Of a stretch of DNA of 64,000 nucleotides, positions 1 through 64,000 are shown piece by piece. Every line of letters starts with the position of its first letter. Within the stretch, counting starts at the first letter, position 1. Under the pieces are notes generated by a model. It did not search any database, had not been told where the DNA came from, and saw nothing but the letters and a program-made list of their open reading frames with translations. The stretch is from an uncultured Actinomycetes bacterium (GTDB lineage Bacteria; Actinomycetota; UBA4738; CALAEC01): assembly GCA_964551945.1 (NCBI GenBank), contig CAZKFH010000003.1, forward strand, positions 9,130-73,129. The letters are read 5' to 3'. The position numbers and the translations under genes were made by a program.

Positions 1-1
1 G

Positions 2-67
2 CAGGCATTCATCTTCTCGATCCTCACCGCTTCCTACATCGGCGGTGCCATGGCCGAGGAGCACTAG
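2..67 (+). CDS. atpB: F0F1 ATP synthase subunit a, C-terminal fragment (gene runs off the 5' edge)
   Basis: Frame 2 reads QAFIFSILTASYIGGAMAEEH then TAG (65..67). This resembles the conserved C-terminal end of F0 a subunits, and it lies directly upstream of atpE. Confidence 0.7.
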   Translation, partial: QAFIFSILTASYIGGAMAEEH

Positions 68-328
<261 letters not shown>

Positions 329-341
329 GGAGCTGGGGAAC

Positions 342-929
342 TTGTACGCGTTCATCACAGCGCTGGTCGTCGCTCAGGAAGAGCACGTCGAAGAGCCGGT
401 CAACGATCCCAAGCACCTCTATCCGCACGCCGAGGAGCTCATCATCGGCGCGGTCGCCTTCGCGGTCCTCTTCTTCTTCATCTGGAAGTGGGTGCTCCCG
501 CGACTCGGCGCGTTGCTCGAGGAGCGGCGGCAGAAGATCCAGGGAAGCCTCGAGGAAGCAGAGAAGACGAAGGCGGAGGCCCAGCAGCTCCTCAGTGGGT
601 ATCAGGAGAAGCTGCGCGAGGCCGGCGCGGAGGCCGGAAAGATCATCGAGGAGGCCCGCAAGACCGCGGAGCAGATGCGCCAAGACCTGGTCGCGAAGGC
701 GGAGGAGGAGTCCCGTCAGATCGTCGCCCGCGCCCAGGAAGAAGTGCGTGGCGAGCGCGACCGCGCCGTCGCGGCCCTGCGGCGGCAGCTCGCCGAGGCC
801 TCGGTGGAGCTCGCGGGGCGCGTGGTCGGGGAGACGCTCGATCAGGAGCGGCACATGAGGATCGTCGAGCAGTTCATCGACGACGTGAAGGCCCTCGGTT
901 CGAGCAACGGCGCAAGCCGGGAGAGCTGA
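342..929 (+). CDS. atpF: F0F1 ATP synthase subunit b
   Basis: One N-terminal TM helix (IIGAVAFAVLFFFIW) followed by a long charged coiled-coil (EERRQKIQGSLEEAEKTKAEAQ...). TTG start follows GAGGAG. Operon position is c-b-delta. Confidence 0.85.
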   Translation: MYAFITALVVAQEEHVEEPVNDPKHLYPHAEELIIGAVAFAVLFFFIWKWVLPRLGALLEERRQKIQGSLEEAEKTKAEAQQLLSGYQEKLREAGAEAGKIIEEARKTAEQMRQDLVAKAEEESRQIVARAQEEVRGERDRAVAALRRQLAEASVELAGRVVGETLDQERHMRIVEQFIDDVKALGSSNGASRES

Positions 930-1469
930 GTGGCGCGAGAGGCGATCCGCGGGTACGCCCAGGCCCTGTTCTCGGTCGCGCAGGCCGAGGACGCGCTCGA
1001 GGACGTCCAGGACGAGCTGTTCCGTTTCGCTCGGGCCCTCGACCAGCAGAGTGAGCTCCGCGAGAGCCTGACCGACCCGGCCTTGCCCATCGAGCGGAAG
1101 AAGGCGGTGCTCCGAGACATCCTCGGCGAGCGTGCGAGCCCGCACACGATCTCGATCATCGGATTCCTGGTCGAGCAGGGCAAGGCGCGCGAGCTGACGG
1201 CGATCGTCGACGAGCTGGTGACCCTCGCGTCCGCGCAGCGTGAGTCCGCCGTGGCCGAGGTACGGACCGCCGTGCCGCTCGACGAGCGGCATCAGGAAGA
1301 GCTGGCGAAAGCGCTCGAGCAGGCGATGGGCAGGAAGGTCGAGCTGAAGGTCGTCGTGGATCCCTCGATCCTCGGGGGCGTCGTTGCCCGCGTGGGTGAC
1401 CAGGTGATCGACGGCTCGATCCGGCGCCGGCTCGAGCAGGCGCGAGACCAGATGAGCGAGGTGCAATGA
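930..1469 (+). CDS. atpH: F0F1 ATP synthase subunit delta (OSCP)
   Basis: 179 aa with a GTG start immediately after the atpF TGA. OSCP-like C-terminus ([28 protein letters not shown]). Located between b and alpha. Confidence 0.85.
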
Positions 1470-1470
1470 C

Positions 1471-3138
1471 ATGGCGGAGCTGACGATCGACCCGAAAGAC
1501 ATCGCGGAGGCGCTGCGTAAGCACGTCGAGTCGTACCGCCCCGAGACCGAGCGGGAGGAGGTGGGCTACGTCACCGACACCGGCGACGGCATCGCCCGCA
1601 TCCGCGGCCTTCCCTCCACCATGGCGAACGAGCTGCTCGAGTTCCCGCACGAGACCTACGGCGTGGCACTCAACCTGGAGGAGGACGAGATCGGGTGCGT
1701 GCTCTTCGGGGATGCGGAGAGCATCGAGGAGGGCCAGGCCGTCAAGCGGACGGGACGCATCCTTTCCATCGGCGTCGGCGACGCCGTCCTCGGCCGCGTG
1801 ATCGACCCGCTCGGACGGCCGCTGGACGGCGGAGAGCCGCTCGCGTTCGAGACCGAGCGGCCGCTCGAGGTGCAGGCTCCCTCCGTCATGCAGCGCCAGC
1901 CGGTGACCGAGCCGCTGCAGACTGGCATCAAGGCCATCGACGCAATGACGCCCGTCGGCCGTGGGCAGCGAGAGCTGATCATCGGCGACCGGCAGACCGG
2001 CAAGACGGCGATCGCGATCGACGCGATCATCGCGCAGCGGGAGAACTGGGCCACGGGCGACCCGAAGCTCCAGGTGAAGTGCGTCTACGTGGCGATCGGC
2101 CAGAAGGCATCCACGGTCCGCGAGGTCGAGACCGCCCTCCGCGAGGCCGGCGCCCTCGACTACACGGTGATCGTGAACGCTCCCGCCGGCGTCCCGGCGT
2201 CGTTCAAGTTCATCGCCCCGTACGCGGGCTCGGCGCTCGGCCAGCACTGGATGTACAACGGCCAGCACTCGCTGATCGTGTTCGACGACCTGTCGAAGCA
2301 GGCCGAGGCGTACCGCGAGGTCTCCCTGCTCCTGCGCCGGCCCGCCGGCCGAGAGGCTTATCCGGGCGATGTTTTCTACCTGCACTCGCGGCTGCTGGAG
2401 CGCTGCGCGAAGCTCTCGGACGAGCTCGGCGGCGGCTCGCTGACAGGGCTGCCGATCGTCGAGACGAAGGGGGGCGATGTCTCCGCGTACATCCCCACGA
2501 ACGTGATCTCGATCACCGACGGGCAGATCTATCTGGAGAACGACCTGTTCTACTCCGGCGTTCGTCCCGCGATCAACGTCGGCATCAGCGTCTCGCGTGT
2601 CGGTGGAAACGCTCAGACGAAGGCGATGAAGCAGGTCGCCGGGCGTCTCCGTCTCGACCTGGCGCAGTTCCGTGAGCTCGAGGCGTTCGCGGAGTTCGGC
2701 TCGGAGCTCGACAAGGCGTCCCAGGCGCAGCTCGACCGTGGTGCACGTGTGGTCGAGACGCTCAAGCAGCTCCAGTACCGACCGCTGTCGATGGAGCAGC
2801 AGGTCCTGTCGATCTACGCGGTCACGAACGGCTACCTCGACGACATCCCCGTCGACGACGCGAAGCGGTTCGAGGAGGAGCTCCTGCAGTACCTCGAGAC
2901 GCGGCACGCCGACATCGCGCGCCACATCGCGTCCGAGGGAACGCTGCCGGACGAGGTTCAGAGCACGCTTGCCTCGGCGATCGAGGACTTCAAGAAGCAG
3001 TTCCAGCCCACACAGGAGGGCCCTGCGACCACGGCCGGGGCGGCCGGCGGCCCGGTCGACAAGCGACGCGAGGACGTCGGATGGGACCGTGTCGGCGAGC
3101 CCGACCCCGCGGAGGAAGCGGCGGAAGGTACCCCGTAG
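1471..3138 (+). CDS. atpA: F0F1 ATP synthase subunit alpha (with about 45 aa C-terminal extension)
   Basis: Walker A GDRQTGKT and the typical alpha blocks ([30 protein letters not shown]). 555 aa, with an acidic Pro/Gly-rich tail after ...FKKQF. Confidence 0.97.
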
Positions 3139-5473
<2,335 letters not shown>

Positions 5474-5474
<1 letters not shown>

Positions 5475-5755
5475 TGGCCCGACTGAGCGTCACTGTCGTC
5501 TCTCCGGAGCGCGAGGTCTACTCGGGGGAGGCCGACATGGTCGTCGCCCACGGAACCGATGGTGACGTGGGGATCCTGGCGGGACACGCACCGATGCTGA
5601 TCGAGCTGGCCAGCGCCCCCGTTCGACTGTTCGATGGAACGACCGAGCGCGAGAGCATCCAGGTGGACGGCGGATTCCTCCACGTCACTCCCGGGGAGGA
5701 CGTCACCCGCGTCGACATCCTGGCCGAGAGCGCCGAGGCCCTACCCGCGTCCTAG
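5474..5755 (+). CDS. atpC: F0F1 ATP synthase subunit epsilon, short form (beta-sandwich domain only)
   Basis: GTG overlaps the atpD TAG (taGTG). 93 aa with the epsilon N-domain pattern (VVSPEREVYSGEADMVV...GILAGHAPM...GGFLHV). No C-terminal helical hairpin, and a terminator follows at once. Confidence 0.85.
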
Positions 5756-5773
5756 CGAGATCTGAACGGGAGC

Positions 5774-5799
5774 GGGGCCTCCCCATCTCGGGAGGCCCC
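5774..5799. terminator. GC-rich hairpin between convergent atpC and the first LVIVD gene
   Basis: GGGGCCTCCC / catctc / GGGAGGCCCC gives a perfect 10-bp stem with a 6-nt loop and no clear U-tract. It sits between two convergent stop codons. Confidence 0.6.
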
Positions 5800-5819
5800 G
5801 CCCTCAAGCGTTGGTCTCG

Positions 5820-7400
5820 TTACTCCATCGTCTGGGGATTCAGGTGATCCACCACCCGGGAGCCGGGATTCGGCAGGATGACCCGGAACACCACCGTGCC
5901 TCGAGCGGTATCAGGGGTGTGCACCCCGTCCGAGGCGTACACGGGGGTCCCCCCGCCGGTCTTGAACTTCGGGCCCGTGTACGGGTACGCGGACCAGTTG
6001 TCCGAGCCGCTCGCTCCCGGCCCGGCGATGTCGTAGTACGCGATCTCCTTCAGCTTCGTCGGGTCGCTGAAGTCGATCACGTCCACACCACCGGTGTACC
6101 AAGCGTTCACCAGCAGGTCCCGATTGATGCCCATGACGCTCATCCCCATGTGCGCGGAGCAGTAGGAGCCCGTTGAGGCGTCGGGACGCAGGTCCCCGAC
6201 CTGGAACTCGCTCAGGAAGGCTCCCGTTTCGACGTCGGTGAAGAACATCCGGCCCGTCTTATGCGTGCCTCCCGCGGGGTTCCAGGGGCGCGACACCCAG
6301 GTCGTCTCCGGCGGGCAGCCAGTGCCGAACGACTCGTCGACCAGGTTCAGCACGGTGCCCTCATTGTTGAACATAACGGAGTGGAAGAAGTCCACCGCGC
6401 CGGGGATGTTGCCTGTGCCCCCGGAGCTGACCTCGTCGTCGACGACGACGACTGGATTCAGGGTGTCGGGGATCCCGGTCGCCGGGTCGATGTCCCAGAC
6501 CTGTCCCTGCTCGGCACAGGCCCCGCCCGCACGGTTCGTGCCCATGTGGACAACGATGTCGTGACAGGCAACAGCCGCCTCCTCCAGGACGCCCGGCGCG
6601 CAGAGGCCCCGCTCGCACCAGTCGCTCTTCCCGTCCGGGTCACCGGGGTAGGAGATCGCCGGCTGGACGGAGCTCTCCTCCGAATCCTCCGGGGCGGCGA
6701 GCGGCACTTCGACGATCTGGATCACGCCGTGCAGCGGGTTCGCGGGGCTGCCCGGGTCCTCGTCGAATGGGTTTGCGCCGTTCGTGTGCTCGGTGTCCCC
6801 GCAGGTCGGTCCCGGCCTGAGCGGGTACGAGGAGACGTACGCGAGGAGCTTGCCCTCGTCGGCCAGCCCCGGATACAGCGTGATCGTGTGGGCACCGCAG
6901 TCCGTGTAGACGGCCGCCACCTGGGTGATCGTGGCGAACGGGTTGGCCGGGTCGTCGCTCAAGGTGAAGACCCGTACACCCTCCCAGCCATCCGGGTCGC
7001 CGTGGTCCGCCGACCGAGCGGCTCCACATTCGGGACCCTCCATGGTCCGGTCCACCGCGAGGAGCAGCAGGTCGGGGATGTCGTTGCCGTTGCGGTCCCA
7101 CAGGATCGGGTCCGCCTGCAGACCGTCACAGGCAAAGTCCCTGACGAGCTGAGGGGACGCCGGGTTGGAGATGTCGAAGATCCTGAACCCGCCGACGGGC
7201 TGGTCGCCGCGGTAGTAGCCCTGAACCGCGTAGTTGCCCCAGAAGGCGAGGTCCGAGTTGACCTTCGCGTTCGGCGACGTGAACAGCAGATCCATCTTGC
7301 TGTGCCGGTCAGCGTTGTGACCGGCGGTAGCTGGTAGGGCGAAAGCGGCCAGCGGCAAAACCAGCGCTGCCACCAAGGTCATCGTTCTGATACGGGACAT
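5820..7400 (-). CDS. Secreted LVIVD-repeat beta-propeller protein, paralog 1
   Basis: ATG at 7400 follows AAGAGGAGGA. Signal peptide MSRIRTMTLVAALVLPLAAFALPATAG. Recurrent LVIVD-type motifs (FRIFDISNPASP, VRVFTLSDDP, VIQIVEV, VDVIDFSDPTK). I reject the ORF-track start at 7493 because it lacks an RBS and a signal peptide. Confidence 0.8.
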   Translation of the reverse strand: MSRIRTMTLVAALVLPLAAFALPATAGHNADRHSKMDLLFTSPNAKVNSDLAFWGNYAVQGYYRGDQPVGGFRIFDISNPASPQLVRDFACDGLQADPILWDRNGNDIPDLLLLAVDRTMEGPECGAARSADHGDPDGWEGVRVFTLSDDPANPFATITQVAAVYTDCGAHTITLYPGLADEGKLLAYVSSYPLRPGPTCGDTEHTNGANPFDEDPGSPANPLHGVIQIVEVPLAAPEDSEESSVQPAISYPGDPDGKSDWCERGLCAPGVLEEAAVACHDIVVHMGTNRAGGACAEQGQVWDIDPATGIPDTLNPVVVVDDEVSSGGTGNIPGAVDFFHSVMFNNEGTVLNLVDESFGTGCPPETTWVSRPWNPAGGTHKTGRMFFTDVETGAFLSEFQVGDLRPDASTGSYCSAHMGMSVMGINRDLLVNAWYTGGVDVIDFSDPTKLKEIAYYDIAGPGASGSDNWSAYPYTGPKFKTGGGTPVYASDGVHTPDTARGTVVFRVILPNPGSRVVDHLNPQTME

Positions 7401-7505
7401 CCAATCCTCCTCTTTACGAGTGTTCCTGGCTGCGTCCCGGTGGGATGCGCTTGACCAGGAGGACATGACGGACTCGGGGCCGGGCGTGGCCACCGAGGTA
7501 GGGCC

Positions 7506-7588
7506 GCGGGCATCAACCTCCCTCCGGCTCCGTGAACGGGAAGGCGACGGAGCGTGGTAATCATGACTGGTTCTTTTTCACTAGGCAA
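7506..7588 (-). promoter_or_regulatory. AT-rich promoter plus conserved 5' leader module, copy 1 (upstream of LVIVD paralog 1)
   Basis: Minus strand reads TTGCCT (7588..7583), a 17-nt spacer, CATGAT (7565..7560). Then comes stem GCTCCGT/ACGGAGC, GGAGGGAGG, TTGATGCCCGC. About 77% identical by manual alignment to 11649..11731. Confidence 0.45.
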
Positions 7589-7604
7589 CTCGGGAGGTGG
7601 GAAG

Positions 7605-7639
7605 CGAACGGCCCCCGGGTCACTCCCGGGGGACGTTCG
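7605..7639 (-). terminator. Hairpin terminator downstream of LVIVD paralog 2
   Basis: CGAACGGCCCCCGGG / tcact / CCCGGGGGACGTTCG gives a 15-bp stem with one mismatch. It starts about 15 nt after the stop at 7654. Confidence 0.55.
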
Positions 7640-7653
7640 GTGGAGCGAGTCGG

Positions 7654-9501
7654 CTAGAGGGACTTCACGGTCTCGCATTTGCGGGCCCGGTCGCTTCCCG
7701 GCCCGCCGATGCAGGTGTCCTTGCCGGCCTCGCCGACCAACAGGTCGTCGCCGGCGCCACCCTTGCCGGTGTCTTTCCCGCCACCGAGACAGATCGTGTC
7801 GTTGCCCTTCCCGCCCTTGACGGTGTCCTTGCCGTTGAGCGAGGCGATCACGTCGTCACCGGTCGTGCCGTCGAGCACGTCGTTCGCCGAGCCGCCGACG
7901 ATCGTGGCGACCTTGCCCCTGCAGCGGACCTCGGGGATCAGCTGCGTCTGGGTCTGAGGGTTGAGGCTCGCCAGGTTCACCTCGCTCGCAGCGATGTCGG
8001 CCCGCAGCGAGAGGAAGCCGCGGGCGCCGCCGTCGCTCGAGGACGGGTCGTGGATACCGTCGGTCGCGTAGATGGTGAGGCTGTCTCCCGCCAGGGCCGG
8101 GCCCTCGTACCAGTACGCTGCCCAGTTGTCGAAGCCGTTCACGTCCGCGGCACTCGGCGGGATGCCACCGGCGCCGTCGTAATGGGCGACCTCGGTGGGT
8201 TTCGTCGGGTCGCTGACGTCGATCACGGTCACGCCGCCCATGTAAAGGGCGTACACCAGAAAGTCCTTGTCGTCATCGGTCGCGACGAAGTTGCCGAGGT
8301 GGGCGCTGCAGTACTCGGTCTCCCACGACTTGTCCGGCAGGAAGTGGCTGATCTTCTTGCCGGTCTGCGTGTCGAAGAAGAAGAGCCGGCCGGTGTCGCC
8401 GGGCTGCGAGGCGGTTTCTCCGGAGAGAGGTGTCTCCGGAGGGCAGCCTCCGCCGAACGACTCGTCCTCGAACTTCACGACGCTGCCGTCCCACGTGAAC
8501 GTGGCCGAGTGCCAGAAGTCCACGACCACCCCGGTGTCGGTCGCGTTTCCCGTTGTCCCGGTCTCGTCGACCGTGTCGTCGTAGACCCAGAGGGGATGCT
8601 CTGTGTCGGGGAGCCCATTCGGCTTGATCCGCCACATCTGTGCCTGCTCGGCACAGGCTGCCGCCGCGAGTCGCAGGGGGACGAACACCGCGATGTCGTG
8701 GCACGCTCGCATGCCCTGGACCAGGCTGGAGTCGGTTGCGGCGCCGAGGCCGTGCTCCGAAGGAACGAACTTGTTGTCGGGGTCTCCGGGATAGGTGATC
8801 TTCGGCTCCGCGATCTCAGTCGCCGTCACGGCGCCCAGTGGAGTCCCGGCGCTCCAGGAGACCTCGACCACCTGGATGACACCATGCAGCGGGTCCCGAC
8901 CGGCTGCCGGGCCCCGCACGGGACCGCATGTCGGGCCCGGCCGCAAGGGATACGACGCGTTGTAGAGCAGGACCCGGTTGTTCGCCGGGTCGGGCCAAAG
9001 GGTGTTCGTGTGCGAGCCGCAGTCGAGATAGACGGATCCGATCTGGCTGGGCACATTCGGGTTGGAGATGTCGAAGATGCGAAGCCCTTCCCAGCCGCTG
9101 GGGTCGTCGTGCGCGGTGGTGTTGGTCGCCCCGCAGTTCGGCCCGGACATGGTCCGATCGACGGACGTGAAGGCGATGTCGGCCTGGCCATCTTGGTCTC
9201 GATCCCAGACCGTGATGTCGTTCTGGGCCCCGAGGCAGGCCATGTTGCCGACCAAGACGGGGCTTGCCGGACTCGTGATGTCGAAGATGCGGAAGCCCCC
9301 GTAATCGCCTTGGTACGCGTAGTTCCCCCAGAAGGCCATATCGGAGTTCGTCAGGTTCCTGCTGTTTGGAGAATTGAACAGCAGCGACATGTTCGGGCTG
9401 TGTTCGTCGAACATGTTGTGGTTCGCGCCTGCGGGCAGCGAGACCGTCACGAGCGCCACCAGCGCGATGGCGAGCAGGGGGATTCGGACGCGTCTGAGCA
9501 C
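7654..9501 (-). CDS. Secreted LVIVD-repeat beta-propeller protein, paralog 2, with C-terminal RTX-type Ca-binding nonapeptide repeats
   Basis: GTG start 6 nt after GGAGG and a signal peptide. Alignable with paralog 1 along the whole propeller (FWGNYA, GGFRIFDI, SYPLRPGPTCG, PLHGVIQVVEV, ACHDI, CAEQAQMW, DESFGGGCPPET, YCSAHLG, LNPQT). Extra tail has GGxGxD-type repeats (GGSANDVLDGTTGDDVI...GGKGNDTI...GGAGDDLLVG). Confidence 0.8.
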   Translation of the reverse strand: MLRRVRIPLLAIALVALVTVSLPAGANHNMFDEHSPNMSLLFNSPNSRNLTNSDMAFWGNYAYQGDYGGFRIFDITSPASPVLVGNMACLGAQNDITVWDRDQDGQADIAFTSVDRTMSGPNCGATNTTAHDDPSGWEGLRIFDISNPNVPSQIGSVYLDCGSHTNTLWPDPANNRVLLYNASYPLRPGPTCGPVRGPAAGRDPLHGVIQVVEVSWSAGTPLGAVTATEIAEPKITYPGDPDNKFVPSEHGLGAATDSSLVQGMRACHDIAVFVPLRLAAAACAEQAQMWRIKPNGLPDTEHPLWVYDDTVDETGTTGNATDTGVVVDFWHSATFTWDGSVVKFEDESFGGGCPPETPLSGETASQPGDTGRLFFFDTQTGKKISHFLPDKSWETEYCSAHLGNFVATDDDKDFLVYALYMGGVTVIDVSDPTKPTEVAHYDGAGGIPPSAADVNGFDNWAAYWYEGPALAGDSLTIYATDGIHDPSSSDGGARGFLSLRADIAASEVNLASLNPQTQTQLIPEVRCRGKVATIVGGSANDVLDGTTGDDVIASLNGKDTVKGGKGNDTICLGGGKDTGKGGAGDDLLVGEAGKDTCIGGPGSDRARKCETVKSL

Positions 9502-9536
9502 AAAGCACCTCCGGGTCGTGGGAGTGAGCGTGCCCG

Positions 9537-9565
9537 AATCTATTGAGGGTCCCCCGGGGTGTCAA
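9537..9565 (-). promoter_or_regulatory. Near-consensus sigma70-type promoter for LVIVD paralog 2
   Basis: Minus strand reads TTGACA (9565..9560), a 17-nt spacer, TAGATT (9542..9537). It lies about 35 nt upstream of the GTG at 9501. Confidence 0.5.
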
Positions 9566-9592
9566 CTCGATCGCGCCGGGCCGGAAAGCAGA

Positions 9593-9619
9593 GGGCCCCC
9601 GGAGGATCTCCGGGGGCCC
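9593..9619 (-). terminator. Hairpin terminator downstream of LVIVD paralog 3
   Basis: GGGCCCCCGGA / ggatc / TCCGGGGGCCC gives a perfect 11-bp stem. It begins about 20 nt after the stop at 9639. Confidence 0.55.
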
Positions 9620-9638
9620 GGTGCTTGCTACTCGCGTG

Positions 9639-11576
9639 TTACTCCTTGCCGGTGTAGCGGAAGATCCACAGGCCGCTATCCCGGTCGCTCATCAGGATCA
9701 ACGGGCGCTTTCCGAAGTCCTTGCCCTGACCCTGATCCTTCTCGGACAGCAGGCACTGGCCGGCACAGAGTGGGTACACACCCCAGAAGTCATTGCCGCC
9801 ATCCGCGATGTAATGGCCGACCTCCGTGATGCCCCCGGGTCCGAATGTCGCGACCCGAAGACCAGCGTTGTAGTACGAGAAGTACGCGATGTCCTTCTTC
9901 AGCCGTGGATCCGTCTTCACCTCGTGGACCGTGAGGCTGCCGAAGCCGGACGCGTAGGCGGGGTCCTGCGCTTCCGGGATCGAGTAGGTGTCGAGCTCCG
10001 GCAGGTCGGTCGTGTTGCTGTGGAGGTGGGTGTACCCCCACCCGTCGAACACTCCGCCCCTGGCGAACAAGGTCTCCCCTGGTGTCCCGATAGCGATGTC
10101 GGCACCCTCGGATCCGGTGTAGTTCGGGGGTGAGTTGAACAGCTGGTGCATGGCCCGGTGTCCGATGCAGATCGCCGGGATCTGCTCGTCGTAGTCCTCG
10201 CCCTGGCTGCCGCAGATGAACGCGTCCGGGAGGAGGCCGTTGCGCGCTCCAACGTGACTCTGTCCGATCGCGACCAGGTCGTACCCTGCGTCCTGGCCGT
10301 TCTTCACCTTCGTGGAGAACGTGCAGGTTCCGCGACTGAACACTATGGCGTCCCGCCCGCTCACCGCCTGCGACGGGAAGCTCCCCGCCGTGCAGCCGAG
10401 GCCGCCGAACACCGTGTCTCCCGTAAAGCCGCTGGGATAGAGGTCGGCGAGGTCCGGCGTCCAGCCGAACTCGCCGCATCCCGTGTCCCCGGCGTTGGGT
10501 CCGGTCGTGATTCGGCAGAGCGTCCGGGTCGGGGAGAAGTCCTCATCGGTGGAGATGACGTAGTCGCCATCCTGGTCGAAGTAGGACTGGTGACTGTTCC
10601 CCTCGGGAATCTCGAATGCCGGCTGCTCCGGGTCGGGGCTCGAGTAGTCCGAGTCAGTGACGAAGACCGGTGCCGCCGGATTGTTGACGTTCAAGAGCAC
10701 TTGACCCGCGTCCCAATAGGAGACGAGCAGGTAGTTCGTTCCATCGATGACTTTCTGCTGCATGTCGTGATGGAAGACGGAGTCACCGTTGGCATAGGAG
10801 CCCTGCGCGCCGGGCCAGTCCTCGAGGCCCTGCTCGGCTACGAGGACGGCCGGGCCTGCGCCCGTTATCAGGGGTGTGACGTCGAAGATGTCGACATCCT
10901 TGAGATCCTGGTTGTCGGTGCCGACGGCGTACGCCTTGCCATTCCAGACGAAGCCCTGCACCGAGTGGTACGTGTGATGCGTCTGGTTGGCAACGGGCGG
11001 AACGTTTTCCCCGAAGGACCCCTTGAGTACACCCGCGGCCGGGTTCGTCACGTCCCAAAGGTTCATTCCGGCCGTGGCGGGGGATGCGGCGTTGCACACT
11101 TCGCTGTTGTTCAGGAAGTAGCGGCGGCCGTTGTATTCGATCACGTGCGCACCTTCGCCCGGGTACGTGTTCGGGGGAGAGGTGAGGAATCCGACCTTCG
11201 TGGGGCTGGCCGGGTTGCTGACGTCGACAACGTGTGTTCCGGGGCCGTGAGCTGCCGCGCCGGTACGCCCAGCGCATTCGGGAGCCCAGGCGTTGAGGTA
11301 CGCGTAGTTCCCGAACGCGGTGACATCGGCGATGCCGCCGGGGACGTTCGTAAGCTTCAGCTTGCCGACAAGCTGGATGTTCTTGTTCGACGCCGGCAGG
11401 TGACCGTCCGTCGCGCCGTGCTGGTGGTCGTCTTCCTGGACCCGCGGACCGTCTGCGGGGTCGTAATCGTCCCAGCCGTAACTATCGGGAGCTGGGGGGT
11501 TGTTCGCCGCGGCGAGCGCGCCTGATCCGAGAACCAGGGCGACGGCCACGAGCAATGACAGATATCGCTTGGGCAT
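9639..11576 (-). CDS. Secreted LVIVD-like beta-propeller protein, paralog 3, with inserted PA (protease-associated)-like domain
   Basis: ATG follows GGAGGA and a signal peptide (MPKRYLSLLVAVALVLGSGALAAA). LVIVD-type motifs (HVVDVSNPASP, MNLWDVTNP, VDIFDVTP, LLNVNNPAAP, GLWIFRY). PA-like signature at about residues 405-440 (GRDAIVFSRGTCTFSTKVKNGQDAGYDLVAIG). Confidence 0.75.
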   Translation of the reverse strand: MPKRYLSLLVAVALVLGSGALAAANNPPAPDSYGWDDYDPADGPRVQEDDHQHGATDGHLPASNKNIQLVGKLKLTNVPGGIADVTAFGNYAYLNAWAPECAGRTGAAAHGPGTHVVDVSNPASPTKVGFLTSPPNTYPGEGAHVIEYNGRRYFLNNSEVCNAASPATAGMNLWDVTNPAAGVLKGSFGENVPPVANQTHHTYHSVQGFVWNGKAYAVGTDNQDLKDVDIFDVTPLITGAGPAVLVAEQGLEDWPGAQGSYANGDSVFHHDMQQKVIDGTNYLLVSYWDAGQVLLNVNNPAAPVFVTDSDYSSPDPEQPAFEIPEGNSHQSYFDQDGDYVISTDEDFSPTRTLCRITTGPNAGDTGCGEFGWTPDLADLYPSGFTGDTVFGGLGCTAGSFPSQAVSGRDAIVFSRGTCTFSTKVKNGQDAGYDLVAIGQSHVGARNGLLPDAFICGSQGEDYDEQIPAICIGHRAMHQLFNSPPNYTGSEGADIAIGTPGETLFARGGVFDGWGYTHLHSNTTDLPELDTYSIPEAQDPAYASGFGSLTVHEVKTDPRLKKDIAYFSYYNAGLRVATFGPGGITEVGHYIADGGNDFWGVYPLCAGQCLLSEKDQGQGKDFGKRPLILMSDRDSGLWIFRYTGKE

Positions 11577-11648
11577 CGATTCCTCCAGGTGGGCTAGTGA
11601 TGCGAGCGGACAATGGCTGAAACGGATCCAGCCAGGGACTGCGAGCTT

Positions 11649-11731
11649 GCGGGCAATCAGCCTCCCTCCTCTCCGCGACCGGGCGTAGCACGGAGCGGAG
11701 TAATAATGACTAGTTCTTTCGGACTAGGCAA
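11649..11731 (-). promoter_or_regulatory. AT-rich promoter plus conserved 5' leader module, copy 2 (upstream of LVIVD paralog 3)
   Basis: Minus strand reads TTGCCT (11731..11726), a 17-nt spacer, CATTAT (11708..11703). Then comes stem CTCCG/CGGAG, GGAGGGAGG, CTGATTGCCCGC. This is the counterpart of 7506..7588. Confidence 0.45.
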
Positions 11732-11757
11732 GTGGCAGGCGATCCGAGCGAGCCGCG

Positions 11758-11763
11758 TAGAAT
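11758..11763 (+). promoter_or_regulatory. -10 element (TAGAAT) placed for a leaderless murA transcript
   Basis: TAGAAT is followed by 6 nt (ctgcag) and then the murA GTG at 11770. No SD-like purine run lies between them. Confidence 0.4.
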
Positions 11764-11769
11764 CTGCAG

Positions 11770-13041
11770 GTGGACAGGCTCCTCATCACGGGTGGGCGGC
11801 GTCTCTCGGGCGCCGTCGACATCGGCGGGGCGAAGAACTCCGCCTTGAAGCTGATGGCGGCAGCCCTGCTCACGGAAGGCCGGACCATCCTGCGCAACGT
11901 TCCGGATATCGCGGACTGCCGCACGATGGCCGAGGTCCTCGAGAGGCTGGGTGCCGGCGTCGAGCGGCGTGACCACGAGCTCGAGATCGACGCCTCGGGC
12001 CCCCTCGGGATGGAGACGCCGTACGAGCTCGTGCGCCGGATGCGCGCCTCGATCCTGGTGCTGGGACCGCTGCTTGCCCGTCACGGGAGGTCTCGGGTGG
12101 CGATGCCGGGTGGATGCAACATCGGCCGGCGCAAGATCGACCTCCACGTCCGCGGGCTGGAGCGCATGGGCGCGGAGTTCTCCTACGACCACGGCTACCT
12201 GGTCGCGAACACCAAGGGCCCCTTGCGCGGCGCCGTCATCTCGCTCGACTTCCCGAGCGTCGGTGCCACCGAGAACCTCCTTATGGCCGCGGTGGCAGCA
12301 CGGGGGACCACGGTCATCGAGAACGCGGCGCGCGAGCCGGAGATCCAGGACCTGGCCGATTTCCTCACCGCCATGGGCGGACGGATCAACGGCATCGGCA
12401 CGCCGACCGTGGAGATCGAAGGGGTTGATGCATTCGTCCCGACCGATCACACCGTGATCCCCGACAGGATCGAGGCCGGGACGTTCGCGGTCGCCGCATG
12501 CATCACCGGCGGTGACGTCCTGTTGCGCGGAGCTAGAGCGGATCACCTCGATCTGCCGTTCGCGAAGCTCGCCGACGCAGGCGCGCGCATCGCGATCGAG
12601 GAAGGCGGCATCCGCGTGACGATGGATGGGCGCGCGCGCGCCGCCGACCTGGTGACCCTGCCGTATCCGGGCTTCCCGACCGACCTGCAGCCGCCGATCA
12701 TGGCGATGCTCGCGACCGCCGAGGGGACGAGCATCCTGACGGAGAACGTGTTCGAGAGCAGGTTCATGTTCGTGGACGAGCTGAACCGCATGGGAGCGGA
12801 CATCCGCACCGAGGGACACCACGCCGTGATCCGCGGCGTGCCGAAGCTCTTCTCCGCGCCGGTGCGCGCGCTCGACCTGCGGGCCGGTGCCGCGCTCATC
12901 GTGGCGGCGCTCGGTGCAGAGGGTGTGACCGAGATCACGGACGTCGGGCACGTCGACCGCGGCTACGAGGATGTCGACGGGAAGCTGGCGTCTCTGGGGG
13001 CCGAGCTCAGCCGCCAGCCGGCGATGGCGCTGGCTCCCTGA
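11770..13041 (+). CDS. murA: UDP-N-acetylglucosamine 1-carboxyvinyltransferase
   Basis: 423 aa with typical MurA blocks (ITGGRRLSGAVDIGGAKNSALKLMAAALL, LPYPGFPTDLQPP, FESRFMFVDELNRMGA, VDRGYEDVDGKL). The usual active-site Cys position reads GGCNIGRR. Confidence 0.95.
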   Translation: MDRLLITGGRRLSGAVDIGGAKNSALKLMAAALLTEGRTILRNVPDIADCRTMAEVLERLGAGVERRDHELEIDASGPLGMETPYELVRRMRASILVLGPLLARHGRSRVAMPGGCNIGRRKIDLHVRGLERMGAEFSYDHGYLVANTKGPLRGAVISLDFPSVGATENLLMAAVAARGTTVIENAAREPEIQDLADFLTAMGGRINGIGTPTVEIEGVDAFVPTDHTVIPDRIEAGTFAVAACITGGDVLLRGARADHLDLPFAKLADAGARIAIEEGGIRVTMDGRARAADLVTLPYPGFPTDLQPPIMAMLATAEGTSILTENVFESRFMFVDELNRMGADIRTEGHHAVIRGVPKLFSAPVRALDLRAGAALIVAALGAEGVTEITDVGHVDRGYEDVDGKLASLGAELSRQPAMALAP

Positions 13042-14986
13042 CCTGCTTCCATCGCATCGCTACGGCGGGATAGACCACGGCTGCGGACAGGAACAGGAAT
13101 GCGATCGATGCCGTGCCGAACGTGTCGTTGACGACGTAGCCGACCATCCCCGAGAGCGCGAGGACCACGATCGCGCGGCGCCACGGCTCATCGGCTTCGA
13201 GCGAGGGGCGGAGCCGCTTCGGTGGTCGGAGCGCAACCAGAAGCCAGGCCGGGAGCCCGAGGACCGCCAGCCACGCGCTCGGTACTTCGGACGTCAGGCG
13301 GATGTTCAGCTCGAGCCGCTGCCAGAAGATCTCCACCGCCCCGAGCACTCCACCCTGGCCCACCGCGCGAGAGACATGCGTCTCCCCGGGTAGGAGGCGG
13401 TGCGTCAGTACCACTGCGGCGACCGCCACGAGCGCGGCCCCGGCGCCAAGCGCCAGCGCGCGCCGGTCCAAACGGTTCCAGCGCTCGAACGAGAACCACA
13501 GCGCCGCCGCAACGGCGAGCGTGATGCAGCCACCAACGTCCGCGCCCAGGAATGGGAGTCCCGCGAAGGCAGCGGCGGACGCCAGCAGCGCGACTCCCCG
13601 GCGTGGCCGCATGAGGGCCGCGCCGAGCACCGCGCCGCTCAGGACGATCCCCGCGTAGGGATTGCCGAGCCCGAAGAAACGTTCGCCGTCGAGTGCGCTG
13701 CCACCGAGCAGCGGCGTGAGTCCCGAGCGCCACCCCGCAGAGACATCGATCACGACGAGGAACAGACCCGCCAGCGCGACGACCGCCACCGGTTTGCCGA
13801 GGCGATCTCCGCCGAGCCGGATCGCGAGCACCGTCAGGACGATCGCGCCACCCGCCAGCGCCGCGATCACGACCGGCCACGCGAACGTGGGGAGCAGGCT
13901 CGCCGGGACGAACGTGACGAGCAGCGCGACGGAACCGAGTCCCACCAGAGCCAGAGTCGCGAAGATCCTTCGCGGAATCCGCCACCGGCCGATCGCGAGG
14001 ATGAACCCGATCAGCAGCGAGGCGATGGTCAGCCCGAGCGCGACTTGACCGACCGGCGTCACCACGCTTCGCCACTCGAGGTATCGGCGATGAAGCTCGG
14101 TGGGAGGTTGGCCGGTCACCTCGATGGCCGACCCGACCATCTCCTCCGGTATCGGCGCGTCCAGGAAGTCGAGCACCGTGGGAGCCACGTCGACGTTCGA
14201 GACGATGTCGTCTCGTCTCGTCGTGTTCGACGTCAGCCCTCCCGGCTCGCCGCCGCCCTGCAGGAGATCATCCGGCGCCCCAGTGGCCATGATCAACGGG
14301 GTCACGGTGTCGCCGCGCTCCCGCATCTTCTCCGTCGGGGGCGTGGCCACGATCAGCACCGCCACCTCGTCCGCGGTGGTGTGCTCGAGGGCGAAGGGCA
14401 CGAGGCCGGGATCGGGTGAGACGACCAGGCTTGCGTCCTCGAGGATGCCCGTGGCTTCCTCCGCGAAGAACTCGGGAGGCAGCTCGCCGAGGATGGGAAA
14501 AGTGTTGAGGAACGCGAGCGGGATATGGCCGCTGACGTCCATCGCAGCCAGCATCGCCGGCCGGCCCAACGCCGATCCGAGGTCGATGTATCCAACGGTC
14601 AGGCCGGATTCTGCCAATACGGAGCCCAGGAGCCCCAATTCCGCCTCGCCTGCCGACTCGCGGTACGGAGCGGCATCGATCAGCACTCCGGACGCCGTCT
14701 CGGCGAAGAGCACCGGGCCTCGCGGTGCCCCCGACGCGGAGCGTCCCGCGCCGAGGCTGACGGCCGCCTGAGCCTCGTGGTGCGCCTCGCCGCTCGTCGT
14801 CATGAGGCCGAGCCCGCCGGAGCGGGCGAGGTCACTCGCGAGCGGATCTCGAAGCGCCTCCTCGTACGGCACGCCGGGCGTAACGATCAGGATGACCTGC
14901 CGATCGACCGCCGCGGAGGCCGGCGTCGCGAGGGCGCCGATCGAGAGCGCCAGACCCAGCAGGATCGACGCGGAGCGGAAGCTCAC
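13007..14986 (-). CDS. Membrane protein: N-terminal secreted alkaline-phosphatase-superfamily-like ectodomain plus about 9-10 TM helices
   Basis: GTG start 5 nt after the gmhB stop and a signal peptide. Ectodomain ends with a phosphodiesterase/sulfatase-type motif (RRDDIVSNVDVAPTVLDFLDAPIP). The C-terminal half is polytopic. The domain assignment is weak. Confidence 0.7.
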   Translation of the reverse strand: MSFRSASILLGLALSIGALATPASAAVDRQVILIVTPGVPYEEALRDPLASDLARSGGLGLMTTSGEAHHEAQAAVSLGAGRSASGAPRGPVLFAETASGVLIDAAPYRESAGEAELGLLGSVLAESGLTVGYIDLGSALGRPAMLAAMDVSGHIPLAFLNTFPILGELPPEFFAEEATGILEDASLVVSPDPGLVPFALEHTTADEVAVLIVATPPTEKMRERGDTVTPLIMATGAPDDLLQGGGEPGGLTSNTTRRDDIVSNVDVAPTVLDFLDAPIPEEMVGSAIEVTGQPPTELHRRYLEWRSVVTPVGQVALGLTIASLLIGFILAIGRWRIPRRIFATLALVGLGSVALLVTFVPASLLPTFAWPVVIAALAGGAIVLTVLAIRLGGDRLGKPVAVVALAGLFLVVIDVSAGWRSGLTPLLGGSALDGERFFGLGNPYAGIVLSGAVLGAALMRPRRGVALLASAAAFAGLPFLGADVGGCITLAVAAALWFSFERWNRLDRRALALGAGAALVAVAAVVLTHRLLPGETHVSRAVGQGGVLGAVEIFWQRLELNIRLTSEVPSAWLAVLGLPAWLLVALRPPKRLRPSLEADEPWRRAIVVLALSGMVGYVVNDTFGTASIAFLFLSAAVVYPAVAMRWKQVREPAPSPAGG

Positions 14987-14990
14987 GTCC

Positions 14991-15536
14991 TCACGCCTCG
15001 TCGAGGATCAGGTCCGCGGCCGCCGTGAGGTCGTCCACCACGACGACACCCGGGGGCGGACCGTGATTGGCGCCGGGAAGCAATCCGTGTCCGGTCCGCA
15101 CCATGATCGACCTCGCCCCGGCCGCCTGGCCGGCCTCGGCGTCGGAAGGGTGGTCGCCGACCATCCATGACCTGGACAGGTCGAGATCGAGCTCCTCGGC
15201 GGCCCGGAGCAGCATGCCGGGCGCGGGCTTGCGGCAGTCACACGGCCCGGTGAAGTCGGGGTGATGGGGGCAGTGGTAGGAGCCGTCGAGGCCCACGCCT
15301 TCCGCCTCCAGGAGCCGGCGGGTTCGGTCGTTCACCGCCAGGACCTCTGCGTCCGTGAAGTACCCGCGCGCCACTCCCGCTTGGTTCGTGACCACGACCA
15401 GCGCGTAGCCGGCATCCGTGAGCTTGCGCAGCGCCGCGGGCACGCCCGGAAGGACGACGACCCGCTCGGGCTCTCCCAGGTGACCGACCTCGTCGATGAC
15501 GGTGCCGTCGCGATCGAGGAAGACGGCAGGCCTCAA
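14991..15536 (-). CDS. gmhB: D-glycero-D-manno-heptose 1,7-bisphosphate phosphatase (HAD family)
   Basis: HAD motif I at the N-terminus (AVFLDRDGTVI), VVTNQAGVARGYF, Zn-finger-like CPHHPDFTGPCDCRKP, and WMVGDHPSDAEAG. Start taken as TTG overlapping the gmhA TGA (TTGA). The upstream part of the track ORF is Arg/Pro-rich filler. Confidence 0.8.
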   Translation of the reverse strand: MRPAVFLDRDGTVIDEVGHLGEPERVVVLPGVPAALRKLTDAGYALVVVTNQAGVARGYFTDAEVLAVNDRTRRLLEAEGVGLDGSYHCPHHPDFTGPCDCRKPAPGMLLRAAEELDLDLSRSWMVGDHPSDAEAGQAAGARSIMVRTGHGLLPGANHGPPPGVVVVDDLTAAADLILDEA

Positions 15537-16129
15537 GAGAACAGGGCGGACTCGGCCAGGGCGCACAGGGCGTGACCGACCGCGATGTGGCCCTGCTGCA
15601 CCTGTCCGCTCGTCTCGCCGGGAAGGTGGATCGAGACCTCCGCAGTTTCGTCGAGGGGCGAGGCGGCCGGTCCCACCAAGGCCACGACGCGAGCTCCCAA
15701 CCCGTTCGCATCCCGTGCCGCGCGAAGCACGTTCTCCGATCCACCACTCGTGGACAGGCACACGAGCACGTCACCCGTGCGCGCAAGTGCCCGTACCTGT
15801 CGCGCGAAGACTTCCTCGTACCCGAAGTCGTTCGCCACGGCCGTCAGGATCGACGTGTCGGTTGTGAGCGCGATGCCGGGGAGAGGATCGCGGTCGCTCG
15901 ACGCGTCCAGGCGTCCCACGAGCTCCGCCGCCAGGTGTTGGGCGTCCGCGGCGCTGCCGCCGTTGCCGCAGAACAGCACCTTCCCTCCGCCGCGCAGGGC
16001 CTCGGCGAGAAGTGCGCCGGCCCGCGCGACCAACGACGGAAGGTCGCCGTCCGCGAGCGCCGAAGCCAGCTTGGCCGAAGCCTCGAGATGTGCGCGTGCC
16101 TCGCGCTCGAGCTCTACGGGGCTCGCCAC
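15533..16129 (-). CDS. gmhA: Phosphoheptose isomerase (SIS domain)
   Basis: 198 aa with GKVLFCGNGGSAADAQHLAAELVGR, ALTTDTSILTAVANDFGYEEVF and VCLSTSGGSENV. GTG start overlaps the kinase gene by 16 nt. Confidence 0.85.
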   Translation of the reverse strand: MASPVELEREARAHLEASAKLASALADGDLPSLVARAGALLAEALRGGGKVLFCGNGGSAADAQHLAAELVGRLDASSDRDPLPGIALTTDTSILTAVANDFGYEEVFARQVRALARTGDVLVCLSTSGGSENVLRAARDANGLGARVVALVGPAASPLDETAEVSIHLPGETSGQVQQGHIAVGHALCALAESALFS

Positions 16130-17169
16130 GTCTGGACACCCCGCGGCGCGAAGTTGAACTTCACGACCCGCGCGCCGGCCTCCTCCATCGCCTGCGCGAT
16201 CGCGGGACGCCCTTCGAACGGGCAGAACAGGAGCAGGTACCCGCCGCCGCCGGCCCCGAGCAGCTTGCCGGCGAGAGCTCCCGAGCGCTTCGCTATCCCG
16301 TAGAGGTCATCGATGCGGTCATTCGTGATGCCCTCCGCCAGGTGCCGCTTCGCTTGCCACGACTCGTCCAGGATCTCGGCGAAGGAGGGAAGGTCGCCGG
16401 TGAGCAGCGCCTCCTTGAGCTCGAGCGTCAAGGCCTTGATCTGCTCGAGCGAGTCGATGGACTCGCGGCGTCCCTGCCGGTACCCCTCGACCTGCCGCTG
16501 CAGGATGCCGCCGGACACCCTCGTCATGCCCGTGTAGCACAGCAGGAGGGAGCCGTGAAGCTCGTTCTCGGTATCGGATGGGATGCGCAGGGGATTGACC
16601 ACCACGCGGTCCTCGCCGAGGAACTCGATGAAGTTGAACCCCCCGAACGTGCAGGCGTACTGGTCCTGCATCCCGCCGGCCTGCTGAAGCTGTACCCGCT
16701 CGACACCGTACGCACGGCCCGCGAGCTCGTACGGCGTCAGCGGTGTGTGGTTCAGCTCCGCGACCGCCGCGAGCATCGCGACGACGAGCGCCGAAGACGA
16801 CCCGAGCCCCGATCCCGGGGGTGCGTCGCAGAACAGGCTGAGGTCGAGCCCCGTGTGGGGGGCCATGTCCTTGAGACACGCCTTGACGAGGTCGAGGTGG
16901 CCGTCGAACACCATGTCCTCCGGCGCCGTGTACCGAGCGGAGCCGTTGTCGGAGGTGACGTGGTAGCCGGAGTCCTCACGCGCCGTCAGCGACGCGAAGG
17001 AGTAGAGGTCGATCGTGGCCGACAGCACGCAACCGCCGTGATCTGTCGGGTAGGGCATGACATCGGTCCCGCCTCCGGAGAAGCTGATCCGCAGGGGAGC
17101 ACGGGCGCGGATCGCGGTCTGTGAGGAGACGGGCTCGTGGAGCCCGGAAGGGGTGGGGGCCGTCTTCAC
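16114..17169 (-). CDS. hddA: GHMP-family sugar kinase, D-glycero-D-manno-heptose 7-phosphate kinase-like
   Basis: N-terminus RAPLRISFSGGGTDVMPY and GHMP motif PPGSGLGSSSALVVAML. Sits immediately upstream of gmhA and gmhB in the same operon. Confidence 0.8.
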   Translation of the reverse strand: MKTAPTPSGLHEPVSSQTAIRARAPLRISFSGGGTDVMPYPTDHGGCVLSATIDLYSFASLTAREDSGYHVTSDNGSARYTAPEDMVFDGHLDLVKACLKDMAPHTGLDLSLFCDAPPGSGLGSSSALVVAMLAAVAELNHTPLTPYELAGRAYGVERVQLQQAGGMQDQYACTFGGFNFIEFLGEDRVVVNPLRIPSDTENELHGSLLLCYTGMTRVSGGILQRQVEGYRQGRRESIDSLEQIKALTLELKEALLTGDLPSFAEILDESWQAKRHLAEGITNDRIDDLYGIAKRSGALAGKLLGAGGGGYLLLFCPFEGRPAIAQAMEEAGARVVKFNFAPRGVQTWRAP

Positions 17170-17175
17170 GACGGG

Positions 17176-18303
17176 TCAGTGTAGTGCGTCGATGAGGAGG
17201 CCCCGGAGTCGCCCGGAGAGGGCGTCCCAGGTCAGATCGCGGTGGACGCGATCGGCTCCCGCGGCTCCGAGCTTCGCTGCCTTCTCTGGATCGCCGAGCA
17301 GCTCGAGGATCCCCTCGGCCACCTCGTCCACCTCGTGCCCGTCGACCACGAGCCCGGTCTCGCCGTGGATGACCGCCTCGGGCGCGCCGCCGGAATCGCC
17401 GGCGACCGATGGCCGGCCCACGGCGGAGGCCTGCAGGAACACGGCCCCGAACGCCTCGACCTCGAGCCCGAGCTTCCTCGTCCGGCACGGCATCGCGAAC
17501 ACGTCCCCCGCTCGGAAGTACTGCGGCAGGATGTCGCCTGGCACCTCGCCCGCGAAGATAACCCGGTCAGAGACCTTCTTCCTCATCGCGAGACTCTGCA
17601 GACGCTCGAGATCGGGCCCGGTGCCAACGACGAGGAACCTCGCATCGGGGATCTCGCGCAGTATCCAGGGGAGTGCCCGGATGATCTTGTCCTGTCCCTT
17701 GCGCAGGGTGAGCCTGGACACGCAGCAGATCACGGGATGGTCGTCGAGGCCGTGCAGCTCGCGGACCTCCCGGTCCGAGACCCCGGGGTGGTACCGCTCG
17801 CGGTCGATCCCGGGGGGGAGCAGCTCGATCCGTGGACCCGGCCCTACCATCTGGCGCAGCTCGTCGGCCGCCCACTGCGAGACGCAGGTGACGAGGGCAG
17901 CGCGCTTCGCGATCTGCGAGAGGAGGCGACGGGTCACGGGGACCTGGCCGGCCCACAGCTCGACGCCGTGCGTGAACGCCGCGTACGGCACGCCGGTTCG
18001 CCGTTCGAGCGTTCGGCCCATCAGCGCGAGGGGAGCGGCGGCACCGAACAGCACGATGTCCGGTCGCTCTGCCTCGATCAGCTCGATGACGCGCTCTCGC
18101 ACGGGCCCGGTGGGATACATGCTCTTGGTCTCCCAGCGCACGACCGGGTGCGGGTACGTGGCGTCGAAGGCTTCGGCGCCCGGCCAGCTAGAAGCGAACA
18201 CGAGGACCTCGCCGGTTGGGAAGCGACGCAGCAGCTCTGCCGTGTAGTGGTTGATGCCGCCCACGCGGGGTGGGAAGTCGTTGGTGACGAGGAGGGTCTT
18301 CAC
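17176..18303 (-). CDS. GT4 glycosyltransferase, PimB-like mannosyltransferase family
   Basis: N-terminus LLVTNDFPPRVGGINHY (PimB-type) and C-terminal GT-B EX7E region (EAFGAVFLQASAVGRPSVAGDSGGAPEAV). First gene of the heptose operon. Confidence 0.85.
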   Translation of the reverse strand: MKTLLVTNDFPPRVGGINHYTAELLRRFPTGEVLVFASSWPGAEAFDATYPHPVVRWETKSMYPTGPVRERVIELIEAERPDIVLFGAAAPLALMGRTLERRTGVPYAAFTHGVELWAGQVPVTRRLLSQIAKRAALVTCVSQWAADELRQMVGPGPRIELLPPGIDRERYHPGVSDREVRELHGLDDHPVICCVSRLTLRKGQDKIIRALPWILREIPDARFLVVGTGPDLERLQSLAMRKKVSDRVIFAGEVPGDILPQYFRAGDVFAMPCRTRKLGLEVEAFGAVFLQASAVGRPSVAGDSGGAPEAVIHGETGLVVDGHEVDEVAEGILELLGDPEKAAKLGAAGADRVHRDLTWDALSGRLRGLLIDALH

Positions 18304-18367
18304 TGGGCTCTCCCGAAGTGGCGGGCCTGCGGATGATACTCGGGTGGGCTTGCGGTTGGCTGGTGGG

Positions 18368-19081
18368 ATGATGCGAGCCGTGGATCAGCCCGTGCTGACA
18401 CCGTGGCGGCCCTGGGAGGCCATCCCCGTGGCCCTCGCGGCCCTGTGCACCAGCATCATCGTTGCCGTTGGGTTCGCGGCGGTGGGCGCGGGAGTCGGCG
18501 GCACCCCCCTGTTGCTCTCCGCGATCGCGATGCAGGCCTCCTTCCTCGGTTTCTCGCTTGCGTGGGTCACCATCCGCCACCGCCAGGGCCCCGCCGCCCT
18601 GGGACTTCGCAGTGCCCGTGCGACCCGCGACCTGGCGCTCGGTGCGTGGATCGGGGCGGGGCTCTTCGCGGGAGTCCTGTTCGCCATCCTCCCGGCCATC
18701 GTGGGGCTGTGGACCGTGATCACCGGAGGTCCGCCCGAGCCGATCGAGCAGCCGATCCTGCCGGTCGATCCCGCGCCCCTGCATGTCGTGCTCGGAGCGG
18801 CCGCGGTGGTGATCGCCGCCCCGCTCGGAGAGGAGGTGTTCTTCCGAGGGTTCCTGTTCGGGTCCCTGCGCGGACGAATGGGGTTCGCGCCGGCGGCCGC
18901 GATCTCGGCGGCAATCTTCGCGATCTTCCACATCTCGCCGCTGCTCGTCGTGCTGATGTTCTTCGTGGGGTTGGCGCTCGCCTGGCTCTACGAGCGCAGG
19001 GGGTCCCTGATCGCGCCGATCGGCGCGCACGCGATGTTCAACGTGATCGGCTACACGCTCCTGCTGATGGAACGGACCTGA
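18368..19081 (+). CDS. CPBP (CAAX/Abi) family intramembrane metalloprotease
   Basis: Polytopic, with motif 1 EEVFFRGFLFG and motif 2 FAIFH. ATG ATG at 18368 chosen over the track start at 18251, which would overlap the divergent GT gene. Confidence 0.8.
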   Translation: MMRAVDQPVLTPWRPWEAIPVALAALCTSIIVAVGFAAVGAGVGGTPLLLSAIAMQASFLGFSLAWVTIRHRQGPAALGLRSARATRDLALGAWIGAGLFAGVLFAILPAIVGLWTVITGGPPEPIEQPILPVDPAPLHVVLGAAAVVIAAPLGEEVFFRGFLFGSLRGRMGFAPAAAISAAIFAIFHISPLLVVLMFFVGLALAWLYERRGSLIAPIGAHAMFNVIGYTLLLMERT

Positions 19082-19884
19082 CTCCCGAGACAGCCATCGA
19101 GCGGGCCGCGGACATCCTGCGTGGTGGGAATGTGGTCGCTTTCACCGGTGCGGGGATCTCGGCGGAGTCGGGGATCCCGACATTCCGCGACCCCGGCGGC
19201 ATCTGGGACCGCTTCGATCCCACCGACTTCGGAACGTGGGAGGGGCTCGCGGGCCTGGCGATGACGCGACCCGACGCGCTCGCGGAGTTCCTGGCGGAGC
19301 TGCGACGTGTCTTCGGCCAGGCTCGTCCGGGCCGGGCCCACGTCGCCCTCGCGGATCTGGATCAGGCCGGGTTCATGGCCGGAGTGGTCACCCAGAACGT
19401 CGATGGGCTCCATCAGGACGCGGGCTCGAGCAACGTGATCGAGGTGCACGGAAGCTTCCGCCGGACGCGCTGCCTTGCGTGTGGGCGCGGGGGCGAGGTC
19501 GGTCGTGAGGACTTCCTACTCGACCTGGACCGAGCGATCCTCGGTCTGAGAACGGCGTTCGTGCCGAGCCTCGCCTCGCTGCTTCCCCGGTGCGAGCACT
19601 GCGGCGGCCCCGCGCGTCCCGACTTCGTCGCGTTCGGGGAGGCCGTGCACCGACTTGATGAGGCCGAGGCCCTGGTCCGAGGGTGCCGAGTCCTCCTCGT
19701 GGTGGGGACATCAGGGGAAGTGTTTCCCGCCGCCAGCCTTCCCGAGGACGCGCGGGCGGCCAGTGCAACGGTGGTTGAGGTCGCCGCGGGGGCCTCGTTC
19801 ATCGACGCGGACCTCAGGGTTGATGGTCGCGCCGGTGAGATCCTTCCGCTGCTCGCGGAGGACGTTATCGCGCGTCTTCGCTAG
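19078..19884 (+). CDS. cobB: NAD-dependent protein deacylase, Sir2/CobB family
   Basis: GAGISAESGIPTFRD, TQNVDGLH, EVHG, and Zn ribbon CLACG...CEHCGG. There is no ATG, GTG or TTG in frame between the upstream in-frame sequence and the domain. The provisional start is a CTG overlapping the CPBP TGA (cCTGAc). Confidence 0.8.
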   Translation: MTPETAIERAADILRGGNVVAFTGAGISAESGIPTFRDPGGIWDRFDPTDFGTWEGLAGLAMTRPDALAEFLAELRRVFGQARPGRAHVALADLDQAGFMAGVVTQNVDGLHQDAGSSNVIEVHGSFRRTRCLACGRGGEVGREDFLLDLDRAILGLRTAFVPSLASLLPRCEHCGGPARPDFVAFGEAVHRLDEAEALVRGCRVLLVVGTSGEVFPAASLPEDARAASATVVEVAAGASFIDADLRVDGRAGEILPLLAEDVIARLR

Positions 19885-19893
19885 CATGGACAC

Positions 19894-20250
19894 ATGAGCA
19901 CAGCGCGCAAGGTCCTTATCGGAGGCGTGACGGCCGCACTGCTCGTGTCCACGGGTGGCGTCGGTCTGGCCAAGACGTACACGGTGAAGGCCACTTCCAG
20001 CGACACGTGGAAGAAGGTCCACACGTACATCGGCAAGGGCGACAGCGTGAGCTGGAAGAATCCCGACAGCGAGACCCACGATCTCAACGCGTACGGCGGC
20101 GGTTGGAAGCTGAGCGAGGAGCTCAACCCCGGTGACAGTGCCAAGAAACGCTTCAGGAAGAAGGGGACGTTCCGCTACCGATGCGTGATCCACTCGGGGA
20201 TCGTCAGCGGCGCCTGCAAGGGCATGTGCGGTTTCGTCCACGTCCTCTGA
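19894..20250 (+). CDS. Small secreted cupredoxin-like protein
   Basis: 118 aa with a signal peptide. Plastocyanin-like layout (GDSVSWKNPDSETHD ... GTFRYRCVIHSGIVSGACKGMCGFVHV) with candidate His/Cys/His/Met ligands and an unusually long Cys-to-Met loop. Confidence 0.65.
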   Translation: MSTARKVLIGGVTAALLVSTGGVGLAKTYTVKATSSDTWKKVHTYIGKGDSVSWKNPDSETHDLNAYGGGWKLSEELNPGDSAKKRFRKKGTFRYRCVIHSGIVSGACKGMCGFVHVL

Positions 20251-20277
20251 CGCGGACTCTCAGCTTGATCTGGGTCG

Positions 20278-21939
20278 TTACGCCGCGACCTGACTGGTTA
20301 CGGCGACGGTTTCGAACTCGTCGTCGCCGGCCCACGTCACCGTCACGTTGTGCGTCCCGGCCGACAGACCGAGGTCCGCGGAGAAGGAGCCGTCGGCTCC
20401 CGTGGTGGTCGTCAGCGTGGTGCCGCCGGAACGGATCTCGACGGTCTTGCCGGCGAGAGGCTTGTTGACCCAACCGTCGGCGGTGAGGACCGCGTACCGG
20501 TCGAGTGCGCCGCTGACCGAGCCGCCCGTGGCAGAGTCGCTGACGCGCAGGCGCGACACCTTCTTGGGCACGGCGCCCTCGAAGTGCATGACGTCCACCC
20601 CACGGATGAGCCCGTTGGCGTAGTAGTGGTCCTTGGCGACCGAGATGTCGAACGGCAGCCACTGCGACGCGTTCACCAGGTCGCCGTCCGCGATGTAGTT
20701 GCCCAACGTGTTGCCCCACGTGGTCGGCCCAAGGCCGCGTCCGGGGTTGTGCGAGTACTCGGTGTACTCGCCGCCGGAGGTGAGCGTGGCCGCCCTCGGG
20801 TCCACGACCCAGGTGCCGCCCATGTACAGGCCCACCGTGATCAGCAGGCGCTCGGGCTGGATGTGGAAGCTGTGCAGGTTGCAGGGGCCGAAGTTCGGGT
20901 TGGTCGTCGGCGGGGCCGGAACGGGTTCGGTTGCTGCACCCGTGTAGGGCGCGAACCATGTCCCCATCTTGATCGGGTTCGTCAGGCTGGCTCCGGGCTT
21001 GTACTTCCCGCTGATGTCGTAGAAGTGGAGGCCGCCGCCGGGGCAACGGACGTACGTCTGACCCGTGCCGTTGGCGCCCGCACGGAAGTCGGCGACTGCC
21101 ACGAACGAGGAGTCGGGGGCCGGGTAGGCCTCGTGGGCAAATTCGATGTCGCGATCCCGGTGCTCCAGGACCAGTGTGGGGTTGGCGGGGTCGCTCGTGT
21201 TGAGGATTCCCCATTTCCCATCCCCCGCGGCACTGCAGAAGCCCACGTAGGTGAGGTCGGGATTGTTCGGGTCCGGATAGAACTCGTGGCCGCAGAGGAG
21301 GCCCAGGCCCGGGATGCCCTTCAGGCCGAGGTCCACGGGGTTCCGGGGGTTCGTGTAGTCGATGATGTGCGTCGGCAGCGTCGTGTAGACATAGTTGTCG
21401 CCGATCATCCGGATGGTGTGCGGACCGTCAGTGGCAGGGCTGCTCACCCCGCCTAGCCGTTTCCCCGGGACTGGGGCCGTCTCGGCGGTGCCCAACAGAA
21501 CCGGCGCCTCGATGTCCGAGATGTCCACGAACTCGACGCCGGGGGTCATCCCGTGCCCCACCGATTTGCCCTGTTCCTCGATCGAGAGGGCGACGATGTT
21601 CCGCTCCCCGTTGACCTGCACCCAGGGGTGGTAGTTGACTCCCGGGCTCACGTACCTGCTGACGGTGCTGGGCTTCAGCGGGTCAGAGATGTCGACGATG
21701 TCGAATCCGTTCCCGTGGGCAGCAGCCACCGCGTAGCGCTTCAGGGTGCCGTCGGAGAGGCGTCGCTCGAAGAAGTCGAGGGCGTTGCCGCCGACATTGA
21801 AGGCGTTCCCGCCGGAGTCCGAGTGAACGTCGTGGTGGCTGACGGTGCCGGTGGAGGGAATCTGCGCGGAGGCAGCGCCGTTCACGAGCTGCACTGCGAG
21901 GAGAAGCACGAGGGAGAGGGGTAGATACCGTCGCAACAT
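20278..21939 (-). CDS. Secreted LVIVD-like beta-propeller protein, paralog 4, with C-terminal carboxypeptidase-regulatory/Ig-like domain
   Basis: ATG at 21939 lies 5 nt after GGAGG and 11 nt after the upstream stop. Signal peptide MLRRYLPLSLVLLLAVQLVNGAASA. Motifs FDIVDISDPLKP, VEFVDISDIEAP, ILNTSDPANP. Tail reads GKTVEIRSGGTTLTTTTGADGSFSADL. Confidence 0.7.
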   Translation of the reverse strand: MLRRYLPLSLVLLLAVQLVNGAASAQIPSTGTVSHHDVHSDSGGNAFNVGGNALDFFERRLSDGTLKRYAVAAAHGNGFDIVDISDPLKPSTVSRYVSPGVNYHPWVQVNGERNIVALSIEEQGKSVGHGMTPGVEFVDISDIEAPVLLGTAETAPVPGKRLGGVSSPATDGPHTIRMIGDNYVYTTLPTHIIDYTNPRNPVDLGLKGIPGLGLLCGHEFYPDPNNPDLTYVGFCSAAGDGKWGILNTSDPANPTLVLEHRDRDIEFAHEAYPAPDSSFVAVADFRAGANGTGQTYVRCPGGGLHFYDISGKYKPGASLTNPIKMGTWFAPYTGAATEPVPAPPTTNPNFGPCNLHSFHIQPERLLITVGLYMGGTWVVDPRAATLTSGGEYTEYSHNPGRGLGPTTWGNTLGNYIADGDLVNASQWLPFDISVAKDHYYANGLIRGVDVMHFEGAVPKKVSRLRVSDSATGGSVSGALDRYAVLTADGWVNKPLAGKTVEIRSGGTTLTTTTGADGSFSADLGLSAGTHNVTVTWAGDDEFETVAVTSQVAA

Positions 21940-21950
21940 CCCAGCCTCCA

Positions 21951-23681
21951 TCATCGATCCGTCGGCCCCACGATGATCGTGCCCTGCATGGCCCCGTCCG
22001 TGGGGTTCGTTGTCGATGTGTACTTCCACACGCTTTCGGTGTTTCCGAAGTCGTATCGGTAGGACCCTCGAGGAGGGATGTCCCCCGGGGAGTCCATCTC
22101 GGTGCATGGGTTGGATGTGACGGGAGGCGCGCAAACTTCCTCACCGAAGGTGCGGGCCTGGGTCCTCACATTGTGAGCCACCGTGTCCAGGTTCACCCAC
22201 AGTACCGAGGTGTCCCGTGGGATCGCCACGATCGATGGCACGAACTGGCCGGCCTGCATCTCGATCGTCGCGGTATCCGGCGTGTCGAGCACGTGCACGA
22301 CTCGGTAGATGAGGCCCTGCATGTCGGCGACGTACATCGCCCCATCCGGACCGAATGTGAGGTCCATGGGGAGCACGCCGGTCATGAACTCCCGCTTGCG
22401 CTCGGTAAGGCCCGTCTCCGGATCGATGTCGACGTGGGTGATCTTGTGGCCCGTGGGGACGGCGCCGTTGAGGTTCCACAGGCTGCCCCACTCGCCCACG
22501 AACAGGTCACCGTCGTAGCGCTGCGGGAACTCGCCCCCGCGCTCGAAGGCGAGCCCGGTGGTCCCGTTGTGCGCCTCCCGGAAGAACATGATTGGCCGCA
22601 GAACCTCGCTCTTGCGGCATGGGCCGAAACGGTCGATCGTCGCGGGGTTGGGGTTGTCCTCGGGTTCGAACGTCTCGGGGTGGGGGTGTCCGCCGCCGAT
22701 CTCTCCGATATCCGGGACCGGGAAGTTGTTCGAGTGGCCGCCGTAGAGGCACGAGGGGAAGCCTGCGTCGTCGATGACCGGGCCCATGATCGGGGCGCCG
22801 ATCGCGTCGTGACCCACGACCTTCGTGTCGTTGACGTCGGTGCGGAAGAGGGGCTCGTTCGAGGCCGGCTGATCGGACCCGTTCATCGGCGTGTAGATCA
22901 TCGAGGGATCGCCGGGCCAGAAGTCCACATCGAAGATGTTCCGGTAGCCGGGCGAGACAAGCACGCTCTCGTCGTCCATGCCGTCCGCGGCGAACTCCGC
23001 GTCGTCATCGACGCGCACGTTGTTCCTCAGGTCAACGTTGTTCCACGAGGGATCGACGCGGAGAATGGCTCCGGTCCACGGTTTGACCTCGACCTGTCCG
23101 GCCGGGCAGGGCTCACCGTCGGGCGGTCCGCACTCGATACCGTCGTCGGTGCCGTTGCCGTTGGCCACGTACAGGGCGCCGTCGGGCCCGAAGGTCATGC
23201 CGTTCGTCTGGTGCCGGCCGTTGGGGATGTTGTGCAGAACCGTCCGACGCTGGTCGTAGGTGCCGTCCGCGTTCGTGTCCCGGAGTGCCAGGATGCTGCC
23301 CTTGTTGTCGGCGTTGTCGGCCGCGTACAGGGTGCCGTCCGGGCCGAACGTGATCCCGAGGAGCTGTCCGAAGCCCTCGGCCACGATCTGCGGGGGACCA
23401 CCGACGCCGCCGAGGTCCTCGAACGCGAGGATGCGCCCGTCTCCGAGCCCGAGAAGGACGGCGACGTACAGCCGTCCGTCGGGACCGAAGGTGAGGCTGG
23501 AGGGGAGGAGTCCCGGGGTCGCGGCGAAAACCCCCGCGCCGAATCCGACGGGGACGGTTAGTCCATTAGCCGCCTGGGGGAGGCTGGACTGCGAGCTCGC
23601 GGGGGTTTGCCCGAGCAGGGATGCCGTGAGGCTCGCTGCGATCAGAACGATCTGCGCCCGCCTGCCGAACCTGCGTGTCAA
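21951..23681 (-). CDS. Secreted GSDH/NHL-like beta-propeller (PQQ-type sugar dehydrogenase fold) fused to a C-terminal cupredoxin-like domain
   Basis: TTG start 6 nt after GGGAGGA. Repeated FGPDG blades (LTFGPDGRLYVA, ITFGPDGTLYAAD, MTFGPDGALYVANG, LTFGPDGAMYVAD). C-terminal roughly 110 aa reads VLWVNLDTVAHNV ... GAMQGTIIVGP. Confidence 0.75.
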   Translation of the reverse strand: MTRRFGRRAQIVLIAASLTASLLGQTPASSQSSLPQAANGLTVPVGFGAGVFAATPGLLPSSLTFGPDGRLYVAVLLGLGDGRILAFEDLGGVGGPPQIVAEGFGQLLGITFGPDGTLYAADNADNKGSILALRDTNADGTYDQRRTVLHNIPNGRHQTNGMTFGPDGALYVANGNGTDDGIECGPPDGEPCPAGQVEVKPWTGAILRVDPSWNNVDLRNNVRVDDDAEFAADGMDDESVLVSPGYRNIFDVDFWPGDPSMIYTPMNGSDQPASNEPLFRTDVNDTKVVGHDAIGAPIMGPVIDDAGFPSCLYGGHSNNFPVPDIGEIGGGHPHPETFEPEDNPNPATIDRFGPCRKSEVLRPIMFFREAHNGTTGLAFERGGEFPQRYDGDLFVGEWGSLWNLNGAVPTGHKITHVDIDPETGLTERKREFMTGVLPMDLTFGPDGAMYVADMQGLIYRVVHVLDTPDTATIEMQAGQFVPSIVAIPRDTSVLWVNLDTVAHNVRTQARTFGEEVCAPPVTSNPCTEMDSPGDIPPRGSYRYDFGNTESVWKYTSTTNPTDGAMQGTIIVGPTDR

Positions 23682-23743
23682 CTGGATTCCTCCCGCGCTG
23701 GTGAAGATGCCCTGCGGAAGGATTCACCGCGACTCCCGGGTAC

Positions 23744-23767
23744 CCCTTTGTGCACATGCACAAAGGG
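23744..23767. promoter_or_regulatory. Perfect 11-bp inverted repeat (candidate operator) in a divergent promoter region
   Basis: CCCTTTGTGCA ca TGCACAAAGGG. It lies 63 nt upstream of the GSDH-like gene start (23681, minus) and 36 nt upstream of the S8 peptidase ATG (23803, plus). Confidence 0.5.
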
Positions 23768-23802
23768 CTTTCTGAGGCACGTGGCGTATCTCTCTCCTAG
23801 AC

Positions 23803-25395
23803 ATGAGCGGGCGCGGGCAGCTTCGTGTGCATCTGGTGGGCATCCTGGTCCTGATCGGGGTGCTGGCCTACCCGGGCGCCCCCGCGATCCCCGCTGAGGC
23901 ACCTCTTTCTCTCGCCAAGATCGATCCCGTCCTCTCGACGCAGGTCGCGGTCCGGGGCTTCGCTCCGGCGATCCTCACGTGGGACCGCACCCAGGTCGAA
24001 CGCTCGGAGATCTCCTCGTATCTCGCGGAGAACGAGATCGACGCGAACGTCCTCAACGGGCTCTCCGTCGCCTTCGCCTGCGCCGGGAGCGCCCAGGACC
24101 TGAGCCTTCTGGCCGAGGCCCCCGGTGCCGTGTCCGTCTGGGGGGACCGGGCTCTGAAGCCGGCCCTCGACGAGAGCACCCGGACCGCGTTCAACGGAGA
24201 CCCGAACACGATCTGGCAGGGACAGGGGATCACCGGAAAGGGCGTCGCGATCGGCGTCGTGGACACCGGTATCGACGCGAGCCATCCCGACCTCCAGTCC
24301 GGTATCAAGACGAAGCTGAACATTCGCGTGCTGCTCTCGAAGCACGACGTCACCGGGCCCTACTCGGATCCCTGTGGGATCACCGACACTTATTCCGAGC
24401 AGCTCATCGACTCCGAGCTCACGAGCGGACACGGCACGCACCTCGCCAGCGTCGCTGCCGGCGACGGCACCGTCTCCGGCGGCCGCTACCGGGGAGTCGC
24501 GCCGGGTGCCGACCTCATCGGAGTCGGCGTGAGCGAGTCGACGGCGCCCCAGGCGACGGCCTGCCTGTCCGACCAACCGTGTGCCCCGGAGGGGCAGACC
24601 TACCTATCCCTTCAGGGTGCGATCGCGGGGATGAACTACGTGCTCTCGACGGGGCTCGAGGGCTGCTACGCGCCCTACTGCCCGGAGTTCAAGCCGCTCA
24701 CCGCGAAGGTGATCCTCGCCGGCTGGGTCCAGGAGGGTCTTCACGACCCGTGGCACCCGATGAGCTGGATCGTGGGCGACCTGGGTTGGTACGGGATCAA
24801 CGTGGTCTTCCCCGTTGGGAACGAGGGCCCCACCGCGAGCGACTGCTCGTCCGCAGCGACCTGCTACTTCAATTCCTATGCCGTCGCGGACATGGCCATC
24901 GGTGTCGCGGCCACACCGCGAAGGACTGACGCGACTCTGGAGCCGTACTCCTCTCGAGGCGACCCCATCGCCCGGCAGGCGCGTGGCGAGACCATCAAGT
25001 ACGCCCCGATGCTGTCGGCTCCGGGAACGGGAGTCGTCGCCGCGAGACGGCCGGGATTCGCTCCGGTCGCACAGCTTCCTCTGTCGAACCTCGGTGGCAA
25101 GCCGCACAGCGAGATCGGCATCGATCGCCGGTACGTTCCCCTGACGGGGACGAGCGTCGCCGCCGCCCACGTGGCCGGCGCGATCGCCCTGATGCAGGAA
25201 GCGGCGTTCAAGGGGAGCGGCTGCTACCTCACGGCGCAGCGCGTCATCGACATCCTGCGATCCACCGCGGACCCGATGTCCGGATTCCAGGCTCACGAGA
25301 TCGGTTCCGGAGCGCTCGATGTGAAGAGCGCCGTCAACCAGGCTCGCTCCGGCGGTCCGTCCTCGCCGGATCCCTGGATGTGCCCCAGCTCCTGA
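23803..25395 (+). CDS. Secreted subtilisin-family (S8) serine peptidase
   Basis: Catalytic triad motifs VVDTGIDASHPDL (Asp), SGHGTHLASVAAG (His), LTGTSVAAAHVAGAIALM (Ser). Hydrophobic N-terminal signal. No obvious SD before the ATG. Confidence 0.9.
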   Translation: MSGRGQLRVHLVGILVLIGVLAYPGAPAIPAEAPLSLAKIDPVLSTQVAVRGFAPAILTWDRTQVERSEISSYLAENEIDANVLNGLSVAFACAGSAQDLSLLAEAPGAVSVWGDRALKPALDESTRTAFNGDPNTIWQGQGITGKGVAIGVVDTGIDASHPDLQSGIKTKLNIRVLLSKHDVTGPYSDPCGITDTYSEQLIDSELTSGHGTHLASVAAGDGTVSGGRYRGVAPGADLIGVGVSESTAPQATACLSDQPCAPEGQTYLSLQGAIAGMNYVLSTGLEGCYAPYCPEFKPLTAKVILAGWVQEGLHDPWHPMSWIVGDLGWYGINVVFPVGNEGPTASDCSSAATCYFNSYAVADMAIGVAATPRRTDATLEPYSSRGDPIARQARGETIKYAPMLSAPGTGVVAARRPGFAPVAQLPLSNLGGKPHSEIGIDRRYVPLTGTSVAAAHVAGAIALMQEAAFKGSGCYLTAQRVIDILRSTADPMSGFQAHEIGSGALDVKSAVNQARSGGPSSPDPWMCPSS

Positions 25396-25396
25396 G

Positions 25397-27355
25397 CTAG
25401 CCGACCGTCTCCTCGAAGCACCCGTACGACGACCCGTCATCCGACGTTGCCGACCCGTCGAATCTCCAGTCTCCGGGTCCAAGCTGAGCGTCGGCCAGGA
25501 AGTGTCCCTGCGTGAGAGGGATAGGGTCGAGCGAGAGGGCCGCGGACCCCGGCATCCAGGCGGTGATCGACGGAAGGCCGTCGACGGCGACCTCCTTGCC
25601 GTCGGGACCGATGAACGTGAAGTGCACCTCGAAACGACCCTGGCCCAGGTCGATCACGTACCCCTCGACGGAGCCACCATCGGGCGTGTCCAGTGTGCTG
25701 ACGGTCGGCTCATTCTGTTTCGTTCCCTCGATCCGAAGGGCTGTGCAGAGCGTCGCGAACTCGAGCGGCACCTCGACCGAGTCGGTGCCCTGCTGCACCA
25801 GCGCCGCCACTTTCCAGGGGCCGCCGATCGACAGGTTGCTGCCGGCTCCCTCGTACAACCCATCGTCCGTTGGATCCATCTCCAGTGTCGAGGGGGCGAC
25901 CTCGGCGGTTCCCAGGAAGGAGAACTGCAGGGCGACGCGCTGAGCCTCGATGGCTTCGCCAGAGTCGAAGTCGTTCGCCTGAAGGGCGAACTGATTCGAG
26001 CCCGCCAGTCCCGGACTCACCTCGAGGCGGAGGCGAACCGATCTCGCGAAGTCTGATCCCGTGACCGTGACGCCGGGGGGAGGCCCGGCTCGAGCAGGCA
26101 CTTGCGCCGGAGGCACGAGTGTCGCGAGGACCGCCGCTGCCCCCACGGCTGCAACCGCCAACGTGAGCTCCCCGCGAGAGATTCTTCGCAGCCCCCGGAG
26201 GGATGTCGCCGCTTCCCCAACGTGCCGGAAGCGGTTCACGGCGCCCAGTCCTGCCAGAGCCAGGATGAGCCCCGATTTCACCAGCACGGCGATGCCGTAG
26301 CCGGTCGTGAACAATGCACCCCAGTCGCCGATCTCGTTGATGGAGCGGATCACGCCGGTGACGACGACGGCCGCGAGCGCGAAGCCGGCCACCAGGGAGA
26401 AGCGCCGAACGGCCGAGGCCTTCGTCTCGCCCGGCTCTCCCCGGATCCCGACCAGCAGGGCCGCCAGGCCGCCGAGCCAGATGCCCGCGGCTGCGAAGTG
26501 CACCCACTGCCCCACGACCTTCGCCCAGGCCAGATCGCCGCGCGCCGCGGCGTGGCCCGCGATCACGTGGGCGAGCATCGCGCCTGCCGCCCCGAGTCCC
26601 ACCACGATCAGGGCTCGACGGCGAGATGCCGGCCACGCACGGGCCGCAAGAAGACCCGTCCCCGCGATCATGATCGCGCCACCCCGATACAGGAGGGCTC
26701 GACCCACCTTCGTCGGCAGGAACTCGCCGAACCCGGCACCCGAGCTCTGCTGCTGCGCCAGCGCGAGAACCACGAGGCCGACCACGGATACCAGCCACGC
26801 GCACGCCGCCAGCCGATAGACGCCGCGCGGGGAGTCGCCGAAGGCGATACCTCCAACCCAGGCTGCTCCGATCAGGAGGCCCAGCCCCAGGAAGATGATG
26901 ACACGTCCGGCCATCTCCAGCGGCGAGGACGGGGGTGTCTCGGGGGCTCCGGCAGAGGGAGTTACTCCGGCCGGGGAGACTCCGACCCCGAAGGCGAACG
27001 CGCCACCGCTGGGATGGCCATCGACCTGGGAGACGGTTCTCCACGTGACCGTGTAGACGCCTTGTTCGAGGGGCGGCGATGAGACGCTGAGGGCTCGAGG
27101 GTCACTCGAGGCCGCGTCGGCTCCACCGACGTCGAGCTCGGCTCCCGTGGTATCGAGGAGGACGATCGAGGACAGTGCCGGTTCGGGCGCCTCGGTGAAC
27201 CTGAGGACGATCTCGGATGGCGCCTCGGTGAGCGTCGCGCCGTCCGCGGGCTCCGACGCTTCCAGCAACGCGTGAGCATCGGCGGGTCCGGGCAGCATCA
27301 GGGCCAGAACGATGGCAGCTCCCGCTGCCGCCCAAACCCGCCGCGCTCTCGTCAT
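25397..27355 (-). CDS. CopC-CopD fusion copper transport/resistance protein (YcnJ-like) with C-terminal extracytoplasmic domains
   Basis: Signal peptide then HALLEASEPADGATLTEAPSEIVLRFTE (CopC with N-terminal His). Polytopic CopD-like core, then about 220 aa of beta-rich domains. ATG at 27355, just after the upstream stop, preferred over 27388. Confidence 0.85.
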   Translation of the reverse strand: MTRARRVWAAAGAAIVLALMLPGPADAHALLEASEPADGATLTEAPSEIVLRFTEAPEPALSSIVLLDTTGAELDVGGADAASSDPRALSVSSPPLEQGVYTVTWRTVSQVDGHPSGGAFAFGVGVSPAGVTPSAGAPETPPSSPLEMAGRVIIFLGLGLLIGAAWVGGIAFGDSPRGVYRLAACAWLVSVVGLVVLALAQQQSSGAGFGEFLPTKVGRALLYRGGAIMIAGTGLLAARAWPASRRRALIVVGLGAAGAMLAHVIAGHAAARGDLAWAKVVGQWVHFAAAGIWLGGLAALLVGIRGEPGETKASAVRRFSLVAGFALAAVVVTGVIRSINEIGDWGALFTTGYGIAVLVKSGLILALAGLGAVNRFRHVGEAATSLRGLRRISRGELTLAVAAVGAAAVLATLVPPAQVPARAGPPPGVTVTGSDFARSVRLRLEVSPGLAGSNQFALQANDFDSGEAIEAQRVALQFSFLGTAEVAPSTLEMDPTDDGLYEGAGSNLSIGGPWKVAALVQQGTDSVEVPLEFATLCTALRIEGTKQNEPTVSTLDTPDGGSVEGYVIDLGQGRFEVHFTFIGPDGKEVAVDGLPSITAWMPGSAALSLDPIPLTQGHFLADAQLGPGDWRFDGSATSDDGSSYGCFEETVG

Positions 27356-27359
27356 ACCT

Positions 27360-28010
27360 CTACGCGGCCGGCCGCTTCCGAAGCGCAACGACGAGGGCGA
27401 TCAGCGCAAGGATGCCGCTTCCGATCGCGAACCAGAGGGCAGTCTTGTCGCCACCGCCATCGTCGGCCCGGAGTCGGTCGACCGCCTGCGCGAGCTCACC
27501 GGCCGTCGGGTCCTGCTCCGGGAACTGGATATCCGCCGGGACATTCACGTTGGAGAAGGTGTCCTCGCTCGAGGTGAAGAACTCATCGATCTCCTGCCCG
27601 GCCACGGTTCCGGTGACGTGGTAGGTGTAGGTCCCCGGCCGGGTCGGGATGATGTCCGCCTCGAACAGCCCGGGCTCGCTGAACGCCTCGTCCATTGGAA
27701 GCGGTCCGGTGGTCGTCGTTGAGGTCTCGTCGCCAAACAGGATCTCGACCTGGATGTCGGCGTCGGAGATCGGGGGTCCTTCTTCGTCCTCGCTGGGTCC
27801 AACTTCGCTGAGGTGAACGCCGGCCGAATTCTGGTACCCCGCATAGGTCGGTTCGTTGCCCCAGCCGACGACCATGACGATGTCGCCGACCACGCGGTGC
27901 TCGTGCGCGCCGGCGGGGGCGGCCTGCATGACCATCAGCGCTCCCATCGCAAGCATCGAGAACGTCACCGCGAGCAGGCGGCGGCGTCCCGTTCGGATTG
28001 CTCGATTCAT
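27360..28010 (-). CDS. Secreted, C-terminally membrane-anchored protein with YcnI-like architecture
   Basis: ATG at 28010 lies 7 nt after GGGAGGA. Signal peptide ends AAPAGA, then HEH. About 150 aa beta-rich domain, acidic linker, single C-terminal TM (ALWFAIGSGILALIALVVAL) and a basic tail RKRPAA. Assignment rests on architecture and position next to CopCD, not on sequence motifs. Confidence 0.6.
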   Translation of the reverse strand: MNRAIRTGRRRLLAVTFSMLAMGALMVMQAAPAGAHEHRVVGDIVMVVGWGNEPTYAGYQNSAGVHLSEVGPSEDEEGPPISDADIQVEILFGDETSTTTTGPLPMDEAFSEPGLFEADIIPTRPGTYTYHVTGTVAGQEIDEFFTSSEDTFSNVNVPADIQFPEQDPTAGELAQAVDRLRADDGGGDKTALWFAIGSGILALIALVVALRKRPAA

Positions 28011-28065
28011 GTCTGCATCCTCCCTCAGTCTTGTGCCCACGCAATTGATTCGTTGCGGGGCCGCA

Positions 28066-28088
28066 GCAGGGACGGCCTTCGTCCCTGC
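28066..28088 (-). terminator. Hairpin between the 4-TM protein gene and the YcnI-like gene
   Basis: GCAGGGACG / gcctt / CGTCCCTGC gives a 9-bp stem directly after the stop at 28094. It could be a terminator or an attenuator. Confidence 0.4.
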
Positions 28089-28093
28089 GATCT

Positions 28094-28654
28094 TCACGCG
28101 ACGAGAACGGGAGGGGGTGCGCGGCGGCGAGAAAGAAGGAGAAGCCAGGCTCGGGATGGCGGGATCTGGAGGGCAGGTGCGGGGAAGGATTGCTGGACGG
28201 TGCGCCGCGTGGTTCGGAGGCGAACGACGATCGCACGAACAGCTCGGTGCAGCAGATCGAGGATCCACCCTGAGAGGACGGCGAGGAGCGGCTGCAGCGC
28301 CAGTCCGACGAACACCGCGGGGTCGAAGAGCGCTTCCTGGATGGACCAACCCCGCTCTGCCACCTCGATGATCGAGAACGCAGGGATCTGGATGGCGAGG
28401 AGACGGAGTGGGAGCCCGGGACCGTTCCAGGAGGAGTCCATCCGAAAGCTTCGTACCGCTGCCACCAGCAGGATGACGGGGATCGCGGCGAGCAGCGAGG
28501 CGGTGGCCAGACCGAGCCACTCGTGGCCGGTGATGTCGAGATGGACGTGCCTGAGGCTCTGGCTCGGATAGGTCAGGAGATACGCCACGAAGTGACCCGC
28601 GACGACCCCGACCCACGCGAGCGCGCCGGTAAGCGCCAACCTCGGACGTCTCAC
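28094..28654 (-). CDS. Small 4-TM membrane protein, function unknown
   Basis: GTG at 28654 (AGGA 8 nt upstream) gives 186 aa with four clear hydrophobic helices. The upstream part of the 295-aa track ORF is Arg/Gly-rich and looks non-coding. The start is uncertain. Confidence 0.45.
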   Translation of the reverse strand: MRRPRLALTGALAWVGVVAGHFVAYLLTYPSQSLRHVHLDITGHEWLGLATASLLAAIPVILLVAAVRSFRMDSSWNGPGLPLRLLAIQIPAFSIIEVAERGWSIQEALFDPAVFVGLALQPLLAVLSGWILDLLHRAVRAIVVRLRTTRRTVQQSFPAPALQIPPSRAWLLLLSRRRAPPPVLVA

Positions 28655-28682
28655 AGCTGAAATCCTAGGGCACCCGGACGTG

Positions 28683-28717
28683 GAAGAGGGCGGAGCGCCC
28701 GCTGCTCCGCCCTCTTC
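28683..28717. other. Orphan 14-bp perfect stem-loop in a divergent intergenic region
   Basis: GAAGAGGGCGGAGC / gcccgct / GCTCCGCCCTCTTC. It lies about 30 nt upstream (minus sense) of the GTG at 28654. No upstream gene on either strand needs a terminator here. Confidence 0.5.
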
Positions 28718-28746
28718 TTGGGTCCAGGCCCGAAGGCCGGCCCATG

Positions 28747-28810
28747 CCCTTTCCCCAGCCCACCGAGTGAAGCCTGGCCGTGAATCCGGCCTGTGGCCCC
28801 CCCTTTCCCC
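28747..28810 (+). repeat. Two copies of a C-rich decamer CCCTTTCCCC, 54 nt apart
   Basis: Exact copies at 28747..28756 and 28801..28810. Each is embedded in a nearly G-free tract (cccatgccctttccccagcccacc and ggccccccctttcccc). Confidence 0.6.
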
Positions 28811-28928
28811 GTGAAACTGGCGGGTCTTTCGTCCTGTAAAGCGTCGGTTTCGCCATCGAGATACGGCCTGGAAACGCCTTCTCTCGAAGCGTGTTTTACT
28901 TCCGCCGTCCAGCCCGAGGAGGTTCCGA

Positions 28929-29348
28929 ATGGCACAGTTCCCCAGCGAGGAATGGCTCAAGGCGTACATCGAGCGGATCAACGGCAGCTCCTCCTACAAG
29001 GAGGCCGCCGCCACGTGGGAGGGCGACGTCACCTACGTGATCGAGGCCGAGCCCGACAAGGGCGTCCCCGAGACGGTGTGGGCATGGCTCGACCTGTGGC
29101 ACGGCGAATGCCGGGGCGGGAAGATCGTCTCGCCGGAGGAAGGTGAGAAGTCTCAGTTCCTCATCCGCGCTCCGTACTCGCGGTGGAAAGAAGTCATCAA
29201 GAAGGAGCTCGACCCGATCAAGGGCATGATGCAGGGCAAGCTGAAGCTCAAGGGTGACCTCCCGACGATCGTCCGGTACGTGAAGGCATCGAACGAGCTC
29301 GTCAACCTCGCCCAGACGGTGCAGACCGAGTTCCCCGACGAGCAATGA
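28929..29348 (+). CDS. SCP2 sterol/lipid-carrier domain protein
   Basis: 139 aa with GAGGAGG RBS. SCP2-type C-terminal motif (DPIKGMMQGKLKLKGDLPTIVRY). Confidence 0.8.
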   Translation: MAQFPSEEWLKAYIERINGSSSYKEAAATWEGDVTYVIEAEPDKGVPETVWAWLDLWHGECRGGKIVSPEEGEKSQFLIRAPYSRWKEVIKKELDPIKGMMQGKLKLKGDLPTIVRYVKASNELVNLAQTVQTEFPDEQ

Positions 29349-30385
29349 AGGCCGTCGTCTACGAGGACGTCCAGAAGGTTCGCGTCGACGAGATCGACGA
29401 GCCCGCCATCGAGGAGCCCGCCGACGCGATCGTCCGCGTGACGACCTCCGCCATCTGCGGCTCGGACCTCCACTTCTTCCACGGCAAGGCACCGATGCTG
29501 CCCGGCGAGCAGCTCGGCCACGAGGGCATCGGTGTCGTGGAAGAGGTGGGCGACGGCGTGGACCGGTTCGCGCCGGGCGACCGTGTCGTCATCGCATTCA
29601 ACATCGTCTGCGGCGAGTGCTGGTTCTGTCAGAACGGGCAGAACGCGCTATGCGAGAACTACCGGAACATGGGCGGCGGGCTGGCGACCGGCAGCCTCGG
29701 TGGCACCCAGGCCGAGCAGGTGCTCGTCCCGAACGCGAACGTGAATCTGCTGAAGGTTCCCGAGGGCATGGAGGACGAGCGAGCGCTGTTCGTCGGCGAC
29801 ATCTTGACGACCGGCTACTACGGCGCGGCGATCGCGGGGATCAAGCCCGGCGATACGGTCGCCGTGATCGGTGCGGGCCCGGTCGGCTTCTTCGCAGCCC
29901 AGGCGGCCAGGCTGCACGATCCATCCGAGGTCATCGTGCTCGACATGCAGACCGACCGGCTCCAGCTCGCAGAGAAGATCGGCGCGGTCGCGGTCAACGT
30001 CACGGAGCGCAACGCACAGATGGCCGTGGCGGATCGAACCGGCGGACGCGGAGCCGATGTCGTGATCGAAGCCGTGGGAGCCATCCCCGCGTTCGAATCT
30101 GCGCTCGAGGTGGTCCGCTCCGGCGGAACCGTCTGCGTCCTTGGGATGTACACGACCGAGAGCGTTGAGCTGCAGTTCGGCATGCTCTGGTTTCGCACGC
30201 TGCGGTTCGTGATGAGTGGCTTCTGCCCGGTCCACGCGTACTGGGAGTCGGCGATGCAGGCGGTCGCCGACGGCAAGATCGATCCCTTGCCGATCGTCTC
30301 GCACACCCTTCCCCTGGCGGAGGCAGTGAAGGGCTACGACCTTTTCAACCGGAGGGAAGCAACCAAGGTCCTGCTGAAGCCGTGA
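29345..30385 (+). CDS. Zn-dependent alcohol dehydrogenase (MDR superfamily)
   Basis: ATGA overlap with the upstream gene. Catalytic Zn motif (ICGSDLHFF...GHEGIGVVEEVG), structural Zn cluster (CGECWFCQNGQNALC) and Rossmann motif VAVIGAGPVG. Confidence 0.9.
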   Translation: MKAVVYEDVQKVRVDEIDEPAIEEPADAIVRVTTSAICGSDLHFFHGKAPMLPGEQLGHEGIGVVEEVGDGVDRFAPGDRVVIAFNIVCGECWFCQNGQNALCENYRNMGGGLATGSLGGTQAEQVLVPNANVNLLKVPEGMEDERALFVGDILTTGYYGAAIAGIKPGDTVAVIGAGPVGFFAAQAARLHDPSEVIVLDMQTDRLQLAEKIGAVAVNVTERNAQMAVADRTGGRGADVVIEAVGAIPAFESALEVVRSGGTVCVLGMYTTESVELQFGMLWFRTLRFVMSGFCPVHAYWESAMQAVADGKIDPLPIVSHTLPLAEAVKGYDLFNRREATKVLLKP

Positions 30386-30795
30386 GGCCCACCGTCGAGT
30401 TCCTCGATCAGGAGCCGAACGGCATCGCCACGATGATCGGCGGGTTGATCCAGGCGAACCTCGCGAATCATCCGGACCGTTCGACGCTGCTCAAGCCGGC
30501 CATCGTGGGCATCGTCGCGGAGGATGCGCACGTGGCGCTGACGCTCGGGATCTCGCCGGAGCGCGTAACGGTTCGGAACGGGCTCGCGCCGCACGTCGAC
30601 GTGCTGGTGCGCTCGGATTCGGAGACGCTGACCGAGATGTCGTCGACCCCGCTCCGGCTCGGCTTTCCGGACGCGTTCAGCAAGGCGGGCCGCGCGGTCA
30701 CCCGGAAGCTCTTCTCCGGGGCGTTGAGCGTGCGGGGCCTCATCCTGCACGCGGGGACAGTCTCCCGGCTGAACCGCCTGCTCTCCGTAGCCTGA
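30382..30795 (+). CDS. Second SCP2-like domain protein
   Basis: GTGA overlap with the ADH gene. 137 aa with an SCP2-like tail (KLFSGALSVRGLILHAGTVSRL). Confidence 0.65.
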   Translation: MRPTVEFLDQEPNGIATMIGGLIQANLANHPDRSTLLKPAIVGIVAEDAHVALTLGISPERVTVRNGLAPHVDVLVRSDSETLTEMSSTPLRLGFPDAFSKAGRAVTRKLFSGALSVRGLILHAGTVSRLNRLLSVA

Positions 30796-30835
30796 GAAGG
30801 TGCATTTCAGAGACGCTCGTATCATTGAAGGTGCA

Positions 30836-32059
30836 ATGCCCCGCATCTTCCGGATCCTCCCCGTCGCCGCGATCCTCGTCACCACGTCGCTCTCGGGTGT
30901 GCAGGCGGCGTGCGCGAGCGGCCACATCGCCGCGACGCTGACCGACTTCCCGCCCGAGGCGATCTCGAGCCCCTTCTACTGGACGACCGAAGGCAGCGGG
31001 AGCAGTCAGATCCTCTTCGTCCTGCGAGCTATCGGGGACGACTGCACACCCTCGGCAATCACCATCAGCTACGCGACCAAGGACGGGTCGGCGACCGCTC
31101 CGACCGACTATGCGCCGACCTCGGGACAACGCGCTGTCAGCACCGACCCGACACACGGCGGGAACGATCGCCAGCCAGTCTCCGTGCCGGTCGTCGGCGA
31201 CCTGGTTCCGGAGGCCGTCATCGAATCGGCCGTCGTTGAGCTGAACGGCGTTCAGGGCGGAGGTCACCTGAGCGCGCCGATCTCCGCCGCGCTGCACATC
31301 GTGGACGATGACGGGCCGACGGCACAGATCTCCCTCGACCCCGCTGCGAGCTACCGGCAGCTCGAGACCTTCAACCTCGCGGGTATCGCGGTGTTCCGCG
31401 GCGGATCCGCCGGCGGGCAGGTCACGGTGCCGTACACCGTGCAGCCGGGTCCCGGTCCTGCTGCGAGCCCGGGGGGCGACTATCGGGCGGAGTCCGGCAC
31501 CCTCACCTTCGCGCCCGGCGACAGGATCGAGATGATCCCGATCACGCTGGTGAACGACCGCGACACCGAGGCGGACGAGAGGTTCACCGTGACGCTGACC
31601 GGCGCCGAGGGCGGCGAGCTCACCGAGGCGTCGAGCGTGGTGTTCACGATCCTCGATAACGAAGAGCTCTCCGCACCCGAGAGTCTCTTTCATCACCCGC
31701 GGAACAAGTTCAAGTACCGGGCGAAGGACTACCGCATCCGCGAGATCCACGTGTTCACCAAGGACAAGGGCGGGTCCGGCGTGACGCAAGCGCAGCTCGC
31801 GCTCAGGAAGGACCTGGCAGGAAGCGGATGCGAGTGGTGGAACGGGAAGAGGTGGAACAGCCGCTCCTGCAAGAAGCATCTGTGGGTGCCGATGGGGATC
31901 TACGAGCCCGACTTCTTCTACCTGCGAGTTCCCGAGCTTCCGCGAAGCACGGGGGGTATCAAGAGCTACACTGCGTTCTCGATGGCGATCGACGGCGCCG
32001 GAAATCGTGAGCGCCGCCTCGAGGCCGGCCGCAACGCCAACACCTTCGACATCAAGTAG
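30836..32059 (+). CDS. Secreted protein with two Calx-beta-like domains
   Basis: ATG at 30836 follows GAAGG and a signal peptide. Calx-beta signatures (ISYATKDGSATAPTDYAPTSG ... ; GGDYRAESGTLTFAPGDRIEMIPITLVNDRDTEADERFTVTLTG). Confidence 0.7.
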   Translation: MPRIFRILPVAAILVTTSLSGVQAACASGHIAATLTDFPPEAISSPFYWTTEGSGSSQILFVLRAIGDDCTPSAITISYATKDGSATAPTDYAPTSGQRAVSTDPTHGGNDRQPVSVPVVGDLVPEAVIESAVVELNGVQGGGHLSAPISAALHIVDDDGPTAQISLDPAASYRQLETFNLAGIAVFRGGSAGGQVTVPYTVQPGPGPAASPGGDYRAESGTLTFAPGDRIEMIPITLVNDRDTEADERFTVTLTGAEGGELTEASSVVFTILDNEELSAPESLFHHPRNKFKYRAKDYRIREIHVFTKDKGGSGVTQAQLALRKDLAGSGCEWWNGKRWNSRSCKKHLWVPMGIYEPDFFYLRVPELPRSTGGIKSYTAFSMAIDGAGNRERRLEAGRNANTFDIK

Positions 32060-32104
32060 CTGGCCCTTCGAGGTCGTTCCGAGTGTCGCTGGTACGCTGG
32101 CTCC

Positions 32105-33055
32105 GTGGATGACGCGGCAGTCGTCGAGGGTGTTCTCGCGGGTGATCGGCGTGCGGTTGCGCGGGCGATCTCGATGGTCGAGGACGGTGCCGCCGGACTT
32201 CCCGAGCTGATCGGCGGGCTGTTCGCCCGAACAGGAAACGCGTACACGGTCGGCCTGACGGGATCACCCGGCGTCGGGAAGTCGAGTCTCGCCGCGGAGC
32301 TCGTGAAGGCGGCGCGGCAGCGAGACAGGTCCGTCGCGGTGCTCGCGGTTGACCCCACGTCGCCGTTCACCGGCGGCGCGCTGCTGGGCGACCGGCTCCG
32401 CATGCAGACTCACGCGACCGACCCAAAAGTCTTCATCCGTTCGATGGCAACGCGCGGCCACCTCGGCGGGCTGGCACTCGCTGCTCCGGAGGCCGTGCGC
32501 GTCCTTGACGCGAGCGGCGCCGACCTCATCGTGATCGAGACGGTCGGCGTCGGTCAGGCCGAGGTGGAGATCGCGACGGCTGCGGACACCACGCTCGTCG
32601 TCGTCGCGCCCGGGTGGGGCGACGCGATCCAAGCATCGAAGGCCGGCATCCTCGAGATCGCCGACGTGTTCGTCGTCAACAAGGCGGACCGCGACGGCGC
32701 CGGCGAGGCCGCGCGGGACCTCGAGGCGATGCTGCACCTCGGCCCCAAGCTGGACTGGCCACCGCCGGTCGTGAAGACGTCCGCCCAGAGCAACGAGGGC
32801 ATCGATAACCTCTGGGACGCGATCGAGGGGCATCGCAAGCACCTCGAGTCCACCGGCGAGCTGGAGAAGCGACGACGCAAGCGGCTCCTCGGCGAGGTAG
32901 AGGACATGGTCGCGGTCCGTCTGCGCGAGCGGATCGACGCGCGGCTGCAAGAAGGCGATCTGGAGGCGCTCGCCGACGACCTGGTCGCGCGCAAGCTCGA
33001 CCCATACGCGGCGGTCGATATGCTGATGGACAAGCTGGCCGAGGAGAACGCGTGA
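32105..33055 (+). CDS. meaB: Methylmalonyl-CoA mutase-associated G-protein chaperone (MeaB/ArgK)
   Basis: P-loop [39 protein letters not shown] overlap with the mutase gene. Confidence 0.9.
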
Positions 33056-34707
33056 GCAAGACCGAGAAGTGGCGACAGGACTACCGGCAGGCGGGCGAGC
33101 GGGACGCAGACTTCGAGACGATCTCCGGCGAGCCGGTCGAGCCCCTCTACACGGCCGACGACGTCAAGGACCTCGACTACGAGCGCGACCTCGGGTATCC
33201 CGGGGAGTACCCGTTCACGCGCGGTGTGTACCACTCGATGTATCGCGGTCGCCTGTGGACGATGCGTCAGTTTGCGGGGTTCGGGACAGCGGAGCAGACG
33301 AACGAGCGGTACAAGTACCTGCTGGCGAGCGGCGGCGGTGGGCTCTCGGTCGCGTTCGACATGCCCTCGTTGATGGGGCGCGACTCCGACGATCCTCGCT
33401 CCGAGGGCGAGGTCGGCCGCTGCGGCGTGGCCACCGACTCCCTCGCCGACTTCGAGACGCTGTTCAAGGACATCCCGCTCGACGAGATCACCACGTCGAT
33501 GACGATGAGCGGGCCGGCCGTCGTGATCTTCGCGTTCTTCCTCGCTGCCGCGGAGAAGCAGGGTGTCGACTGGAAGCTCCTCGACGGCACGCTGCAGACG
33601 GACATCCTGAAGGAGTACATCGCACAGAAGGAGTACATCTTCCCGCCGCGCCCGCACCTGCGGCTGATGGGCGACCTGTTCGAGTTCTGCGCCACCGAGG
33701 TGCCGAAGTGGCACCCCGTCAGCGTGTCCGGTTACCACATCCGCGAGGCGGGCTCAACGGCGGCACAGGAGCTGGCGTTCACGCTCGCCGACGGGTTCGC
33801 GTACGTGGAGCTCGGTGCGCAGCATGGGCTCGACCCCGACCGCCTCGCGCCCGGGCTGTCCTTCTTCTTCAACGCGCACATCGACTTCTTCGAGGAGATC
33901 GCGAAGTACCGTGCGGCGCGGCGCATCTGGGCGCGGTGGATGAAGGAGCGCTACGGCGCGAAGGATCCAGCGTCCTGGCGACTGCGATTCCACACGCAGA
34001 CCGCCGGCTGCTCGCTCACGGCACAGCAGCCCGAGAACAACATCGTTCGCACCGCGATCGAGGCGCTCGCCGGTGTGCTCGGCGGCACGCAGTCGCTTCA
34101 CACGAACGCGCTCGACGAGGTGCTCGCGCTCCCGACCGAGAAGGCCGCGCAGATCGCGCTCCGCACACAACAGGTGATCGCGCACGAGACCGGTGTCGCG
34201 AACGTGATCGATCCGCTCGGCGGGTCCTACTTCGTGGAGTCGCTCACGAACCGGATGGAGGAGCTCGCCGAGGAGTATTTCCGCACGATCGACCGGATGG
34301 GCAAGGGCTCGATCCTGGAGGGCATGCTCACCGGCATCGAGAGCGGCTACTTCCAGTCGGAGATCGCCGACGCGGCGTACCGTGAGCAGGAGCGGTACGA
34401 GAAGAATCGGTTGATCAAGGTCGGCGTCAACGAGTTCATCGAGGAGAACGAAACGCCCCTCGACGTGCTGAAGATCGGTCCCGAGATCGAGAAGGGCCAA
34501 GTCGCGTCGATTCGCAAGCTCCGGAGCGAGCGTGACGAGTCCAAGGTTCAGAGCGCACTGGCAGAGCTGCAGGCTACCGCTCGTGACGAGTCGCGCAACA
34601 TCATGCCGCCGCTGATCAGTTGCGCGCGCGCCTACTGCACCGAGGGCGAGATCGTGAACGCCTTGCGCGAGGTCTTCGGCGAGTACACCGAGACGCCGCG
34701 CTTCTAA
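33052..34707 (+). CDS. Methylmalonyl-CoA mutase family, large catalytic (substrate-binding TIM-barrel) subunit without a B12-binding domain
   Basis: 551 aa with [61 protein letters not shown] and FHTQTAG. It ends after the barrel and linker. No DxHxxG B12 domain is present. Confidence 0.93.
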
Positions 34708-35660
34708 GACGTTCGAGCCGGCCGCCGCGCGACCAGCTGAAGAACCGCGCCTGCGGCCGCCACCACCACGCCGATCCCCAGGGACGAGGGCACCTCGAGG
34801 ATGCCGCCCTCCGCGGCCACCGACTGCAGGGTCCGCAGGGCGAACCCGAGAGGGATCATGACGGTCACGAGCCCGACGAATCTACGAAGGAATGTGAAGC
34901 CCGGGGAGGCCATCACCAGGAGTGATACGAGCGCGCCGAGCGTGCCGACGAGTAGCAGGATCAGGCCTAGGGTTGGTCCGGATGAAGCAGCCTCGGGGTC
35001 GAGGAGCCACGCGGCGCGGATGTCCCGAGGTAAGGACCCGCGGAACGGCCCCTCCCAGTCGAGGATCGCGGACATAACGACCGCGATCGCTCCGATCAAT
35101 GCGAGCGTTCCTCCCCAGGGGAACCCGGCTCGTCGGGGGATCGAGCCTTCCCAGCCGTCCGACTCCGGTTCCTCCGCTCCCATGGGGAGAACCTCTCCCA
35201 GGGGGGCGGTCGGCGAGATGCGTTCGATCGTGCCAGTGGTTGCCTCCGAGGGCTGAGGGGGCGGTTCGGCGGGACGCGATACAGGCCGGGGAGGCGCCGG
35301 ACGGGGGGGTCGCTGAACAGGGATCGACTCGGTTGGCGCGTCGTGGATCACCAAAGGGGGCGGCGGTGCGGGGGCAAAGAGGTCCTCGACGAGAGCTCCG
35401 GCGGAATGGATCTCGTGGCCGTTGCCCGCCGCCGGCATCCCCGCGAACACTTCCTCTTTCGGCTCGGGGGCGCGGGCCCCGCAGCTTCGGCAGAATCGCG
35501 CGTCGGCCTCCAGCGAGCCGCCACACCCGGAGCAGTATCGGCTCAACCCCACGTCAACGGGCGCCACGCCGGCCAACGCCTTGCCGCAACGTCCACAGAA
35601 GCGATCGGACACGTCGGTGGGGGCGCCACACGCGGTGCAATGGGCCATCGGATCGAGCAT
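34704..35660 (-). CDS. Double zinc-ribbon, Pro-rich linker, 4-TM membrane protein
   Basis: N-terminus CTACG...CGRCG and CSGCG...CRSCG (two CxxC pairs each), then a Pro-rich spacer and a hydrophobic C-terminal third. Start is ATG at 35660 or 35648. The rest of the 456-aa track ORF is rejected. Confidence 0.65.
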
Positions 35661-35710
35661 AGACCGTGCTCTGACGTATCCCGTGGATTTCGCTGTTCGC
35701 CTGACGTCAG

Positions 35711-35756
35711 ATGCAAGAGGATTCTGTTGCAAGGGTTTGCAAGAGGGTGCTTGAAT
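35711..35756 (+). promoter_or_regulatory. TTGCAA repeat cluster (Nur/Fur-box-like) overlapping a putative leaderless promoter
   Basis: ATGCAA (35711..35716), TTGCAA (35727..35732), 4 nt, TTGCAA (35737..35742). Then TTGAAT (35751..35756), 6 nt, and the GTG at 35763. TTGCAA at 35727 lies 18 nt upstream of TTGAAT. Confidence 0.45.
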
Positions 35757-35762
35757 CCATCC

Positions 35763-36602
35763 GTGCTCGAGGAGGGTGGCTTCAGCTTCGGGTTGCTCGT
35801 GAGCGGGTTCTGGTTCGGTGTGCGACACGGCATCGACTGGGACCACATCGCGGCGATCGCCGACATCACGGGGTCCCAGGATGAGCGCAAGAGCGCTCTG
35901 TGGCTCGGGACGATCTACGTGATCGGCCACGCTGCCGTCGTGTTCGTCTTGGGCCTGATCGCGATCGCGTTCGGCGACCTCCTCCCCGCCGGCATCGACG
36001 AAGTGATGGGTCGGGTCGTCGGCGTGACGCTGATCATCCTCGGTGTCTACGTCTTCGTCTCGCTGGTCCGCCACGGCCGGGACTTCCGGTTGCGCAGCCG
36101 CTGGATGCTGCTGTTCTCCGGCATCCGGCGCGGCTCTCGCTGGGTCCGCTCACGGCTCCGTGACACCGAGCGGGAAGGCGAGGAGGGCCGGGGGGATCCC
36201 TCGCTGATGCACCACGGCCATCACGGACGCCCGGGACACCACCACCATGGAGCCCCCGAGCCCGACGACACGTTCGCCAACTACGGGACCGGCACCGCCC
36301 TCGGCGTCGGGATGATCCACGGCGTCGGTGCCGAGACGCCGACCCAGGTCCTGATCTTCATCGCCGCCGCGGGAGCGGGCGGAACGGCGGTCGGCGTGGC
36401 CGTCCTTCTCGCGTTCATCGTGGGATTGGTGCTCTCGAACTCGATCATCACGATCGGTTCCGCCGTGGGATTCCTCAGCGCGTCGAGGAACTTCGCCGTC
36501 TACGCCGCTGTGGGTGTGCTGACCGCGGTGTTCAGCCTGATCCTGGGCGTGCTCTTCGTGCTGGGTCAGGAGTCCGTGCTGCCGTCGTTCTTCACCGGGT
36601 AG
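35763..36602 (+). CDS. NiCoT/NicO-family nickel/cobalt transporter with His-rich loop
   Basis: TM2 signature HX4DH (RHGIDWDHIAAI), central loop MHHGHHGRPGHHHHG, and a second-half motif GMIHGVGAETP. The GTG at 35763 is provisional (TTG at 35751 is also in frame). Confidence 0.75.
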   Translation: MLEEGGFSFGLLVSGFWFGVRHGIDWDHIAAIADITGSQDERKSALWLGTIYVIGHAAVVFVLGLIAIAFGDLLPAGIDEVMGRVVGVTLIILGVYVFVSLVRHGRDFRLRSRWMLLFSGIRRGSRWVRSRLRDTEREGEEGRGDPSLMHHGHHGRPGHHHHGAPEPDDTFANYGTGTALGVGMIHGVGAETPTQVLIFIAAAGAGGTAVGVAVLLAFIVGLVLSNSIITIGSAVGFLSASRNFAVYAAVGVLTAVFSLILGVLFVLGQESVLPSFFTG

Positions 36603-37028
36603 TTACGCGCTGCGCTGGCAGTCCGCGCAGAGTCCGGAGATCGCGAAGTGCCCGAGGTCGGGCCGGAAGCCCCGGTGCCGCTGGATCACCTTTTCGAGCG
36701 ACTCCGCCTCCTTCAGCGAGAGGTCGTCCTTCTCGCCACAGCTCGAGCACGTCAGGTGCACGTGTCGCGACTCGTCCGCCCGGTGGTACTCGGCGCCTCG
36801 CTCCAGGTGCGCGTGCCGCACGATGCCCGCCTGCTCGAGCATGTCGAGGGTCCGGTACACCGTGGACGCATTCACCGCGGGCATCCGTCGCTGAACCCGG
36901 CGAGCGACGTCTTGTGGCGTGATGTGTCCCTCGGTTCGAAGCACCTCGTGCAGGATGGCCTCTCGCTGGGGCGTGATGCGATACCCGCGCTCGCGCAAGA
37001 TGCTGGTCGTGGTGGCGAGGTCGGCCAT
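36603..37028 (-). CDS. Fur-family metalloregulator (Nur/Zur-like)
   Basis: 141 aa with a winged helix (RITPQREAILHEVL...STVYRTLDMLEQAGIV), metal-site His/Glu residues (HAHLERGAEYH, HVHLTC), and structural CxxC pairs (CSSCG, CADC). Confidence 0.88.
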   Translation of the reverse strand: MADLATTTSILRERGYRITPQREAILHEVLRTEGHITPQDVARRVQRRMPAVNASTVYRTLDMLEQAGIVRHAHLERGAEYHRADESRHVHLTCSSCGEKDDLSLKEAESLEKVIQRHRGFRPDLGHFAISGLCADCQRSA

Positions 37029-37067
37029 GTCTCGAGCCTACTGCACCAGCGTTGCAGCTGCGAAGCG

Positions 37068-37952
37068 CTACGTCGTGCGAAGGAACTCGATCAGCCGCTC
37101 GGTGATAGCTTCGGGCTCGTCTTCCTGGACGTAGTGCCGAGCTTCGGGTAGCTCGAGCACCTCGGCGTGGGGATAGACCGATCGCCAGAACTCGAGCAGC
37201 ATCGGTGGAAACACCCGGTCCCGCATCCCCCACACGACGAGCGTGGGCCGGACGAGCCCTGGGATCTCCGCGGCGATCTCGGCGATGTACGGGGCTGTGG
37301 GGTGATCGTGTCCAACCGGCACGTCACGAGCGAAGGCGAGGATCGGCACCCGCGAGTAATAGTCGGGGAACGGTGCTCGGTAGGCCTCGGCGAGCAGCGG
37401 CGTGGCGTTCTCCGGCCGCATCCCACCGAACATCGCCTCCACGAACAGGTTCGCGCCGAGCGCGAGCATCTCTCCGAGGCCCCGCTGCTTGAACGGTTCG
37501 TGGAACGGCAGCGAGGTTCCCGACGGGAAGACCCCCACGCCTGAGTTCATGATCACGAGCCTGGCGATCCGATCCGGCTCCCGCACAGCGGCGCCGAACC
37601 CGATCGCCCCGCCCCAGTCCTGCATCACGAGCGTCAGGTCCCGCAGGTCGAGCTCATGGACGAACGCCAGCAGGTTCTCGACATGCGAGCGCAGCGTGTA
37701 TCGCTCGTGGCCGGACGGGCGATCCGATCGGCCGAACCCCATGTGATCGACGGCGATCGCGCGAAACCCCGCGGCGGCGATAGGCGGGATGAATCGCCTG
37801 TAGATGTACGACCAGGTCGGGCTTCCGTGGAGCATCAGGACGGGCGGCCCCGATCCCTCCTCGACGAAATGGAGGCGCACTTCCTCAGCCACCTGCTGGT
37901 ACTTGGGCTCGAAGGGGAACGTGCCCTCGAAGTCGCCATGGAGGTCGAGCAC
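37068..37952 (-). CDS. Alpha/beta hydrolase, haloalkane-dehalogenase-like
   Basis: HGSPTWSYIYRRFIP plus nucleophile elbow VMQDWGGAIGF. 294 aa with a GTG start. The Fur gene follows 40 nt downstream on the same strand. Confidence 0.85.
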   Translation of the reverse strand: MLDLHGDFEGTFPFEPKYQQVAEEVRLHFVEEGSGPPVLMLHGSPTWSYIYRRFIPPIAAAGFRAIAVDHMGFGRSDRPSGHERYTLRSHVENLLAFVHELDLRDLTLVMQDWGGAIGFGAAVREPDRIARLVIMNSGVGVFPSGTSLPFHEPFKQRGLGEMLALGANLFVEAMFGGMRPENATPLLAEAYRAPFPDYYSRVPILAFARDVPVGHDHPTAPYIAEIAAEIPGLVRPTLVVWGMRDRVFPPMLLEFWRSVYPHAEVLELPEARHYVQEDEPEAITERLIEFLRTT

Positions 37953-37991
37953 CGGCCCACCCTATCGGCGCCTCAACTATCATGCGGTGCC

Positions 37992-38414
37992 ATGGGCAAG
38001 AAGGAAGCGGTCGATATGCTCGGCTCGGTCCCCTTGTTCGAGGGACTCTCGAAGAAGGAGCTCGACCTGATCTATCGGGAGGCCAAGCAGACCCAGTTCG
38101 AGCCCGGCCACGACATCGTCGAGCAGGGCGCGACCGGCGTCGGGTTCCATCTGATCCTCGAGGGCAAGGCGGACGTCCTCGTCGGCGGCCGAAGGCGAGC
38201 AACGCTCGGGCCCGGTGACTACTTCGGCGAGATGTCGCTCCTCGACGGCGGCCCCCGCTCGGCCACCGTGAAGACCGCGTCGGCAGTCCGCACCCTCGCG
38301 CTGACGTCGTGGGCGTTCGTCCCGCTCCTCGACAAGATGCCCTCGATCGCGCGCAAGATGCTTGTTGAGCTCTCCCGGAGGCTGCGCGGCCTCGAGAAGT
38401 CCCTGCAGCACTGA
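37992..38414 (+). CDS. Stand-alone cyclic-nucleotide-binding domain protein
   Basis: 140 aa with the CNB pattern (LFEGLSKKELDLIY ... GDYFGEMSLLDGGPRSATVKT). No attached effector domain. Confidence 0.8.
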   Translation: MGKKEAVDMLGSVPLFEGLSKKELDLIYREAKQTQFEPGHDIVEQGATGVGFHLILEGKADVLVGGRRRATLGPGDYFGEMSLLDGGPRSATVKTASAVRTLALTSWAFVPLLDKMPSIARKMLVELSRRLRGLEKSLQH

Positions 38415-38486
38415 CGCGCTCGACCGCTACGCGGCCCACCCCTCCCTCGCACTACGATGTGCCTTCCCAATCACAAGGAGGCTGGC

Positions 38487-39260
38487 GTGGGCGAGCTCGT
38501 GCGTCTCGAGGTCGAGGACGGTGTGGGAACGATCCTGCTGACCCGCCCGCCGATGAACGCGATCAACGAGGACCTGACCCGCGATCTCAACGAGGTCGCC
38601 CTGGAGGCCGGACGGCGCGAGGATGTCGGCGCCGTCGTGATCTACGGCGGGGAGAAGGTGTTCGCGGCCGGGGCCGACGTGAAGATGATGGCCGACATGG
38701 ACGCGCAGCAGGTGCGGCCGATGATCCAGGGCTTGCAGGAGGTCTTCAATGCGGTCGAGGACATCCCGAAGGTGACGATCGCCGCGGTCACCGGCTACGC
38801 GCTCGGCGGCGGTTGCGAGCTCGCGATGTGCGCGGACCTGCGCTACGCGGCGCGCGACGCGAAGCTCGGACAGCCGGAGATCCTGCTGGGAATCATCCCC
38901 GGCGCCGGGGGCACGCAGCGCCTCCCGCGCCTCGTCGGTCCGGCGCGGGCGAAGGAGATCATCTTCTCCGGCCGCCAGCTCAAGGTTGAGGAGGCCCTGG
39001 CGCTCGGCCTGGTCGACAAGCTGTGTGACGACCCGTACGCCGAGGCCGTCGAGGCTGCCCGGCGCTACTCGCAGGGACCGCTCGTCGCGCTGCGCGCGGC
39101 GAAGGCGTCGATCAACTGGGGGAGCAGGACCGACCTTCGAACCGGGCTGACGATCGAGCGCGAGGCGTTCTCGGACCTGTTCTCGACCGAGGACCAGAAG
39201 GAAGGGATGCGCTCCTTCGTCGAGGAAGGGCCGGGGAAGGCCAAGTTCAAGGGTCGGTAG
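38487..39260 (+). CDS. Enoyl-CoA hydratase/isomerase (crotonase) family
   Basis: GTG lies 5 nt after AAGGAGG. Motifs [68 protein letters not shown]. Confidence 0.88.
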
Positions 39261-40168
39261 TGGCCCGCGCGGCGCTCGACCCCAAGACCGCGAACGTCCT
39301 GTATCACGACGCGGCGGCGGAGTCGTACGACGCGAAGTGGGCCATCTCGTTCGATCCGCCGGCACAGGCGTACGTGCGGGAGCGTGCCGAGCGGATGCTC
39401 CCCGCGAAGCGGTATCGCCGCGTGCTCGAGCCGGGGGCCGGCACGGGGTTCTTCCTCCTGAACATGTGGCAGACGGGGTTCGTCGAGGATGCGCACGCGA
39501 CCGACATCTCCGAGGGCATGCTCGAGGTGTGTCGCGCGAACGCGGAGCGGCTCGGGTGCACCGTCGAGACACGCGCCGGCGACGCGGAGCATCTTCCGTA
39601 CGAGGATCAGACGTTCGATCTGGTCGCGGGACACGCGTTCCTCCACCACCTTCCCGATCCGCCCGCGGCGCTGGCAGAGATGTATCGCGTCCTCCGTCCC
39701 GGCGGCGTGCTGTTCATCGCCGGGGAGCCGACGTTGTGGGGTGACCGGCTGGCGGGCGTCGCGAAGTGGGCCGCTCGCACGTCGTTCCGTCTGGTCGATC
39801 GACTACCGGGCGTGCGGATCCGTCGCGAGGAACCGGCACCGTCCACCGAAGAGGATCGGGTCCTTCAGGATCTGCAGTTCGACGTCGACCTCCACACGTT
39901 CGAGCCGAAGCGGGTCGAGGAGTGGCTGCGCGACGCCGGCTTCGATGGCGTCCGCATCGAGACCGAGGAGCTCGTCGCGAGCCTGTTCGGTTGGACGGTT
40001 CGCACGATCGAGGCCGAGGCCGTCCCGGGACTCCTCGGACCGCGATGGGCCCGGTTCGCGTACCGGGGGTGGCGCGCGCTGTACCGGATCGACGACGCCC
40101 TCCGCGGCGTGATCCCCGCCGGCCTCTTCTACAACCTGTTGCTCGTCGCCGAGAAACCGCGGAGGTAG
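39260..40168 (+). CDS. Class I SAM-dependent methyltransferase
   Basis: Motif I VLEPGAGTGFF plus LRPGGVLFIAGEP. GTG overlaps the upstream TAG by 1 nt. Confidence 0.8.
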   Translation: MARAALDPKTANVLYHDAAAESYDAKWAISFDPPAQAYVRERAERMLPAKRYRRVLEPGAGTGFFLLNMWQTGFVEDAHATDISEGMLEVCRANAERLGCTVETRAGDAEHLPYEDQTFDLVAGHAFLHHLPDPPAALAEMYRVLRPGGVLFIAGEPTLWGDRLAGVAKWAARTSFRLVDRLPGVRIRREEPAPSTEEDRVLQDLQFDVDLHTFEPKRVEEWLRDAGFDGVRIETEELVASLFGWTVRTIEAEAVPGLLGPRWARFAYRGWRALYRIDDALRGVIPAGLFYNLLLVAEKPRR

Positions 40169-40214
40169 CCCACTGCAGCCGGCGTCCAGGCGCCTTGCGC
40201 CCCGCTTCTGGGTC

Positions 40215-40733
40215 ATGCGCCTGCGCTATGTCTGGTTCCGCCTTCGCAACCCGCACGTCGTCACCCGCGGCATCGTGTGGATGGCGCGCGGGGTCGAGCT
40301 CAGGTGTCGCCGGGGGCTGGGTCACATGGAGATCGGGCGCGAGGTGTGGATCGGCCGGGACACCGCCATCCGGTGCCATGAGGGATTCCTCGCGATTGGT
40401 GACGGCGTCGTGTTCGGTGGGCGAGACACCGTGAACTGCTACCTGAACGTGGAGATCGGCGCCGACTGCATCTTCGCCGACGAGGTGTACGTCGGCGATT
40501 TCGACCACCGGACCGATGATCTCGACACGCCGATCCAGCGCCAGGGGATCGTCAAGTCGCCGGTTCGTCTTGGCTCCGACTGCTGGCTCGGAACCAAGGC
40601 GGTCATTCTCCGAGGGACCACCGTGGGGAATGGCTCCGTCATCGGGGCCTCCGCGGTTGTCCGCGGCCGATTCGAGGCACGCTCCGTCATCGTGGGGAAC
40701 CCCGCCCGGGTCGCGAGGACCAGGACGAAATAG
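40215..40733 (+). CDS. Left-handed beta-helix (hexapeptide-repeat) acetyltransferase
   Basis: Hexapeptide repeats (IGADCIFADEVYVGD, LGSDCWLGTKAVILRGTTVGNGSVIGASAVV) and a GNPARV tail typical of sugar O-acetyltransferases. Confidence 0.8.
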   Translation: MRLRYVWFRLRNPHVVTRGIVWMARGVELRCRRGLGHMEIGREVWIGRDTAIRCHEGFLAIGDGVVFGGRDTVNCYLNVEIGADCIFADEVYVGDFDHRTDDLDTPIQRQGIVKSPVRLGSDCWLGTKAVILRGTTVGNGSVIGASAVVRGRFEARSVIVGNPARVARTRTK

Positions 40734-40855
40734 GCATCCCACCCGAACCTCCGGGCCCTCTCGAACGTTATTGATAGGTAGGGGGGGAATGCCCGAGGCC
40801 CGGGACGCGTTTCGGAAGATCGAAGCGCCGTCCGGGGGACGGGGAAAGGGGTGCC

Positions 40856-41050
40856 ATGAGCGACTACGTCAAGGGCTCGCGTCCACGGGAGCTGCCACGG
40901 CCGAACCGTACGTTCGAGGACGGCCGTGTGTGCGCCGACGAGGGCTGCAACACGAGGCTGTCGGTCTACAACCGGTCGGCCATGTGCTGGCAGCACACGC
41001 CGGTGAAGTTCCCGTTCGTGCGAGGCCAACGCAAGCGCAAGGCCGCCTGA
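40856..41050 (+). CDS. Small basic protein with a CX4C-X12-CX2H putative zinc knuckle
   Basis: 64 aa with GGGAAAGGGG RBS. Core reads CADEGCNTRLSVYNRSAMCWQH, with a basic tail RGQRKRKAA. No family recognised. Confidence 0.5.
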   Translation: MSDYVKGSRPRELPRPNRTFEDGRVCADEGCNTRLSVYNRSAMCWQHTPVKFPFVRGQRKRKAA

Positions 41051-41059
41051 CGCCCGCGA

Positions 41060-41296
41060 TCACTGACCGCGGCGGCGCTTGAGGCCGTCCGGCGCGATCC
41101 GTTTCGCGATCTCGCGAGCCTCGTCCAGCCGCTCGCCGTCGACGAAGAGCCTGGCGCCCCATTCCATGAAGAAGAAACGCGTGAGGGTGCCGGGGTTCTT
41201 GGCCCACCACTCGATGCCGGCGCCCTCCAGCTCCTCAGCGATCTGGTTCGCGTGCTCGTGGGTGAACTGGCCCAGATAGACGGTCGAGGCGGTCAC
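41060..41296 (-). CDS. Small conserved-looking hypothetical protein (78 aa)
   Basis: GTG start 10 nt after the methyltransferase stop. The composition is balanced, unlike the GC-artifact ORFs. Confidence 0.5.
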   Translation of the reverse strand: MTASTVYLGQFTHEHANQIAEELEGAGIEWWAKNPGTLTRFFFMEWGARLFVDGERLDEAREIAKRIAPDGLKRRRGQ

Positions 41297-41305
41297 GTGC
41301 CGATG

Positions 41306-42022
41306 CTATCGGGCGGCGCCCCGGCACACCGCGAACAGGTCGAGAGCCCTGTGAGCGCCGGGTGTCAGGGCGAAGCTTCGTGCCGTCACGGTTCGGAGGA
41401 TCGCGCGCACTTGACCGGAGAGCTCCGGATATGGGGTCCGCACGAGGCGGTGTTGCACCGGTTCCCCGAGCCGTCGGTCGAGCCACCGCAACCGTGGCCC
41501 GTGTGTCACTCCCAGGAGCCGAAACTCGGGGAAGTGGGGCCTCAGTAGCTCGGAGAGCTCGTCCGGATCGAACTCCTGGACGTGAAACGGGTTGATCCCC
41601 GCCGGGAACGTGAGGCGATTCGGGGTCGAGAGAACGAGTACGCCCCCGGGTCGCAGGACCTGTGAGCATTCCGCAAGGAAGCCGTCCGCGTCGGGCAGAT
41701 GCTCGAGCACCTGGAGAGAGACGATGCCGTCGACTTCAGCAACAGGCATTCGCTGGAGATCCGCCCGCAGGAAACCGGTACGTGGGTAGCGAGAGCGGGC
41801 ATGAGCCAGTGTGAGTTGGTCCAGGTCGAGCCCGATCACGCGCCGCGCGCGTCGCGCGAGGATCGCGCTCCCGTATCCCTCCCCGCACCCGGCATCGACG
41901 ACACGTCCCTCGACCAGCGAAGCCGCAGCGCGGTATGCGGCGACATGCCGGCGGAACCAGTAGTTCTCCGACGCGATGCCCGGAGCGGTTCGCTCGCCGG
42001 TGAGCAGGGGACCCTCGCTCAG
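41306..42022 (-). CDS. Class I SAM-dependent methyltransferase
   Basis: Motif I VVDAGCGEGYGSAIL, then VIGLDLD and LRPGGVLVLSTPN. The only canonical in-frame start (ATG at 42151) would overlap the upstream gene by 133 nt and add an Arg-rich stretch. The provisional start is a CTG overlapping the upstream TGA (cCTGAg). Confidence 0.7.
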   Translation of the reverse strand: MSEGPLLTGERTAPGIASENYWFRRHVAAYRAAASLVEGRVVDAGCGEGYGSAILARRARRVIGLDLDQLTLAHARSRYPRTGFLRADLQRMPVAEVDGIVSLQVLEHLPDADGFLAECSQVLRPGGVLVLSTPNRLTFPAGINPFHVQEFDPDELSELLRPHFPEFRLLGVTHGPRLRWLDRRLGEPVQHRLVRTPYPELSGQVRAILRTVTARSFALTPGAHRALDLFAVCRGAAR

Positions 42023-42429
42023 GCAGGTGCGCAGGTTCGCTCGAGGAACACGCGGATCGCGAGGAACGCATCGCCGTCGGCGAGCGCTTCGATGCAGGCA
42101 TCCTCGCCGGTCGCGGCGCTCTGCACTTCGTCGGTTTCGAGCTCGCGCCACGAGTCGCCCTCCGGCACGTAGAAGCGCGTGGCCCCGCCGGCGAATCGCT
42201 CGACGGTGATCGGGGGCGCCTCGCCGTCACGAAGGATCAGCTGGGTCTCGCCGATCTCCTCCAGCGAACCAGAGATCCACACGAGGGGTGGGTCGGTTGG
42301 GCCGCGCTCGGTCCGCTCGATCCCGGGCGATGCCGAGGTGGGCAGGAGCGGCTGCACCAGCAGCCGGTCGACCCCGAGCGCGACGACCGCCCCGATCCCG
42401 AGAAGCATCAAGGCACGCACGAACCGCAT
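42019..42429 (-). CDS. Membrane-anchored or secreted hypothetical protein (136 aa)
   Basis: N-terminal hydrophobic anchor (MRFVRALMLLGIGAVVALGV) followed by an acidic soluble domain. Confidence 0.55.
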   Translation of the reverse strand: MRFVRALMLLGIGAVVALGVDRLLVQPLLPTSASPGIERTERGPTDPPLVWISGSLEEIGETQLILRDGEAPPITVERFAGGATRFYVPEGDSWRELETDEVQSAATGEDACIEALADGDAFLAIRVFLERTCAPA

Positions 42430-42509
42430 CAGGCATTAAAGCGCCGAGCGCACCGATGCTGCTGAATCGGGTAGAAATAGGGGCTCATTCGAAGAGAGGA
42501 CCCCCGCTT

Positions 42510-43277
42510 TTGAACGTGATCGTCTTGGCCAAGTACGTCCCGAACCCCACGGGCACCCCCGAGATGGGGCCGGACAACCTCCTGGTCCGGGAGGGCGTCG
42601 AAGGCAGCCTCGACCCCGGCGACGAGCCCGCGATCGAGGCCGCCTTGGAGATGACGGAGAAAGCCGGGGGAGAGGTCACGGTCGTCTCGATGGGTCCCAC
42701 GTCCGCGATGGATGCGGTGCGCAAGGCCCTCTCCATCGGGGTACACAAGGGAGTCCTCATCACCGACGACGCGCTGCGCGGAGCCGACACCCTGGTGACG
42801 GCAACGGTCCTGTCGGCCGCGATCATGCTTCAGGAGTTCGACCTGGTGCTCGCGGCGGTGGAATCGACGGACGGGTACACGGGGACGATGCCGCAGACGC
42901 TCGCGGAGTTTCTCGGCGTCCCCGCGCTCACGTTCGCCCGCGGGTTCGAGCTCACCGACGGCGGCATCAAGATCGAGCGCCAGACCGAGAACGGCTATCA
43001 GGTCATCGAGTCCGCGCTCCCGGCGCTCGTCACGGTGACGGCCGGTGCGACGACGCCGCGCTACCCGACGTTGAAGGGGATCATGCAGGCGAAGTCGAAG
43101 CCGGTCGAGAACCTCACGCTCGCGGACCTCGGACTGACCCCCGAGAGCGTCCAGGCGACGCAGACCGTCTCGAGCGTGGAACCGGCTCCCGAGCGGCAGG
43201 CCGGCGAGGTTGTCGAGGACGGCGAGGCCGCCGTCGAGAAGGTCGTGCAGCTGCTCAAGGAAGCGAAGGTGATCTAG
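42510..43277 (+). CDS. etfB: Electron transfer flavoprotein beta subunit
   Basis: TTG start 9 nt after AGAGAGGA. Blocks VIVLAKYVPNP, DEPAIEAALEM, VSMGP and DLVLAAVESTDGYTGTMPQTLAEFLGVPALT. Confidence 0.9.
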   Translation: MNVIVLAKYVPNPTGTPEMGPDNLLVREGVEGSLDPGDEPAIEAALEMTEKAGGEVTVVSMGPTSAMDAVRKALSIGVHKGVLITDDALRGADTLVTATVLSAAIMLQEFDLVLAAVESTDGYTGTMPQTLAEFLGVPALTFARGFELTDGGIKIERQTENGYQVIESALPALVTVTAGATTPRYPTLKGIMQAKSKPVENLTLADLGLTPESVQATQTVSSVEPAPERQAGEVVEDGEAAVEKVVQLLKEAKVI

Positions 43278-44237
43278 ATGGCGTCTGTCTGGGTGTACGC
43301 GGAGCTCGACGGGTCCGGCGCCGTGTCGAAGTCCGCTCTGGAGCTCCTGACGAAAGCACGCGACCTCGGTGACTCGGTGGCCGCTGTCGTGCTCGGTTCC
43401 GGGGCGAAGGCTGCCGCCGCGGCGCTGGGCGAGCACGGCGCGGCGACCGTCTACGCGTCCGACGACGAGGTGTTCGACACGCATCTGGCGCAGCCGCGGG
43501 TCGAGGCCCTGCACCAGCTGATCACCGAGCACCAGCCGAACCTGCTGCTGTTCGCGAGCTCCTACGACTCGCGCGACGTCGCGGGGCGGCTCCAGGCACG
43601 CACCGCCTCGACCTTGATGGGCAACGCGACCGATGTGCTCGCGCCCGACAAGGCACAGACCCAGATCTTCGGCGGGTCGAAGATCGTGGACGTCGAGCTC
43701 AAGGGCCCGGACCCGAAGCTCGTGCTGGTCCGCCCGAAGTCGTTCGTGGCCGAGCCCTCGGGTGGCTCCGCCGAGGTCGTGGATGTCACCGTCGACGTCG
43801 GTGACGACCTCAAGCACGCGCGTGTGGTCGAGCGTCACGAGGAAGAGGCCTCCGGCCCGAAGCTCGAGGACGCCCCCGTGGTGGTCTCGGGTGGCCGCGG
43901 GCTGCAGGACGCCAAGAACTTCGAGCTCCTAGAGGAGCTCGCCAAGAGCCTCGGGAAGGCTGCGGTGGGCGCCACGCGGGCGGTCGTGGACGCCGGCTGG
44001 GTGCCGTACAACATGCAGATCGGCCAGACCGGCATCACCGTCAAGCCGGATGTGTACATCGCGATCGGGATCAGCGGGGCGACGCAGCACCAGGTCGGGA
44101 TGCGGGACTCCAAGCGCATCATCGCGATCAACAAGGATCCCGACGCGCCGATCTTCAAGCTCGCCGATCTCGGGATCGTCGGTGACGCGCTGAAGATCGT
44201 GCCCGCGATCACCGAGGCGATCCGCTCCTCGGGGTAG
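43278..44237 (+). CDS. etfA: Electron transfer flavoprotein alpha subunit
   Basis: ATG directly follows the etfB TAG. C-terminal FAD-binding blocks (VVSGGRGL, GATRAVVDAGW, QIGQTGITVKPDVYIAIGISGATQH, IIAINKDPDAPIF). Confidence 0.93.
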   Translation: MASVWVYAELDGSGAVSKSALELLTKARDLGDSVAAVVLGSGAKAAAAALGEHGAATVYASDDEVFDTHLAQPRVEALHQLITEHQPNLLLFASSYDSRDVAGRLQARTASTLMGNATDVLAPDKAQTQIFGGSKIVDVELKGPDPKLVLVRPKSFVAEPSGGSAEVVDVTVDVGDDLKHARVVERHEEEASGPKLEDAPVVVSGGRGLQDAKNFELLEELAKSLGKAAVGATRAVVDAGWVPYNMQIGQTGITVKPDVYIAIGISGATQHQVGMRDSKRIIAINKDPDAPIFKLADLGIVGDALKIVPAITEAIRSSG

Positions 44238-44283
44238 CGGGAACCCATGTCGCACGCAGCGCAGCGCGAGGACAGCTGACGCC

Positions 44284-45750
44284 GTGGCCAAGACGTGGGA
44301 CCACCTCGACCCCCGGACGACGGTCCGGATGCAGGAGATGCTCCTGCGTTCGATGGTTCGCCGGTTCCTGTATCCGTTCAGCCCGTTCTACCGCGCGCTG
44401 TTCGACGAGCACGGGATCAAGCCGAAGAAGATCAAGGGCATGCGGGATCTGGAGCAGATCCCCACGGTCTCCGCGAAGGACTTCGAGAGCATCCCCGAAG
44501 ATCAGTGGCGCCCCTTTCGCGCGTTGCTGCATCCCGACGAGCACAGCCTGAAGCGCTCGGCCCATCGCCAGCTCCTGCGCCGTGTCGCGAAGGAGAAGCT
44601 GTTCCGCGGCGACGAGGCGGCCGAGCGGCTCTTGGCCGAAGAGTTCAAGCCGCTCCATATGCATCTCCCGGATGGACCAGGGCCGTTGATGGGGTACACG
44701 ATCCGCGACCTCTCTGCCTTCGCTCAAGGTGCGGCGCGGGCCCTCGCCGTCGCCGGCGCGAAGCGCTCCGACGTGATGATCTCGACACTGCCGTTCGGCC
44801 CTTCCCTCCCGTTCTGGCACGCGTACTACGGGGCCATCGGGGCGGGGATGTCGGCGTTCCACCTTGGCGGCGGAGCGGTTGTCCGGCCCGGCCAGACGGC
44901 GCAATGGATGCAGCGAGTGTCCGCGAGCGTTCTGCTGGCGCAGCCCGGTTACGCAGAGGGTTTGCTGCGCGGCGCGCCGCCCTCCACGCTGGCGGCGCTC
45001 CGGTTGCTGCTCCTCTGGGCCCCGACGGAGATGCAGGGAGCGAGAGAGCGGTACCTCGTTCGCCTACGGACCGGCGGCGCGTCGGAGGCCAGGGTCTCGA
45101 CGCTCCTCGGTATCCCGGAAGCACGGGTCGCGTGGGCCGAGTGCCCGGTCTCGTCCGACCAGCCGGACGTCTCGTTCGGCTATCACACCAATCCCGACCT
45201 CGAGCTGCTGGAGGTCGTGGACGAGCAGGGCCACACGCTCGGCGAAGGAGAGGCGGGAGAGCTCGTCTACACGTCGCTGGACTGGCGAGGCTCCGCGCTC
45301 CTTCGCTACCGAACCGGCATCGTCGCCCGGCGCGGGATCACCTGGGAGCGGTGTCCAGGTTGCAGGCGGACGGTGCCGAGGGTCGAGGCCGACCTCTCCA
45401 GGGTCGAGTGGCGCACGAAGATCCTCGGCGCACGCGGGAACGTGACCGTGGATATCGCCGACGTGATCCCCCTGCTGTGGCGCGCAACCGGCGTCGCGCT
45501 CTGGCAGCTCGATGTCGCGAAGGGTGCGGGAGAGCGTGGCACCGACGTCGCCACCGCCTATCTGGCCGGTGCGCTCCCGCGGGACGCGGAGGAGCTGCGC
45601 ACGAGCCTGGAGCCCTACGGTGTCAGGACGCGCGTCGTCGACTTCGCGCAGTTCGCCCGTCGCCTCGGCGTGGGGCTGGAGCGTCCGGAGGTCCGGGTGC
45701 GTGTACGGGACGGCTCGCAGGCGGTCGAAACCGAAGCGCCGGCACCCTAG
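44284..45750 (+). CDS. Phenylacetate-CoA ligase / F390-synthetase-like adenylate-forming enzyme
   Basis: PaaK-family N-terminus (LLRSMVRRFLYPFSPFYRALFDEHGIKPKKIKGMRDLEQIPTVSAKDF) and a later GELVYTSL block. The family call is made by eye only. Confidence 0.75.
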   Translation: MAKTWDHLDPRTTVRMQEMLLRSMVRRFLYPFSPFYRALFDEHGIKPKKIKGMRDLEQIPTVSAKDFESIPEDQWRPFRALLHPDEHSLKRSAHRQLLRRVAKEKLFRGDEAAERLLAEEFKPLHMHLPDGPGPLMGYTIRDLSAFAQGAARALAVAGAKRSDVMISTLPFGPSLPFWHAYYGAIGAGMSAFHLGGGAVVRPGQTAQWMQRVSASVLLAQPGYAEGLLRGAPPSTLAALRLLLLWAPTEMQGARERYLVRLRTGGASEARVSTLLGIPEARVAWAECPVSSDQPDVSFGYHTNPDLELLEVVDEQGHTLGEGEAGELVYTSLDWRGSALLRYRTGIVARRGITWERCPGCRRTVPRVEADLSRVEWRTKILGARGNVTVDIADVIPLLWRATGVALWQLDVAKGAGERGTDVATAYLAGALPRDAEELRTSLEPYGVRTRVVDFAQFARRLGVGLERPEVRVRVRDGSQAVETEAPAP

Positions 45751-46403
45751 GCGTCGGGGAGCTCGGCGAACGCACGGACAGGGAACGACGCGCCGCCGAC
45801 GATCTTCGGCGGTACCGCGAAGAAGCGGAAGCCTTCCCTGGGCAGCGCTTCGAGACCGCACAGGTGCTCGACGATCGGGATCCCGGCCTCGAGCAGACGC
45901 GTGTGCGCCGGCCGGACCGGGTCCGTCGTGTCGTCCACGTTGTTGAAGTCCACCCCGAGCAGCGTCGCGCCGTTTTCGATCAGCAGGTCGAGCGTTCCAG
46001 CCGAGAGCCAGGGGTCGCCCTGGAAGTAGGCATCCGTTCCCCAGTGTCGATCCCAGCCGGTGCGGATGAGCACGGCGCGTCCGCGGACCTCCTCGGCAGG
46101 CAGGTCTATCTCGATCGGTTCTGCGTTGGCGGGCCCGTCGACGACGATGCCGGGGATCCCCGCGAGCCGCTCCAGCCCAAGACCGCTGAGGTCCTCCCGC
46201 TCGCGGTGTCGATGAAAGGGTGCGTCCACGTACGTGCCGGTGTTGCCGGGGATGTCGAAGCGCCCGAGGTAGAACTCGGCCTTGCCTTCGTACCGCTCAC
46301 GCGAGGCATCGTGGTCGAGGTAGGCGGAGAGGCGTGCCTCCGGGAGGACTCCCGGGAACGTCTGCATCCCGTCCTCGATGGTGAAGCTCAGGTCGACGAA
46401 CAT
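45747..46403 (-). CDS. Cyclase family protein (kynurenine-formamidase-like fold)
   Basis: ATG at 46403 gives 218 aa with GTYVDAPFH, VLIRTGWDRHWG and LLGVDFNNVD. The rest of the 461-aa track ORF lies antisense to mnmA and is rejected. Confidence 0.75.
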   Translation of the reverse strand: MFVDLSFTIEDGMQTFPGVLPEARLSAYLDHDASRERYEGKAEFYLGRFDIPGNTGTYVDAPFHRHREREDLSGLGLERLAGIPGIVVDGPANAEPIEIDLPAEEVRGRAVLIRTGWDRHWGTDAYFQGDPWLSAGTLDLLIENGATLLGVDFNNVDDTTDPVRPAHTRLLEAGIPIVEHLCGLEALPREGFRFFAVPPKIVGGASFPVRAFAELPDA

Positions 46404-46430
46404 CCGAGGGCCGATGCTACCCTCGAACGC

Positions 46431-47495
46431 ATGGCGAAGGTGCTCGTCGCGATGAGCGGTGGAGTCGATTCCTCGGTCGCCGCGTGCCTGCTCGCGGAGC
46501 AGGGGCACGAGGTGCTCGGCTCTCACCTGAAGCTCGTGCACACCGGCGGAGTTGATCATGGGTGCTGCGGGCCCAGTGCGGAGACGGACGCACGCGGGGT
46601 TGCCGACCACGCCGGGTTTCCCTTCGAGATCGCCGACATGTCCGAGGTGTTCGAGGAGCGCATCGTGGGCGACTACGTCGCGGAGCACGAGTCGGGTCGG
46701 ACCCCGAATCCCTGCGTGCGCTGCAACGAGCGCATCAAGTTCGGCGCGTTCCTGGATCGAGCCAACGAGCTCGGTTTCGATTTCGTCGCAACCGGTCATT
46801 ACGTGCGCACGCAGCGAGATCCTGGCGGTCGGTGGCGCCTCTTCCGCGGGCTCGACCGCTCGAAGGACCAGTCGTATGTCCTCGCTGGGCTGACGCAAGC
46901 GCAGCTCGCGCGCTCGCTCTTCCCGGTCGGGAGCCAGACGAAGGTCGAGACGAGGACGCACGCCGAGCGGTTCGGGCTCTCCATCGCCGGCAAGCCCGAC
47001 TCGCAGGATCTGTGCTTCGCCCCGGCGGGGGACGCGGGAGCGTTCCTCGAAGCGCGGGCTCCGCATCTCGCTAGAGAAGGCGAGGTTGTCGACGCCGAGG
47101 GGAGAGTCCTCGCTACGCACGGCGGCGCGCATCGGTACACCGTCGGGCAGCGAAAGGGCCTCGGCGTGTCGACCGGCGATCGCACGTATGTCCTGGAGAT
47201 CGATGCGCCGGCGAATCGGGTCGTGGTCGGACCGTCCGCGCTGCTCACCCGCGCCGGACTTCTCGCCGAGGGCGTCAACTGGATCGCGGAGGCGTCCGCC
47301 GGACCCTTCGAGGCGACCGTGAAGATCCGGTATCGCGGCGAGGACGTCCCCGCGGTCGTGGAACCCACCGGAGTGGCCGGGGCGCGTGTGGAGTTCCGTT
47401 CCCCTCAGCCGGCGGTCACGCCGGGCCAGGCCGTCGTCTTCTATGTCGGCGACGGGGTGGTCGGTGGGGGGACCATAGAGCGCAGCCTCGCATGA
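46431..47495 (+). CDS. mnmA: tRNA-specific 2-thiouridylase
   Basis: PP-loop VAMSGGVDSSV, NPCVRCNERIKF, ATGHY, DRSKDQSYVL. It is embedded in a 1066-aa GC-artifact ORF, and only this segment looks real. Confidence 0.92.
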   Translation: MAKVLVAMSGGVDSSVAACLLAEQGHEVLGSHLKLVHTGGVDHGCCGPSAETDARGVADHAGFPFEIADMSEVFEERIVGDYVAEHESGRTPNPCVRCNERIKFGAFLDRANELGFDFVATGHYVRTQRDPGGRWRLFRGLDRSKDQSYVLAGLTQAQLARSLFPVGSQTKVETRTHAERFGLSIAGKPDSQDLCFAPAGDAGAFLEARAPHLAREGEVVDAEGRVLATHGGAHRYTVGQRKGLGVSTGDRTYVLEIDAPANRVVVGPSALLTRAGLLAEGVNWIAEASAGPFEATVKIRYRGEDVPAVVEPTGVAGARVEFRSPQPAVTPGQAVVFYVGDGVVGGGTIERSLA

Positions 47496-47548
47496 GGTGG
47501 GGGAGGCCGATGCTAGGCTCGCGAGGGCTCGGAGAAGGAGGTCGCTGG

Positions 47549-48454
47549 ATGCGCAAGGGTCTGATCGGTGCGGTTCTCGTATCGCTGCTGGGCATCGCCT
47601 GCGCCCCCGAAGAGGAGGCGACTCCCGGCGGCGGGGATGGCGGAAATCAGGCGACCACCTGCTCCAAGGACGCCCTCCCGCTTCTATCTGCGGGTCGCTT
47701 GACGGTCGGGACCGACAACCCCGCGTACCCTCCGTGGTTCTCGGGCGGAAGTCCGAAGAGCTCGCCGTGGGAGATCAACGATCCCACGACCGGCGAGGGG
47801 TTCGAGAGTGCGGTGACCTACGCGGTCGCCGAGCAGCTCGGGTTCTCGGCGGAGGAGGTCGACTGGCTCGAGGTGCCGTTCAACCAGTCCTTCAAGCCCG
47901 GCCCGAAGGATTTCGACCTGTTCATCAATCAGGTCTCCTACAGCCCCGCTCGCGATGAGGCGGTCGATTTCACCGAGGCGTACTACGAGGTGAACCAGTC
48001 GCTCGTTGCGACCGAGGGCACGCCGATCACCAACGCGACGAGCGTGGCGGAGCTCGCGGATTACAAGCTTGGCGCGCCGATCGGGACCACGAGCTTCGAC
48101 TACATCGACGAGTACATCCAGCCGAGCGAGGACCCGGCCGTGTACGACACGCTGAACGATTCGGTCTCGGCGCTCAACAACGGGCAGGTGGACGGGATCG
48201 TGGTGGACCTGCCGACCGGCTTCTATCTGGCCGACCCGTTCGTCCAAGAGGTCAAGAACGGCGTGATCGTTGGTCAGTTCCCGACGGTCGGGGCGCAGGA
48301 GTACTTCGGGATGGTGCTCGAGGACGGCAGCCCAATCGCCCAGTGCCTGAACGAGGCCTTGCGGGAGCTGAAGACCGACGGCACGCTGGCAGCGATCCAG
48401 CAAGAGTGGCTCTCCGAGAAGACGAACGTCGGCGAGGCACCTGTTCTCGAGTAG
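47549..48454 (+). CDS. ABC transporter substrate-binding lipoprotein, polar amino-acid type
   Basis: ATG lies 7 nt after GAAGGAGG. Lipobox-like LLGIAC and family-3 SBP blocks (LTVGTDNPAYPPW, DLFINQVSYSPARDEAVDFTEAYY). Confidence 0.85.
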   Translation: MRKGLIGAVLVSLLGIACAPEEEATPGGGDGGNQATTCSKDALPLLSAGRLTVGTDNPAYPPWFSGGSPKSSPWEINDPTTGEGFESAVTYAVAEQLGFSAEEVDWLEVPFNQSFKPGPKDFDLFINQVSYSPARDEAVDFTEAYYEVNQSLVATEGTPITNATSVAELADYKLGAPIGTTSFDYIDEYIQPSEDPAVYDTLNDSVSALNNGQVDGIVVDLPTGFYLADPFVQEVKNGVIVGQFPTVGAQEYFGMVLEDGSPIAQCLNEALRELKTDGTLAAIQQEWLSEKTNVGEAPVLE

Positions 48455-48463
48455 CCGGGCCCA

Positions 48464-49336
48464 GTGAGCGCGGGGGTACCACCCACCCTCGAGGTGGACA
48501 CGCCACCCGGAGATCGTCGATCGCGGATCCTGGGCGGGGGCTCCGGCGGCCGCACCGTCACGATCGCGATCGCGAGCACGGTCGTGTTCTTCACGGTCCT
48601 GATCGTCGCCATCCTGAACTCACCCGGCTGGCCCGAGGTCCGCGAGTCGTTCTTCAACGGCCGCGTGTTCGCGGACTCGTTCCCGCAGATCTTCGAGAAG
48701 TTCCTGAAGAACGTCTTCGTGTTCATGGTCGCGGAGGTGTTCATCCTGGTGCTTGCCCTCTTCATCGCGGTCCTGCGCTCCCTGCCGGGTCCGGTCTTCT
48801 TCCCGATCCGTGCCCTCGCGGTGATCTACACCGACCTCTTCCGTGGCATCCCGACAGTGCTCGTCATCTACATCCTCGGGTTCGGCGCTCCGGGCCTGCA
48901 GCTCCAGGGCGTCCCGAAGTCGCCGCTGTTCTGGGGGATCGTGGCCTTGGTCCTCGTGTACTCGGCGTACGTCGCCGAGGTCTACCGCGCGGGCATCGAG
49001 TCGGTGCACCCGAGCCAGGTCGCGGCGGCGCGGTCGCTCGGGCTCTCCCGGTGGAAGGCCCTGCGGTTCGTCGTGCTGCCTCAGGCGGTCAGGCGCGTGA
49101 TCCCGCCGTTGCTGAATGACTTCATCGGCCTGCAGAAGGACACCGCGCTGCTCGCGCTGATCGGCGTGCTCGAGACCTTCCGGCAGTCACAGGTGAACGC
49201 CGCGGGCGCGTTCAACTACACGCCCTACCTCGCGACCGCGCTCCTGTTCGTGCTGTTCACGATCCCGCTCGCGCGACTCACGGACTGGCTCATCGCCCGG
49301 GAGCGCAGGCGACGACAGGCCGGGGTGGTGGCGTGA
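48464..49336 (+). CDS. ABC transporter permease, polar amino-acid (HisM/GlnP) type
   Basis: Polytopic, with an EAA-type loop (AARSLGLSRWKALRFVVLPQAVRRVIPPLLN). Confidence 0.88.
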   Translation: MSAGVPPTLEVDTPPGDRRSRILGGGSGGRTVTIAIASTVVFFTVLIVAILNSPGWPEVRESFFNGRVFADSFPQIFEKFLKNVFVFMVAEVFILVLALFIAVLRSLPGPVFFPIRALAVIYTDLFRGIPTVLVIYILGFGAPGLQLQGVPKSPLFWGIVALVLVYSAYVAEVYRAGIESVHPSQVAAARSLGLSRWKALRFVVLPQAVRRVIPPLLNDFIGLQKDTALLALIGVLETFRQSQVNAAGAFNYTPYLATALLFVLFTIPLARLTDWLIARERRRRQAGVVA

Positions 49337-50088
49337 GCGCCAACAGCTCGTTCCTCCGCGTCGAGGGCGCACACAAGTCCTTCGGCAAGCTCGAGGTGCT
49401 GCGCGGGGTGGACCTGGAGGTCGCGCGACACGAGGTCGTCGCGCTGATCGGCCCGTCGGGCTCGGGGAAGTCGACGCTGCTGCGTTGCATCAACCTGCTG
49501 GAGCGACTCGATGCGGGCCGGATCCTGATCGACGGCGATGTCGTGACCGGGAAGGGTGTGGATGAGGATCGCATCCGCAGCGGGATCGGCATCGTGTTCC
49601 AGGCGTTCAACCTGTTTCCTCACATGACGGTGCTGCGGAACATCTCCCTCGGGCCGGTCGAGGCGCTCGGTCGATCTCGGGAGGACGCCGCGACGGATGC
49701 CGACGAGCTGCTGCGCAGGTTCGGGCTGCTCGACAAGCGGAACGAGTACCCCGACCGACTGTCCGGTGGGCAGCAGCAGCGGGTGGCGATCATCCGTGCG
49801 CTCGCGATGCGGCCGAAGCTGATGCTCCTGGACGAGGTAACGAGTGCGCTCGATCCGGAGCTCGTCGCCGAGGTCCTCGAGGTGATCAGGGAGCTGGCCG
49901 ACGGCGGGATGACGATGCTGATCGCGACGCACGAGATGGGGTTCGCGCGTGACATCGCGAGCCGCGTGTGCTTCCTCGATGAGGGGCTCGTGATCGAGGA
50001 AGGACCGCCCGACCGCATCTTCACCCAGCCCTCGAGCCCTCGGACGCAGCGGTTCCTCCAGCGACTGATCGACGCCGGTCGCCTGTAG
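49333..50088 (+). CDS. ABC transporter ATP-binding protein, GlnQ-like
   Basis: Walker A GPSGSGKST, signature LSGGQQQRVAIIRAL, Walker B LMLLDE. GTGA overlap with the permease gene. Confidence 0.93.
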   Translation: MSANSSFLRVEGAHKSFGKLEVLRGVDLEVARHEVVALIGPSGSGKSTLLRCINLLERLDAGRILIDGDVVTGKGVDEDRIRSGIGIVFQAFNLFPHMTVLRNISLGPVEALGRSREDAATDADELLRRFGLLDKRNEYPDRLSGGQQQRVAIIRALAMRPKLMLLDEVTSALDPELVAEVLEVIRELADGGMTMLIATHEMGFARDIASRVCFLDEGLVIEEGPPDRIFTQPSSPRTQRFLQRLIDAGRL

Positions 50089-50134
50089 GTCGACCGCGAG
50101 GTACGCTCTCGTCTCGCCCACGAGAGGAGGAGCT

Positions 50135-50494
50135 ATGACCAACCTGCATGCGGGCAACCTGGATCAGCCCGACGAGACCAGGACCTTCGAGAACGGGCAC
50201 GTGGATCTCGTCCGCCTTGGGGACGTGGCGATCGGGCGGTCCACCTTCGAGCCAGGGTGGCGGTGGTCGAAGTCCGTGAAGCCGATCGCCGGGACCGAGA
50301 GCTGCGAGGCGCAGCACGTCGGGTACGCCCTCTCCGGAACGCTGCACGTCGTTTCCAACGACGGTGGGGAGGCCGAGGTCGGCCCCGGACAGGCATACGT
50401 CATCATGCCGGGTCACGATGCATGGGTCGTCGGCGACGAGACCTTCGTCGGCCTCGAGTTCCAGAGCGCCGAGACGTACGCGAAGCCCACCTAG
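50135..50494 (+). CDS. Cupin-domain protein
   Basis: 119 aa with GAGAGGAGGAG RBS. Beta-barrel-type sequence with a conserved His (CEAQHVGYALSGTLHV). Confidence 0.7.
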   Translation: MTNLHAGNLDQPDETRTFENGHVDLVRLGDVAIGRSTFEPGWRWSKSVKPIAGTESCEAQHVGYALSGTLHVVSNDGGEAEVGPGQAYVIMPGHDAWVVGDETFVGLEFQSAETYAKPT

Positions 50495-50498
50495 CCGT

Positions 50499-54054
<3,556 letters not shown>

Positions 54055-54096
54055 GGCTGCGCTACGCTGCTGTCAGGCCAACGACAGGAGGCTGGC

Positions 54097-54261
54097 ATGG
54101 CGAGAAGAGGTGGAAGCGCGATCGGGCCGAGGATCATCTTGCTCGTCCTCGCGGTCCTTTGCTTTGCGATCGTAGCGTTCGGAATCGACTTGGACCTCGG
54201 AGGCGTGAACTTCGACGGCATGGGCCTCGCCCTGTTCGCCGCCTCGTTCATCTTCCCGTAG
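54097..54261 (+). CDS. Small 2-TM membrane protein (54 aa), not in the supplied ORF track
   Basis: ATG lies 6 nt after AGGAGG. Reads MARRGGSAIGPRIILLVLAVLCFAIVAFGIDLDLGGVNFDGMGLALFAASFIFP, then TAG at 54259..54261. Two hydrophobic helices with a positive-inside N-terminus. Confidence 0.45.
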   Translation: MARRGGSAIGPRIILLVLAVLCFAIVAFGIDLDLGGVNFDGMGLALFAASFIFP

Positions 54262-54281
54262 GGCTGATCCGTCGAGCATTG

Positions 54282-54971
54282 ATGGTGCGTTGCAGCGCGG
54301 CGGTCCTTGCGATGCTGTTACTGGTCGCGTGCGGGCGTTTTACGGGTTCGGAGCCCGTTGCCGGACCGACTACGGTCGCACCTACTCCGGGCGATTCGGA
54401 ATCTGTCGCGGAGCTGGTCTGCGAGGTGGGAGGAGCGCGTCTCCTCAGTTCCATAGTGGAAGTGCATACCGATGGTGTCCATGTGGTCATCGACAACAGG
54501 TCCGGCCGCAACCTCGGCTTCGCGTATGAAGGGGCCTACCTCACCGGGGGTGGAGGCGGGGCCGACCGGGGAAAGACCAGGCTCGTCCTCGATCTGCCGC
54601 CCGGCCCTGCGAAGCTCCGCTGCGTGGGGCCAGGACAGGATGCGGGCTGGGAGACTCTACAGGTCGTCGACCCGGGCGGCACGTGGACATCCAGGGAACT
54701 CGACTGCCGCACTCCAAGATACGGGGGTGACTATGCGGTCGCCCCAAAGAGTGATCCTCGTGAGCCAATGGTCGTAGCGCGCGACTACCTCGATCCGCGA
54801 CCGGAGGACGAGGTCGTGCCAGCCGGCTACCCAGAAGCGGAAACAAGGACGTTCGTCCTCGTACGCGACGGTCGCAGGATCGCGCGCGTGGACCTCCTCG
54901 ATGCTTCCTTGGCCGGTGGGGAAGCGGCAGGTGGATGGATCAAGGAAAACCTCGTCTCCTGCGGACAATGA
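54282..54971 (+). CDS. Lipoprotein of unknown function
   Basis: ATG at 54282 and a signal peptide with lipobox LLLVAC. 229 aa soluble domain containing 4 further Cys residues. Confidence 0.6.
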   Translation: MVRCSAAVLAMLLLVACGRFTGSEPVAGPTTVAPTPGDSESVAELVCEVGGARLLSSIVEVHTDGVHVVIDNRSGRNLGFAYEGAYLTGGGGGADRGKTRLVLDLPPGPAKLRCVGPGQDAGWETLQVVDPGGTWTSRELDCRTPRYGGDYAVAPKSDPREPMVVARDYLDPRPEDEVVPAGYPEAETRTFVLVRDGRRIARVDLLDASLAGGEAAGGWIKENLVSCGQ

Positions 54972-55002
54972 GCGCGAACGGGAGGCTCGCTAGACTGGCC
55001 CA

Positions 55003-55293
55003 ATGCCAGTTGAGATCGATGTAGACCATGTCGCGAAGCTCGCGCGCCTCGCGCTGACGGACGAGGAGCGCGAGCGGTATCGCGAGCAGCTCGGCCTGAT
55101 CCTGGAGCACGCCGAGCGCGTGAGCGAGGTGGCCGCGGACGATGTCGAGCCCACCGCGCACCCGGTCCCGCAGACGAACGTATTCCGGGACGACGAGCCC
55201 GGCCAGTGCCTCACTCAGGAGGAGGCGCTCTCGAACGCGCCGGAGGCGGAGGACGGGCGCTTCAAGGTCCCGCGGATCATCGAGGCCGACTGA
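55003..55293 (+). CDS. gatC: Asp/Glu-tRNA amidotransferase subunit C
   Basis: 96 aa reading VDHVAKLARLALTDEERERYREQLGLILEHAERVSEV. Sits directly upstream of gatA. Confidence 0.9.
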   Translation: MPVEIDVDHVAKLARLALTDEERERYREQLGLILEHAERVSEVAADDVEPTAHPVPQTNVFRDDEPGQCLTQEEALSNAPEAEDGRFKVPRIIEAD

Positions 55294-55294
55294 C

Positions 55295-56803
55295 ATGGCG
55301 GGCGCAGAGGGTAACGAGCGTCCAAGGACGGAGCTCTGCGACCGTCCAGGCTCCGAGCTCATCGAGCTCCTCCGGAGCGGCGAGGCCAGCGCCCTCGAGG
55401 TCGCCGAGTCTTCGCTCGCCCGGATCGAGGCGGTCGACGACAAGACCAAGTCGTTCCTCGAGGTCACCGCGGATGCGGCCCGGGAGCAAGCTCGAGCGGT
55501 GGACGAGCGTCGCGCGAAGGGTGACGAGCTTTGGGCAGTCGCCGGCATCCCTATCGCGCTCAAGGACGTCCTCTGCACGAAGGGCATCAGGACGACCTGT
55601 GGGTCGAAGATCCTCGAGTCGTACATCCCGCCGTACGACTGCACGGCGTGGGCGCGCCTCAAGGCGGCGGGGTCGGTGCTCGTCGGAAAGACCAACTGCG
55701 ACGAGTTCGCGATGGGATCGTCGACCGAGAACTCGGCGTATCAGCTCACGCACAACCCGTGGGACCTCGAGACCGTCCCCGGCGGATCGTCGGGCGGCTC
55801 GGCGGCGGCGGTCGCCGCAGGCGAGGCCGTCTGGGCGCTCGGCACCGACACCGGCGGTTCCGTTCGTCAGCCCGCATCCTTGTGCGGGATCGTCGGCTTC
55901 AAGCCGACGTACGGCCTCGTGTCGCGCTACGGCCTGATCGCGTTCGCCTCCTCGCTCGATCACGTCTCGACGTTCAGCCGGACCGTCCGGGACAGCGCGG
56001 CGCTGCTGTCCGGGATCGCGGGCAAGGACCCGATGGACGCGACCTCGCTCCCCACCGAGCCACGCAACTACATGGAGGGCATCGAGCAGGACATCCGCGG
56101 CCTGCGCATCGGCGTCGTCCGCGACTGGTTCGGCGAGGGTGTCGAGCCCGGCGTTCGCACGGCCGTCGAGGCATCGATCGAGCGCCTCGCCGGCCTCGGA
56201 GCGGAGATCGGCGAGGTCTCGTTGCCGCACACGGAGTACGCGCTCTCCGCCTACTACCTGATCGCGCCGGCCGAGTGCTCGTCGAATCTCGCCCGCTACG
56301 ACGGAGTTCGGTATGGCCATCACGCGGCTGATCCTGCCGACGTGGTCGACCTCAACACGCGAACCAGAGGCGAGGGGTTCGGCGACGAGGTCAAGCGCAG
56401 GATCATCCTGGGGACCTACTCGTTGTCAGCCGGCTACTACGACGCGTACTACGGGCAGGCGCAGAAGGTGCGCACGCTGGTCATCAAGGACTTCCAGAAG
56501 GCGTACGAGGAGTTCGACTTGCTTCTCGGCCCGACCTCGCCGACGACCGCGTTCCGGTTCGGGGAGAAGACCGAGAACCCCCTGTCGATGTACCTCGCCG
56601 ACATCTTCACGATCCCCGCCGACCTTGCGGGCGTGCCAGCGATCTCCGTCCCGTGCGGGCTCGACGAGAAGGGGCTGCCGGTGGGGCTCCAGCTGATGGG
56701 CAAGCACCTTGACGAGTCGACCGTGCTGCGTGCCGCGCACGCGTTCGAGCAGGATCTCGGGTTCGACGCTCGCCCTCCGCTCCTGGATGAGGTGCTGGCG
56801 TGA
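55295..56803 (+). CDS. gatA: Asp/Glu-tRNA amidotransferase subunit A
   Basis: Amidase signature (GGSSGGSAAAVAAG, GTDTGGSVRQPAS) and KD...TTCGSKIL. ATG lies 2 nt after the gatC stop. Confidence 0.95.
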   Translation: MAGAEGNERPRTELCDRPGSELIELLRSGEASALEVAESSLARIEAVDDKTKSFLEVTADAAREQARAVDERRAKGDELWAVAGIPIALKDVLCTKGIRTTCGSKILESYIPPYDCTAWARLKAAGSVLVGKTNCDEFAMGSSTENSAYQLTHNPWDLETVPGGSSGGSAAAVAAGEAVWALGTDTGGSVRQPASLCGIVGFKPTYGLVSRYGLIAFASSLDHVSTFSRTVRDSAALLSGIAGKDPMDATSLPTEPRNYMEGIEQDIRGLRIGVVRDWFGEGVEPGVRTAVEASIERLAGLGAEIGEVSLPHTEYALSAYYLIAPAECSSNLARYDGVRYGHHAADPADVVDLNTRTRGEGFGDEVKRRIILGTYSLSAGYYDAYYGQAQKVRTLVIKDFQKAYEEFDLLLGPTSPTTAFRFGEKTENPLSMYLADIFTIPADLAGVPAISVPCGLDEKGLPVGLQLMGKHLDESTVLRAAHAFEQDLGFDARPPLLDEVLA

Positions 56804-58251
56804 CCGAGTACGAGCCGGTCATCGGCCTCGAATGTCACGTCGAGCTTTCGACCCGCACGAAGATGTTCTGCAGCTGCCCGAACGAGTTCGGCGCGGAGCC
56901 GAACACGCATGTCTGCCCGGTGTGCCTCGGCCATCCCGGCACGCTCCCGGTCCCGAACCGCAAGGCGATCGACTACACGATCAAGATCGGCTTGGCGCTG
57001 GACTCGACGATCGCGCCGCACTCGCTGTTCCACCGGAAGAACTACTTCTATCCGGACATGCCGAAGAACTTCCAGATCAGTCAGTACGATCTGCCGCTTT
57101 GCGGCGGGGGACACCTCGACATCGAGGTCGATGGCGAGTCGCGTCGGGTCGGGATGAACCGCGTGCACTTGGAGGAGGACACTGGCAAGACGGTGCACGC
57201 CAGCACCACCGGCCGGATCGCCGACGCCGATTACGCGCTCGAGGACTACAACCGCGCGGGCGTTCCGCTCGTGGAGGTGGTCTCGGAGCCGGACATGCGT
57301 AGCCCCGAGGAGGCTCGTGCGTACCTGACCGGTCTCCGGGCGCTGCTCGAGTCGCTCGACGTCTCCGACATGCGGATGGAGGAGGGCTCGCTGCGTTGCG
57401 ACGCGAACATCTCGATGCGGCCGGTGGGTCAGGAGGAGTACGGGACGAAGGTCGAGGTCAAGAACATGAACTCGATCCGCAGCGTGGAGCGCGCCCTGCA
57501 CTACGAGATCGACCGCCAGCGCGCGGCGCTCGAGGCGGGGGAGCCCCTGACGCAGGAGACCCGGCACTGGGACGAGAACAAGGGCGAGACGAAGACCCTC
57601 CGCTCGAAGGAGGAGGCGTTCGACTACCGGTACTTCCCCGAGCCAGACCTTCCACCGGTCGCGCCCGATGAGGAGTGGATCGAGAGGCTGCGTGCGGAGC
57701 TGCCGGAGCTTCCGGCAGCGCGCCTGCAGCGGTTCGTCAAGGAGTTCAGCCTGGAGCCCGCCACCGCGGGAATCGTCGGCAGCTCCAGCGAGTCCGCCGC
57801 CTACTTCGAGGAGGCCGTGTCGCTGGGTGCCGAGGCTCGAGCGGCAGCGAATTGGATAGCTGGGGATCTGGCCGCGCTGCTCCGGGAGCACGAGACCAAG
57901 CTTCGCGACTCACGCGTCACCCCCCAGCACATCACCGACATCTCACGGCTGGTCGCCGACGGAGCTATTTCCACCGCGGGCGCGAAGGCGGTTCTTGTGG
58001 AAGCGTTTGCCTCCGGCGGGGCAGCGGAGGCCATCGTCAAGGAGAAGGGCCTCGCCCAGATCTCCGACGAGTCCGCGATCCTCGCCTTCGTCGACGAGGT
58101 GATCGCCGAGAACCCTGGGCCCGTCGAGCAGTTCCGCGGCGGCAAGGAAGGCGCGATCGGTTTCCTCGTGGGGCAACTGATGAAGAAGTCGAAGGGCGCT
58201 GCCAACCCCCAGGAAGCCCAGCGCCTCCTCCGCCAGCGACTGAACGTCTAG
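56800..58251 (+). CDS. gatB: Asp/Glu-tRNA amidotransferase subunit B
   Basis: GLECHVEL, VCPVCLGHPGTLPV, RKNYFYPD, NRAGVPLVEVVSEPD, and a C-terminal YqeY-like tail. GTGA overlap with gatA. Confidence 0.95.
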   Translation: MTEYEPVIGLECHVELSTRTKMFCSCPNEFGAEPNTHVCPVCLGHPGTLPVPNRKAIDYTIKIGLALDSTIAPHSLFHRKNYFYPDMPKNFQISQYDLPLCGGGHLDIEVDGESRRVGMNRVHLEEDTGKTVHASTTGRIADADYALEDYNRAGVPLVEVVSEPDMRSPEEARAYLTGLRALLESLDVSDMRMEEGSLRCDANISMRPVGQEEYGTKVEVKNMNSIRSVERALHYEIDRQRAALEAGEPLTQETRHWDENKGETKTLRSKEEAFDYRYFPEPDLPPVAPDEEWIERLRAELPELPAARLQRFVKEFSLEPATAGIVGSSSESAAYFEEAVSLGAEARAAANWIAGDLAALLREHETKLRDSRVTPQHITDISRLVADGAISTAGAKAVLVEAFASGGAAEAIVKEKGLAQISDESAILAFVDEVIAENPGPVEQFRGGKEGAIGFLVGQLMKKSKGAANPQEAQRLLRQRLNV

Positions 58252-58500
58252 CTAGATGATGTCGTCGGGTGGGGGGCGGTTCATTCGACGCGGCGCGCGG
58301 GGCGTCTGCGGCGAGCCCATGACCAGGTAGATGATCGGACCGATAAAGGGCTGCGCAAAGAGGATCACCAGGACCCAGATCAGCTTGTTACCCGCCCGAT
58401 ACATCGAGTCATCCGGAACACGGATCGCATCGACGAGCGCGTAGATCAAGAGCACGATCGCGGCGATCGGGAGGACGACTCGGATCAGGAGTGCGGTCAT
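58252..58500 (-). CDS. PLDc_N-type small membrane protein
   Basis: 82 aa with 2 TM helices and the cardiolipin-synthase-N-terminal-like motif (KLIWVLVILFAQPFIGPIIYLVMG). ATGA overlap with the SDR gene. Confidence 0.7.
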   Translation of the reverse strand: MTALLIRVVLPIAAIVLLIYALVDAIRVPDDSMYRAGNKLIWVLVILFAQPFIGPIIYLVMGSPQTPRAPRRMNRPPPDDII

Positions 58501-59324
58501 GACTTCCTGCGCTTGGCGAGCTCGCGGCGGGCGGTCTCTTCCTGGGGCCGGTACCCCCCTGTTCGGCGGGCGATCGCGTCGACCAGCCGCGGCGAGATGG
58601 CGAACGCCACGTCCGCGATCCTGGCCATGCCTTTCGCGACGATGATGTCGGGCACGTCCTTCTCGATCGAGCGGACGACCGCGTGGGCCACGTCTGTCGG
58701 AGTTCCCCAGGCTCCGGATTTCTTGGGGGGCTCCATGCCGCGTTCCTCCGCGAACATGCCGGCTTCGGTGATGTAGCCGGGGCAGATCACCGAGGCGCTG
58801 ACGCCCGACCCCTTCAGCTCGTTCCGGAGCGCGGCGGAGAACCCCACCAGGCCATGCTTCGTCGAGGCGTAGATCGTGTGGTACGGCGGACCGGTCATCC
58901 CCGAGAGCGACGAGATGTTCACGATGTGGCCACGGCCGCGCTCGAGCATCCCGGGGATCACCAGGCGCGTGAGCAGGATCGGCGCCTCGAGGTTGACCGC
59001 GATGACGCGCTGGATCTCGTCGTCTCGGAACTCCTCGAACGGCAGCACCGATTCGATCCCCGCGTTGTTGACCAGGATGTCGATGGGCCCAAACGCCTCC
59101 TCCGCGGTGGCGACCATCTGCTTTCGGTCGGCCTCGACGCTGACGTCGCCCGGAGCGATCGCGACCTTGTCCGCGCCGAGCTCATCGCGAACCTTCAACA
59201 GGTCCGCTTCCGACCGAGCGGTGAGCGTGGCGTGTGCACCACGACTGAGAAGGGCGCGAGCCATGAACGGCCCGATCCCTCGCGAGCCTCCGGTCAGCAG
59301 GACATGGGCGCCGCGGATCTCCAT
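58497..59324 (-). CDS. Short-chain dehydrogenase/reductase (SDR)
   Basis: TGGSRGIG cofactor motif, NNAG, and catalytic YASTKH (YxxxK). Confidence 0.9.
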   Translation of the reverse strand: MEIRGAHVLLTGGSRGIGPFMARALLSRGAHATLTARSEADLLKVRDELGADKVAIAPGDVSVEADRKQMVATAEEAFGPIDILVNNAGIESVLPFEEFRDDEIQRVIAVNLEAPILLTRLVIPGMLERGRGHIVNISSLSGMTGPPYHTIYASTKHGLVGFSAALRNELKGSGVSASVICPGYITEAGMFAEERGMEPPKKSGAWGTPTDVAHAVVRSIEKDVPDIIVAKGMARIADVAFAISPRLVDAIARRTGGYRPQEETARRELAKRRKS

Positions 59325-59358
59325 CGTGCGTTCCTTTCGTGCGGGCGGCGAGTCTACC

Positions 59359-59388
59359 TTGACCTTCCGAAGCGGCGGCGAGCATACT
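59359..59388 (+). promoter_or_regulatory. Putative promoter of the TrpB2-like gene
   Basis: TTGACC (59359..59364), an 18-nt spacer, CATACT (59383..59388). It lies about 28 nt upstream of the ATG, with GAAGGAGG in between. Confidence 0.35.
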
Positions 59389-59416
59389 CGGGCACCCGAG
59401 CGAAGGAGGCTTCCCC

Positions 59417-60793
59417 ATGTCCGAGCGGACCGTCTTCAGCCTCGCCGAGAAGGACATCCCGAGCGCCTGGCACAACATCATGCCGGACATCGCCGGCGCG
59501 GGGCTCCAGCCGATGCCGCCGCTGCACCCCGGAACGAAGGAGCCCGTGACGCCGGATCTGCTCGCGCCACTGTTCCCGATGGCACTGATCGAGCAGGAAG
59601 TCTCGACCGAGCCTCAGATCGATATCCCCGGTCCCATCATCGATGTCTACCGCCTGTGGCGTCCCACGCCGATGTACCGGGCGCACCGGTTGGAGAAGGC
59701 GCTCGAAACTCCCGCCCACATCTACTTCAAGTACGAGGGCGTTTCGCCCGCGGGCTCGCACAAGCCGAACACCGCGATCGCGCAGGCGTACTACAACAAG
59801 GAAGCCGGCACGAAGCAGATCACGACGGAGACCGGCGCCGGCCAGTGGGGCTCTGCCCTGTCGATGGCCACGAAGTTCTTCGACCTCGAGTGCCTGGTCT
59901 TCATGGTCAAGGCCTCCTACGAGCAGAAGCCCTACCGCAGGATCTTCATGGAGACGTTCGGCGCCGAGGTTCGTCCGTCACCGAGCTCCACCACCGAGGC
60001 CGGCAAGAAGATCCTGGAGCAGGATCCCGACTCGACGGGCTCCCTCGGGATCGCGATCAGCGAGGCGATCGAGGCGGCGGTGCAGGACGAGAGCACGAAG
60101 TACTCGCTCGGGAGCGTGCTGAACCACGTCCTTCTGCACCAGACGGTGATCGGTCTGGAGGCCGTGGAGCAGATGAAGCAAGCCGGTGAGGATCCCGATG
60201 TCGTGATCGGGTGCGTCGGCGGCGGCTCGAACTACGCCGGCCTCGCGTATCCCTTCATGTCGGAGCGACTGAAAGGCAAGACACAGACGCGCTTCGTCGC
60301 GTGCGAGCCGGCCGCGTGTCCGACGCTCACGAAAGGGCAGTTCGCATACGACTTCGCCGATACCGGCCAGATGACCCCGCTTCTGCCCATGTACACGCTC
60401 GGTCACACGTTCGTGCCGGCGCCGGTGCACGCCGGAGGACTTCGATACCACGGCGACTCACCGTCGCTCTCGCTGCTCGTCAAGGAAGGGCACATGGAGG
60501 CGAAGGCCTTCACACAGAACCAGATCTTCGAGGCCGCGCAGCAGTTCGCGCACGCCCAGGGGATCATCCCGGCGCCCGAGGCGGCACACGCGATCCGCGC
60601 GGTGATCGACGAGGCCGAGGAGGCGAAGCAGGCTGGCGAGGCGCGCGTGATCCTGTTCGGGCTCTCCGGGCACGGGTTCTTCGACATGTCGGCGTACGAC
60701 GACTACCTGAACGACCGCCTGCCCGAGGTCGAGTACGAGGACGCGAGTCTCGAGGCAGGGCTGAAGAGCGTCGTCATGGAGGTCCCCTCCTAG
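59417..60793 (+). CDS. TrpB2-type tryptophan synthase beta-like PLP enzyme
   Basis: 458 aa with the long TrpB2 N-terminus ([11 protein letters not shown]...[16 protein letters not shown]), PLP lysine block [15 protein letters not shown], and [11 protein letters not shown]. Confidence 0.9.
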
Positions 60794-60816
60794 GGAAAAC
60801 CGAGCCTCACTGCTTT

Positions 60817-61962
60817 TCAGCCGGCGCGCGTGAGGCGCTTTCCGCGCGAGCGCTGGATCGCTCGAGCGATCCGGTTCGCCTCGATGCCGACCTCGCGCAG
60901 GTAACCGCTGATCGGGTTCGCGAAGCCGATGAAGTACATGCCGGGGGCGTTCGGATGTGTGACGTGTCCGCGAACGACCGGGCGGCCGTGCTTGCCGAGG
61001 AGACCGAGGTGGCCAACGACATCCTCGAGCCCGCGATCGAATCCGGTCGCGGCGATCACCGCCTCGGGACGTAAGCGCTGGCCGCCAAAGAGGATCACCT
61101 CGTCGCCTTCGAGTGCGGTCACAGCCGAAACGACCCGCACCCTGCCTTCCTTCACGAGGTCTACCAGGCCCACGTCGAGGATCGGAACCACGTCGTCCTC
61201 GTTGAGACGCGTGTAGAGCCCCCGCGGGGGAGCCGGAAGGCCGTACGGGGCGAGGTCGCCGATAGACAACCGGCGCATCCCACGGGCGAGCGTGTCGACG
61301 ACCCTCGGCGGGAGGTGGCGCATGAGGACGCCGGTGACCTGGCTCGGGAACCCTCCGATGTCTCGCCGCATGATGTTCGGTGGCGTCCTGACGGAGATCG
61401 CAACGTCGTGAGACCCGCCCTCGACCAGGTCGACCGCTATCTCCGCGCCGGAGTTGCCCGTCCCGACGACAAGGACATCGCGGCCCGCGTACGGCTCGGG
61501 ATTGCGATAGTCGCTGGAGTGCACCAGCTCACCGGAAAAGGCTTTGATGCCCGGCCAGTCCGGTATCCGCGGTCTTCGGTTGTATCCGGTGGCGACCACG
61601 ACGTTCGAGGCCGAGATCTGCCCGTCGTCGGTGAACGCCGACCATGAGTCCCCGCTGCGCTCGATCCGCTTGACCTCGACACCGAAACGGATGGCGAGTG
61701 CGTGCTGCCTCGCGTAGGCCTGCAGGTAGCGAACCATTCCGTCACGTGGAACCCACTTGCCCTCGCGCTTGGGGATCGGCATCCCGGGCAGGGCCGAGAG
61801 CCAGCGAACGGTGTGCAGATGCAGGCGGTCGTAGTGTCCTCGCCAGCTGTTGCCCACGTTGTCAGCCGCGTCGAGGAGCAGCGGCTCGATCCCTCGCTTC
61901 TTGAGCGTCGCTCCGGCGGCAAGACCTGCCGGGCCGGCCCCGATGACGAGCACTTCAGGCAT
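60817..61962 (-). CDS. Flavin-containing monooxygenase-like FAD/NAD(P)-binding oxidoreductase
   Basis: GXGXXG at the N-terminus (VLVIGAGPAGLAAG), a second dinucleotide motif (VLVVGTGNSGAEIA), and ATGF near the C-terminus. Confidence 0.85.
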   Translation of the reverse strand: MPEVLVIGAGPAGLAAGATLKKRGIEPLLLDAADNVGNSWRGHYDRLHLHTVRWLSALPGMPIPKREGKWVPRDGMVRYLQAYARQHALAIRFGVEVKRIERSGDSWSAFTDDGQISASNVVVATGYNRRPRIPDWPGIKAFSGELVHSSDYRNPEPYAGRDVLVVGTGNSGAEIAVDLVEGGSHDVAISVRTPPNIMRRDIGGFPSQVTGVLMRHLPPRVVDTLARGMRRLSIGDLAPYGLPAPPRGLYTRLNEDDVVPILDVGLVDLVKEGRVRVVSAVTALEGDEVILFGGQRLRPEAVIAATGFDRGLEDVVGHLGLLGKHGRPVVRGHVTHPNAPGMYFIGFANPISGYLREVGIEANRIARAIQRSRGKRLTRAG

Positions 61963-62037
61963 CGGAATAGGAGCCTAGCGGCTGGGGCTGCTACACGTTG
62001 TAGGCGAAAACCAGATGCGAAAGGACGCGGGCCGACC

Positions 62038-62682
62038 TCATGCCGGGAGATGCCAGCGCACCGAGCCGATCGTGATGGTGCGGTCGCCACGTCGATACTC
62101 GCCCCGGTACTGTCCTCGGTAGAACCCGGCTGGATCTTCCAGGCCATCGGCTCCAAGGGTCCGGCCAAACATGGTTCCCTCAACGCTCGCCTGGCGGGAG
62201 ATGCCGAAACCTCGCGTCTCGAACTCCTCGTGCTTGCCGTTGCTGCTCGAGGAGCTGCCGAACGTTCCGGTTGATCGAGGGAACGGGATCCCTTCCGCGG
62301 TCCAGATCATGCTCACGCGCTCGTCCCGCTTGCCGAGTGACAGGCTTGCCCCCGACCAGTCGGACGCCACCTGGAGCTGACCAGGCTTCAGCTCGAAGAA
62401 TCCGCCCTGCTTCCCCTGGCAGCTCGTGGAGTTCCCTTCCACCCGGCACGGCCCACGCATCACGATCGCGATCGAGAAGGCGTCGGGGCCCTGCGAGGGT
62501 TCCTGGTCGATCGCAAAGACCATGTACCCCGTGTAGGTCCCCGGCTTGGCCTTGGGGAACATCCAGGTGGCGTCAGCCGACATCTCGTTGCCGGCCATCT
62601 CCTCCTCGTCGGCTGCGCCGGCGGGCGAGGTGAGGCTGAGAGCGAGGGCGAGGGCGATTGAGAGAGTGCGAGCCTGGTGCAT
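62038..62682 (-). CDS. Secreted hypothetical protein
   Basis: Signal peptide MHQARTLSIALALALSLTSPAGA followed by a 190-aa beta-rich domain. No family recognised. Confidence 0.55.
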   Translation of the reverse strand: MHQARTLSIALALALSLTSPAGAADEEEMAGNEMSADATWMFPKAKPGTYTGYMVFAIDQEPSQGPDAFSIAIVMRGPCRVEGNSTSCQGKQGGFFELKPGQLQVASDWSGASLSLGKRDERVSMIWTAEGIPFPRSTGTFGSSSSSNGKHEEFETRGFGISRQASVEGTMFGRTLGADGLEDPAGFYRGQYRGEYRRGDRTITIGSVRWHLPA

Positions 62683-62770
62683 CAGGAGAGGTCTTCGCGC
62701 TTGGAGCCGGGACCTCCTTTGTGCGTCTGCATAGCCTCTGAGGGACGCGTCGCTCGGCTATCGTTAGCGC

Positions 62771-63955
62771 GTGAGCAAGGAAGGACGGCCGGTGCTGGAT
62801 CCACTCGATCCGCTTGCCCTCGATCACCTCCTGTCCGACGAGGAGCGCGACATCCGGGACACGGTGCGCCGCTGGGTCGGGAGCCGCGTGATGCCGGAGA
62901 TCCAAGAGTGGTTCGAGACCGGCGAGCTTCCCTCGCGCGAGCTCGCGCGAGAGGTCGGTGAGCTGGGATTCCTCGGGATGCACCTTGAGGGCTACGGCAC
63001 GGCCGGAGCGACGGCGGTGATGTACGGCCTGGCGATCATGGAGCTCGAGGCCGGCGACAGCGGCATCCGCTCGCTCGTCTCGGTCCAGGGCTCTCTGTGC
63101 ATGTTCCCGATCTGGAAGTTCGGCTCCGAGGAGCAGAAGGAGCGCTGGCTCCCGGGCATGGCGCGCGGCGAGCTGATCGGTTGCTTCGGGCTCACCGAGC
63201 CGGACCAGGGGAGCGACCCGTCGAACATGCGCACCTCTGCGAAGCAGGACGGAGACGACTGGATCCTCAACGGCACGAAGATGTGGATCACGAATGGCGG
63301 GATCGCGGACGTGGCGATCGTGTGGGCGCAGACCGACGACGGCATCAGGGGGTTCCTGGTCCCGACCGATACCGACGGGTTCTCGACGCGTGACATCCAC
63401 CGCAAGCTGTCCCTCCGCGCCTCGGTGACGAGCGAGCTGATCCTCGACCACGTCCGCGTTCCTGCCGACGCGATGCTCCCCGACGTGAAGGGCATGAAGG
63501 GCCCGCTGTCCTGCCTCAACGAGGCGCGGTACGGGATCAGCTGGGGCGTCATGGGCGCGGCGCGCTCCTGCTACGAGACGGCCCTCGAGTACTCGAAGAC
63601 CCGCGAGCAGTTCGGCAGACCGATCGGCGGGTTCCAGCTCACGCAGCAGAAGCTCGTCAACATGATGCTCGAGCTCTCTAAGGGCCAGCTCCTCGCGCTG
63701 CACCTCGGCCGGATGAAGGATCAGGGCCGTGCGGCGCCGAACCACGTCAGCATCGCGAAGCTCAACAACGTTCGGGAGGCGATCAAGATCGCTCGCGAGG
63801 CCCGAACGATCCTCGGTGCCAACGGGATCACGCTCGAGTACCCGGTGATCCGGCACATGAACAACCTCGAGTCGGTGCTGACCTACGAAGGCACGAGCGA
63901 GATCCATATCCTGATACTCGGCGAGGCCCTCACAGGCCTTCGCGCGTACACCTGA
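62771..63955 (+). CDS. gcdH: Acyl-CoA dehydrogenase, glutaryl-CoA dehydrogenase-like
   Basis: GCFGLTEPDQGSDPSNM, MWITNG, LNEARYGISWG, GANGITLEYPVIRHMNNLESVLTYEGTSEIH. This is the GCDH-type C-terminal block. Confidence 0.85.
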   Translation: MSKEGRPVLDPLDPLALDHLLSDEERDIRDTVRRWVGSRVMPEIQEWFETGELPSRELAREVGELGFLGMHLEGYGTAGATAVMYGLAIMELEAGDSGIRSLVSVQGSLCMFPIWKFGSEEQKERWLPGMARGELIGCFGLTEPDQGSDPSNMRTSAKQDGDDWILNGTKMWITNGGIADVAIVWAQTDDGIRGFLVPTDTDGFSTRDIHRKLSLRASVTSELILDHVRVPADAMLPDVKGMKGPLSCLNEARYGISWGVMGAARSCYETALEYSKTREQFGRPIGGFQLTQQKLVNMMLELSKGQLLALHLGRMKDQGRAAPNHVSIAKLNNVREAIKIAREARTILGANGITLEYPVIRHMNNLESVLTYEGTSEIHILILGEALTGLRAYT

Positions 63956-64000
63956 GCACGTGGGTCCGTTCCGCGGCTCGGTCCCGCTCACGGAGGACTG

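Follow-up and report, generated by a model that had tools for sequence, protein, structure and literature searches.

What do four exported LVIVD propellers, three of them encoded in tandem, do outside an actinobacterial cell? The question is posed by a 64,000-nucleotide stretch of DNA (the window), in which three head-to-tail minus-strand genes (1 to 3, encoding P1 to P3) and a fourth copy (P4) were confirmed at the coordinates and on the strand that a sequence-only reading had assigned to them (Table 1). The window derives from a permafrost metagenome. All four proteins pass the Pfam LVIVD gathering cutoff of 20.2 bits, with scores of 24.1, 52.7, 24.5 and 29.5 for P1 to P4, respectively. In the literature, LVIVD appears as a cell-surface repeat with no assigned role that may mediate attachment, and the family homologues all carry the annotation 'hypothetical'. 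The earlier statement that the repeat has no established biochemical function agrees with this literature; however, a solved relative, Sb-PTE, is a binuclear-metal hydrolase with LVIVD-like repeats.

Table 1. Positions of the genes, modules and transcription signals in the window
Feature	Position	Strand	Basis or value
P1 (gene 1), 526-aa secreted LVIVD seven-bladed propeller, no extra module	5820..7400	-	AF2, Pfam
P2 (gene 2), 615-aa P1 paralog with C-terminal RTX-type tail	7654..9501	-	Pfam, alignment
P3 (gene 3), 645-aa diverged LVIVD propeller	9639..11576	-	AF2, Pfam
P4, 553-aa LVIVD propeller with Ig-like C-terminal tail (tail ~20281-20532)	20278..21939	-	
RTX-type tail of P2, ~eight GGxGxDxUx nonapeptides and four Cys after the shared LNPQTQ	7657..7932	-	Pfam
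Alpha/beta insertion in P3 (~residues 350-498) containing PA domain	10083..10529	-	Pfam, model secondary structure
Conserved operon partner of P4, DUF7133/GSDH-like propeller with C-terminal cupredoxin-like domain	21951..23681	-	
118-aa cupredoxin-like secreted protein, convergent with P4	19894..20250	+	Weak plastocyanin match
CopC-CopD fusion (YcnJ-like copper transporter), 3.5 kb from P4	25397..27388	-	
GC hairpin 3' of gene 1, shared with convergent atpC	5770..5803	-	-35.4 kcal/mol, z -5.05
GC hairpin 3' of gene 2	7605..7639	-	-27.7 kcal/mol, z -3.18
Intrinsic-terminator-like hairpin 3' of gene 3, 12-bp stem, T-rich tail	9593..9619	-	-34.7 kcal/mol, z -6.39
Gene 2 promoter-like site, TTGACA-17-TAGATT	9537..9565	-	Consensus match
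Shared promoter/leader element, gene 1 copy: TTGCCT-17-CATGAT, 5' hairpin, GGAGGGAGG	7504..7588	-	
Shared promoter/leader element, gene 3 copy	11647..11731	-	

Age, modules and transcription of the paralogs

For gene 1, the mechanical open reading frame extends upstream to a GTG at 7493, but the shorter model of Table 1 is better because the ATG at 7400 has AGGAGG ahead of it and opens a typical signal peptide. Signal peptides, assigned by eye, head all four proteins, and neither an LPXTG motif nor a C-terminal membrane anchor was found in any of them, in keeping with the extracytoplasmic location proposed earlier. P1 and P2 are 52% identical, while P1 shares 21–23% identity with P3 and P4. 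The Cys/His blocks seen in P1 and P2 proved invariant across 50 P1-type homologues, and identity across orders is as high as 60–76%. The array had also been taken as recently expanded. This view is contradicted, because each paralog has orthologues of 50–85% identity in other Actinomycetota, whereas the paralogs are only 21–52% identical to each other, and the order P3-P2-P1 adjoining atp and murA recurs in related loci L029, L036 and L082. Judged by sequence comparison, all four are old paralogs within a Sec-exported family of seven-bladed LVIVD propellers that occurs mainly in soil Actinomycetota.

The added modules lie where they had been placed. The P2 tail matches HemolysinCabind over residues 536–605 (53.4 bits; cutoff 23) as well as the RTX blocks of CyaA and serralysin among PDB sequences, and its DNA has a 54-nt periodicity (repeat family D8). 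In P3, a PA domain (residues 391–478, 32.6 bits; cutoff 23.9) sits within an insertion that model secondary structure assigns to the B-C loop of blade 5, straight after a conserved TDEDF. The Ig-like tail of P4 gives Big_3_5 and CarboxypepD_reg matches, both under cutoff. Shuffling of modules is borne out by the Cys-containing RTX tail, which occurs not only on P2 but also on the P3 orthologue of L029 and on some P4 homologues. The RTX beta-roll of P2 and the Ig-like tail of P4 probably mediate Ca-dependent or wall association, and the PA insertion would cover the active-site face, serving as a lid or in substrate binding; the propeller core would be left unaltered by all of these additions.

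Strong hairpins were found downstream of all three tandem genes, although the terminator scan accepted a T-rich tail only for that of gene 3. The promoter-like elements were assigned by consensus matching only. A site of its own precedes gene 2, and both of its hexamers recur upstream of the P2 orthologue in L082. Genes 1 and 3 have in common an 85-nt element starting TTGCCT-17-CAT(G/T)AT, and the gene 3 copy matches the element that precedes the L082 P3 orthologue at 94% identity across 84 nt. To the extent that hairpins and promoter-like elements can show it, the three genes are separate transcription units, as had been suggested. The further suggestion of differential regulation is favoured by the promoter-like element specific to gene 2, but not by the one element that genes 1 and 3 share.

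Fold and candidate metal site

AlphaFold (AF2) models of P1 and P3 are seven-bladed propellers with mean pLDDT values of 87.2 and 85.0 and pTM values of 0.87 and 0.84, respectively. The best PDB fold match of both is Sb-PTE (5HRM), at E 5.6e-10 and TM 0.53–0.56 for P1 and at E 3.8e-11 for P3, where the runner-up stands at 1e-6. Sb-PTE is also matched by P2 as a single sequence (E 3.8e-4), by a diverse P1-type family profile (E 2.1e-7; alignment over blade 6) and by a P3-family profile (E 1.9e-6; alignment from the N-terminal strand through blade 1 into the beginning of blade 2). The P4 profile matches weakly (E 0.03) with its register off by one blade, and a sub-profile of blades 3–5 gave no match. 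The kinship is remote (11–13% identity, TM ~0.5 or lower), and HMM and structure searches found no well-characterised enzyme family that claims the four proteins.

Mabanglo et al. reportedly identified, in 2016, E201, H258, H317, H389, E407 and H475 as ligands of the binuclear centre of Sb-PTE. In the profile alignments, the C[ST]AH histidine of the P1 type (H417) falls on H475, and the invariant GEGxH of the P3 type (E141, H144) on E201 and H204. The conserved His of P1 are H171, H224, H280, H340 and H417, and H171, H280, H340 and H417 are nearly invariant down to ~30% identity, together with D50, D97, D281, D355 and E356. P3, in which E141, H144, H204, H270, H329, E345 and H551 are conserved, retains H204, H270, H329 and H551 plus D344-E345, and P4 retains H174, H218, H269 and H356. 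In each of the four paralog classes, blades 3–6 retain one His where the innermost strand begins, along with carboxylates; against a common site, however, the blade 2 position is Glu in P3 and Sb-PTE but Asp/Gln in P1 and P2. In the P1 and P3 models each His either opens strand A of its own blade or comes just ahead of it, which places it at the tunnel entrance on the top face. The His-rich mature N-termini noted earlier are real in the four paralogs. In the P1/P2 type, a conserved X-H-N-x-D-x-H-S motif follows the AxA cleavage site, and residues 21–28 of P1 (pLDDT <50 in AF2) form a flexible mature N-terminus.

Eight Cys of P1 (91, 125, 168, 200, 279, 295, 362 and 414) are conserved in every P1-type member, many of which have exactly eight. 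Class P5 is without both 279 and 295, P3 keeps solely the equivalents of 91 and 125, and some P4 homologues have lost the CGH Cys and its partner jointly. Because they are gained and lost pairwise, the eight probably form four disulfides, with predicted pairs 91-125, 168-200, 279-295 and 362-414. From propeller topology, each would tie a His-bearing D-A loop to a neighbouring B-C loop. Whether the Cys are all disulfides and whether the His cluster in a model were checks set beforehand: the conserved Cys do look like disulfides, and the conserved His, again by propeller topology, would line up in one place. Metal binding, which had been raised as a possibility, is now likely given a His ring in four paralog classes that is in part aligned with Sb-PTE ligand positions.

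With a modest lean in its favour, our reading is that the window LVIVD propellers are Sec-exported extracytoplasmic metalloenzymes with an Sb-PTE-type centre. Four His, one each from blades 3, 4, 5 and 6 (H171, H280, H340 and H417 in P1), would ring the tunnel mouth. E356 at the end of blade 5 strand B and the blade 2 acid (P1 D97, P3 E141) would complete a mono- or binuclear site. Water or O2 would be activated there on a substrate held at the top face.

Copper neighbours and competing readings

P4 starts 11 nt past the stop of the upstream GSDH-like/cupredoxin gene. A GSDH-like/DUF7133 gene precedes P4 in the window and in all three examined orthologues (L114, L115 and L116), overlapping the P4 orthologue by 4 nt in L114 and L115; its cupredoxin domain scores above the Copper-bind cutoff in L114 and weakly in the window. 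The 118-aa cupredoxin-like gene keeps its place beside P4 in L082, and a homologue adjoins another LVIVD gene in L029. Of 80 related loci, 10 have CopD or CopC-CopD no more than 1.5 kb from a family gene, among them L019 with a tight P5-GSDH-CopCD-P1 operon (gaps 25–31 nt); homologues of the window's own CopC-CopD fusion are found at up to 1.5 kb from P1-type genes in 10 other loci. Further, family genes are adjoined by GSDH-like genes in eight loci, by DUF1775/YcnI in L053 and L037 and by Cu/Zn-SOD in L034. Given such frequent copper-handling neighbours and a ring of metal-binding residues like that of the phosphotriesterase, the proteins are credible as a candidate family of extracellular metalloenzymes from soil actinobacteria. 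Sec export, extracellular folding and the recurrent CopCD, YcnI, SodC and cupredoxin neighbours make copper (or zinc) likelier than manganese, and copper is a serious candidate. The copper link, seen in about one locus in eight, could also stem from a common secretome or metal-stress island, or from what the cupredoxin partners require.

The same neighbours, GSDH-like genes included, would suit copper-dependent redox enzymes with a copper centre in the propeller, which receive Cu via CopCD/YcnI-type handling and electrons from sGDH-like/cupredoxin proteins and oxidise an extracellular substrate. A PQQ-dependent pyranose dehydrogenase that drives an LPMO sets a precedent for such pairing (PMC5960967). 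The conserved, flexible X-His-Asn-x-Asp-x-His N-terminus fits as well. N-terminal Xaa-His is a recognised Cu(II)-binding arrangement, and Sec export with disulfides implies extracellular metal loading, where Cu and Zn outcompete Mn. However, predicted cleavage would leave the conserved N-terminal His at position 2 while a histidine brace needs position 1, most loci have no copper gene nearby, and the only characterised homologue, Sb-PTE, is a hydrolase with Mn in its crystal. Moreover, the top 50 fold matches of P1 and P3 include neither the copper propellers N2O reductase and thiocyanate dehydrogenase nor other recognisable copper enzymes. This reading is unlikely but deserves to be kept in view.

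Non-catalytic extracellular binders, passing copper or another metal to YcnI or CopC or buffering it at the cell surface, would account for the adjoining CopCD and YcnI uptake genes, the flexible His-rich N-terminus with a His-lined tunnel and the several paralogs that genomes carry. Such a role is nevertheless quite improbable: conservation across orders is very high, the ordered buried polar set (D50, D97, D117, E140, D281, D355 and E356) is more active-site-like, a disulfide-stapled 500-aa propeller is costly as a chaperone, and a lid formed by the PA domain would point to a substrate that is a macromolecule or peptide. A structural or adhesive role at the cell surface, in which the propeller offers a platform for binding proteins or glycans while the RTX and Ig-like tails act as adhesin modules, would follow the classical view of LVIVD and suit the RTX, Big-like, DUF11 and Calx-beta modules on or adjoining family members, but is scarcely probable, as wall-anchoring signals are absent from all four, the most conserved paralog (P1) is without any added module, and both the His/Asp/Glu ring across 21%-identical paralogs and the enzyme homology would go unexplained.

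Comparison with known systems

The four proteins resemble Pfam LVIVD (PF08309) in score and in being secreted and bacterial, whereas the choice-of-anchor B model (TIGR04312) gives them just 19–20 bits against a cutoff of 100; neither definition includes the His ring, the eight Cys or the terminal motifs of the window family. With its nonapeptides, the P2 tail is akin to RTX (HemolysinCabind) beta-roll proteins. Unlike these, P2 carries its export signal at the N-terminus (Sec) and not at the C-terminus (type 1), its host is of Gram-positive type, its tail is short with four Cys, and RTX toxin, serralysin and lipase models fall far under their cutoffs. A secreted His-rich metalloprotein beside an sGDH-like propeller with an electron-transfer domain would recall LPMO and the PQQ-dependent pyranose dehydrogenase (AA12), but purely by analogy: the family has no sequence or fold relation to LPMOs, its N-terminal His is not at position 1, and the partner's electron-transfer domain belongs to the cupredoxins instead of the cytochromes.

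The extracytoplasmic metalloenzyme reading takes its model from Sb-PTE, the phosphotriesterase (haloalkylphosphorus hydrolase) of Sphingobium sp. TCM1 (PDB 5HRM, 5IOJ) and the only solved relative. The window proteins differ from it in their four predicted disulfides, the conserved X-H-N-x-D-x-H N-terminus and HLNPQTQ C-terminal motif, long top-face loop insertions, RTX, PA or Ig modules, and a gene context of copper and dehydrogenase genes. They share with it the seven blades, the LVIVD-like repeats and one His per blade over four consecutive blades, plus carboxylates.

Paralogs, added modules and age of the array

The four LVIVD propeller paralogs P1–P4 belong to an uncharacterised family within the LVIVD/Sb-PTE-like propellers, Sb-PTE being the phosphotriesterase of Sphingobium sp. 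TCM1. The DNA comes from a permafrost metagenome and has a G+C content of 66–70%. P1, P2 and P3 lie head-to-tail between the atp operon and murA, and all four proteins exceed the gathering score of the Pfam LVIVD model (PF08309, 20.2 bits). P1 and P2 are 52% identical, while P3 and P4 share 21–23% identity with P1. The PA domain of P3 (residues 391–478) scores 32.6 bits against a Pfam gathering score of 23.9 and stands without any attached peptidase domain. The Ig-like tail of P4 gives Big_3_5 and CarboxypepD_reg matches, both below the Pfam cutoff. In a scan of P1–P4, no NCBIfam model came near its cutoff. Assignment to choice-of-anchor B (TIGR04312) was rejected (P1 20.1 and P2 19.2 bits against a cutoff of 100), as was classification of P2 as an RTX toxin (37 bits against 1000) or a serralysin (21.5 bits against 500). 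The mechanical open reading frame of gene 1 reaches 93 nt further upstream, to a GTG (7401–7493, minus strand).

Features of the array, the P4 region and the shared leader element (window positions unless stated)
Feature	Position	Strand	Remarks
atp operon (atpD)	4029–5474		convergent with array; atpC end near 5755
P1	5820–7400	-	LVIVD 24.1 bits
Promoter/leader element, gene 1 copy	7504–7588	-	85 nt
P2	7654–9501	-	LVIVD 52.7 bits; HemolysinCabind tail
P3	9639–11576	-	LVIVD 24.5 bits; PA domain
Promoter/leader element, gene 3 copy	11647–11731	-	85 nt
murA	11770–13041		divergent from array
Secreted cupredoxin-like protein, 118 aa	19894–20250	+	convergent with P4
P4	20278–21939	-	LVIVD 29.5 bits; Ig-like tail
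DUF7133/GSDH-like propeller with cupredoxin-like domain	21951–23681	-	11 nt upstream of P4
S8 subtilase	23803–25395	+
CopC-CopD fusion	25397–27388	-	convergent with S8 subtilase, ends 1 nt apart
Same element, 5' of P3 orthologue in related locus L082	9846–9929 (L082)

What the sequence-only reading observed is confirmed; its interpretation was of a recently expanded, module-shuffled, extracytoplasmic family. Secretion is borne out by predicted N-terminal signal sequences in all four proteins (a charged part, a hydrophobic part and AxA), with neither a sortase motif nor a C-terminal anchor in any of them. Recent expansion is not supported: orthologues are widespread and tandem sets recur elsewhere, and the paralogs are, as judged from these sequence comparisons, far older than the window's genome. 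More than 1,700 P1-type homologues were detected, named only 'hypothetical' among the matches listed, with 60–76% identity across Jiangella, Kribbella, Actinophytocola, Solirubrobacterales, Gaiellales, Thermoleophilia and Acidimicrobiia; in a library clustered at 50% identity, the P1-type search returned 1,023 representative proteins at E ≤ 1e-3. P3 has 701 homologues (53–84% identity) and P4 has 84. Annotations among the homologues listed are generic throughout (hypothetical, LVIVD repeat, PA domain protein).

Tandem sets in loci from other genomes comprise a P3-like then a P1-like gene, twice (L014), P2-like, P3-like and two P1-like genes adjoining murA (L036), P3-like, P2-like and P1-like genes adjoining atpD (L029), and four or five P1-like genes (L023). 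L082, the closest syntenic relative, mirrors nearly all of the window's 20-kb neighbourhood, in the order P4 and small cupredoxin, sugar-nucleotide genes, murA, P3, P2, atpC. P1 is missing from this locus, and P3 and P2 are separated by an oppositely oriented Calx-beta gene (11995–13239 of L082), so array content differs among close genomes. A Cys-containing RTX tail is found on P2 in the window, L036 and L082, and also on the P3 orthologue of L029 and on some P4 homologues; since it sits on different paralogs in different genomes, the module shuffling is real. Between the two LVIVD sites of the window, a block at 13007–18303 encodes a large polytopic membrane protein, a HAD phosphatase, a SIS isomerase, a GHMP kinase and a GT4 glycosyltransferase. 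It resembles a heptose or sugar-nucleotide pathway and keeps the same gene order in L082.

Transcription signals and a shared leader element

GC hairpins follow genes 1, 2 and 3 (−35.4, −27.7 and −34.7 kcal/mol; z-scores −5.1, −3.2 and −6.4, respectively), and among the three only the gene 3 hairpin has the T-rich tail demanded by the terminator scan. Upstream of gene 2 lies a near-consensus promoter-like site, TTGACA-17-TAGATT. Genes 1 and 3 are preceded by copies of an 85-nt element composed of TTGCCT-17-CAT(G/T)AT, a 5' hairpin with a CUCCG/CGGAG core, and then GGAGGGAGG. The two copies are 83% identical across their first 42 nt, while the proteins encoded downstream are just 21% identical; the gene 3 copy matches the element of the L082 P3 orthologue at 94% over 84 nt, the proteins being 73% identical. 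Because the copies are related and the L082 match is so close despite protein divergence, the element is, on sequence grounds, a conserved and presumably regulatory element of the window's lineage. A search of 81 related loci and JGI metagenomes for the leader gave only low-GC chance matches. An Rfam scan of the entire window, leader included, gave zero matches, so no described riboswitch accounts for the leader. Among RNA-seq runs, none contains the window's sequence. A candidate 44-codon upstream reading frame begins directly after GGAGGGAGG and overlaps the start of gene 1.

Fold, residue ring and paired cysteines

AlphaFold2 models of P1 (50 sequences, pLDDT 87.2, pTM 0.87) and P3 (52 sequences, pLDDT 85.0, pTM 0.84) both have the strand pattern of seven four-stranded blades closed by an N-terminal strand. 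In the P3 model, an alpha/beta insertion at about residues 350–498, which includes the PA domain, breaks the B-C loop of blade 5. The modelled seven-bladed fold of P1 and P3 is most like Sb-PTE: in Foldseek searches of the PDB, 5HRM ranked first for P1 (E 5.6e-10, TM 0.53–0.56) and for P3 (E 3.8e-11, four orders of magnitude ahead of the runner-up), the remaining matches being generic WD40-like or five-bladed propellers. The title of the Sb-PTE paper places a familiar binuclear metal centre inside a seven-bladed propeller.

Homology to Sb-PTE is also statistically supported at the sequence level. P2 as a single sequence finds it at E 3.8e-4, and the diverse P1-type profile A3 (5hrm_A, E 2.1e-7) and the P3-family profile A9 (5ioj_A, E 1.9e-6) do so over alignments that span only 46–100 residues. 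Profile A2, built solely from close homologues, gave only a 28-residue LVIVD match to Sb-PTE, so that the diverse profile was required. PDB searches with the single P3 or P4 sequence gave no relevant match, and a profile of P4 blades 3–5 (A12) gave no Sb-PTE match. With hhalign, the P1 and P3 families aligned along blades 1–2 alone (probability 92%).

In relatives down to ~30% identity, H171, H224, H280, H340 and H417 (P1 numbering) are near-invariant, as are the acidic residues D50, D97, D117, E140, D281, D355, E356 and D443. The P1 model puts H171, H280, H340 and H417 at or just before the start of strand A in blades 3, 4, 5 and 6, and D50, D97 and W469 in the equivalent place on blades 1, 2 and 7; E356 closes strand B of blade 5, near the ring positions. 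In propellers, residues at the start of strand A encircle the top mouth of the central tunnel, and by this standard geometry the P1 ring histidines would surround the tunnel's top entrance. P3 retains H204, H270, H329, H551 and D344-E345, plus an extra H144, and P4 retains H174, H218, H269 and H356. Profile alignments pair P1 H417 with Sb-PTE H475, and P3 E141/H144 with Sb-PTE E201/H204. The metal ligands of Sb-PTE reportedly are E201, H258, H317, H389, E407 and H475, according to its 2016 description. If so, the blade-by-blade counterparts would be D97, H171, H280, H340, E356 and H417 in P1 and E141, H204, H270, H329, E345 and H551 in P3, two of the six positions (H475 and E201) being aligned and the other four placed by blade position and spacing.

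Eight cysteines are near-invariant in relatives down to ~30% identity (91, 125, 168, 200, 279, 295, 362 and 414, with 362 in the B5-C5 loop), and many P1-type members have exactly eight. P5, a distant paralog class in other loci, lacks both 279 and 295; P3 keeps equivalents of 91 and 125 only, and P4 those of 279 with 295 and of 362 with 414, while some P4 homologues have lost the CGH cysteine and its partner jointly. The simplest reading of this paired gain and loss is four disulfides, each of which would tie the D-A loop leading into a ring histidine to a neighbouring B-C loop. As to the earlier suggestion that the family is possibly metal-binding, a Cys-based site loses ground, as the conserved cysteines look like disulfides, and the histidine ring is unaffected by this; kept across paralog classes and partly aligned to Sb-PTE, the ring lends metal binding its support.

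The P1/P2 type also conserves HLNPQTQ at the C-terminal end and X-H-N-x-D-x-H-S after the AxA site, the latter with low confidence in the P1 model and probably flexible. Peptides with Xaa-His at the N-terminus are known to bind Cu(II), whereas a histidine brace requires His at position 1. A brace protein of the LPMO, CopC or YcnI type does not fit, with predicted cleavage at AxA|X-H leaving His at position 2. The conserved His is preceded by T, S, D, N, G or K, and these offer signal peptidase no consistent -1 residue.

Gene context and candidate chemistry

Neighbours were surveyed by calling and clustering ORFs in 80 related loci, with lineage-specific housekeeping synteny set aside. CopD or CopC-CopD lies within 1.5 kb of a family gene in 10 of the 80 loci; this adjacency of ~12% compares with well under 1% expected by chance, on a rough estimate of ~2 CopD genes per 5 Mb and a 2.5-kb distance. 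The window's own CopC-CopD is 3.5 kb from P4. GSDH-like (sGDH-like dehydrogenase) propellers adjoin family genes in 8/80 loci and BlaI-type repressors in 5–6/80. The clusters read P5, GSDH-like, CopC-CopD and P1-like, with gaps of 25–31 nt (L019); an unknown gene, CopC-CopD, DUF1775/YcnI, P1-like, P5 and GSDH-like (L053); P1-like, Cu/Zn-SOD, an unknown gene and CopC-CopD (L034); and two P1-like genes with CopC-CopD and, further away, two DUF1775 genes and another CopC(D) (L037). DUF1775/YcnI and CopC-CopD/YcnJ are copper-binding, copper-acquisition proteins (PMC8424229).

P4 lies directly 3' of a DUF7133/GSDH-like gene in the window and in three unrelated contigs (L114, L115 and L116), with a 4-nt overlap of partner stop and P4 start in L114 and L115. 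The partner's plastocyanin/azurin domain is above cutoff in L114 and weak in the window; none is on record for L115 and L116. The arrangement suggests a two-protein extracellular redox module. The 118-aa cupredoxin-like protein has possible type-1 copper ligands (His, a Cys-x-x-His motif and Met) and extra Cys, with a weak plastocyanin NCBIfam match and no Pfam match; its gene adjoins P4 in L082 too, and a homologue in L029 adjoins another LVIVD gene. S8, M28-PKD and M14 peptidases cluster around the P4 orthologues of L114–L116.

In the related MAG loci L012, L015, L053 and L078 (Solirubrobacteraceae in three), the first gene beyond the LVIVD/GSDH cluster encodes a BlaI-type repressor, followed in L053 and apparently L012 by a membrane protein taken as BlaR1-like. 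The repressor may be a local regulator of the cluster; as evidence of copper regulation it was rejected, the CopY Cys motif being absent. Also rejected, as a general partner, was a polytopic membrane protein (~215–219 aa, without Pfam match) just upstream of P1 orthologues in L001, L002 and seven further loci of one lineage, which has no homologue in the window.

With these observations we lean towards the family being propeller metalloenzymes that are exported by the Sec route, stapled by disulfides and equipped with an Sb-PTE-type centre at the tunnel's top. Their chemistry could be either hydrolysis, by analogy with Sb-PTE, or copper-dependent redox, as the gene context hints. The main rival is that LVIVD propellers form a new extracytoplasmic class of copper enzymes in soil actinobacteria, with a His4/carboxylate centre loaded by CopCD/YcnI, reduced by a co-encoded sGDH-like dehydrogenase or cupredoxin and oxidising a substrate outside the cell. 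It is retained because proteins that fold extracellularly take up Cu or Zn more readily than Mn, and because the pairing of a partner dehydrogenase with a cupredoxin recalls the LPMO/AA12 redox arrangement (PMC5960967). We nevertheless consider it improbable. Copper propellers (the CuZ domain of N2O reductase, thiocyanate dehydrogenase) do not appear among the 50 best fold matches of the P1 and P3 models or in any PDB sequence search run. Non-catalytic metal binding or plain adhesion is less likely still, because paralogs otherwise little alike share the polar ring and P1 has no adhesin-like module.

Bacterial and archaeal secretomes commonly contain LVIVD propellers, which are usually dismissed as surface repeats. 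A large family (>1,000 homologues) is now linked to the sole LVIVD-like enzyme with a known structure, and gains defined, mutable candidate catalytic residues as well as testable partners in CopCD, YcnI, sGDH-like dehydrogenases and cupredoxins. Should the copper link be true, the extracellular copper biochemistry of soil Actinomycetota would have an extra enzyme class; should the proteins be hydrolases, they would be candidates for breaking down organophosphates or other esters in soil. Two carriers in culture, Jiangella aurantiaca 8K307 and Kribbella turkmenica 16K104, put the question within direct experimental reach.

In the favoured metalloenzyme reading, the RTX, PA and Ig modules would act as accessories for localisation or substrate access. 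With RTX toxins, serralysins and RTX lipases, P2 has the nonapeptide repeat module alone in common; those proteins leave the cell by type-1 secretion, whereas P2 carries an N-terminal signal peptide.

Follow-up and report, generated by a model that had tools for sequence, protein, structure and literature searches.

Two of three genes for secreted LVIVD-repeat proteins in a stretch of actinobacterial DNA are each preceded by a copy of the same module, which, to judge from its sequence, is an ~85-bp control unit consisting of a promoter containing a probable binding site for a regulator, a 5' hairpin, a strong ribosome-binding site (RBS), and a short upstream open reading frame (uORF). Six distinct copies, found in four genomes, share this anatomy, and the paired CTAG motifs of the promoter recur in orthologous promoters that are without the leader. 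The interpretation that we favor, and to which we give an even chance of being right, is a regulated promoter joined to a leader that stabilizes the 5' end of the mRNA or loads ribosomes, in a manner resembling the STAB-SD element.

Two copies of the module in the window and four in related genomes

The window (the whole stretch of DNA analyzed, 64 kb in length) is high-GC actinobacterial DNA with a GC content of ~67%. In it, the atpAGDC genes are followed by three minus-strand genes for secreted proteins, referred to here as paralogs 1, 2, and 3, and then by murA (Table 1). Paralogs 1 and 2 share 46% identity; what paralog 3 has in common with them is no more than LVIVD-motif similarity, and it is scarcely alignable with paralog 1. 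The preliminary description had treated genes 1 and 3 as LVIVD paralogs; the motif is indeed common to both, but paralog 3 is not a close paralog, and it carries a PA domain. A search of the literature on LVIVD proteins returned nothing about their regulation.

Table 1. Positions of genes, module copies, and module parts in the window, with the type B promoters of three related loci
Feature	Position	Strand	Description
atpAGDC	1471-5755	+	Precede the three minus-strand secreted-protein genes
Paralog 1	5820-7400	-	526 aa, LVIVD repeats, secreted; ATG at 7400
Paralog 2	7654-9501	-	615 aa, LVIVD and RTX repeats, secreted
Paralog 3	9639-11576	-	645 aa, LVIVD and PA domain, secreted; ATG at 11576
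murA	11770-13041	+	Next gene after paralog 3
Paralog 2 promoter	9565-9537		TTGACA-17-TAGATT
Module copy 1 (c1), whole	7506..7588	-	Upstream of the 526-aa LVIVD gene
c1 predicted -35	7583..7588	-	TTGCCT, from the sequence; kept in five of six copies
c1 predicted -10	7560..7565	-	CATGAT, 17 nt after TTGCCT
c1 operator-like element	7563..7588	-	TTGCCTAGT-N9-CCAGTCAT; spacer-filling pair of C[TC][AG]G cores at 14-bp spacing
c1 hairpin	7527..7553	-	GCUCCGU-13 nt-ACGGAGC; ~7 nt past the -10, at the predicted mRNA 5' end
c1 Shine-Dalgarno	7517..7525	-	GGAGGGAGG, G-rich and double, from the sequence
c1 uORF	7379..7513	-	ATG, 44 codons, MPAALPRW...; overlaps the main ATG (7400) out of frame
Module copy 2 (c2), whole	11649..11731	-	Precedes the 645-aa LVIVD+PA gene and is back-to-back with the murA promoter
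c2 predicted -35	11726..11731	-	TTGCCT, from the sequence
c2 predicted -10	11703..11708	-	CATTAT, from the sequence
c2 operator-like element	11706..11731	-	TTGCCTAGT-N9-CTAGTCAT; CTAG at 11724-11727 and 11710-11713
c2 hairpin	11671..11695	-	CUCCGUG-11 nt-CGCGGAG, from folding and alignment
c2 Shine-Dalgarno	11661..11669	-	GGAGGGAGG, from the sequence
c2 uORF	11594..11656	-	TTG, 20 codons, MPASSQSLAGSVSAIVRSHH; stop 17 nt before the main ATG
L107 type B promoter			CTAGTCACAATTGACTAG; CTAG-N10-CTAG
L229 type B promoter			CTAGTCCATATTGACTAG; CTAG-N10-CTAG
L239 type B promoter			CTAGTACGGATTGACTAT; same layout, second core CTAT

On the minus strand, the copies upstream of paralog 1 (c1) and paralog 3 (c2) match at 65 of 85 columns when counted on the sequences, in agreement with the ~77% identity originally estimated by hand, and a MAFFT alignment of the surrounding 220 nt confines the similarity to the block, the flanks being unalignable as had been reported. 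All of the sub-motifs listed at that time are present, namely, TTGCCTAGT, AAAGAAC, AGTCAT[G/T]ATTAC, CGCTCCGT...CGGAG, GGAGGGAGG, and GATGCCCGC or GATTGCCCGC. The similarity was said to end well before the main start codons, and it does so 105 nt before the ATG of paralog 1 and 72 nt before that of paralog 3. An nhmmer profile recovered c1 and c2 with an E value of ~1e-28 each and found no third copy in the 64-kb window. A 32-nt pattern with 28 fixed bases likewise matched c1 and c2 only, with 0 matches expected from 100 shuffles.

The preliminary description had called for a search of relatives for further copies. We screened ~100 loci with homologues of paralog 1 or 3 from GTDB genomes, together with eleven contigs reached through the closest homologues of paralog 3, and found four more copies in three Actinomycetota metagenome contigs. 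One is in L105, an ENA contig of 899 kb that shares the window's synteny; one is in L006, from an Actinomycetota metagenome-assembled genome, where it sits between murA and the paralog 3 orthologue; and two (L108a and L108b) are in L108, a JGI contig, where the paralog 3 orthologue and a gene for a 503-aa LVIVD protein, 46% identical to paralog 1, are each preceded by a copy. The L108 proteins are 46 to 72% identical to their counterparts in the window. One more contig, L104, is the window's own DNA as recovered in a Logan assembly. The synteny at another locus, P0012, also fits that of the window. All six distinct copies precede one of two gene types, and because both copies are present in the window as well as in L108, the two-copy arrangement must be older than the split of these genomes.

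The module forms an island of conservation in intergenic DNA, with 69 to 74% pairwise identity against 29 to 45%, with many indels, in the noncoding DNA around it. Pairwise identities among the six copies are 65 to 78% (94% for c2 and L105), and they do not sort the copies into orthologous pairs, a missing orthologue-versus-paralogue signal that is expected if the constrained positions alone remain. These results bear on a different account of the likeness, namely, that the two copies in the window are a nonfunctional remnant of duplication or gene conversion between two upstream regions. The copies do lie only 4 kb apart, both upstream of LVIVD-repeat genes, and the preliminary description had itself named a recent duplication taking in the flanks as a competing explanation. 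However, the flanks cannot be aligned, L108 has kept both copies although its proteins have diverged to 46 to 72% identity and the noncoding DNA around them has decayed, pairs within a genome are no more alike than pairs between genomes, and the protein identities exclude near-identical strains as the carriers of the copies. The conservation island and the unsorted identities thus exclude a recent duplication and favor purifying selection, and we find it very hard to credit that the module is such a remnant.

Among orthologues, the distribution of the module is patchy: it is missing from loci whose orthologous proteins are 66 to 78% identical (L106, L107, L229 to L234, L235, L236, L237, and L239). 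Profiles built for nhmmer from two, three, or six copies detected no additional copies in the ~100 homologue loci, which include Jiangella, Kribbella, Gaiellaceae, and Solirubrobacteraceae. A first exact-pattern scan gave zero matches. In the module, the gap from TTGCCTAGT to AGTC is 11 nt, and a pattern with this gap (e.g., TTGCCTAGTN{11}AGTCN{8,14}GCTCCGT) fits all six copies. When genome contigs were scanned with the 11-nt-gap pattern, there were at least 119 matches, and after nhmmer filtering L209 was the sole survivor among the matches listed; it scores the same as L006 and is probably the same contig. Fourteen matches (L090 to L103) to a pattern with a 12- to 16-nt gap were rejected as chance, lying mostly in coding DNA of unrelated taxa. 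Viral contigs yielded 0 matches with one pattern and 1 chance match with another, and PLSDB plasmids yielded no match to the module. The module looks to be confined to a small clade of uncultured Actinomycetota and to be previously undescribed and mechanistically ordinary.

The predicted promoter and its CTAG pair

The predicted promoter reads TTGCCT-17 nt-CAT[A/G/T]AT in five of the six copies (with 18 nt in L006). The sixth, L108b, has TATATA preceded by a TTGACA that is shifted upstream by two bases, implying a 19-nt spacer, and all six copies keep the A at position 2 and the T at position 6 of the -10 hexamer. Of the -35/17 nt/-10 geometry reported earlier, the hexamers are conserved, but they match the sigma-70 consensus at 8 of 12 positions and were missed by a simple promoter scan. 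Since the GC-rich hairpin closing paralog 2 directly precedes c1, paralog 1 requires a promoter of its own. The best reading of the DNA part of the module is a predicted promoter of the housekeeping-sigma type. Recognition by an ECF sigma factor (GAAC ... CGT) was considered and rejected, as it would call for a 20-nt spacing and L006 does not keep GAAC. A MerR-type promoter was also rejected: such promoters have a 19- to 20-nt spacer, whereas that of the module is 17 to 18 nt in five of six copies, and hexamers placed 19 to 20 nt apart lack the T at position 6. Paralog 2 has an unrelated promoter, as had been stated, which is stronger by consensus than that of the module and is without the CTAG element described next.

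A pair of C[TC][AG]G cores, spaced exactly 14 bp apart in all six modules, fills the promoter spacer. They take the form CTAG-N10-CTAG in c2, L105, L006, and L108b, and L108a has CTGG at both cores. In the window as a whole, CTAG is depleted ~7-fold (27 occurrences against ~192 expected from base composition), and 3 of the 27 fall within the two modules. Across the 1.09 Mb of fetched loci, 14 bp is the commonest short distance between CTAG motifs, nearly all of these pairs lying upstream of the genes studied here.

The pair is also present in a second promoter arrangement, type B, which belongs to orthologues without the leader (L107, L229, and, with CTAT in place of the second CTAG, L239; Table 1). 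In type B, the right half provides a good -35 element (TTGACT-N18-TATCCT or TAGAGT), with the other CTAG upstream of it. The module and type B thus have the 14-bp spacing in common and differ by 14 bp in where the pair stands with respect to the -10 element, a combination more readily explained by a factor bound separately than by contacts with polymerase. In the module the elements are arranged as a partial direct repeat, but type B promoters have them as a 7-4-7 palindrome (CTAGTCA-N4-TGACTAG), and it is not obvious that a single binding mode would serve both arrangements. With its repeated half-sites, fixed spacing, and conservation across orthologous promoters, the pair has the features expected of an operator for a dimeric regulator. 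Counting a TGTGCAC-N2-GTGCACA palindrome along with the module and the type B CTAG promoters, orthologous genes in close relatives use at least three promoter layouts.

It could be argued that the module is just a strong promoter and leader under no regulator of its own, in which the CTAG motifs and the AT-rich spacer simply shape the contacts made by RNA polymerase. Consistent with this, the left CTAG overlaps the -35 element (TTGCCTAG, or TTGACTAG in type B) and the right one abuts the -10 element of the module; there is no regulator gene adjacent to the module in the window, L105, L108, or L006; and a position-weight-matrix scan of the window and related loci returned zero additional operator sites. 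Polymerase contacts do not readily explain why the second CTAG is downstream of the -35 element in the module and upstream of it in type B, yet always 14 bp away, why L108a has altered both cores identically, from CTAG to CTGG, or why the promoter of paralog 2, stronger by consensus, does without such an element. We consider a promoter lacking a dedicated regulator to be distinctly unlikely.

In the regulated promoter that we favor, the CTAG repeats would be the binding site for a transcription factor encoded elsewhere, through which paralogs 1 and 3 would answer one signal. Because the site is between the -35 and -10 elements, a position typical of repressors, the bound factor would most likely be a repressor. 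The spacer is filled by a repeated, partly palindromic sequence, TTGCCTAGT-N8-ACTAGTCAT, as in repressor-controlled promoters of the lac and tet type, but the arrangement of half-sites, unlike theirs, differs between the module and type B. We know of no operator that matches CTAG-N10-CTAG. The 26-bp candidate operator could itself serve to fish out the regulator.

The predicted leader: hairpin, Shine-Dalgarno sequence, and uORF

Downstream of the -10 element, the conserved order is CGCTCCGT, 11 to 15 variable C/U-rich nt, and (A/G)CGGAG(C), which together form a helix of 7 to 8 bp. The onset of the hairpin is 7 nt after the -10 element in all type A copies, placing it at the predicted 5' end. 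The two arms can pair in 90.7% of alignment cells, compared with 29 to 50% when the partner columns are slid; four of the pairs are invariant, and one varies on one side only (U-A to U-G). The stem covariation that had been anticipated did not appear, there being 0 compensatory pairs among the six copies from four related genomes on which all of these comparisons rest, a sample of low power for this purpose. As compensatory changes are missing, the conservation of the hairpin could act at the DNA level. The varying distance between the arms (13 to 15 nt) speaks for an inverted repeat that works as an RNA hairpin rather than as a DNA binding site for a dimer. In L229, a miniature version (GCUCCG/CGGAAGG) is kept at the 5' end predicted for that locus.

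Beyond the hairpin, structure in the leader is neither strong nor shared. Its folding energy is not below that of dinucleotide shuffles (z, -1.4 to +2.0), folds of the whole leaders have nothing in common past the 5' hairpin, the pairing partners of the main Shine-Dalgarno (SD) sequence differ or are absent across the six copies, and neither leader in the window contains a terminator-like site.

The preliminary description had proposed a shared operator and/or a cis-regulatory RNA. The operator half of this proposal gains support from the recurrence of the CTAG pair in L107 and L229, but an elaborate or ligand-sensing RNA is not supported. A sensing leader (a riboswitch, a thermometer, or a leader bound by a protein or small RNA) would work by switching between alternative pairings of the C/U-rich loop and the G-rich SD sequence. 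This idea draws on the RNA part being as well conserved as the DNA part, on minimum free-energy folds of c1, L108a, and L108b in which the CCUUCC(C) loop pairs with GGGAGG to the exclusion of the hairpin, and on the presence of four G-runs within ~17 nt in all six copies. Like riboswitches and other Rfam leaders, the module is a conserved 5' leader before functionally related genes. Unlike them, it comes down to one hairpin whose loop varies, it shows neither covariation nor an expression platform, and searching the whole window against Rfam gave 0 matches at the gathering score, in keeping with the initial impression that it belongs to no known riboswitch class. At E values of up to 10, Rfam produced two chance-level matches near c1, on the opposite strand, and none near c2.

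Several further results count against sensing. The c2 and L105 copies are without the CCUUCC loop, downstream structure or a terminator is not shared, and a covariance model of the leader only, run on the window and 0.97 Mb of related DNA (1.03 Mb in all), found the six known copies and none detached from the promoter. Two other matches to this model, in L029 (inside an open reading frame) and L039, had E values of ~0.02 and were judged to be chance. With one helix, with a loop that varies in sequence as well as in length, and without an expression platform, the leader is unlikely to be a ligand-binding riboswitch; a multihelix aptamer and a conserved unpaired core are missing as well. We regard a sensing RNA of any of these kinds as improbable. 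Slimmer still is the chance of a particular variant, a clade-specific small regulatory RNA in which an anti-SD-like loop competes with a tract that holds the uORF RBS and is capable of forming a two-tetrad G-quadruplex, working together with the CTAG-N10-CTAG operator and its regulator. If such an RNA existed, the translation and stability of the LVIVD mRNAs would be switched by a change of temperature, a cation, or the binding of a factor.

The hairpin is followed by a G-rich double SD sequence. GGAGG is invariant in all six copies, and the purine tract reads GGAGGGAGG in five of them. Measured from the main ATG, the GGAGG is 72 to 105 nt upstream, and ~28 nt separate it from the predicted 5' end. 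The 16S rRNA of the organism is not encoded in the window.

The SD sequence and start codon of a uORF at the 3' end of the module had been overlooked earlier. The start (ATG in four copies and TTG in two) is 2 to 4 nt past the last GGAGG and 6 to 8 nt past the first in all six copies; it is followed by CCC/TCC GCN, where the similarity stops. The uORFs are 44, 20, 20, 8, 8, and 13 codons long, and their peptides are conserved as M-P/S-A only. The 20-codon uORFs of c2 and L105 differ at 9, 5, and 7 sites at codon positions 1, 2, and 3, respectively (10 nonsynonymous and 3 synonymous changes), a pattern with no sign of selection on the peptide. An ending, "...RSHH*," is shared by c2, L105, and L228, but this stretch, just upstream of the main SD sequence, must be conserved at the nucleotide level, as it persists in L108b outside the uORF of that copy. 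Leader-peptide attenuation finds no footing here, the peptides being unrelated beyond M-P/S-A and a terminator not being found.

These features raise the question of whether uORF translation sets the output of the main gene through coupling, re-initiation, or unfolding of the leader. The whole block of SD sequence, ATG/TTG start, and CCC/TCC-GCN is kept in all six copies, and the sole indel in it converts ATG to TTG and so preserves a start. In c2, L105, and L228, the uORF closes 17 nt short of the main ATG, shortly before the main SD sequence, and the c1 uORF overlaps the main ATG. However, the lengths of the uORFs (8 to 44 codons) and their distances from the main start vary widely, those of L006, L108a, and L108b end 50 nt or more upstream, the peptide is unconserved, the L108b segment matching the 3' end of the c2 uORF is outside the L108b reading frame, and GC-rich DNA yields such open frames by chance. 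We think control through uORF translation unlikely. If the uORF matters, it would seem to be initiation, not the product, that counts.

A proposed stabilizing or ribosome-loading leader and its known counterparts

Under the interpretation that we favor, the RNA part of the module, the first ~48 nt of the predicted transcript, would not be a sensor. The GC-rich hairpin would begin at, or within 1 to 2 nt of, the predicted 5' end and would protect the mRNA against RNases that depend on access to that end. The doubled strong SD sequence and the uORF start would keep a ribosome loaded close to the 5' end, and the leader as a whole would help the secreted proteins to be made in large amounts.

Stem-loops at the 5' terminus are known to stabilize mRNAs, as in the ompA 5' untranslated region of Escherichia coli and the aprE leader of Bacillus subtilis, the latter of which also has a strong RBS. 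The GC-rich hairpin of the module, within 1 to 2 nt of the predicted 5' end, is similar in kind, but its sequence is unrelated to theirs and its position rests on a predicted start.

The SD sequence of the module has a closer parallel in STAB-SD of the Bacillus thuringiensis cry3A gene, an SD-like sequence near the 5' end and ~125 nt upstream of the start codon, which binds 30S subunits and so stabilizes the mRNA against RNase J1 (Agaisse & Lereclus 1996, reviewed in PMC4113751). As in STAB-SD, the SD sequence of the module is near the (predicted) 5' end, 72 to 105 nt upstream of the gene's own RBS; the gene encodes an abundantly made protein that is exported or accumulated; and a 30S subunit or ribosome is proposed to block 5'-to-3' decay. 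STAB-SD is noninitiating, whereas the SD sequence of the module has a start codon next to it in all six copies, opening uORFs of 8 to 44 codons. The module differs further in the hairpin that precedes its SD sequence and in its actinobacterial host. As the conserved start codon contradicts the lack of translation initiation at STAB-SD, we do not claim membership of that class for the module.

The module opens no new class of mechanism. It does offer a testable handle on the control of abundant, uncharacterized, secreted LVIVD beta-propeller proteins, in desert and soil Actinomycetota known from metagenomes alone. The compact 48-nt leader, with its hairpin, double SD sequence, and uORF start, may also suit high-GC hosts as an element for expression or mRNA stability.

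Promoter types of the three paralogs and their orthologues

Paralog 2, the middle of the three minus-strand genes for secreted LVIVD proteins, has a near-consensus promoter, TTGACA-17-TAGATT (window 9537-9565, −), followed by a short leader (...CCCACGACCCGGAGGTG) that runs on to 9501. Both promoter and leader are kept in two related contigs, L105 (13290-13341) and L106 (3670-3720), where the conserved form reads TTGACAC...CTCAATACATTCG...CCGGAGGTG; therefore, each of the three genes has kept its own promoter type.

Upstream of paralog-3 orthologues at three related loci (L107, 1554-1600; L229, 1267-1320; L239, 632-690), we found a second promoter layout, type B, consisting of CTAGT-N4-ATTGACTAG, with TTGACT as the −35 element, followed by N18 and then TATCCT or TAGAGT. 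Type B shares with the module, the conserved promoter and leader of paralogs 1 and 3, an identical 14-bp CTAG spacing but lacks the Shine-Dalgarno sequence and the uORF. CTAG is ~7-fold under-represented in the window as a whole (27 observed, ~192 expected from base composition). In L229 the neighbouring gene upstream is gpsA, not murA. In the window, a perfect −10 element (TAGAAT) lies 6 nt before the murA GTG start codon (11758-11772, +); murA appears to be leaderless. Standing back-to-back with module copy 2, this −10/start block shows 91% conservation among the window and contigs L105, L006 and L108.

A second element beside LVIVD genes

In L106 (185-230), two copies of a TGTGCA..TGCACA(AAGGG) element take the place of the module before the paralog-3 orthologue, and in L107 (5318-5335) the element adjoins LVIVD genes. 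This element probably serves as operator for another, distinct regulator linked to LVIVD genes in this clade.

The window itself carries this element too, at 23738-23767, where the printed sequence reads as a palindrome, CCCTTTGTGCAC-AT-GCACAAAGGG.

Genes at the locus of the window palindrome
Feature	Coordinates	Strand	Position
Fourth LVIVD gene	20278 to about 21960	−	After the GSDH/DUF7133 propeller gene
GSDH/DUF7133 beta-propeller gene (576 aa)	21951-23681	−	Divergent, one side of palindrome
Subtilase gene	23803-25395	+	Other side of palindrome
CopC-CopD fusion	25397-27388	−	Neighbour of palindrome/subtilase locus

A leader-like sequence and the protein N-termini

An intergenic stretch of L039 (5857-5920, +), CGCGCTCC-CACCTTTTCCCTGC-CGGAGG...GGGAG...CCCGC, scored 19.9 bits against the leader covariance model (E ~0.03, rough calibration); although its elements follow the same order as in the leader, we judged it a chance match.

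With signal-peptide cleavage sites placed by eye, all three proteins have His-rich mature N-termini after predicted signal peptides (window 7300-7340, 9400-9440 and 11400-11460): A|GHNADRH, A|NHNMFDEH and ...DDHQHGATDGH for paralogs 1, 2 and 3, respectively. Paralogs 1 and 2 carry histidine as the second residue, as does the L108 orthologue (A|THPAAKH). These features may hint at metal binding.

Follow-up and report, generated by a model that had tools for sequence, protein, structure and literature searches.

The best-described counterpart of part of the locus considered here is ycnKJI of Bacillus subtilis, in which YcnJ joins CopC, CopD and YtkA in one protein, and YcnI combines a DUF1775 domain, bearing an N-terminal mono-histidine brace, with a C-terminal transmembrane (TM) helix as anchor; these proteins exchange Cu(II) with each other and are both important when copper is limiting (PMC12362106, PMC13344008, PMC8424229). 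CtaK, a YtkA protein (PF13115) of the same organism, is a lipoprotein that aids CuA assembly in cytochrome caa3 (PMC13344008). LVIVD proteins appear in the literature as surface or attachment proteins only (PMC2447325; bioRxiv 10.1101/2022.05.06.490989), and a literature search found no function for any of them.

Genes with these affinities lie together in a window of 64,000 nucleotides from an uncultured Actinomycetes bacterium (GCA_964551945.1 CAZKFH010000003.1:9130-73129), the whole stretch analysed here. A preliminary description had proposed the seven genes between positions 19894 and 28654 as one extracytoplasmic copper/redox island. The stretch is instead made of two modules, each found independently elsewhere, and we reject a single copper system. 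In the reading that we prefer (probability roughly 0.7), two independent cell-envelope modules have become juxtaposed: Module B, a copper acquisition system of the YcnJ/YcnI type, and Module A, a subtilase with two propeller proteins, which would have been inserted.

Organization of the locus

All seven open reading frames (ORFs) of the preliminary description are present where it placed them, with proper start and stop codons, and its gap of 11 nt from the stop of the GSDH-like gene to the start of the LVIVD gene (LVIVD-4) was borne out (21951 versus 21939). So was the secreted or membrane nature of all seven products: each has, on direct reading, an N-terminal hydrophobic signal-like segment or several TM segments. 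The run of consecutive genes is complete, but it uses both strands and at least four transcription units: the small cupredoxin gene on the plus strand; the LVIVD and GSDH-like genes on the minus strand; the subtilase (S8) gene on the plus strand; and the genes for the CopC-CopD fusion (CopCD), the protein with an exposed N-terminal histidine (the N-His protein) and a 4-TM protein on the minus strand. The Module B operon runs from 28654 to 25397 on the minus strand, with the small cupredoxin gene convergent to it.

Module B: a proposed copper acquisition pair with an undescribed partner

The first gene of the operon (28094..28654, minus strand, GTG start, TGA stop) encodes a protein of 186 aa with about four TM segments and, in an alignment of 12 homologues, the motifs AGH (in TM1), TGHxY/W, ExxER and a C-terminal R[AG]PP; a search with seven members found no Pfam or NCBIfam family for it. 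By the profile of the 12 homologues, 22 of the 52 N-His loci have this gene immediately ahead of the N-His gene, and so do L008 and L049.

The second gene (27360..28010, minus strand; 216 aa) has a good Shine-Dalgarno sequence, GGGAGGA, and an ATG start. The signal peptide of its product, the N-His protein, ends AGA/HEH (the slash marks cleavage); an Ig-like beta-sandwich (residues 37-146) follows, then a C-terminal helix with the TM anchor, placed at 189-211 in an AF2 model (pLDDT 85). The family comprises 1,437 clusters at 50% identity (E<=1e-10). H36, E37, R39, G49, E53 and P54 are invariant in its alignment, and W50 nearly so. A small residue precedes the histidine in all 240 members with intact N-termini, giving an AxA/H signal-peptidase site; the exposed histidine usually stands 13 residues ahead of G[WF]xxEP; and the C-terminus is hydrophobic, as befits an anchor, in 133 of 148 representatives. 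Tethering goes with a signal peptidase I site and this C-terminal helix, without a lipobox Cys. The cleavages foreseen earlier, ADA/H in CopC and AGA/H here, are real and strongly conserved.

The label ‘YcnI-like’, by contrast with the cleavage site it accompanied, had to be given up. The window protein has no Pfam match with DUF1775 (PF07987), even at E<=5; 39 members of the family match 18 families between them at E<=0.1, and DUF1775 is not one of these; the family profile, run against all PDB sequences, retrieves no YcnI at E<=10; and hhalign of that profile with solved BsYcnI (7ME6) gives a probability of 0.2%. Nor is YcnI (solved structures 7ME6/7MEK and 3ESM, the 7ME6 sequence verified) among the top 50 Foldseek matches of the model in PDB. 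The top matches, all weak and Ig-like, are filamin, CrdA, DUF4426 and FetP/P19/FtrA (best TM about 0.7, to CrdA), which places the periplasmic copper binders CrdA and FetP/P19/FtrA among the nearest solved neighbours of the fold. In sequence the family appears distantly YtkA-like: PF13115 is matched at E<=0.1 by 15 of 39 members (best 6.8e-6), and a precomputed match exists for the relative P0082; the window protein itself stays sub-threshold (E=0.095, 13.8 bits, cut-off 25.9). The N-His protein is thus a member of an unannotated, previously undescribed family that stands in YcnI's place; one invariant residue and the gene context suggest that it binds copper.

The CopCD gene (25397..27355, minus strand; 652 aa) starts 4 nt past the N-His stop codon. 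Pfam recognizes both CopC (PF04234; 4.6e-23, 82.5 bits against a cut-off of 23.3) and CopD (PF05425; 1.7e-17, 64.1 bits against 32.1), as does NCBIfam, where CopD reaches 82.5 bits, under the equivalog cut-off of 195. Mature CopC begins at H28. Across 42 orthologues, conservation is 90% or more at this residue and at D112-G113-H114, which together fit a histidine brace, and likewise at H268, H286, W293, G295 and G296 of CopD. The C-terminal 233 aa match YtkA at E=0.0011 (20.0 bits, below the Pfam cut-off of 25.9); this extracytoplasmic region thus appears weakly YtkA-like, which would give an architecture like that of B. subtilis YcnJ. No similarity was detected between this tail and the N-His family.

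The secreted small cupredoxin (19894..20250, plus strand; 118 aa) is an accessory of Module B. Profile scores are weak and far under the cut-offs (PF00127, Copper-bind, E=0.11; TIGR02656, plastocyanin, E=0.009). A type-1-like ligand pattern, pointing to a putative copper site, is conserved in seven orthologues (H62, C97, H100, M111, with Gln in place of the axial Met in relatives), together with C108/C112, H43 and H116. The Rce1-like and Sir2 genes upstream (9-nt gap) probably share an operon with it. Its orthologues (E<1e-40) occur solely beside CopCD (L001-3, L005-7, L093, L097, L119), and the cupredoxin belongs with Module B.

The following route can be proposed for the copper. Signal peptidase I would cleave the N-His protein after AxA, leaving His1 exposed on a beta-sandwich that is tethered to the membrane; this residue and its free amine, probably helped by a nearby carboxylate (E37 or E53) and W50, would capture Cu(II) outside the membrane; the N-His protein would swap Cu(II) with the histidine-brace site of CopC (H28, D112, H114); and CopC would pass it to the CopD channel (H268, H286) for presumed import. 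The N-His protein would fill the role of YcnI while being non-homologous to it, the 4-TM protein may be an additional, lineage-restricted membrane partner, and the small cupredoxin an adjacent copper client or redox partner. The preliminary description had pointed to a Cu(II) acquisition pair in the style of YcnJ/YcnI: a CopC-CopD protein with an anchored, exposed-histidine protein is indeed present, does look like such a pair and is very widely conserved, but the partner is not YcnI.

Module A: a subtilase and two propellers

Module A, a conserved unit in its own right, occurs in uncultured Actinomycetota and is made of a subtilase, a DUF7133/GSDH-like propeller and an LVIVD propeller, all secreted. 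The subtilase (23803..25395, plus strand; 530 aa) scores 94.5 bits with the Pfam S8 profile (9e-27; cut-off 21.8) and has canonical motifs, an intact triad (D154, H213, S451) and the oxyanion residue N340; identity as a mycosin was rejected (67 bits against the NCBIfam cut-off of 279). Its gene is divergent from the GSDH-like gene across a 121-nt spacer, and convergent with CopCD at a 1-nt gap. Orthologues at 43-64% identity lie beside the propeller pair in L003, L009, L010, L011, L012, L016, L017, L018 and L144.

The GSDH-like protein (21951..23681, minus strand; 576 aa) is recognized as DUF7133 (PF23500; 64.4 bits, cut-off 27) and, over residues 60-179 only, as GSDH (PF07995; 27.7 bits, cut-off 25). 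Propeller residues H157, R247 and N248 are invariant in the family. The resemblance to PQQ dehydrogenases is at motif level only (GRHQTNG...FGPDG, YRN; TIGR03606 at E=0.1), with the family profile aligning with 2ISM/3DAS/3A9G across the GRHQTNG...FGPDG region. At positions 470-573 the same profile matches amicyanin and plastocyanin chains (4e-7 to 1e-6), and this cupredoxin tail is full-length in all orthologues. The earlier suggestion that this protein depends on or handles copper is weakened by the ligand columns: this genome has H503, S556, N559 and M565 where His, Cys, His and Met are expected, so that two of the four type-1 ligands are missing (Ser556, Asn559). The Cys and second His are kept in only 6 of about 65 homologues; one with the full Cys/His/Met set is P0147 (‘YHYICSLHPTTMQG’).

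The LVIVD-4 gene (20278..21939, minus strand; 553 aa) is probably co-transcribed with the GSDH-like gene. Its product scores 29.5 bits with LVIVD (PF08309; cut-off 20.2) and consists of a propeller (residues ~30-455) and a C-terminal Ig-like domain (460-553; Big_3_5/CarboxypepD_reg-like). An AF2 model is a propeller (pLDDT 88, pTM 0.89), and its top 50 Foldseek matches are generic WD40 propellers, with no NosZ- or TcDH-like match among them. The subfamily is tight: 82 clusters at 39-100% identity, the next step down being 27%. The N-terminal histidine cluster noted in the preliminary description is present here and in the closest relatives, and all four LVIVD paralogs of the window have His-rich N-termini, but the cluster is not conserved (the segment is free of His in 14 of 44 subfamily members). 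One conserved His per blade is first in the strand that follows the outer strand; this position would be that of the structural GH in WD40 repeats.

Module A most likely derives from an extracytoplasmic dehydrogenase that donated electrons to its own type-1 copper domain, with the LVIVD propeller as obligate partner and the subtilase as a protease dedicated to processing or turnover; in the lineage of the window, the copper site of the fused domain would have been lost.

A competing account, possible but distinctly less probable than the reading we prefer, supposes that Module A is unconnected with metals or redox chemistry: it would be a secreted proteolytic or surface cluster, in which the propellers serve as binding proteins or scaffolds for the subtilase and neighbouring peptidases. 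The S8 gene does accompany the propeller pair, being near the GSDH-like gene in 10 of 12 orthologous loci (non-redundant, E<=1e-230), and genes for M28(-PKD), M14 and BNR(_2) proteins recur beside the module (L010, L011, L142-144). The WD40-like model of LVIVD-4, with its blade histidine seemingly structural, the loss of the type-1 site in about 90% of GSDH-like homologues, and the published LVIVD surface and attachment proteins all fit this account too. Against it, the invariant His, Arg and Asn of the DUF7133 protein sit in motifs that align with soluble PQQ dehydrogenases, and the tail has been kept at full length throughout, with a perfect type-1 site in a minority. As to the redox ancestry of Module A, it rests on that homologue minority, and the M28/M14/BNR neighbours fit a plain secreted-hydrolase cluster equally.

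Independence of the two modules

The N-His gene abuts CopCD in 45 of 52 loci; among the seven where it does not, five break off at a contig end. These loci span Actinomycetota, Bacillota, Chloroflexota-type, Armatimonadota and Acidobacteriota genomes, and one Thaumarchaeota metagenome-assembled genome. The S8/GSDH/LVIVD trio is found in just one of the 52 (L090, of the window's own clade) and other LVIVD paralogs in one more; a more distant DUF7133 relative lies beside two (L049 and, as a weak match, L138). Seen from the other side, LVIVD follows directly downstream of the GSDH-like gene, within 900 bp, in all 11 of the 12 GSDH loci with room for it, and CopCD is alongside in only two of the 12, both of the window clade; in L012, at 65% identity, the S8/GSDH/LVIVD unit is already without CopCD. 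Stand-alone trios occur in unrelated contexts (L009-L012, L016-L018, L142-L144). Co-occurrence, which the preliminary description had proposed as a check, thus upholds the pairing of the N-His protein with CopCD but not a link of LVIVD, GSDH or S8 to CopCD: conservation beyond this genome fails for the seven-gene whole and holds for each half. That the propellers and subtilase share a copper-handling system is countered by these neighbourhoods, and the copper arguments for it are weak.

The seven-gene arrangement is held in L001/L002 (84% identity) and in L003/L013 (62-68%). The housekeeping genes that flank the stretch are syntenic in the same relatives; therefore, conservation of the arrangement there is not informative. 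That Modules A and B still adjoin in L003, at 62-68% protein identity, could also reflect selection, not inertia.

An insertion most probably gave rise to the island. In L005, L097 and L119 the convergent cupredoxin gene comes after CopCD at a distance of no more than tens of bases; the window has exactly S8, GSDH and LVIVD between the two. Module A would have been inserted between CopCD and its cupredoxin in an ancestor of the window clade.

A further alternative keeps the independent origins but makes Module A a later client of the copper importer in the window clade; for example, the adjacent separate cupredoxin might take over from the lost type-1 site as electron acceptor of the GSDH-like protein. 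An intact small cupredoxin does lie 27 nt past the LVIVD-4 stop, in just the clade whose fused domain is degenerate, and in L009 a degenerate GSDH orthologue has immediately upstream of it the gene for a separate cupredoxin of 544 aa (PF00127, 5e-12). Moreover, a DUF7133 paralog adjoins CopCD in L049, and an LVIVD3-like gene sits between CopCD and cupredoxin in L093; both adjacencies are independent of the window, and there may therefore be a loose functional affinity. We nevertheless consider recruitment unlikely: the small cupredoxin goes with CopCD and never with a stand-alone Module A, no cupredoxin gene was detected near most degenerate GSDH orthologues (L010, L012, L016, L017), and the window's cupredoxin gene, which follows the Rce1-like and Sir2 genes, is transcribed from the other strand.

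Least probable is the one-system reading, in which CopCD and the N-His protein supply copper to the LVIVD and GSDH-cupredoxin propellers: contiguity, the arrangement shared with close relatives, two genes for cupredoxin-fold domains and the His-rich LVIVD N-termini speak for it, but it is largely refuted already by the neighbourhood statistics (the link is missing in 10 of 12 GSDH loci and about 48 of 52 N-His loci), and the several transcription units, the uninformative synteny, the fused cupredoxin without its Cys and His ligands, the variable His cluster and the generic WD40 propeller count against it as well.

Comparison with known systems

Superficially, the conserved His in each blade of one product of the gene pair and the cupredoxin domain in the other recall NosZ, with its His-lined propeller and cupredoxin. 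That likeness was rejected: the two features belong to different proteins here, the top 50 structural matches are of WD40 type only, and the fused cupredoxin here lacks CuA as well as type-1 ligands. With LVIVD-repeat surface proteins (PF08309; Methanosarcina and others) LVIVD-4 shares an above-threshold repeat, secretion and a propeller shape; it differs in its tight subfamily, C-terminal Ig-like domain and obligate DUF7133-cupredoxin neighbour. The GSDH-like protein resembles propeller dehydrogenases that carry an electron-transfer domain, namely soluble PQQ glucose/sorbosone dehydrogenases (PF07995) and PVC-type DUF7133 proteins (TIGR02604, N-terminal in CxxCH heme proteins), in having a propeller, with the invariant His157 and R247-N248, followed by a small redox-type domain. 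Here, however, the tail is a cupredoxin, not a cytochrome, with half its copper ligands gone, and the protein is far under the TIGR02604 equivalog cut-off (69.6 versus 122 bits).

For Module B, E. coli offers a parallel: a small additional periplasmic protein, from another fold family, is encoded alongside homologues of CopC and CopD (PMC8689200, PMC11923076). In that species, however, CopC and CopD are separate proteins, and YebY is a DUF2511 protein unrelated to the N-His protein. To CtaK the N-His family appears to bear distant sequence similarity, and both are membrane-tethered extracytoplasmic Ig-like domains tied to copper trafficking (PMC13344008); the N-His family differs in its AxA/H site in place of a lipobox Cys, its C-terminal TM anchor and its invariant N-terminal His.

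The nearest system remains ycnKJI. Module B departs from it in several ways: its partner protein gives no DUF1775 signal; the gene order is reversed, with the partner gene ahead of CopCD; the adjacent genes include no YcnK-type repressor; and many Actinomycetota have a further conserved gene, for the 4-TM protein, before that of the partner. The two agree in fusing CopC to CopD, with an extracytoplasmic C-terminal region that in Module B appears weakly YtkA-like; in the conserved N-terminal His and DxH-type second His of CopC and the His residues of CopD; and in the adjacent membrane-tethered beta-sandwich, with His as its first mature residue and a C-terminal TM anchor.

Gene layout of the region

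All seven open reading frames that a preliminary description had joined into one extracytoplasmic copper/redox system at 19894-28654 were found, each with proper start and stop codons and most with a recognisable Shine-Dalgarno sequence, in a window of about 67% G+C. Strands, absent from that description, are mixed, and the region comprises at least four transcription units. The small cupredoxin gene (19894-20250, plus strand, 118 aa) lies 9 nt downstream of a Sir2-like gene; the gene for a GSDH-like propeller with a fused cupredoxin domain (21951-23681, minus strand, 576 aa) is followed after 11 nt by LVIVD paralog 4, or LVIVD-4 (20278-21939, minus strand, 553 aa); the S8 peptidase gene (23803-25395, plus strand, 530 aa) is divergent from the GSDH-like gene and convergent with that of a CopC-CopD fusion, CopCD (25397-27355, minus strand, 652 aa); and CopCD closes a unit that begins with a 4-TM protein (28094-28654, minus strand, 186 aa) and runs, with gaps of 83 nt and 4 nt, through the gene of the 'YcnI-like' protein, here the N-His protein (27360-28010, minus strand, 216 aa). 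Pfam bore out the LVIVD, DUF7133/GSDH, Peptidase_S8, CopC and CopD assignments; for the small cupredoxin, the N-His protein and the 4-TM protein there was no above-threshold match in Pfam or NCBIfam. Scans of 17-31 kb gave no promoter-like sites, two terminator-like sites (fewer than the shuffled expectation) and no Rfam matches. Two further genes of the window are unrelated to this finding: a DAO-type FAD oxidoreductase with a fused C-terminal Rieske [2Fe-2S] domain (50364-52010) and a 419-aa protein with a weak match to NicO, a nickel transporter (35343-36602).

The seven genes are treated below as two modules: module A, comprising the S8 peptidase, the GSDH-like protein and LVIVD-4; and module B, comprising the 4-TM protein, the N-His protein and CopCD, with the small cupredoxin.

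A new family beside CopCD

The N-His protein had been put forward as YcnI-like, with signal cleavage (AGA/HEH) exposing a histidine. The exposed histidine has proved to be the hallmark of a family; the YcnI identity has fallen. About 100 close relatives, mostly metagenomic Actinomycetota, carry no annotation, and a profile search of 1.84 billion representatives returned 2,184 clusters at E<=1e-3, with 1,437 (50%-identity clusters) at E<=1e-10. Across 39 aligned members A35, H36, E37, R39, G49, E53 and P54 do not vary, and W50 hardly does. Every one of the 240 members whose N-terminus is intact has a small residue just before the histidine; Ala fills position -1 in 233 of them and position -3 in 217, and in 226 the histidine stands exactly 13 residues ahead of a G[WF]xxEP motif. 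Judged from sequence, the site is canonical for signal peptidase I and is predicted to make histidine the first mature residue.

Identity with YcnI was rejected on several grounds: Pfam and NCBIfam; DUF1775, matched by none of the 39 members; a search of PDB sequences with the family profile, which did not find YcnI; and hhalign of that profile against the exact 7ME6 YcnI sequence (probability 0.2%). YcnI is also not among the top 50 Foldseek matches of the AlphaFold model. In that model (pLDDT 85) a signal helix comes first, then an Ig-like sandwich spanning residues 37-146, then a C-terminal helix with anchor. The closest folds in the PDB are weakly matched, generic Ig-like domains; the periplasmic copper binders CrdA, FetP, P19 and FtrA are among the model's fold matches. 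PF13115 (YtkA-like) matches 15 of the 39 members weakly (best 6.8e-6), and descent by duplication of the C-terminal domain of CopCD was rejected (hhalign probability 0.5%). By these sequence criteria the family is new, unannotated and unrelated to YcnI.

The copper pair proposed earlier, CopCD with an anchored protein exposing a histidine, is real: a genome scan with the N-His alignment gave 52 loci, in Actinomycetota, Bacillota, Chloroflexota-type lineages, Armatimonadota, Acidobacteriota and one Thaumarchaeota MAG, and CopCD adjoins the N-His gene in 45 of them, five of the seven exceptions being contig ends. It is more interesting than had been stated, because the partner of CopCD belongs to a new family. 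A profile of the 4-TM protein places its gene immediately upstream of that of the N-His protein in 22 of these loci; the 4-TM protein bears the motifs AGH, TGHxY/W, ExxER and a C-terminal R[AG]PP, and a Pfam search with seven homologues found no family. At least 90% of 42 CopCD orthologues conserve the mature N-terminal H28, D112-G113-H114, and H268 and H286 in the CopD part. Module B is thus a conserved unit.

The small cupredoxin carries the conserved pattern H62 / C97-x2-H100 / M111, the axial Met exchanging with Gln, and two further conserved Cys and two His. Its orthologues occur only beside CopCD, in convergent orientation (homologous loci L005-7, L097, L119 and L093, and the window clade); none is present in stand-alone module A loci.

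Other genes recur in these neighbourhoods. Outside the Actinomycetota clade a DUF4399-type Ig-like small protein is often encoded after CopCD (L125:12640-13104, 4.4e-7; L116:12281-13183; L008:8474-8872), and Bacillota-type loci have an extra stand-alone CopC-domain gene upstream (L095:8759-9763, 2.9e-14). In several lineages a gene for an Rce1-like CPBP intramembrane protease lies near CopCD or the small cupredoxin (L003:11514-12215; L008:8869-9453; L094:3676-3960); the window copy (18251-19081) is upstream of the Sir2-like and cupredoxin genes, on the same strand.

Module A as a unit of its own

The GSDH-like protein has hundreds of relatives, and a genome scan gave 78 loci, which were then searched with tblastn and with profiles built for this analysis. 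Orthologues, defined by E<=1e-230, number 12 at non-redundant loci, and all have the C-terminal cupredoxin-fold domain. An LVIVD-4-type gene lies within 900 bp downstream in 11 of the 12 (the twelfth locus ends at the gene), and an orthologous S8 gene is near in 10. Paralogs (E>1e-180, <45% identity) are without these neighbours, and most match the propeller part only. Look-ups starting from the LVIVD side (L142-L144) agree. LVIVD-4 itself belongs to a tight subfamily: 82 clusters at 39-100% identity, the next level being 27%. The GSDH-like and LVIVD genes form an obligate pair, attended by a subtilase gene; we know of no LVIVD protein with such a constant set of gene neighbours before this trio, which offers a starting point for work on a repeat family without known function. 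No functional work on DUF7133/TIGR02604 or LVIVD came up in a literature search.

Some loci elaborate on the trio. Genes for an M28-PKD aminopeptidase, an M14 carboxypeptidase and BNR_2 proteins recur beside it (L010, L011, L142, L143, L144), and in L144 the trio occurs twice in a stretch of 20 kb. An expanded module A is found at L009:4204-19243 (= L014). In order, it encodes S8, a 777-aa protein with a weak lysyl-oxidase-like match (E=0.0033, below the cut-off), a 544-aa protein in which a plastocyanin/azurin domain is solidly matched (5e-12), the DUF7133 orthologue and, last, four LVIVD-type proteins.

Are the propellers copper proteins?

The C-terminal domain of the GSDH-like protein is a true cupredoxin fold (amicyanin and plastocyanin matches at about 1e-7). 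The preliminary description supposed that the fusion might depend on copper or handle it; in the window the domain reads 'YTSTTNPTDGAMQG', with S556 and N559 in place of Cys and His, and is not a blue-copper site. Only 6 of about 65 homologues keep both the Cys and the second His ligand, e.g. 'YHYICSLHPTTMQG'. Module A would descend from a propeller dehydrogenase that had a type-1 copper acceptor of its own, by now degenerate in most homologues. A non-redox role for the trio, as part of a secreted-hydrolase cluster, is a rather unlikely alternative to that descent.

Less probable still is that module A forms a novel type of extracytoplasmic redox machine, a chain in which an AA12/sGDH-like propeller dehydrogenase passes electrons through a cupredoxin to a metal-bearing, His-lined LVIVD propeller, recruited in the window clade to the copper-import operon that metallates it, with the stand-alone cupredoxin replacing the lost type-1 site. 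The LVIVD-4 model (pLDDT 88, pTM 0.89) is a propeller with an Ig-like tail. In each blade a single His is conserved (H174, H218, H269, H305, H356), and in part also in the other paralogs. Each begins the strand after the outermost one, a place that we take to be that of the structural GH of WD40 repeats; these residues are probably structural. A copper-cluster propeller like NosZ or thiocyanate dehydrogenase was set aside as unproven: the best PDB matches (Foldseek) are G-beta, WDR91, COMPASS Swd1 and similar WD40 proteins, with no enzyme or NosZ-type propeller among them.

The N-terminal His cluster also reported for LVIVD-4 (SHHDVHS) is confined to the window and its closest relatives; 14 of 44 subfamily members have no His there. 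Some LVIVD-4-type proteins elsewhere start A|HNEG, an N-terminal 'HN' being recurrent and not universal. A correlation of an intact type-1 site with 'HNEG' in the partner LVIVD fits two pairs of homologous proteins (P0147/P0262, P0144/P0264) and fails in two (P0133/P0261, P0161/P0263). In the window, 5820-11576 (minus strand) holds three LVIVD paralogs in tandem (557, 615 and 645 aa), the second with RTX repeats and the third with a PA domain; all three have His-rich mature N-termini (GHNADRHS, NHNMFDEHS, DDHQHGATDGH).

How the modules probably came together

At L005, L097 and L119 N-His is followed by CopCD and then by the convergent cupredoxin, the last two almost abutting; in the window they are parted by exactly the S8, GSDH-like and LVIVD-4 genes. 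Module A stands alone in many contexts, as at L012 (65% identity), where its internal arrangement is that of the window and CopCD was not found within 8 kb beyond S8. Given a stand-alone module A, and CopCD abutting the cupredoxin elsewhere, the simplest history is that module A was inserted where these two genes meet, in the ancestor of the window, L001 and L003. These two loci keep the whole island, and also the flanking housekeeping genes (SCP2, ADH, Calx-beta, Rce1-like, glycosyltransferase); the island's retention is therefore not evidence of functional linkage.

Two further propeller/CopCD adjacencies were seen. At L049:4968-9745 a 4TM, N-His, CopCD operon and a DUF7133 paralog are divergently transcribed; the paralog is 34% identical to the window protein, over the propeller part only, the cupredoxin tail not being evident. 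This arrangement is independent of the window's. At L093:10001-20307 the order is N-His, CopCD, LVIVD3-like, convergent small cupredoxin, Calx-beta, LVIVD2-like and a distant S8; an LVIVD paralog occupies the junction where module A lies in the window. These lineages are rich in LVIVD and DUF7133 paralogs, with four LVIVD genes in the 64-kb window; no enrichment over chance is claimed. A 137-aa unannotated ORF and then a 419-aa secreted Calx-beta protein are encoded at 30382-32059; the Calx-beta gene is directly beside the small cupredoxin in L005, L093, L097 and L119 and on the other side of the CopCD operon in the window, which suggests a local rearrangement.

The comparative data do not support a seven-gene system linking LVIVD to CopCD: a CopCD or N-His gene is present at only 2 of the 12 GSDH-like orthologue loci, both in the window clade. 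The preliminary description is borne out in part, in its reading frames, its exposed histidine and its copper pair; this neighbourhood gives no ground to annotate LVIVD as copper-linked.

Proposed copper import and comparison with YcnJ and YcnI

CopD-type copper import is still poorly understood, and YcnI (DUF1775) is to our knowledge the sole characterised accessory Cu(II) chaperone. The locus indicates a second family, unrelated to YcnI, in Actinomycetota, Bacillota, Chloroflexota-type and other phyla.

In Bacillus subtilis, YcnI is a tethered domain with an N-terminal mono-histidine brace that exchanges Cu(II) with the CopC domain (PMC12362106); YcnI and YcnJ both matter when copper is limiting (PMC12362106, PMC13344008), and CtaK, a YtkA paralog, aids CuA assembly (PMC13344008). 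For module B the gene order, topology signals, residue conservation and missing DUF1775 homology are observed. By the Bacillus precedent, His1 of the tethered N-His sandwich would capture Cu(II), exchange it with the CopC histidine brace and so supply import through CopD. We put at about 0.5 the probability that the N-His family is a convergent mono-histidine-brace Cu(II) chaperone that replaces YcnI beside CopD importers in more than 1000 lineages, the 4-TM protein being a new subunit of the importer. If the family does bind and pass on Cu(II), supplying CopC-CopD from a tethered beta-sandwich with an N-terminal His brace would be a recurrent strategy, and copper-uptake annotation would improve for many uncultured soil lineages.

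The likeness to the Bacillus system is one of architecture and position. CopCD of the window has the CopC-CopD order of YcnJ (CopC-CopD-YtkA), and its C-terminal 233 residues give a weak YtkA match (E=0.0011); the N-His family holds the same genomic and topological position as YcnI and the same signal-peptidase-exposed N-terminal His, on an unrelated sequence.
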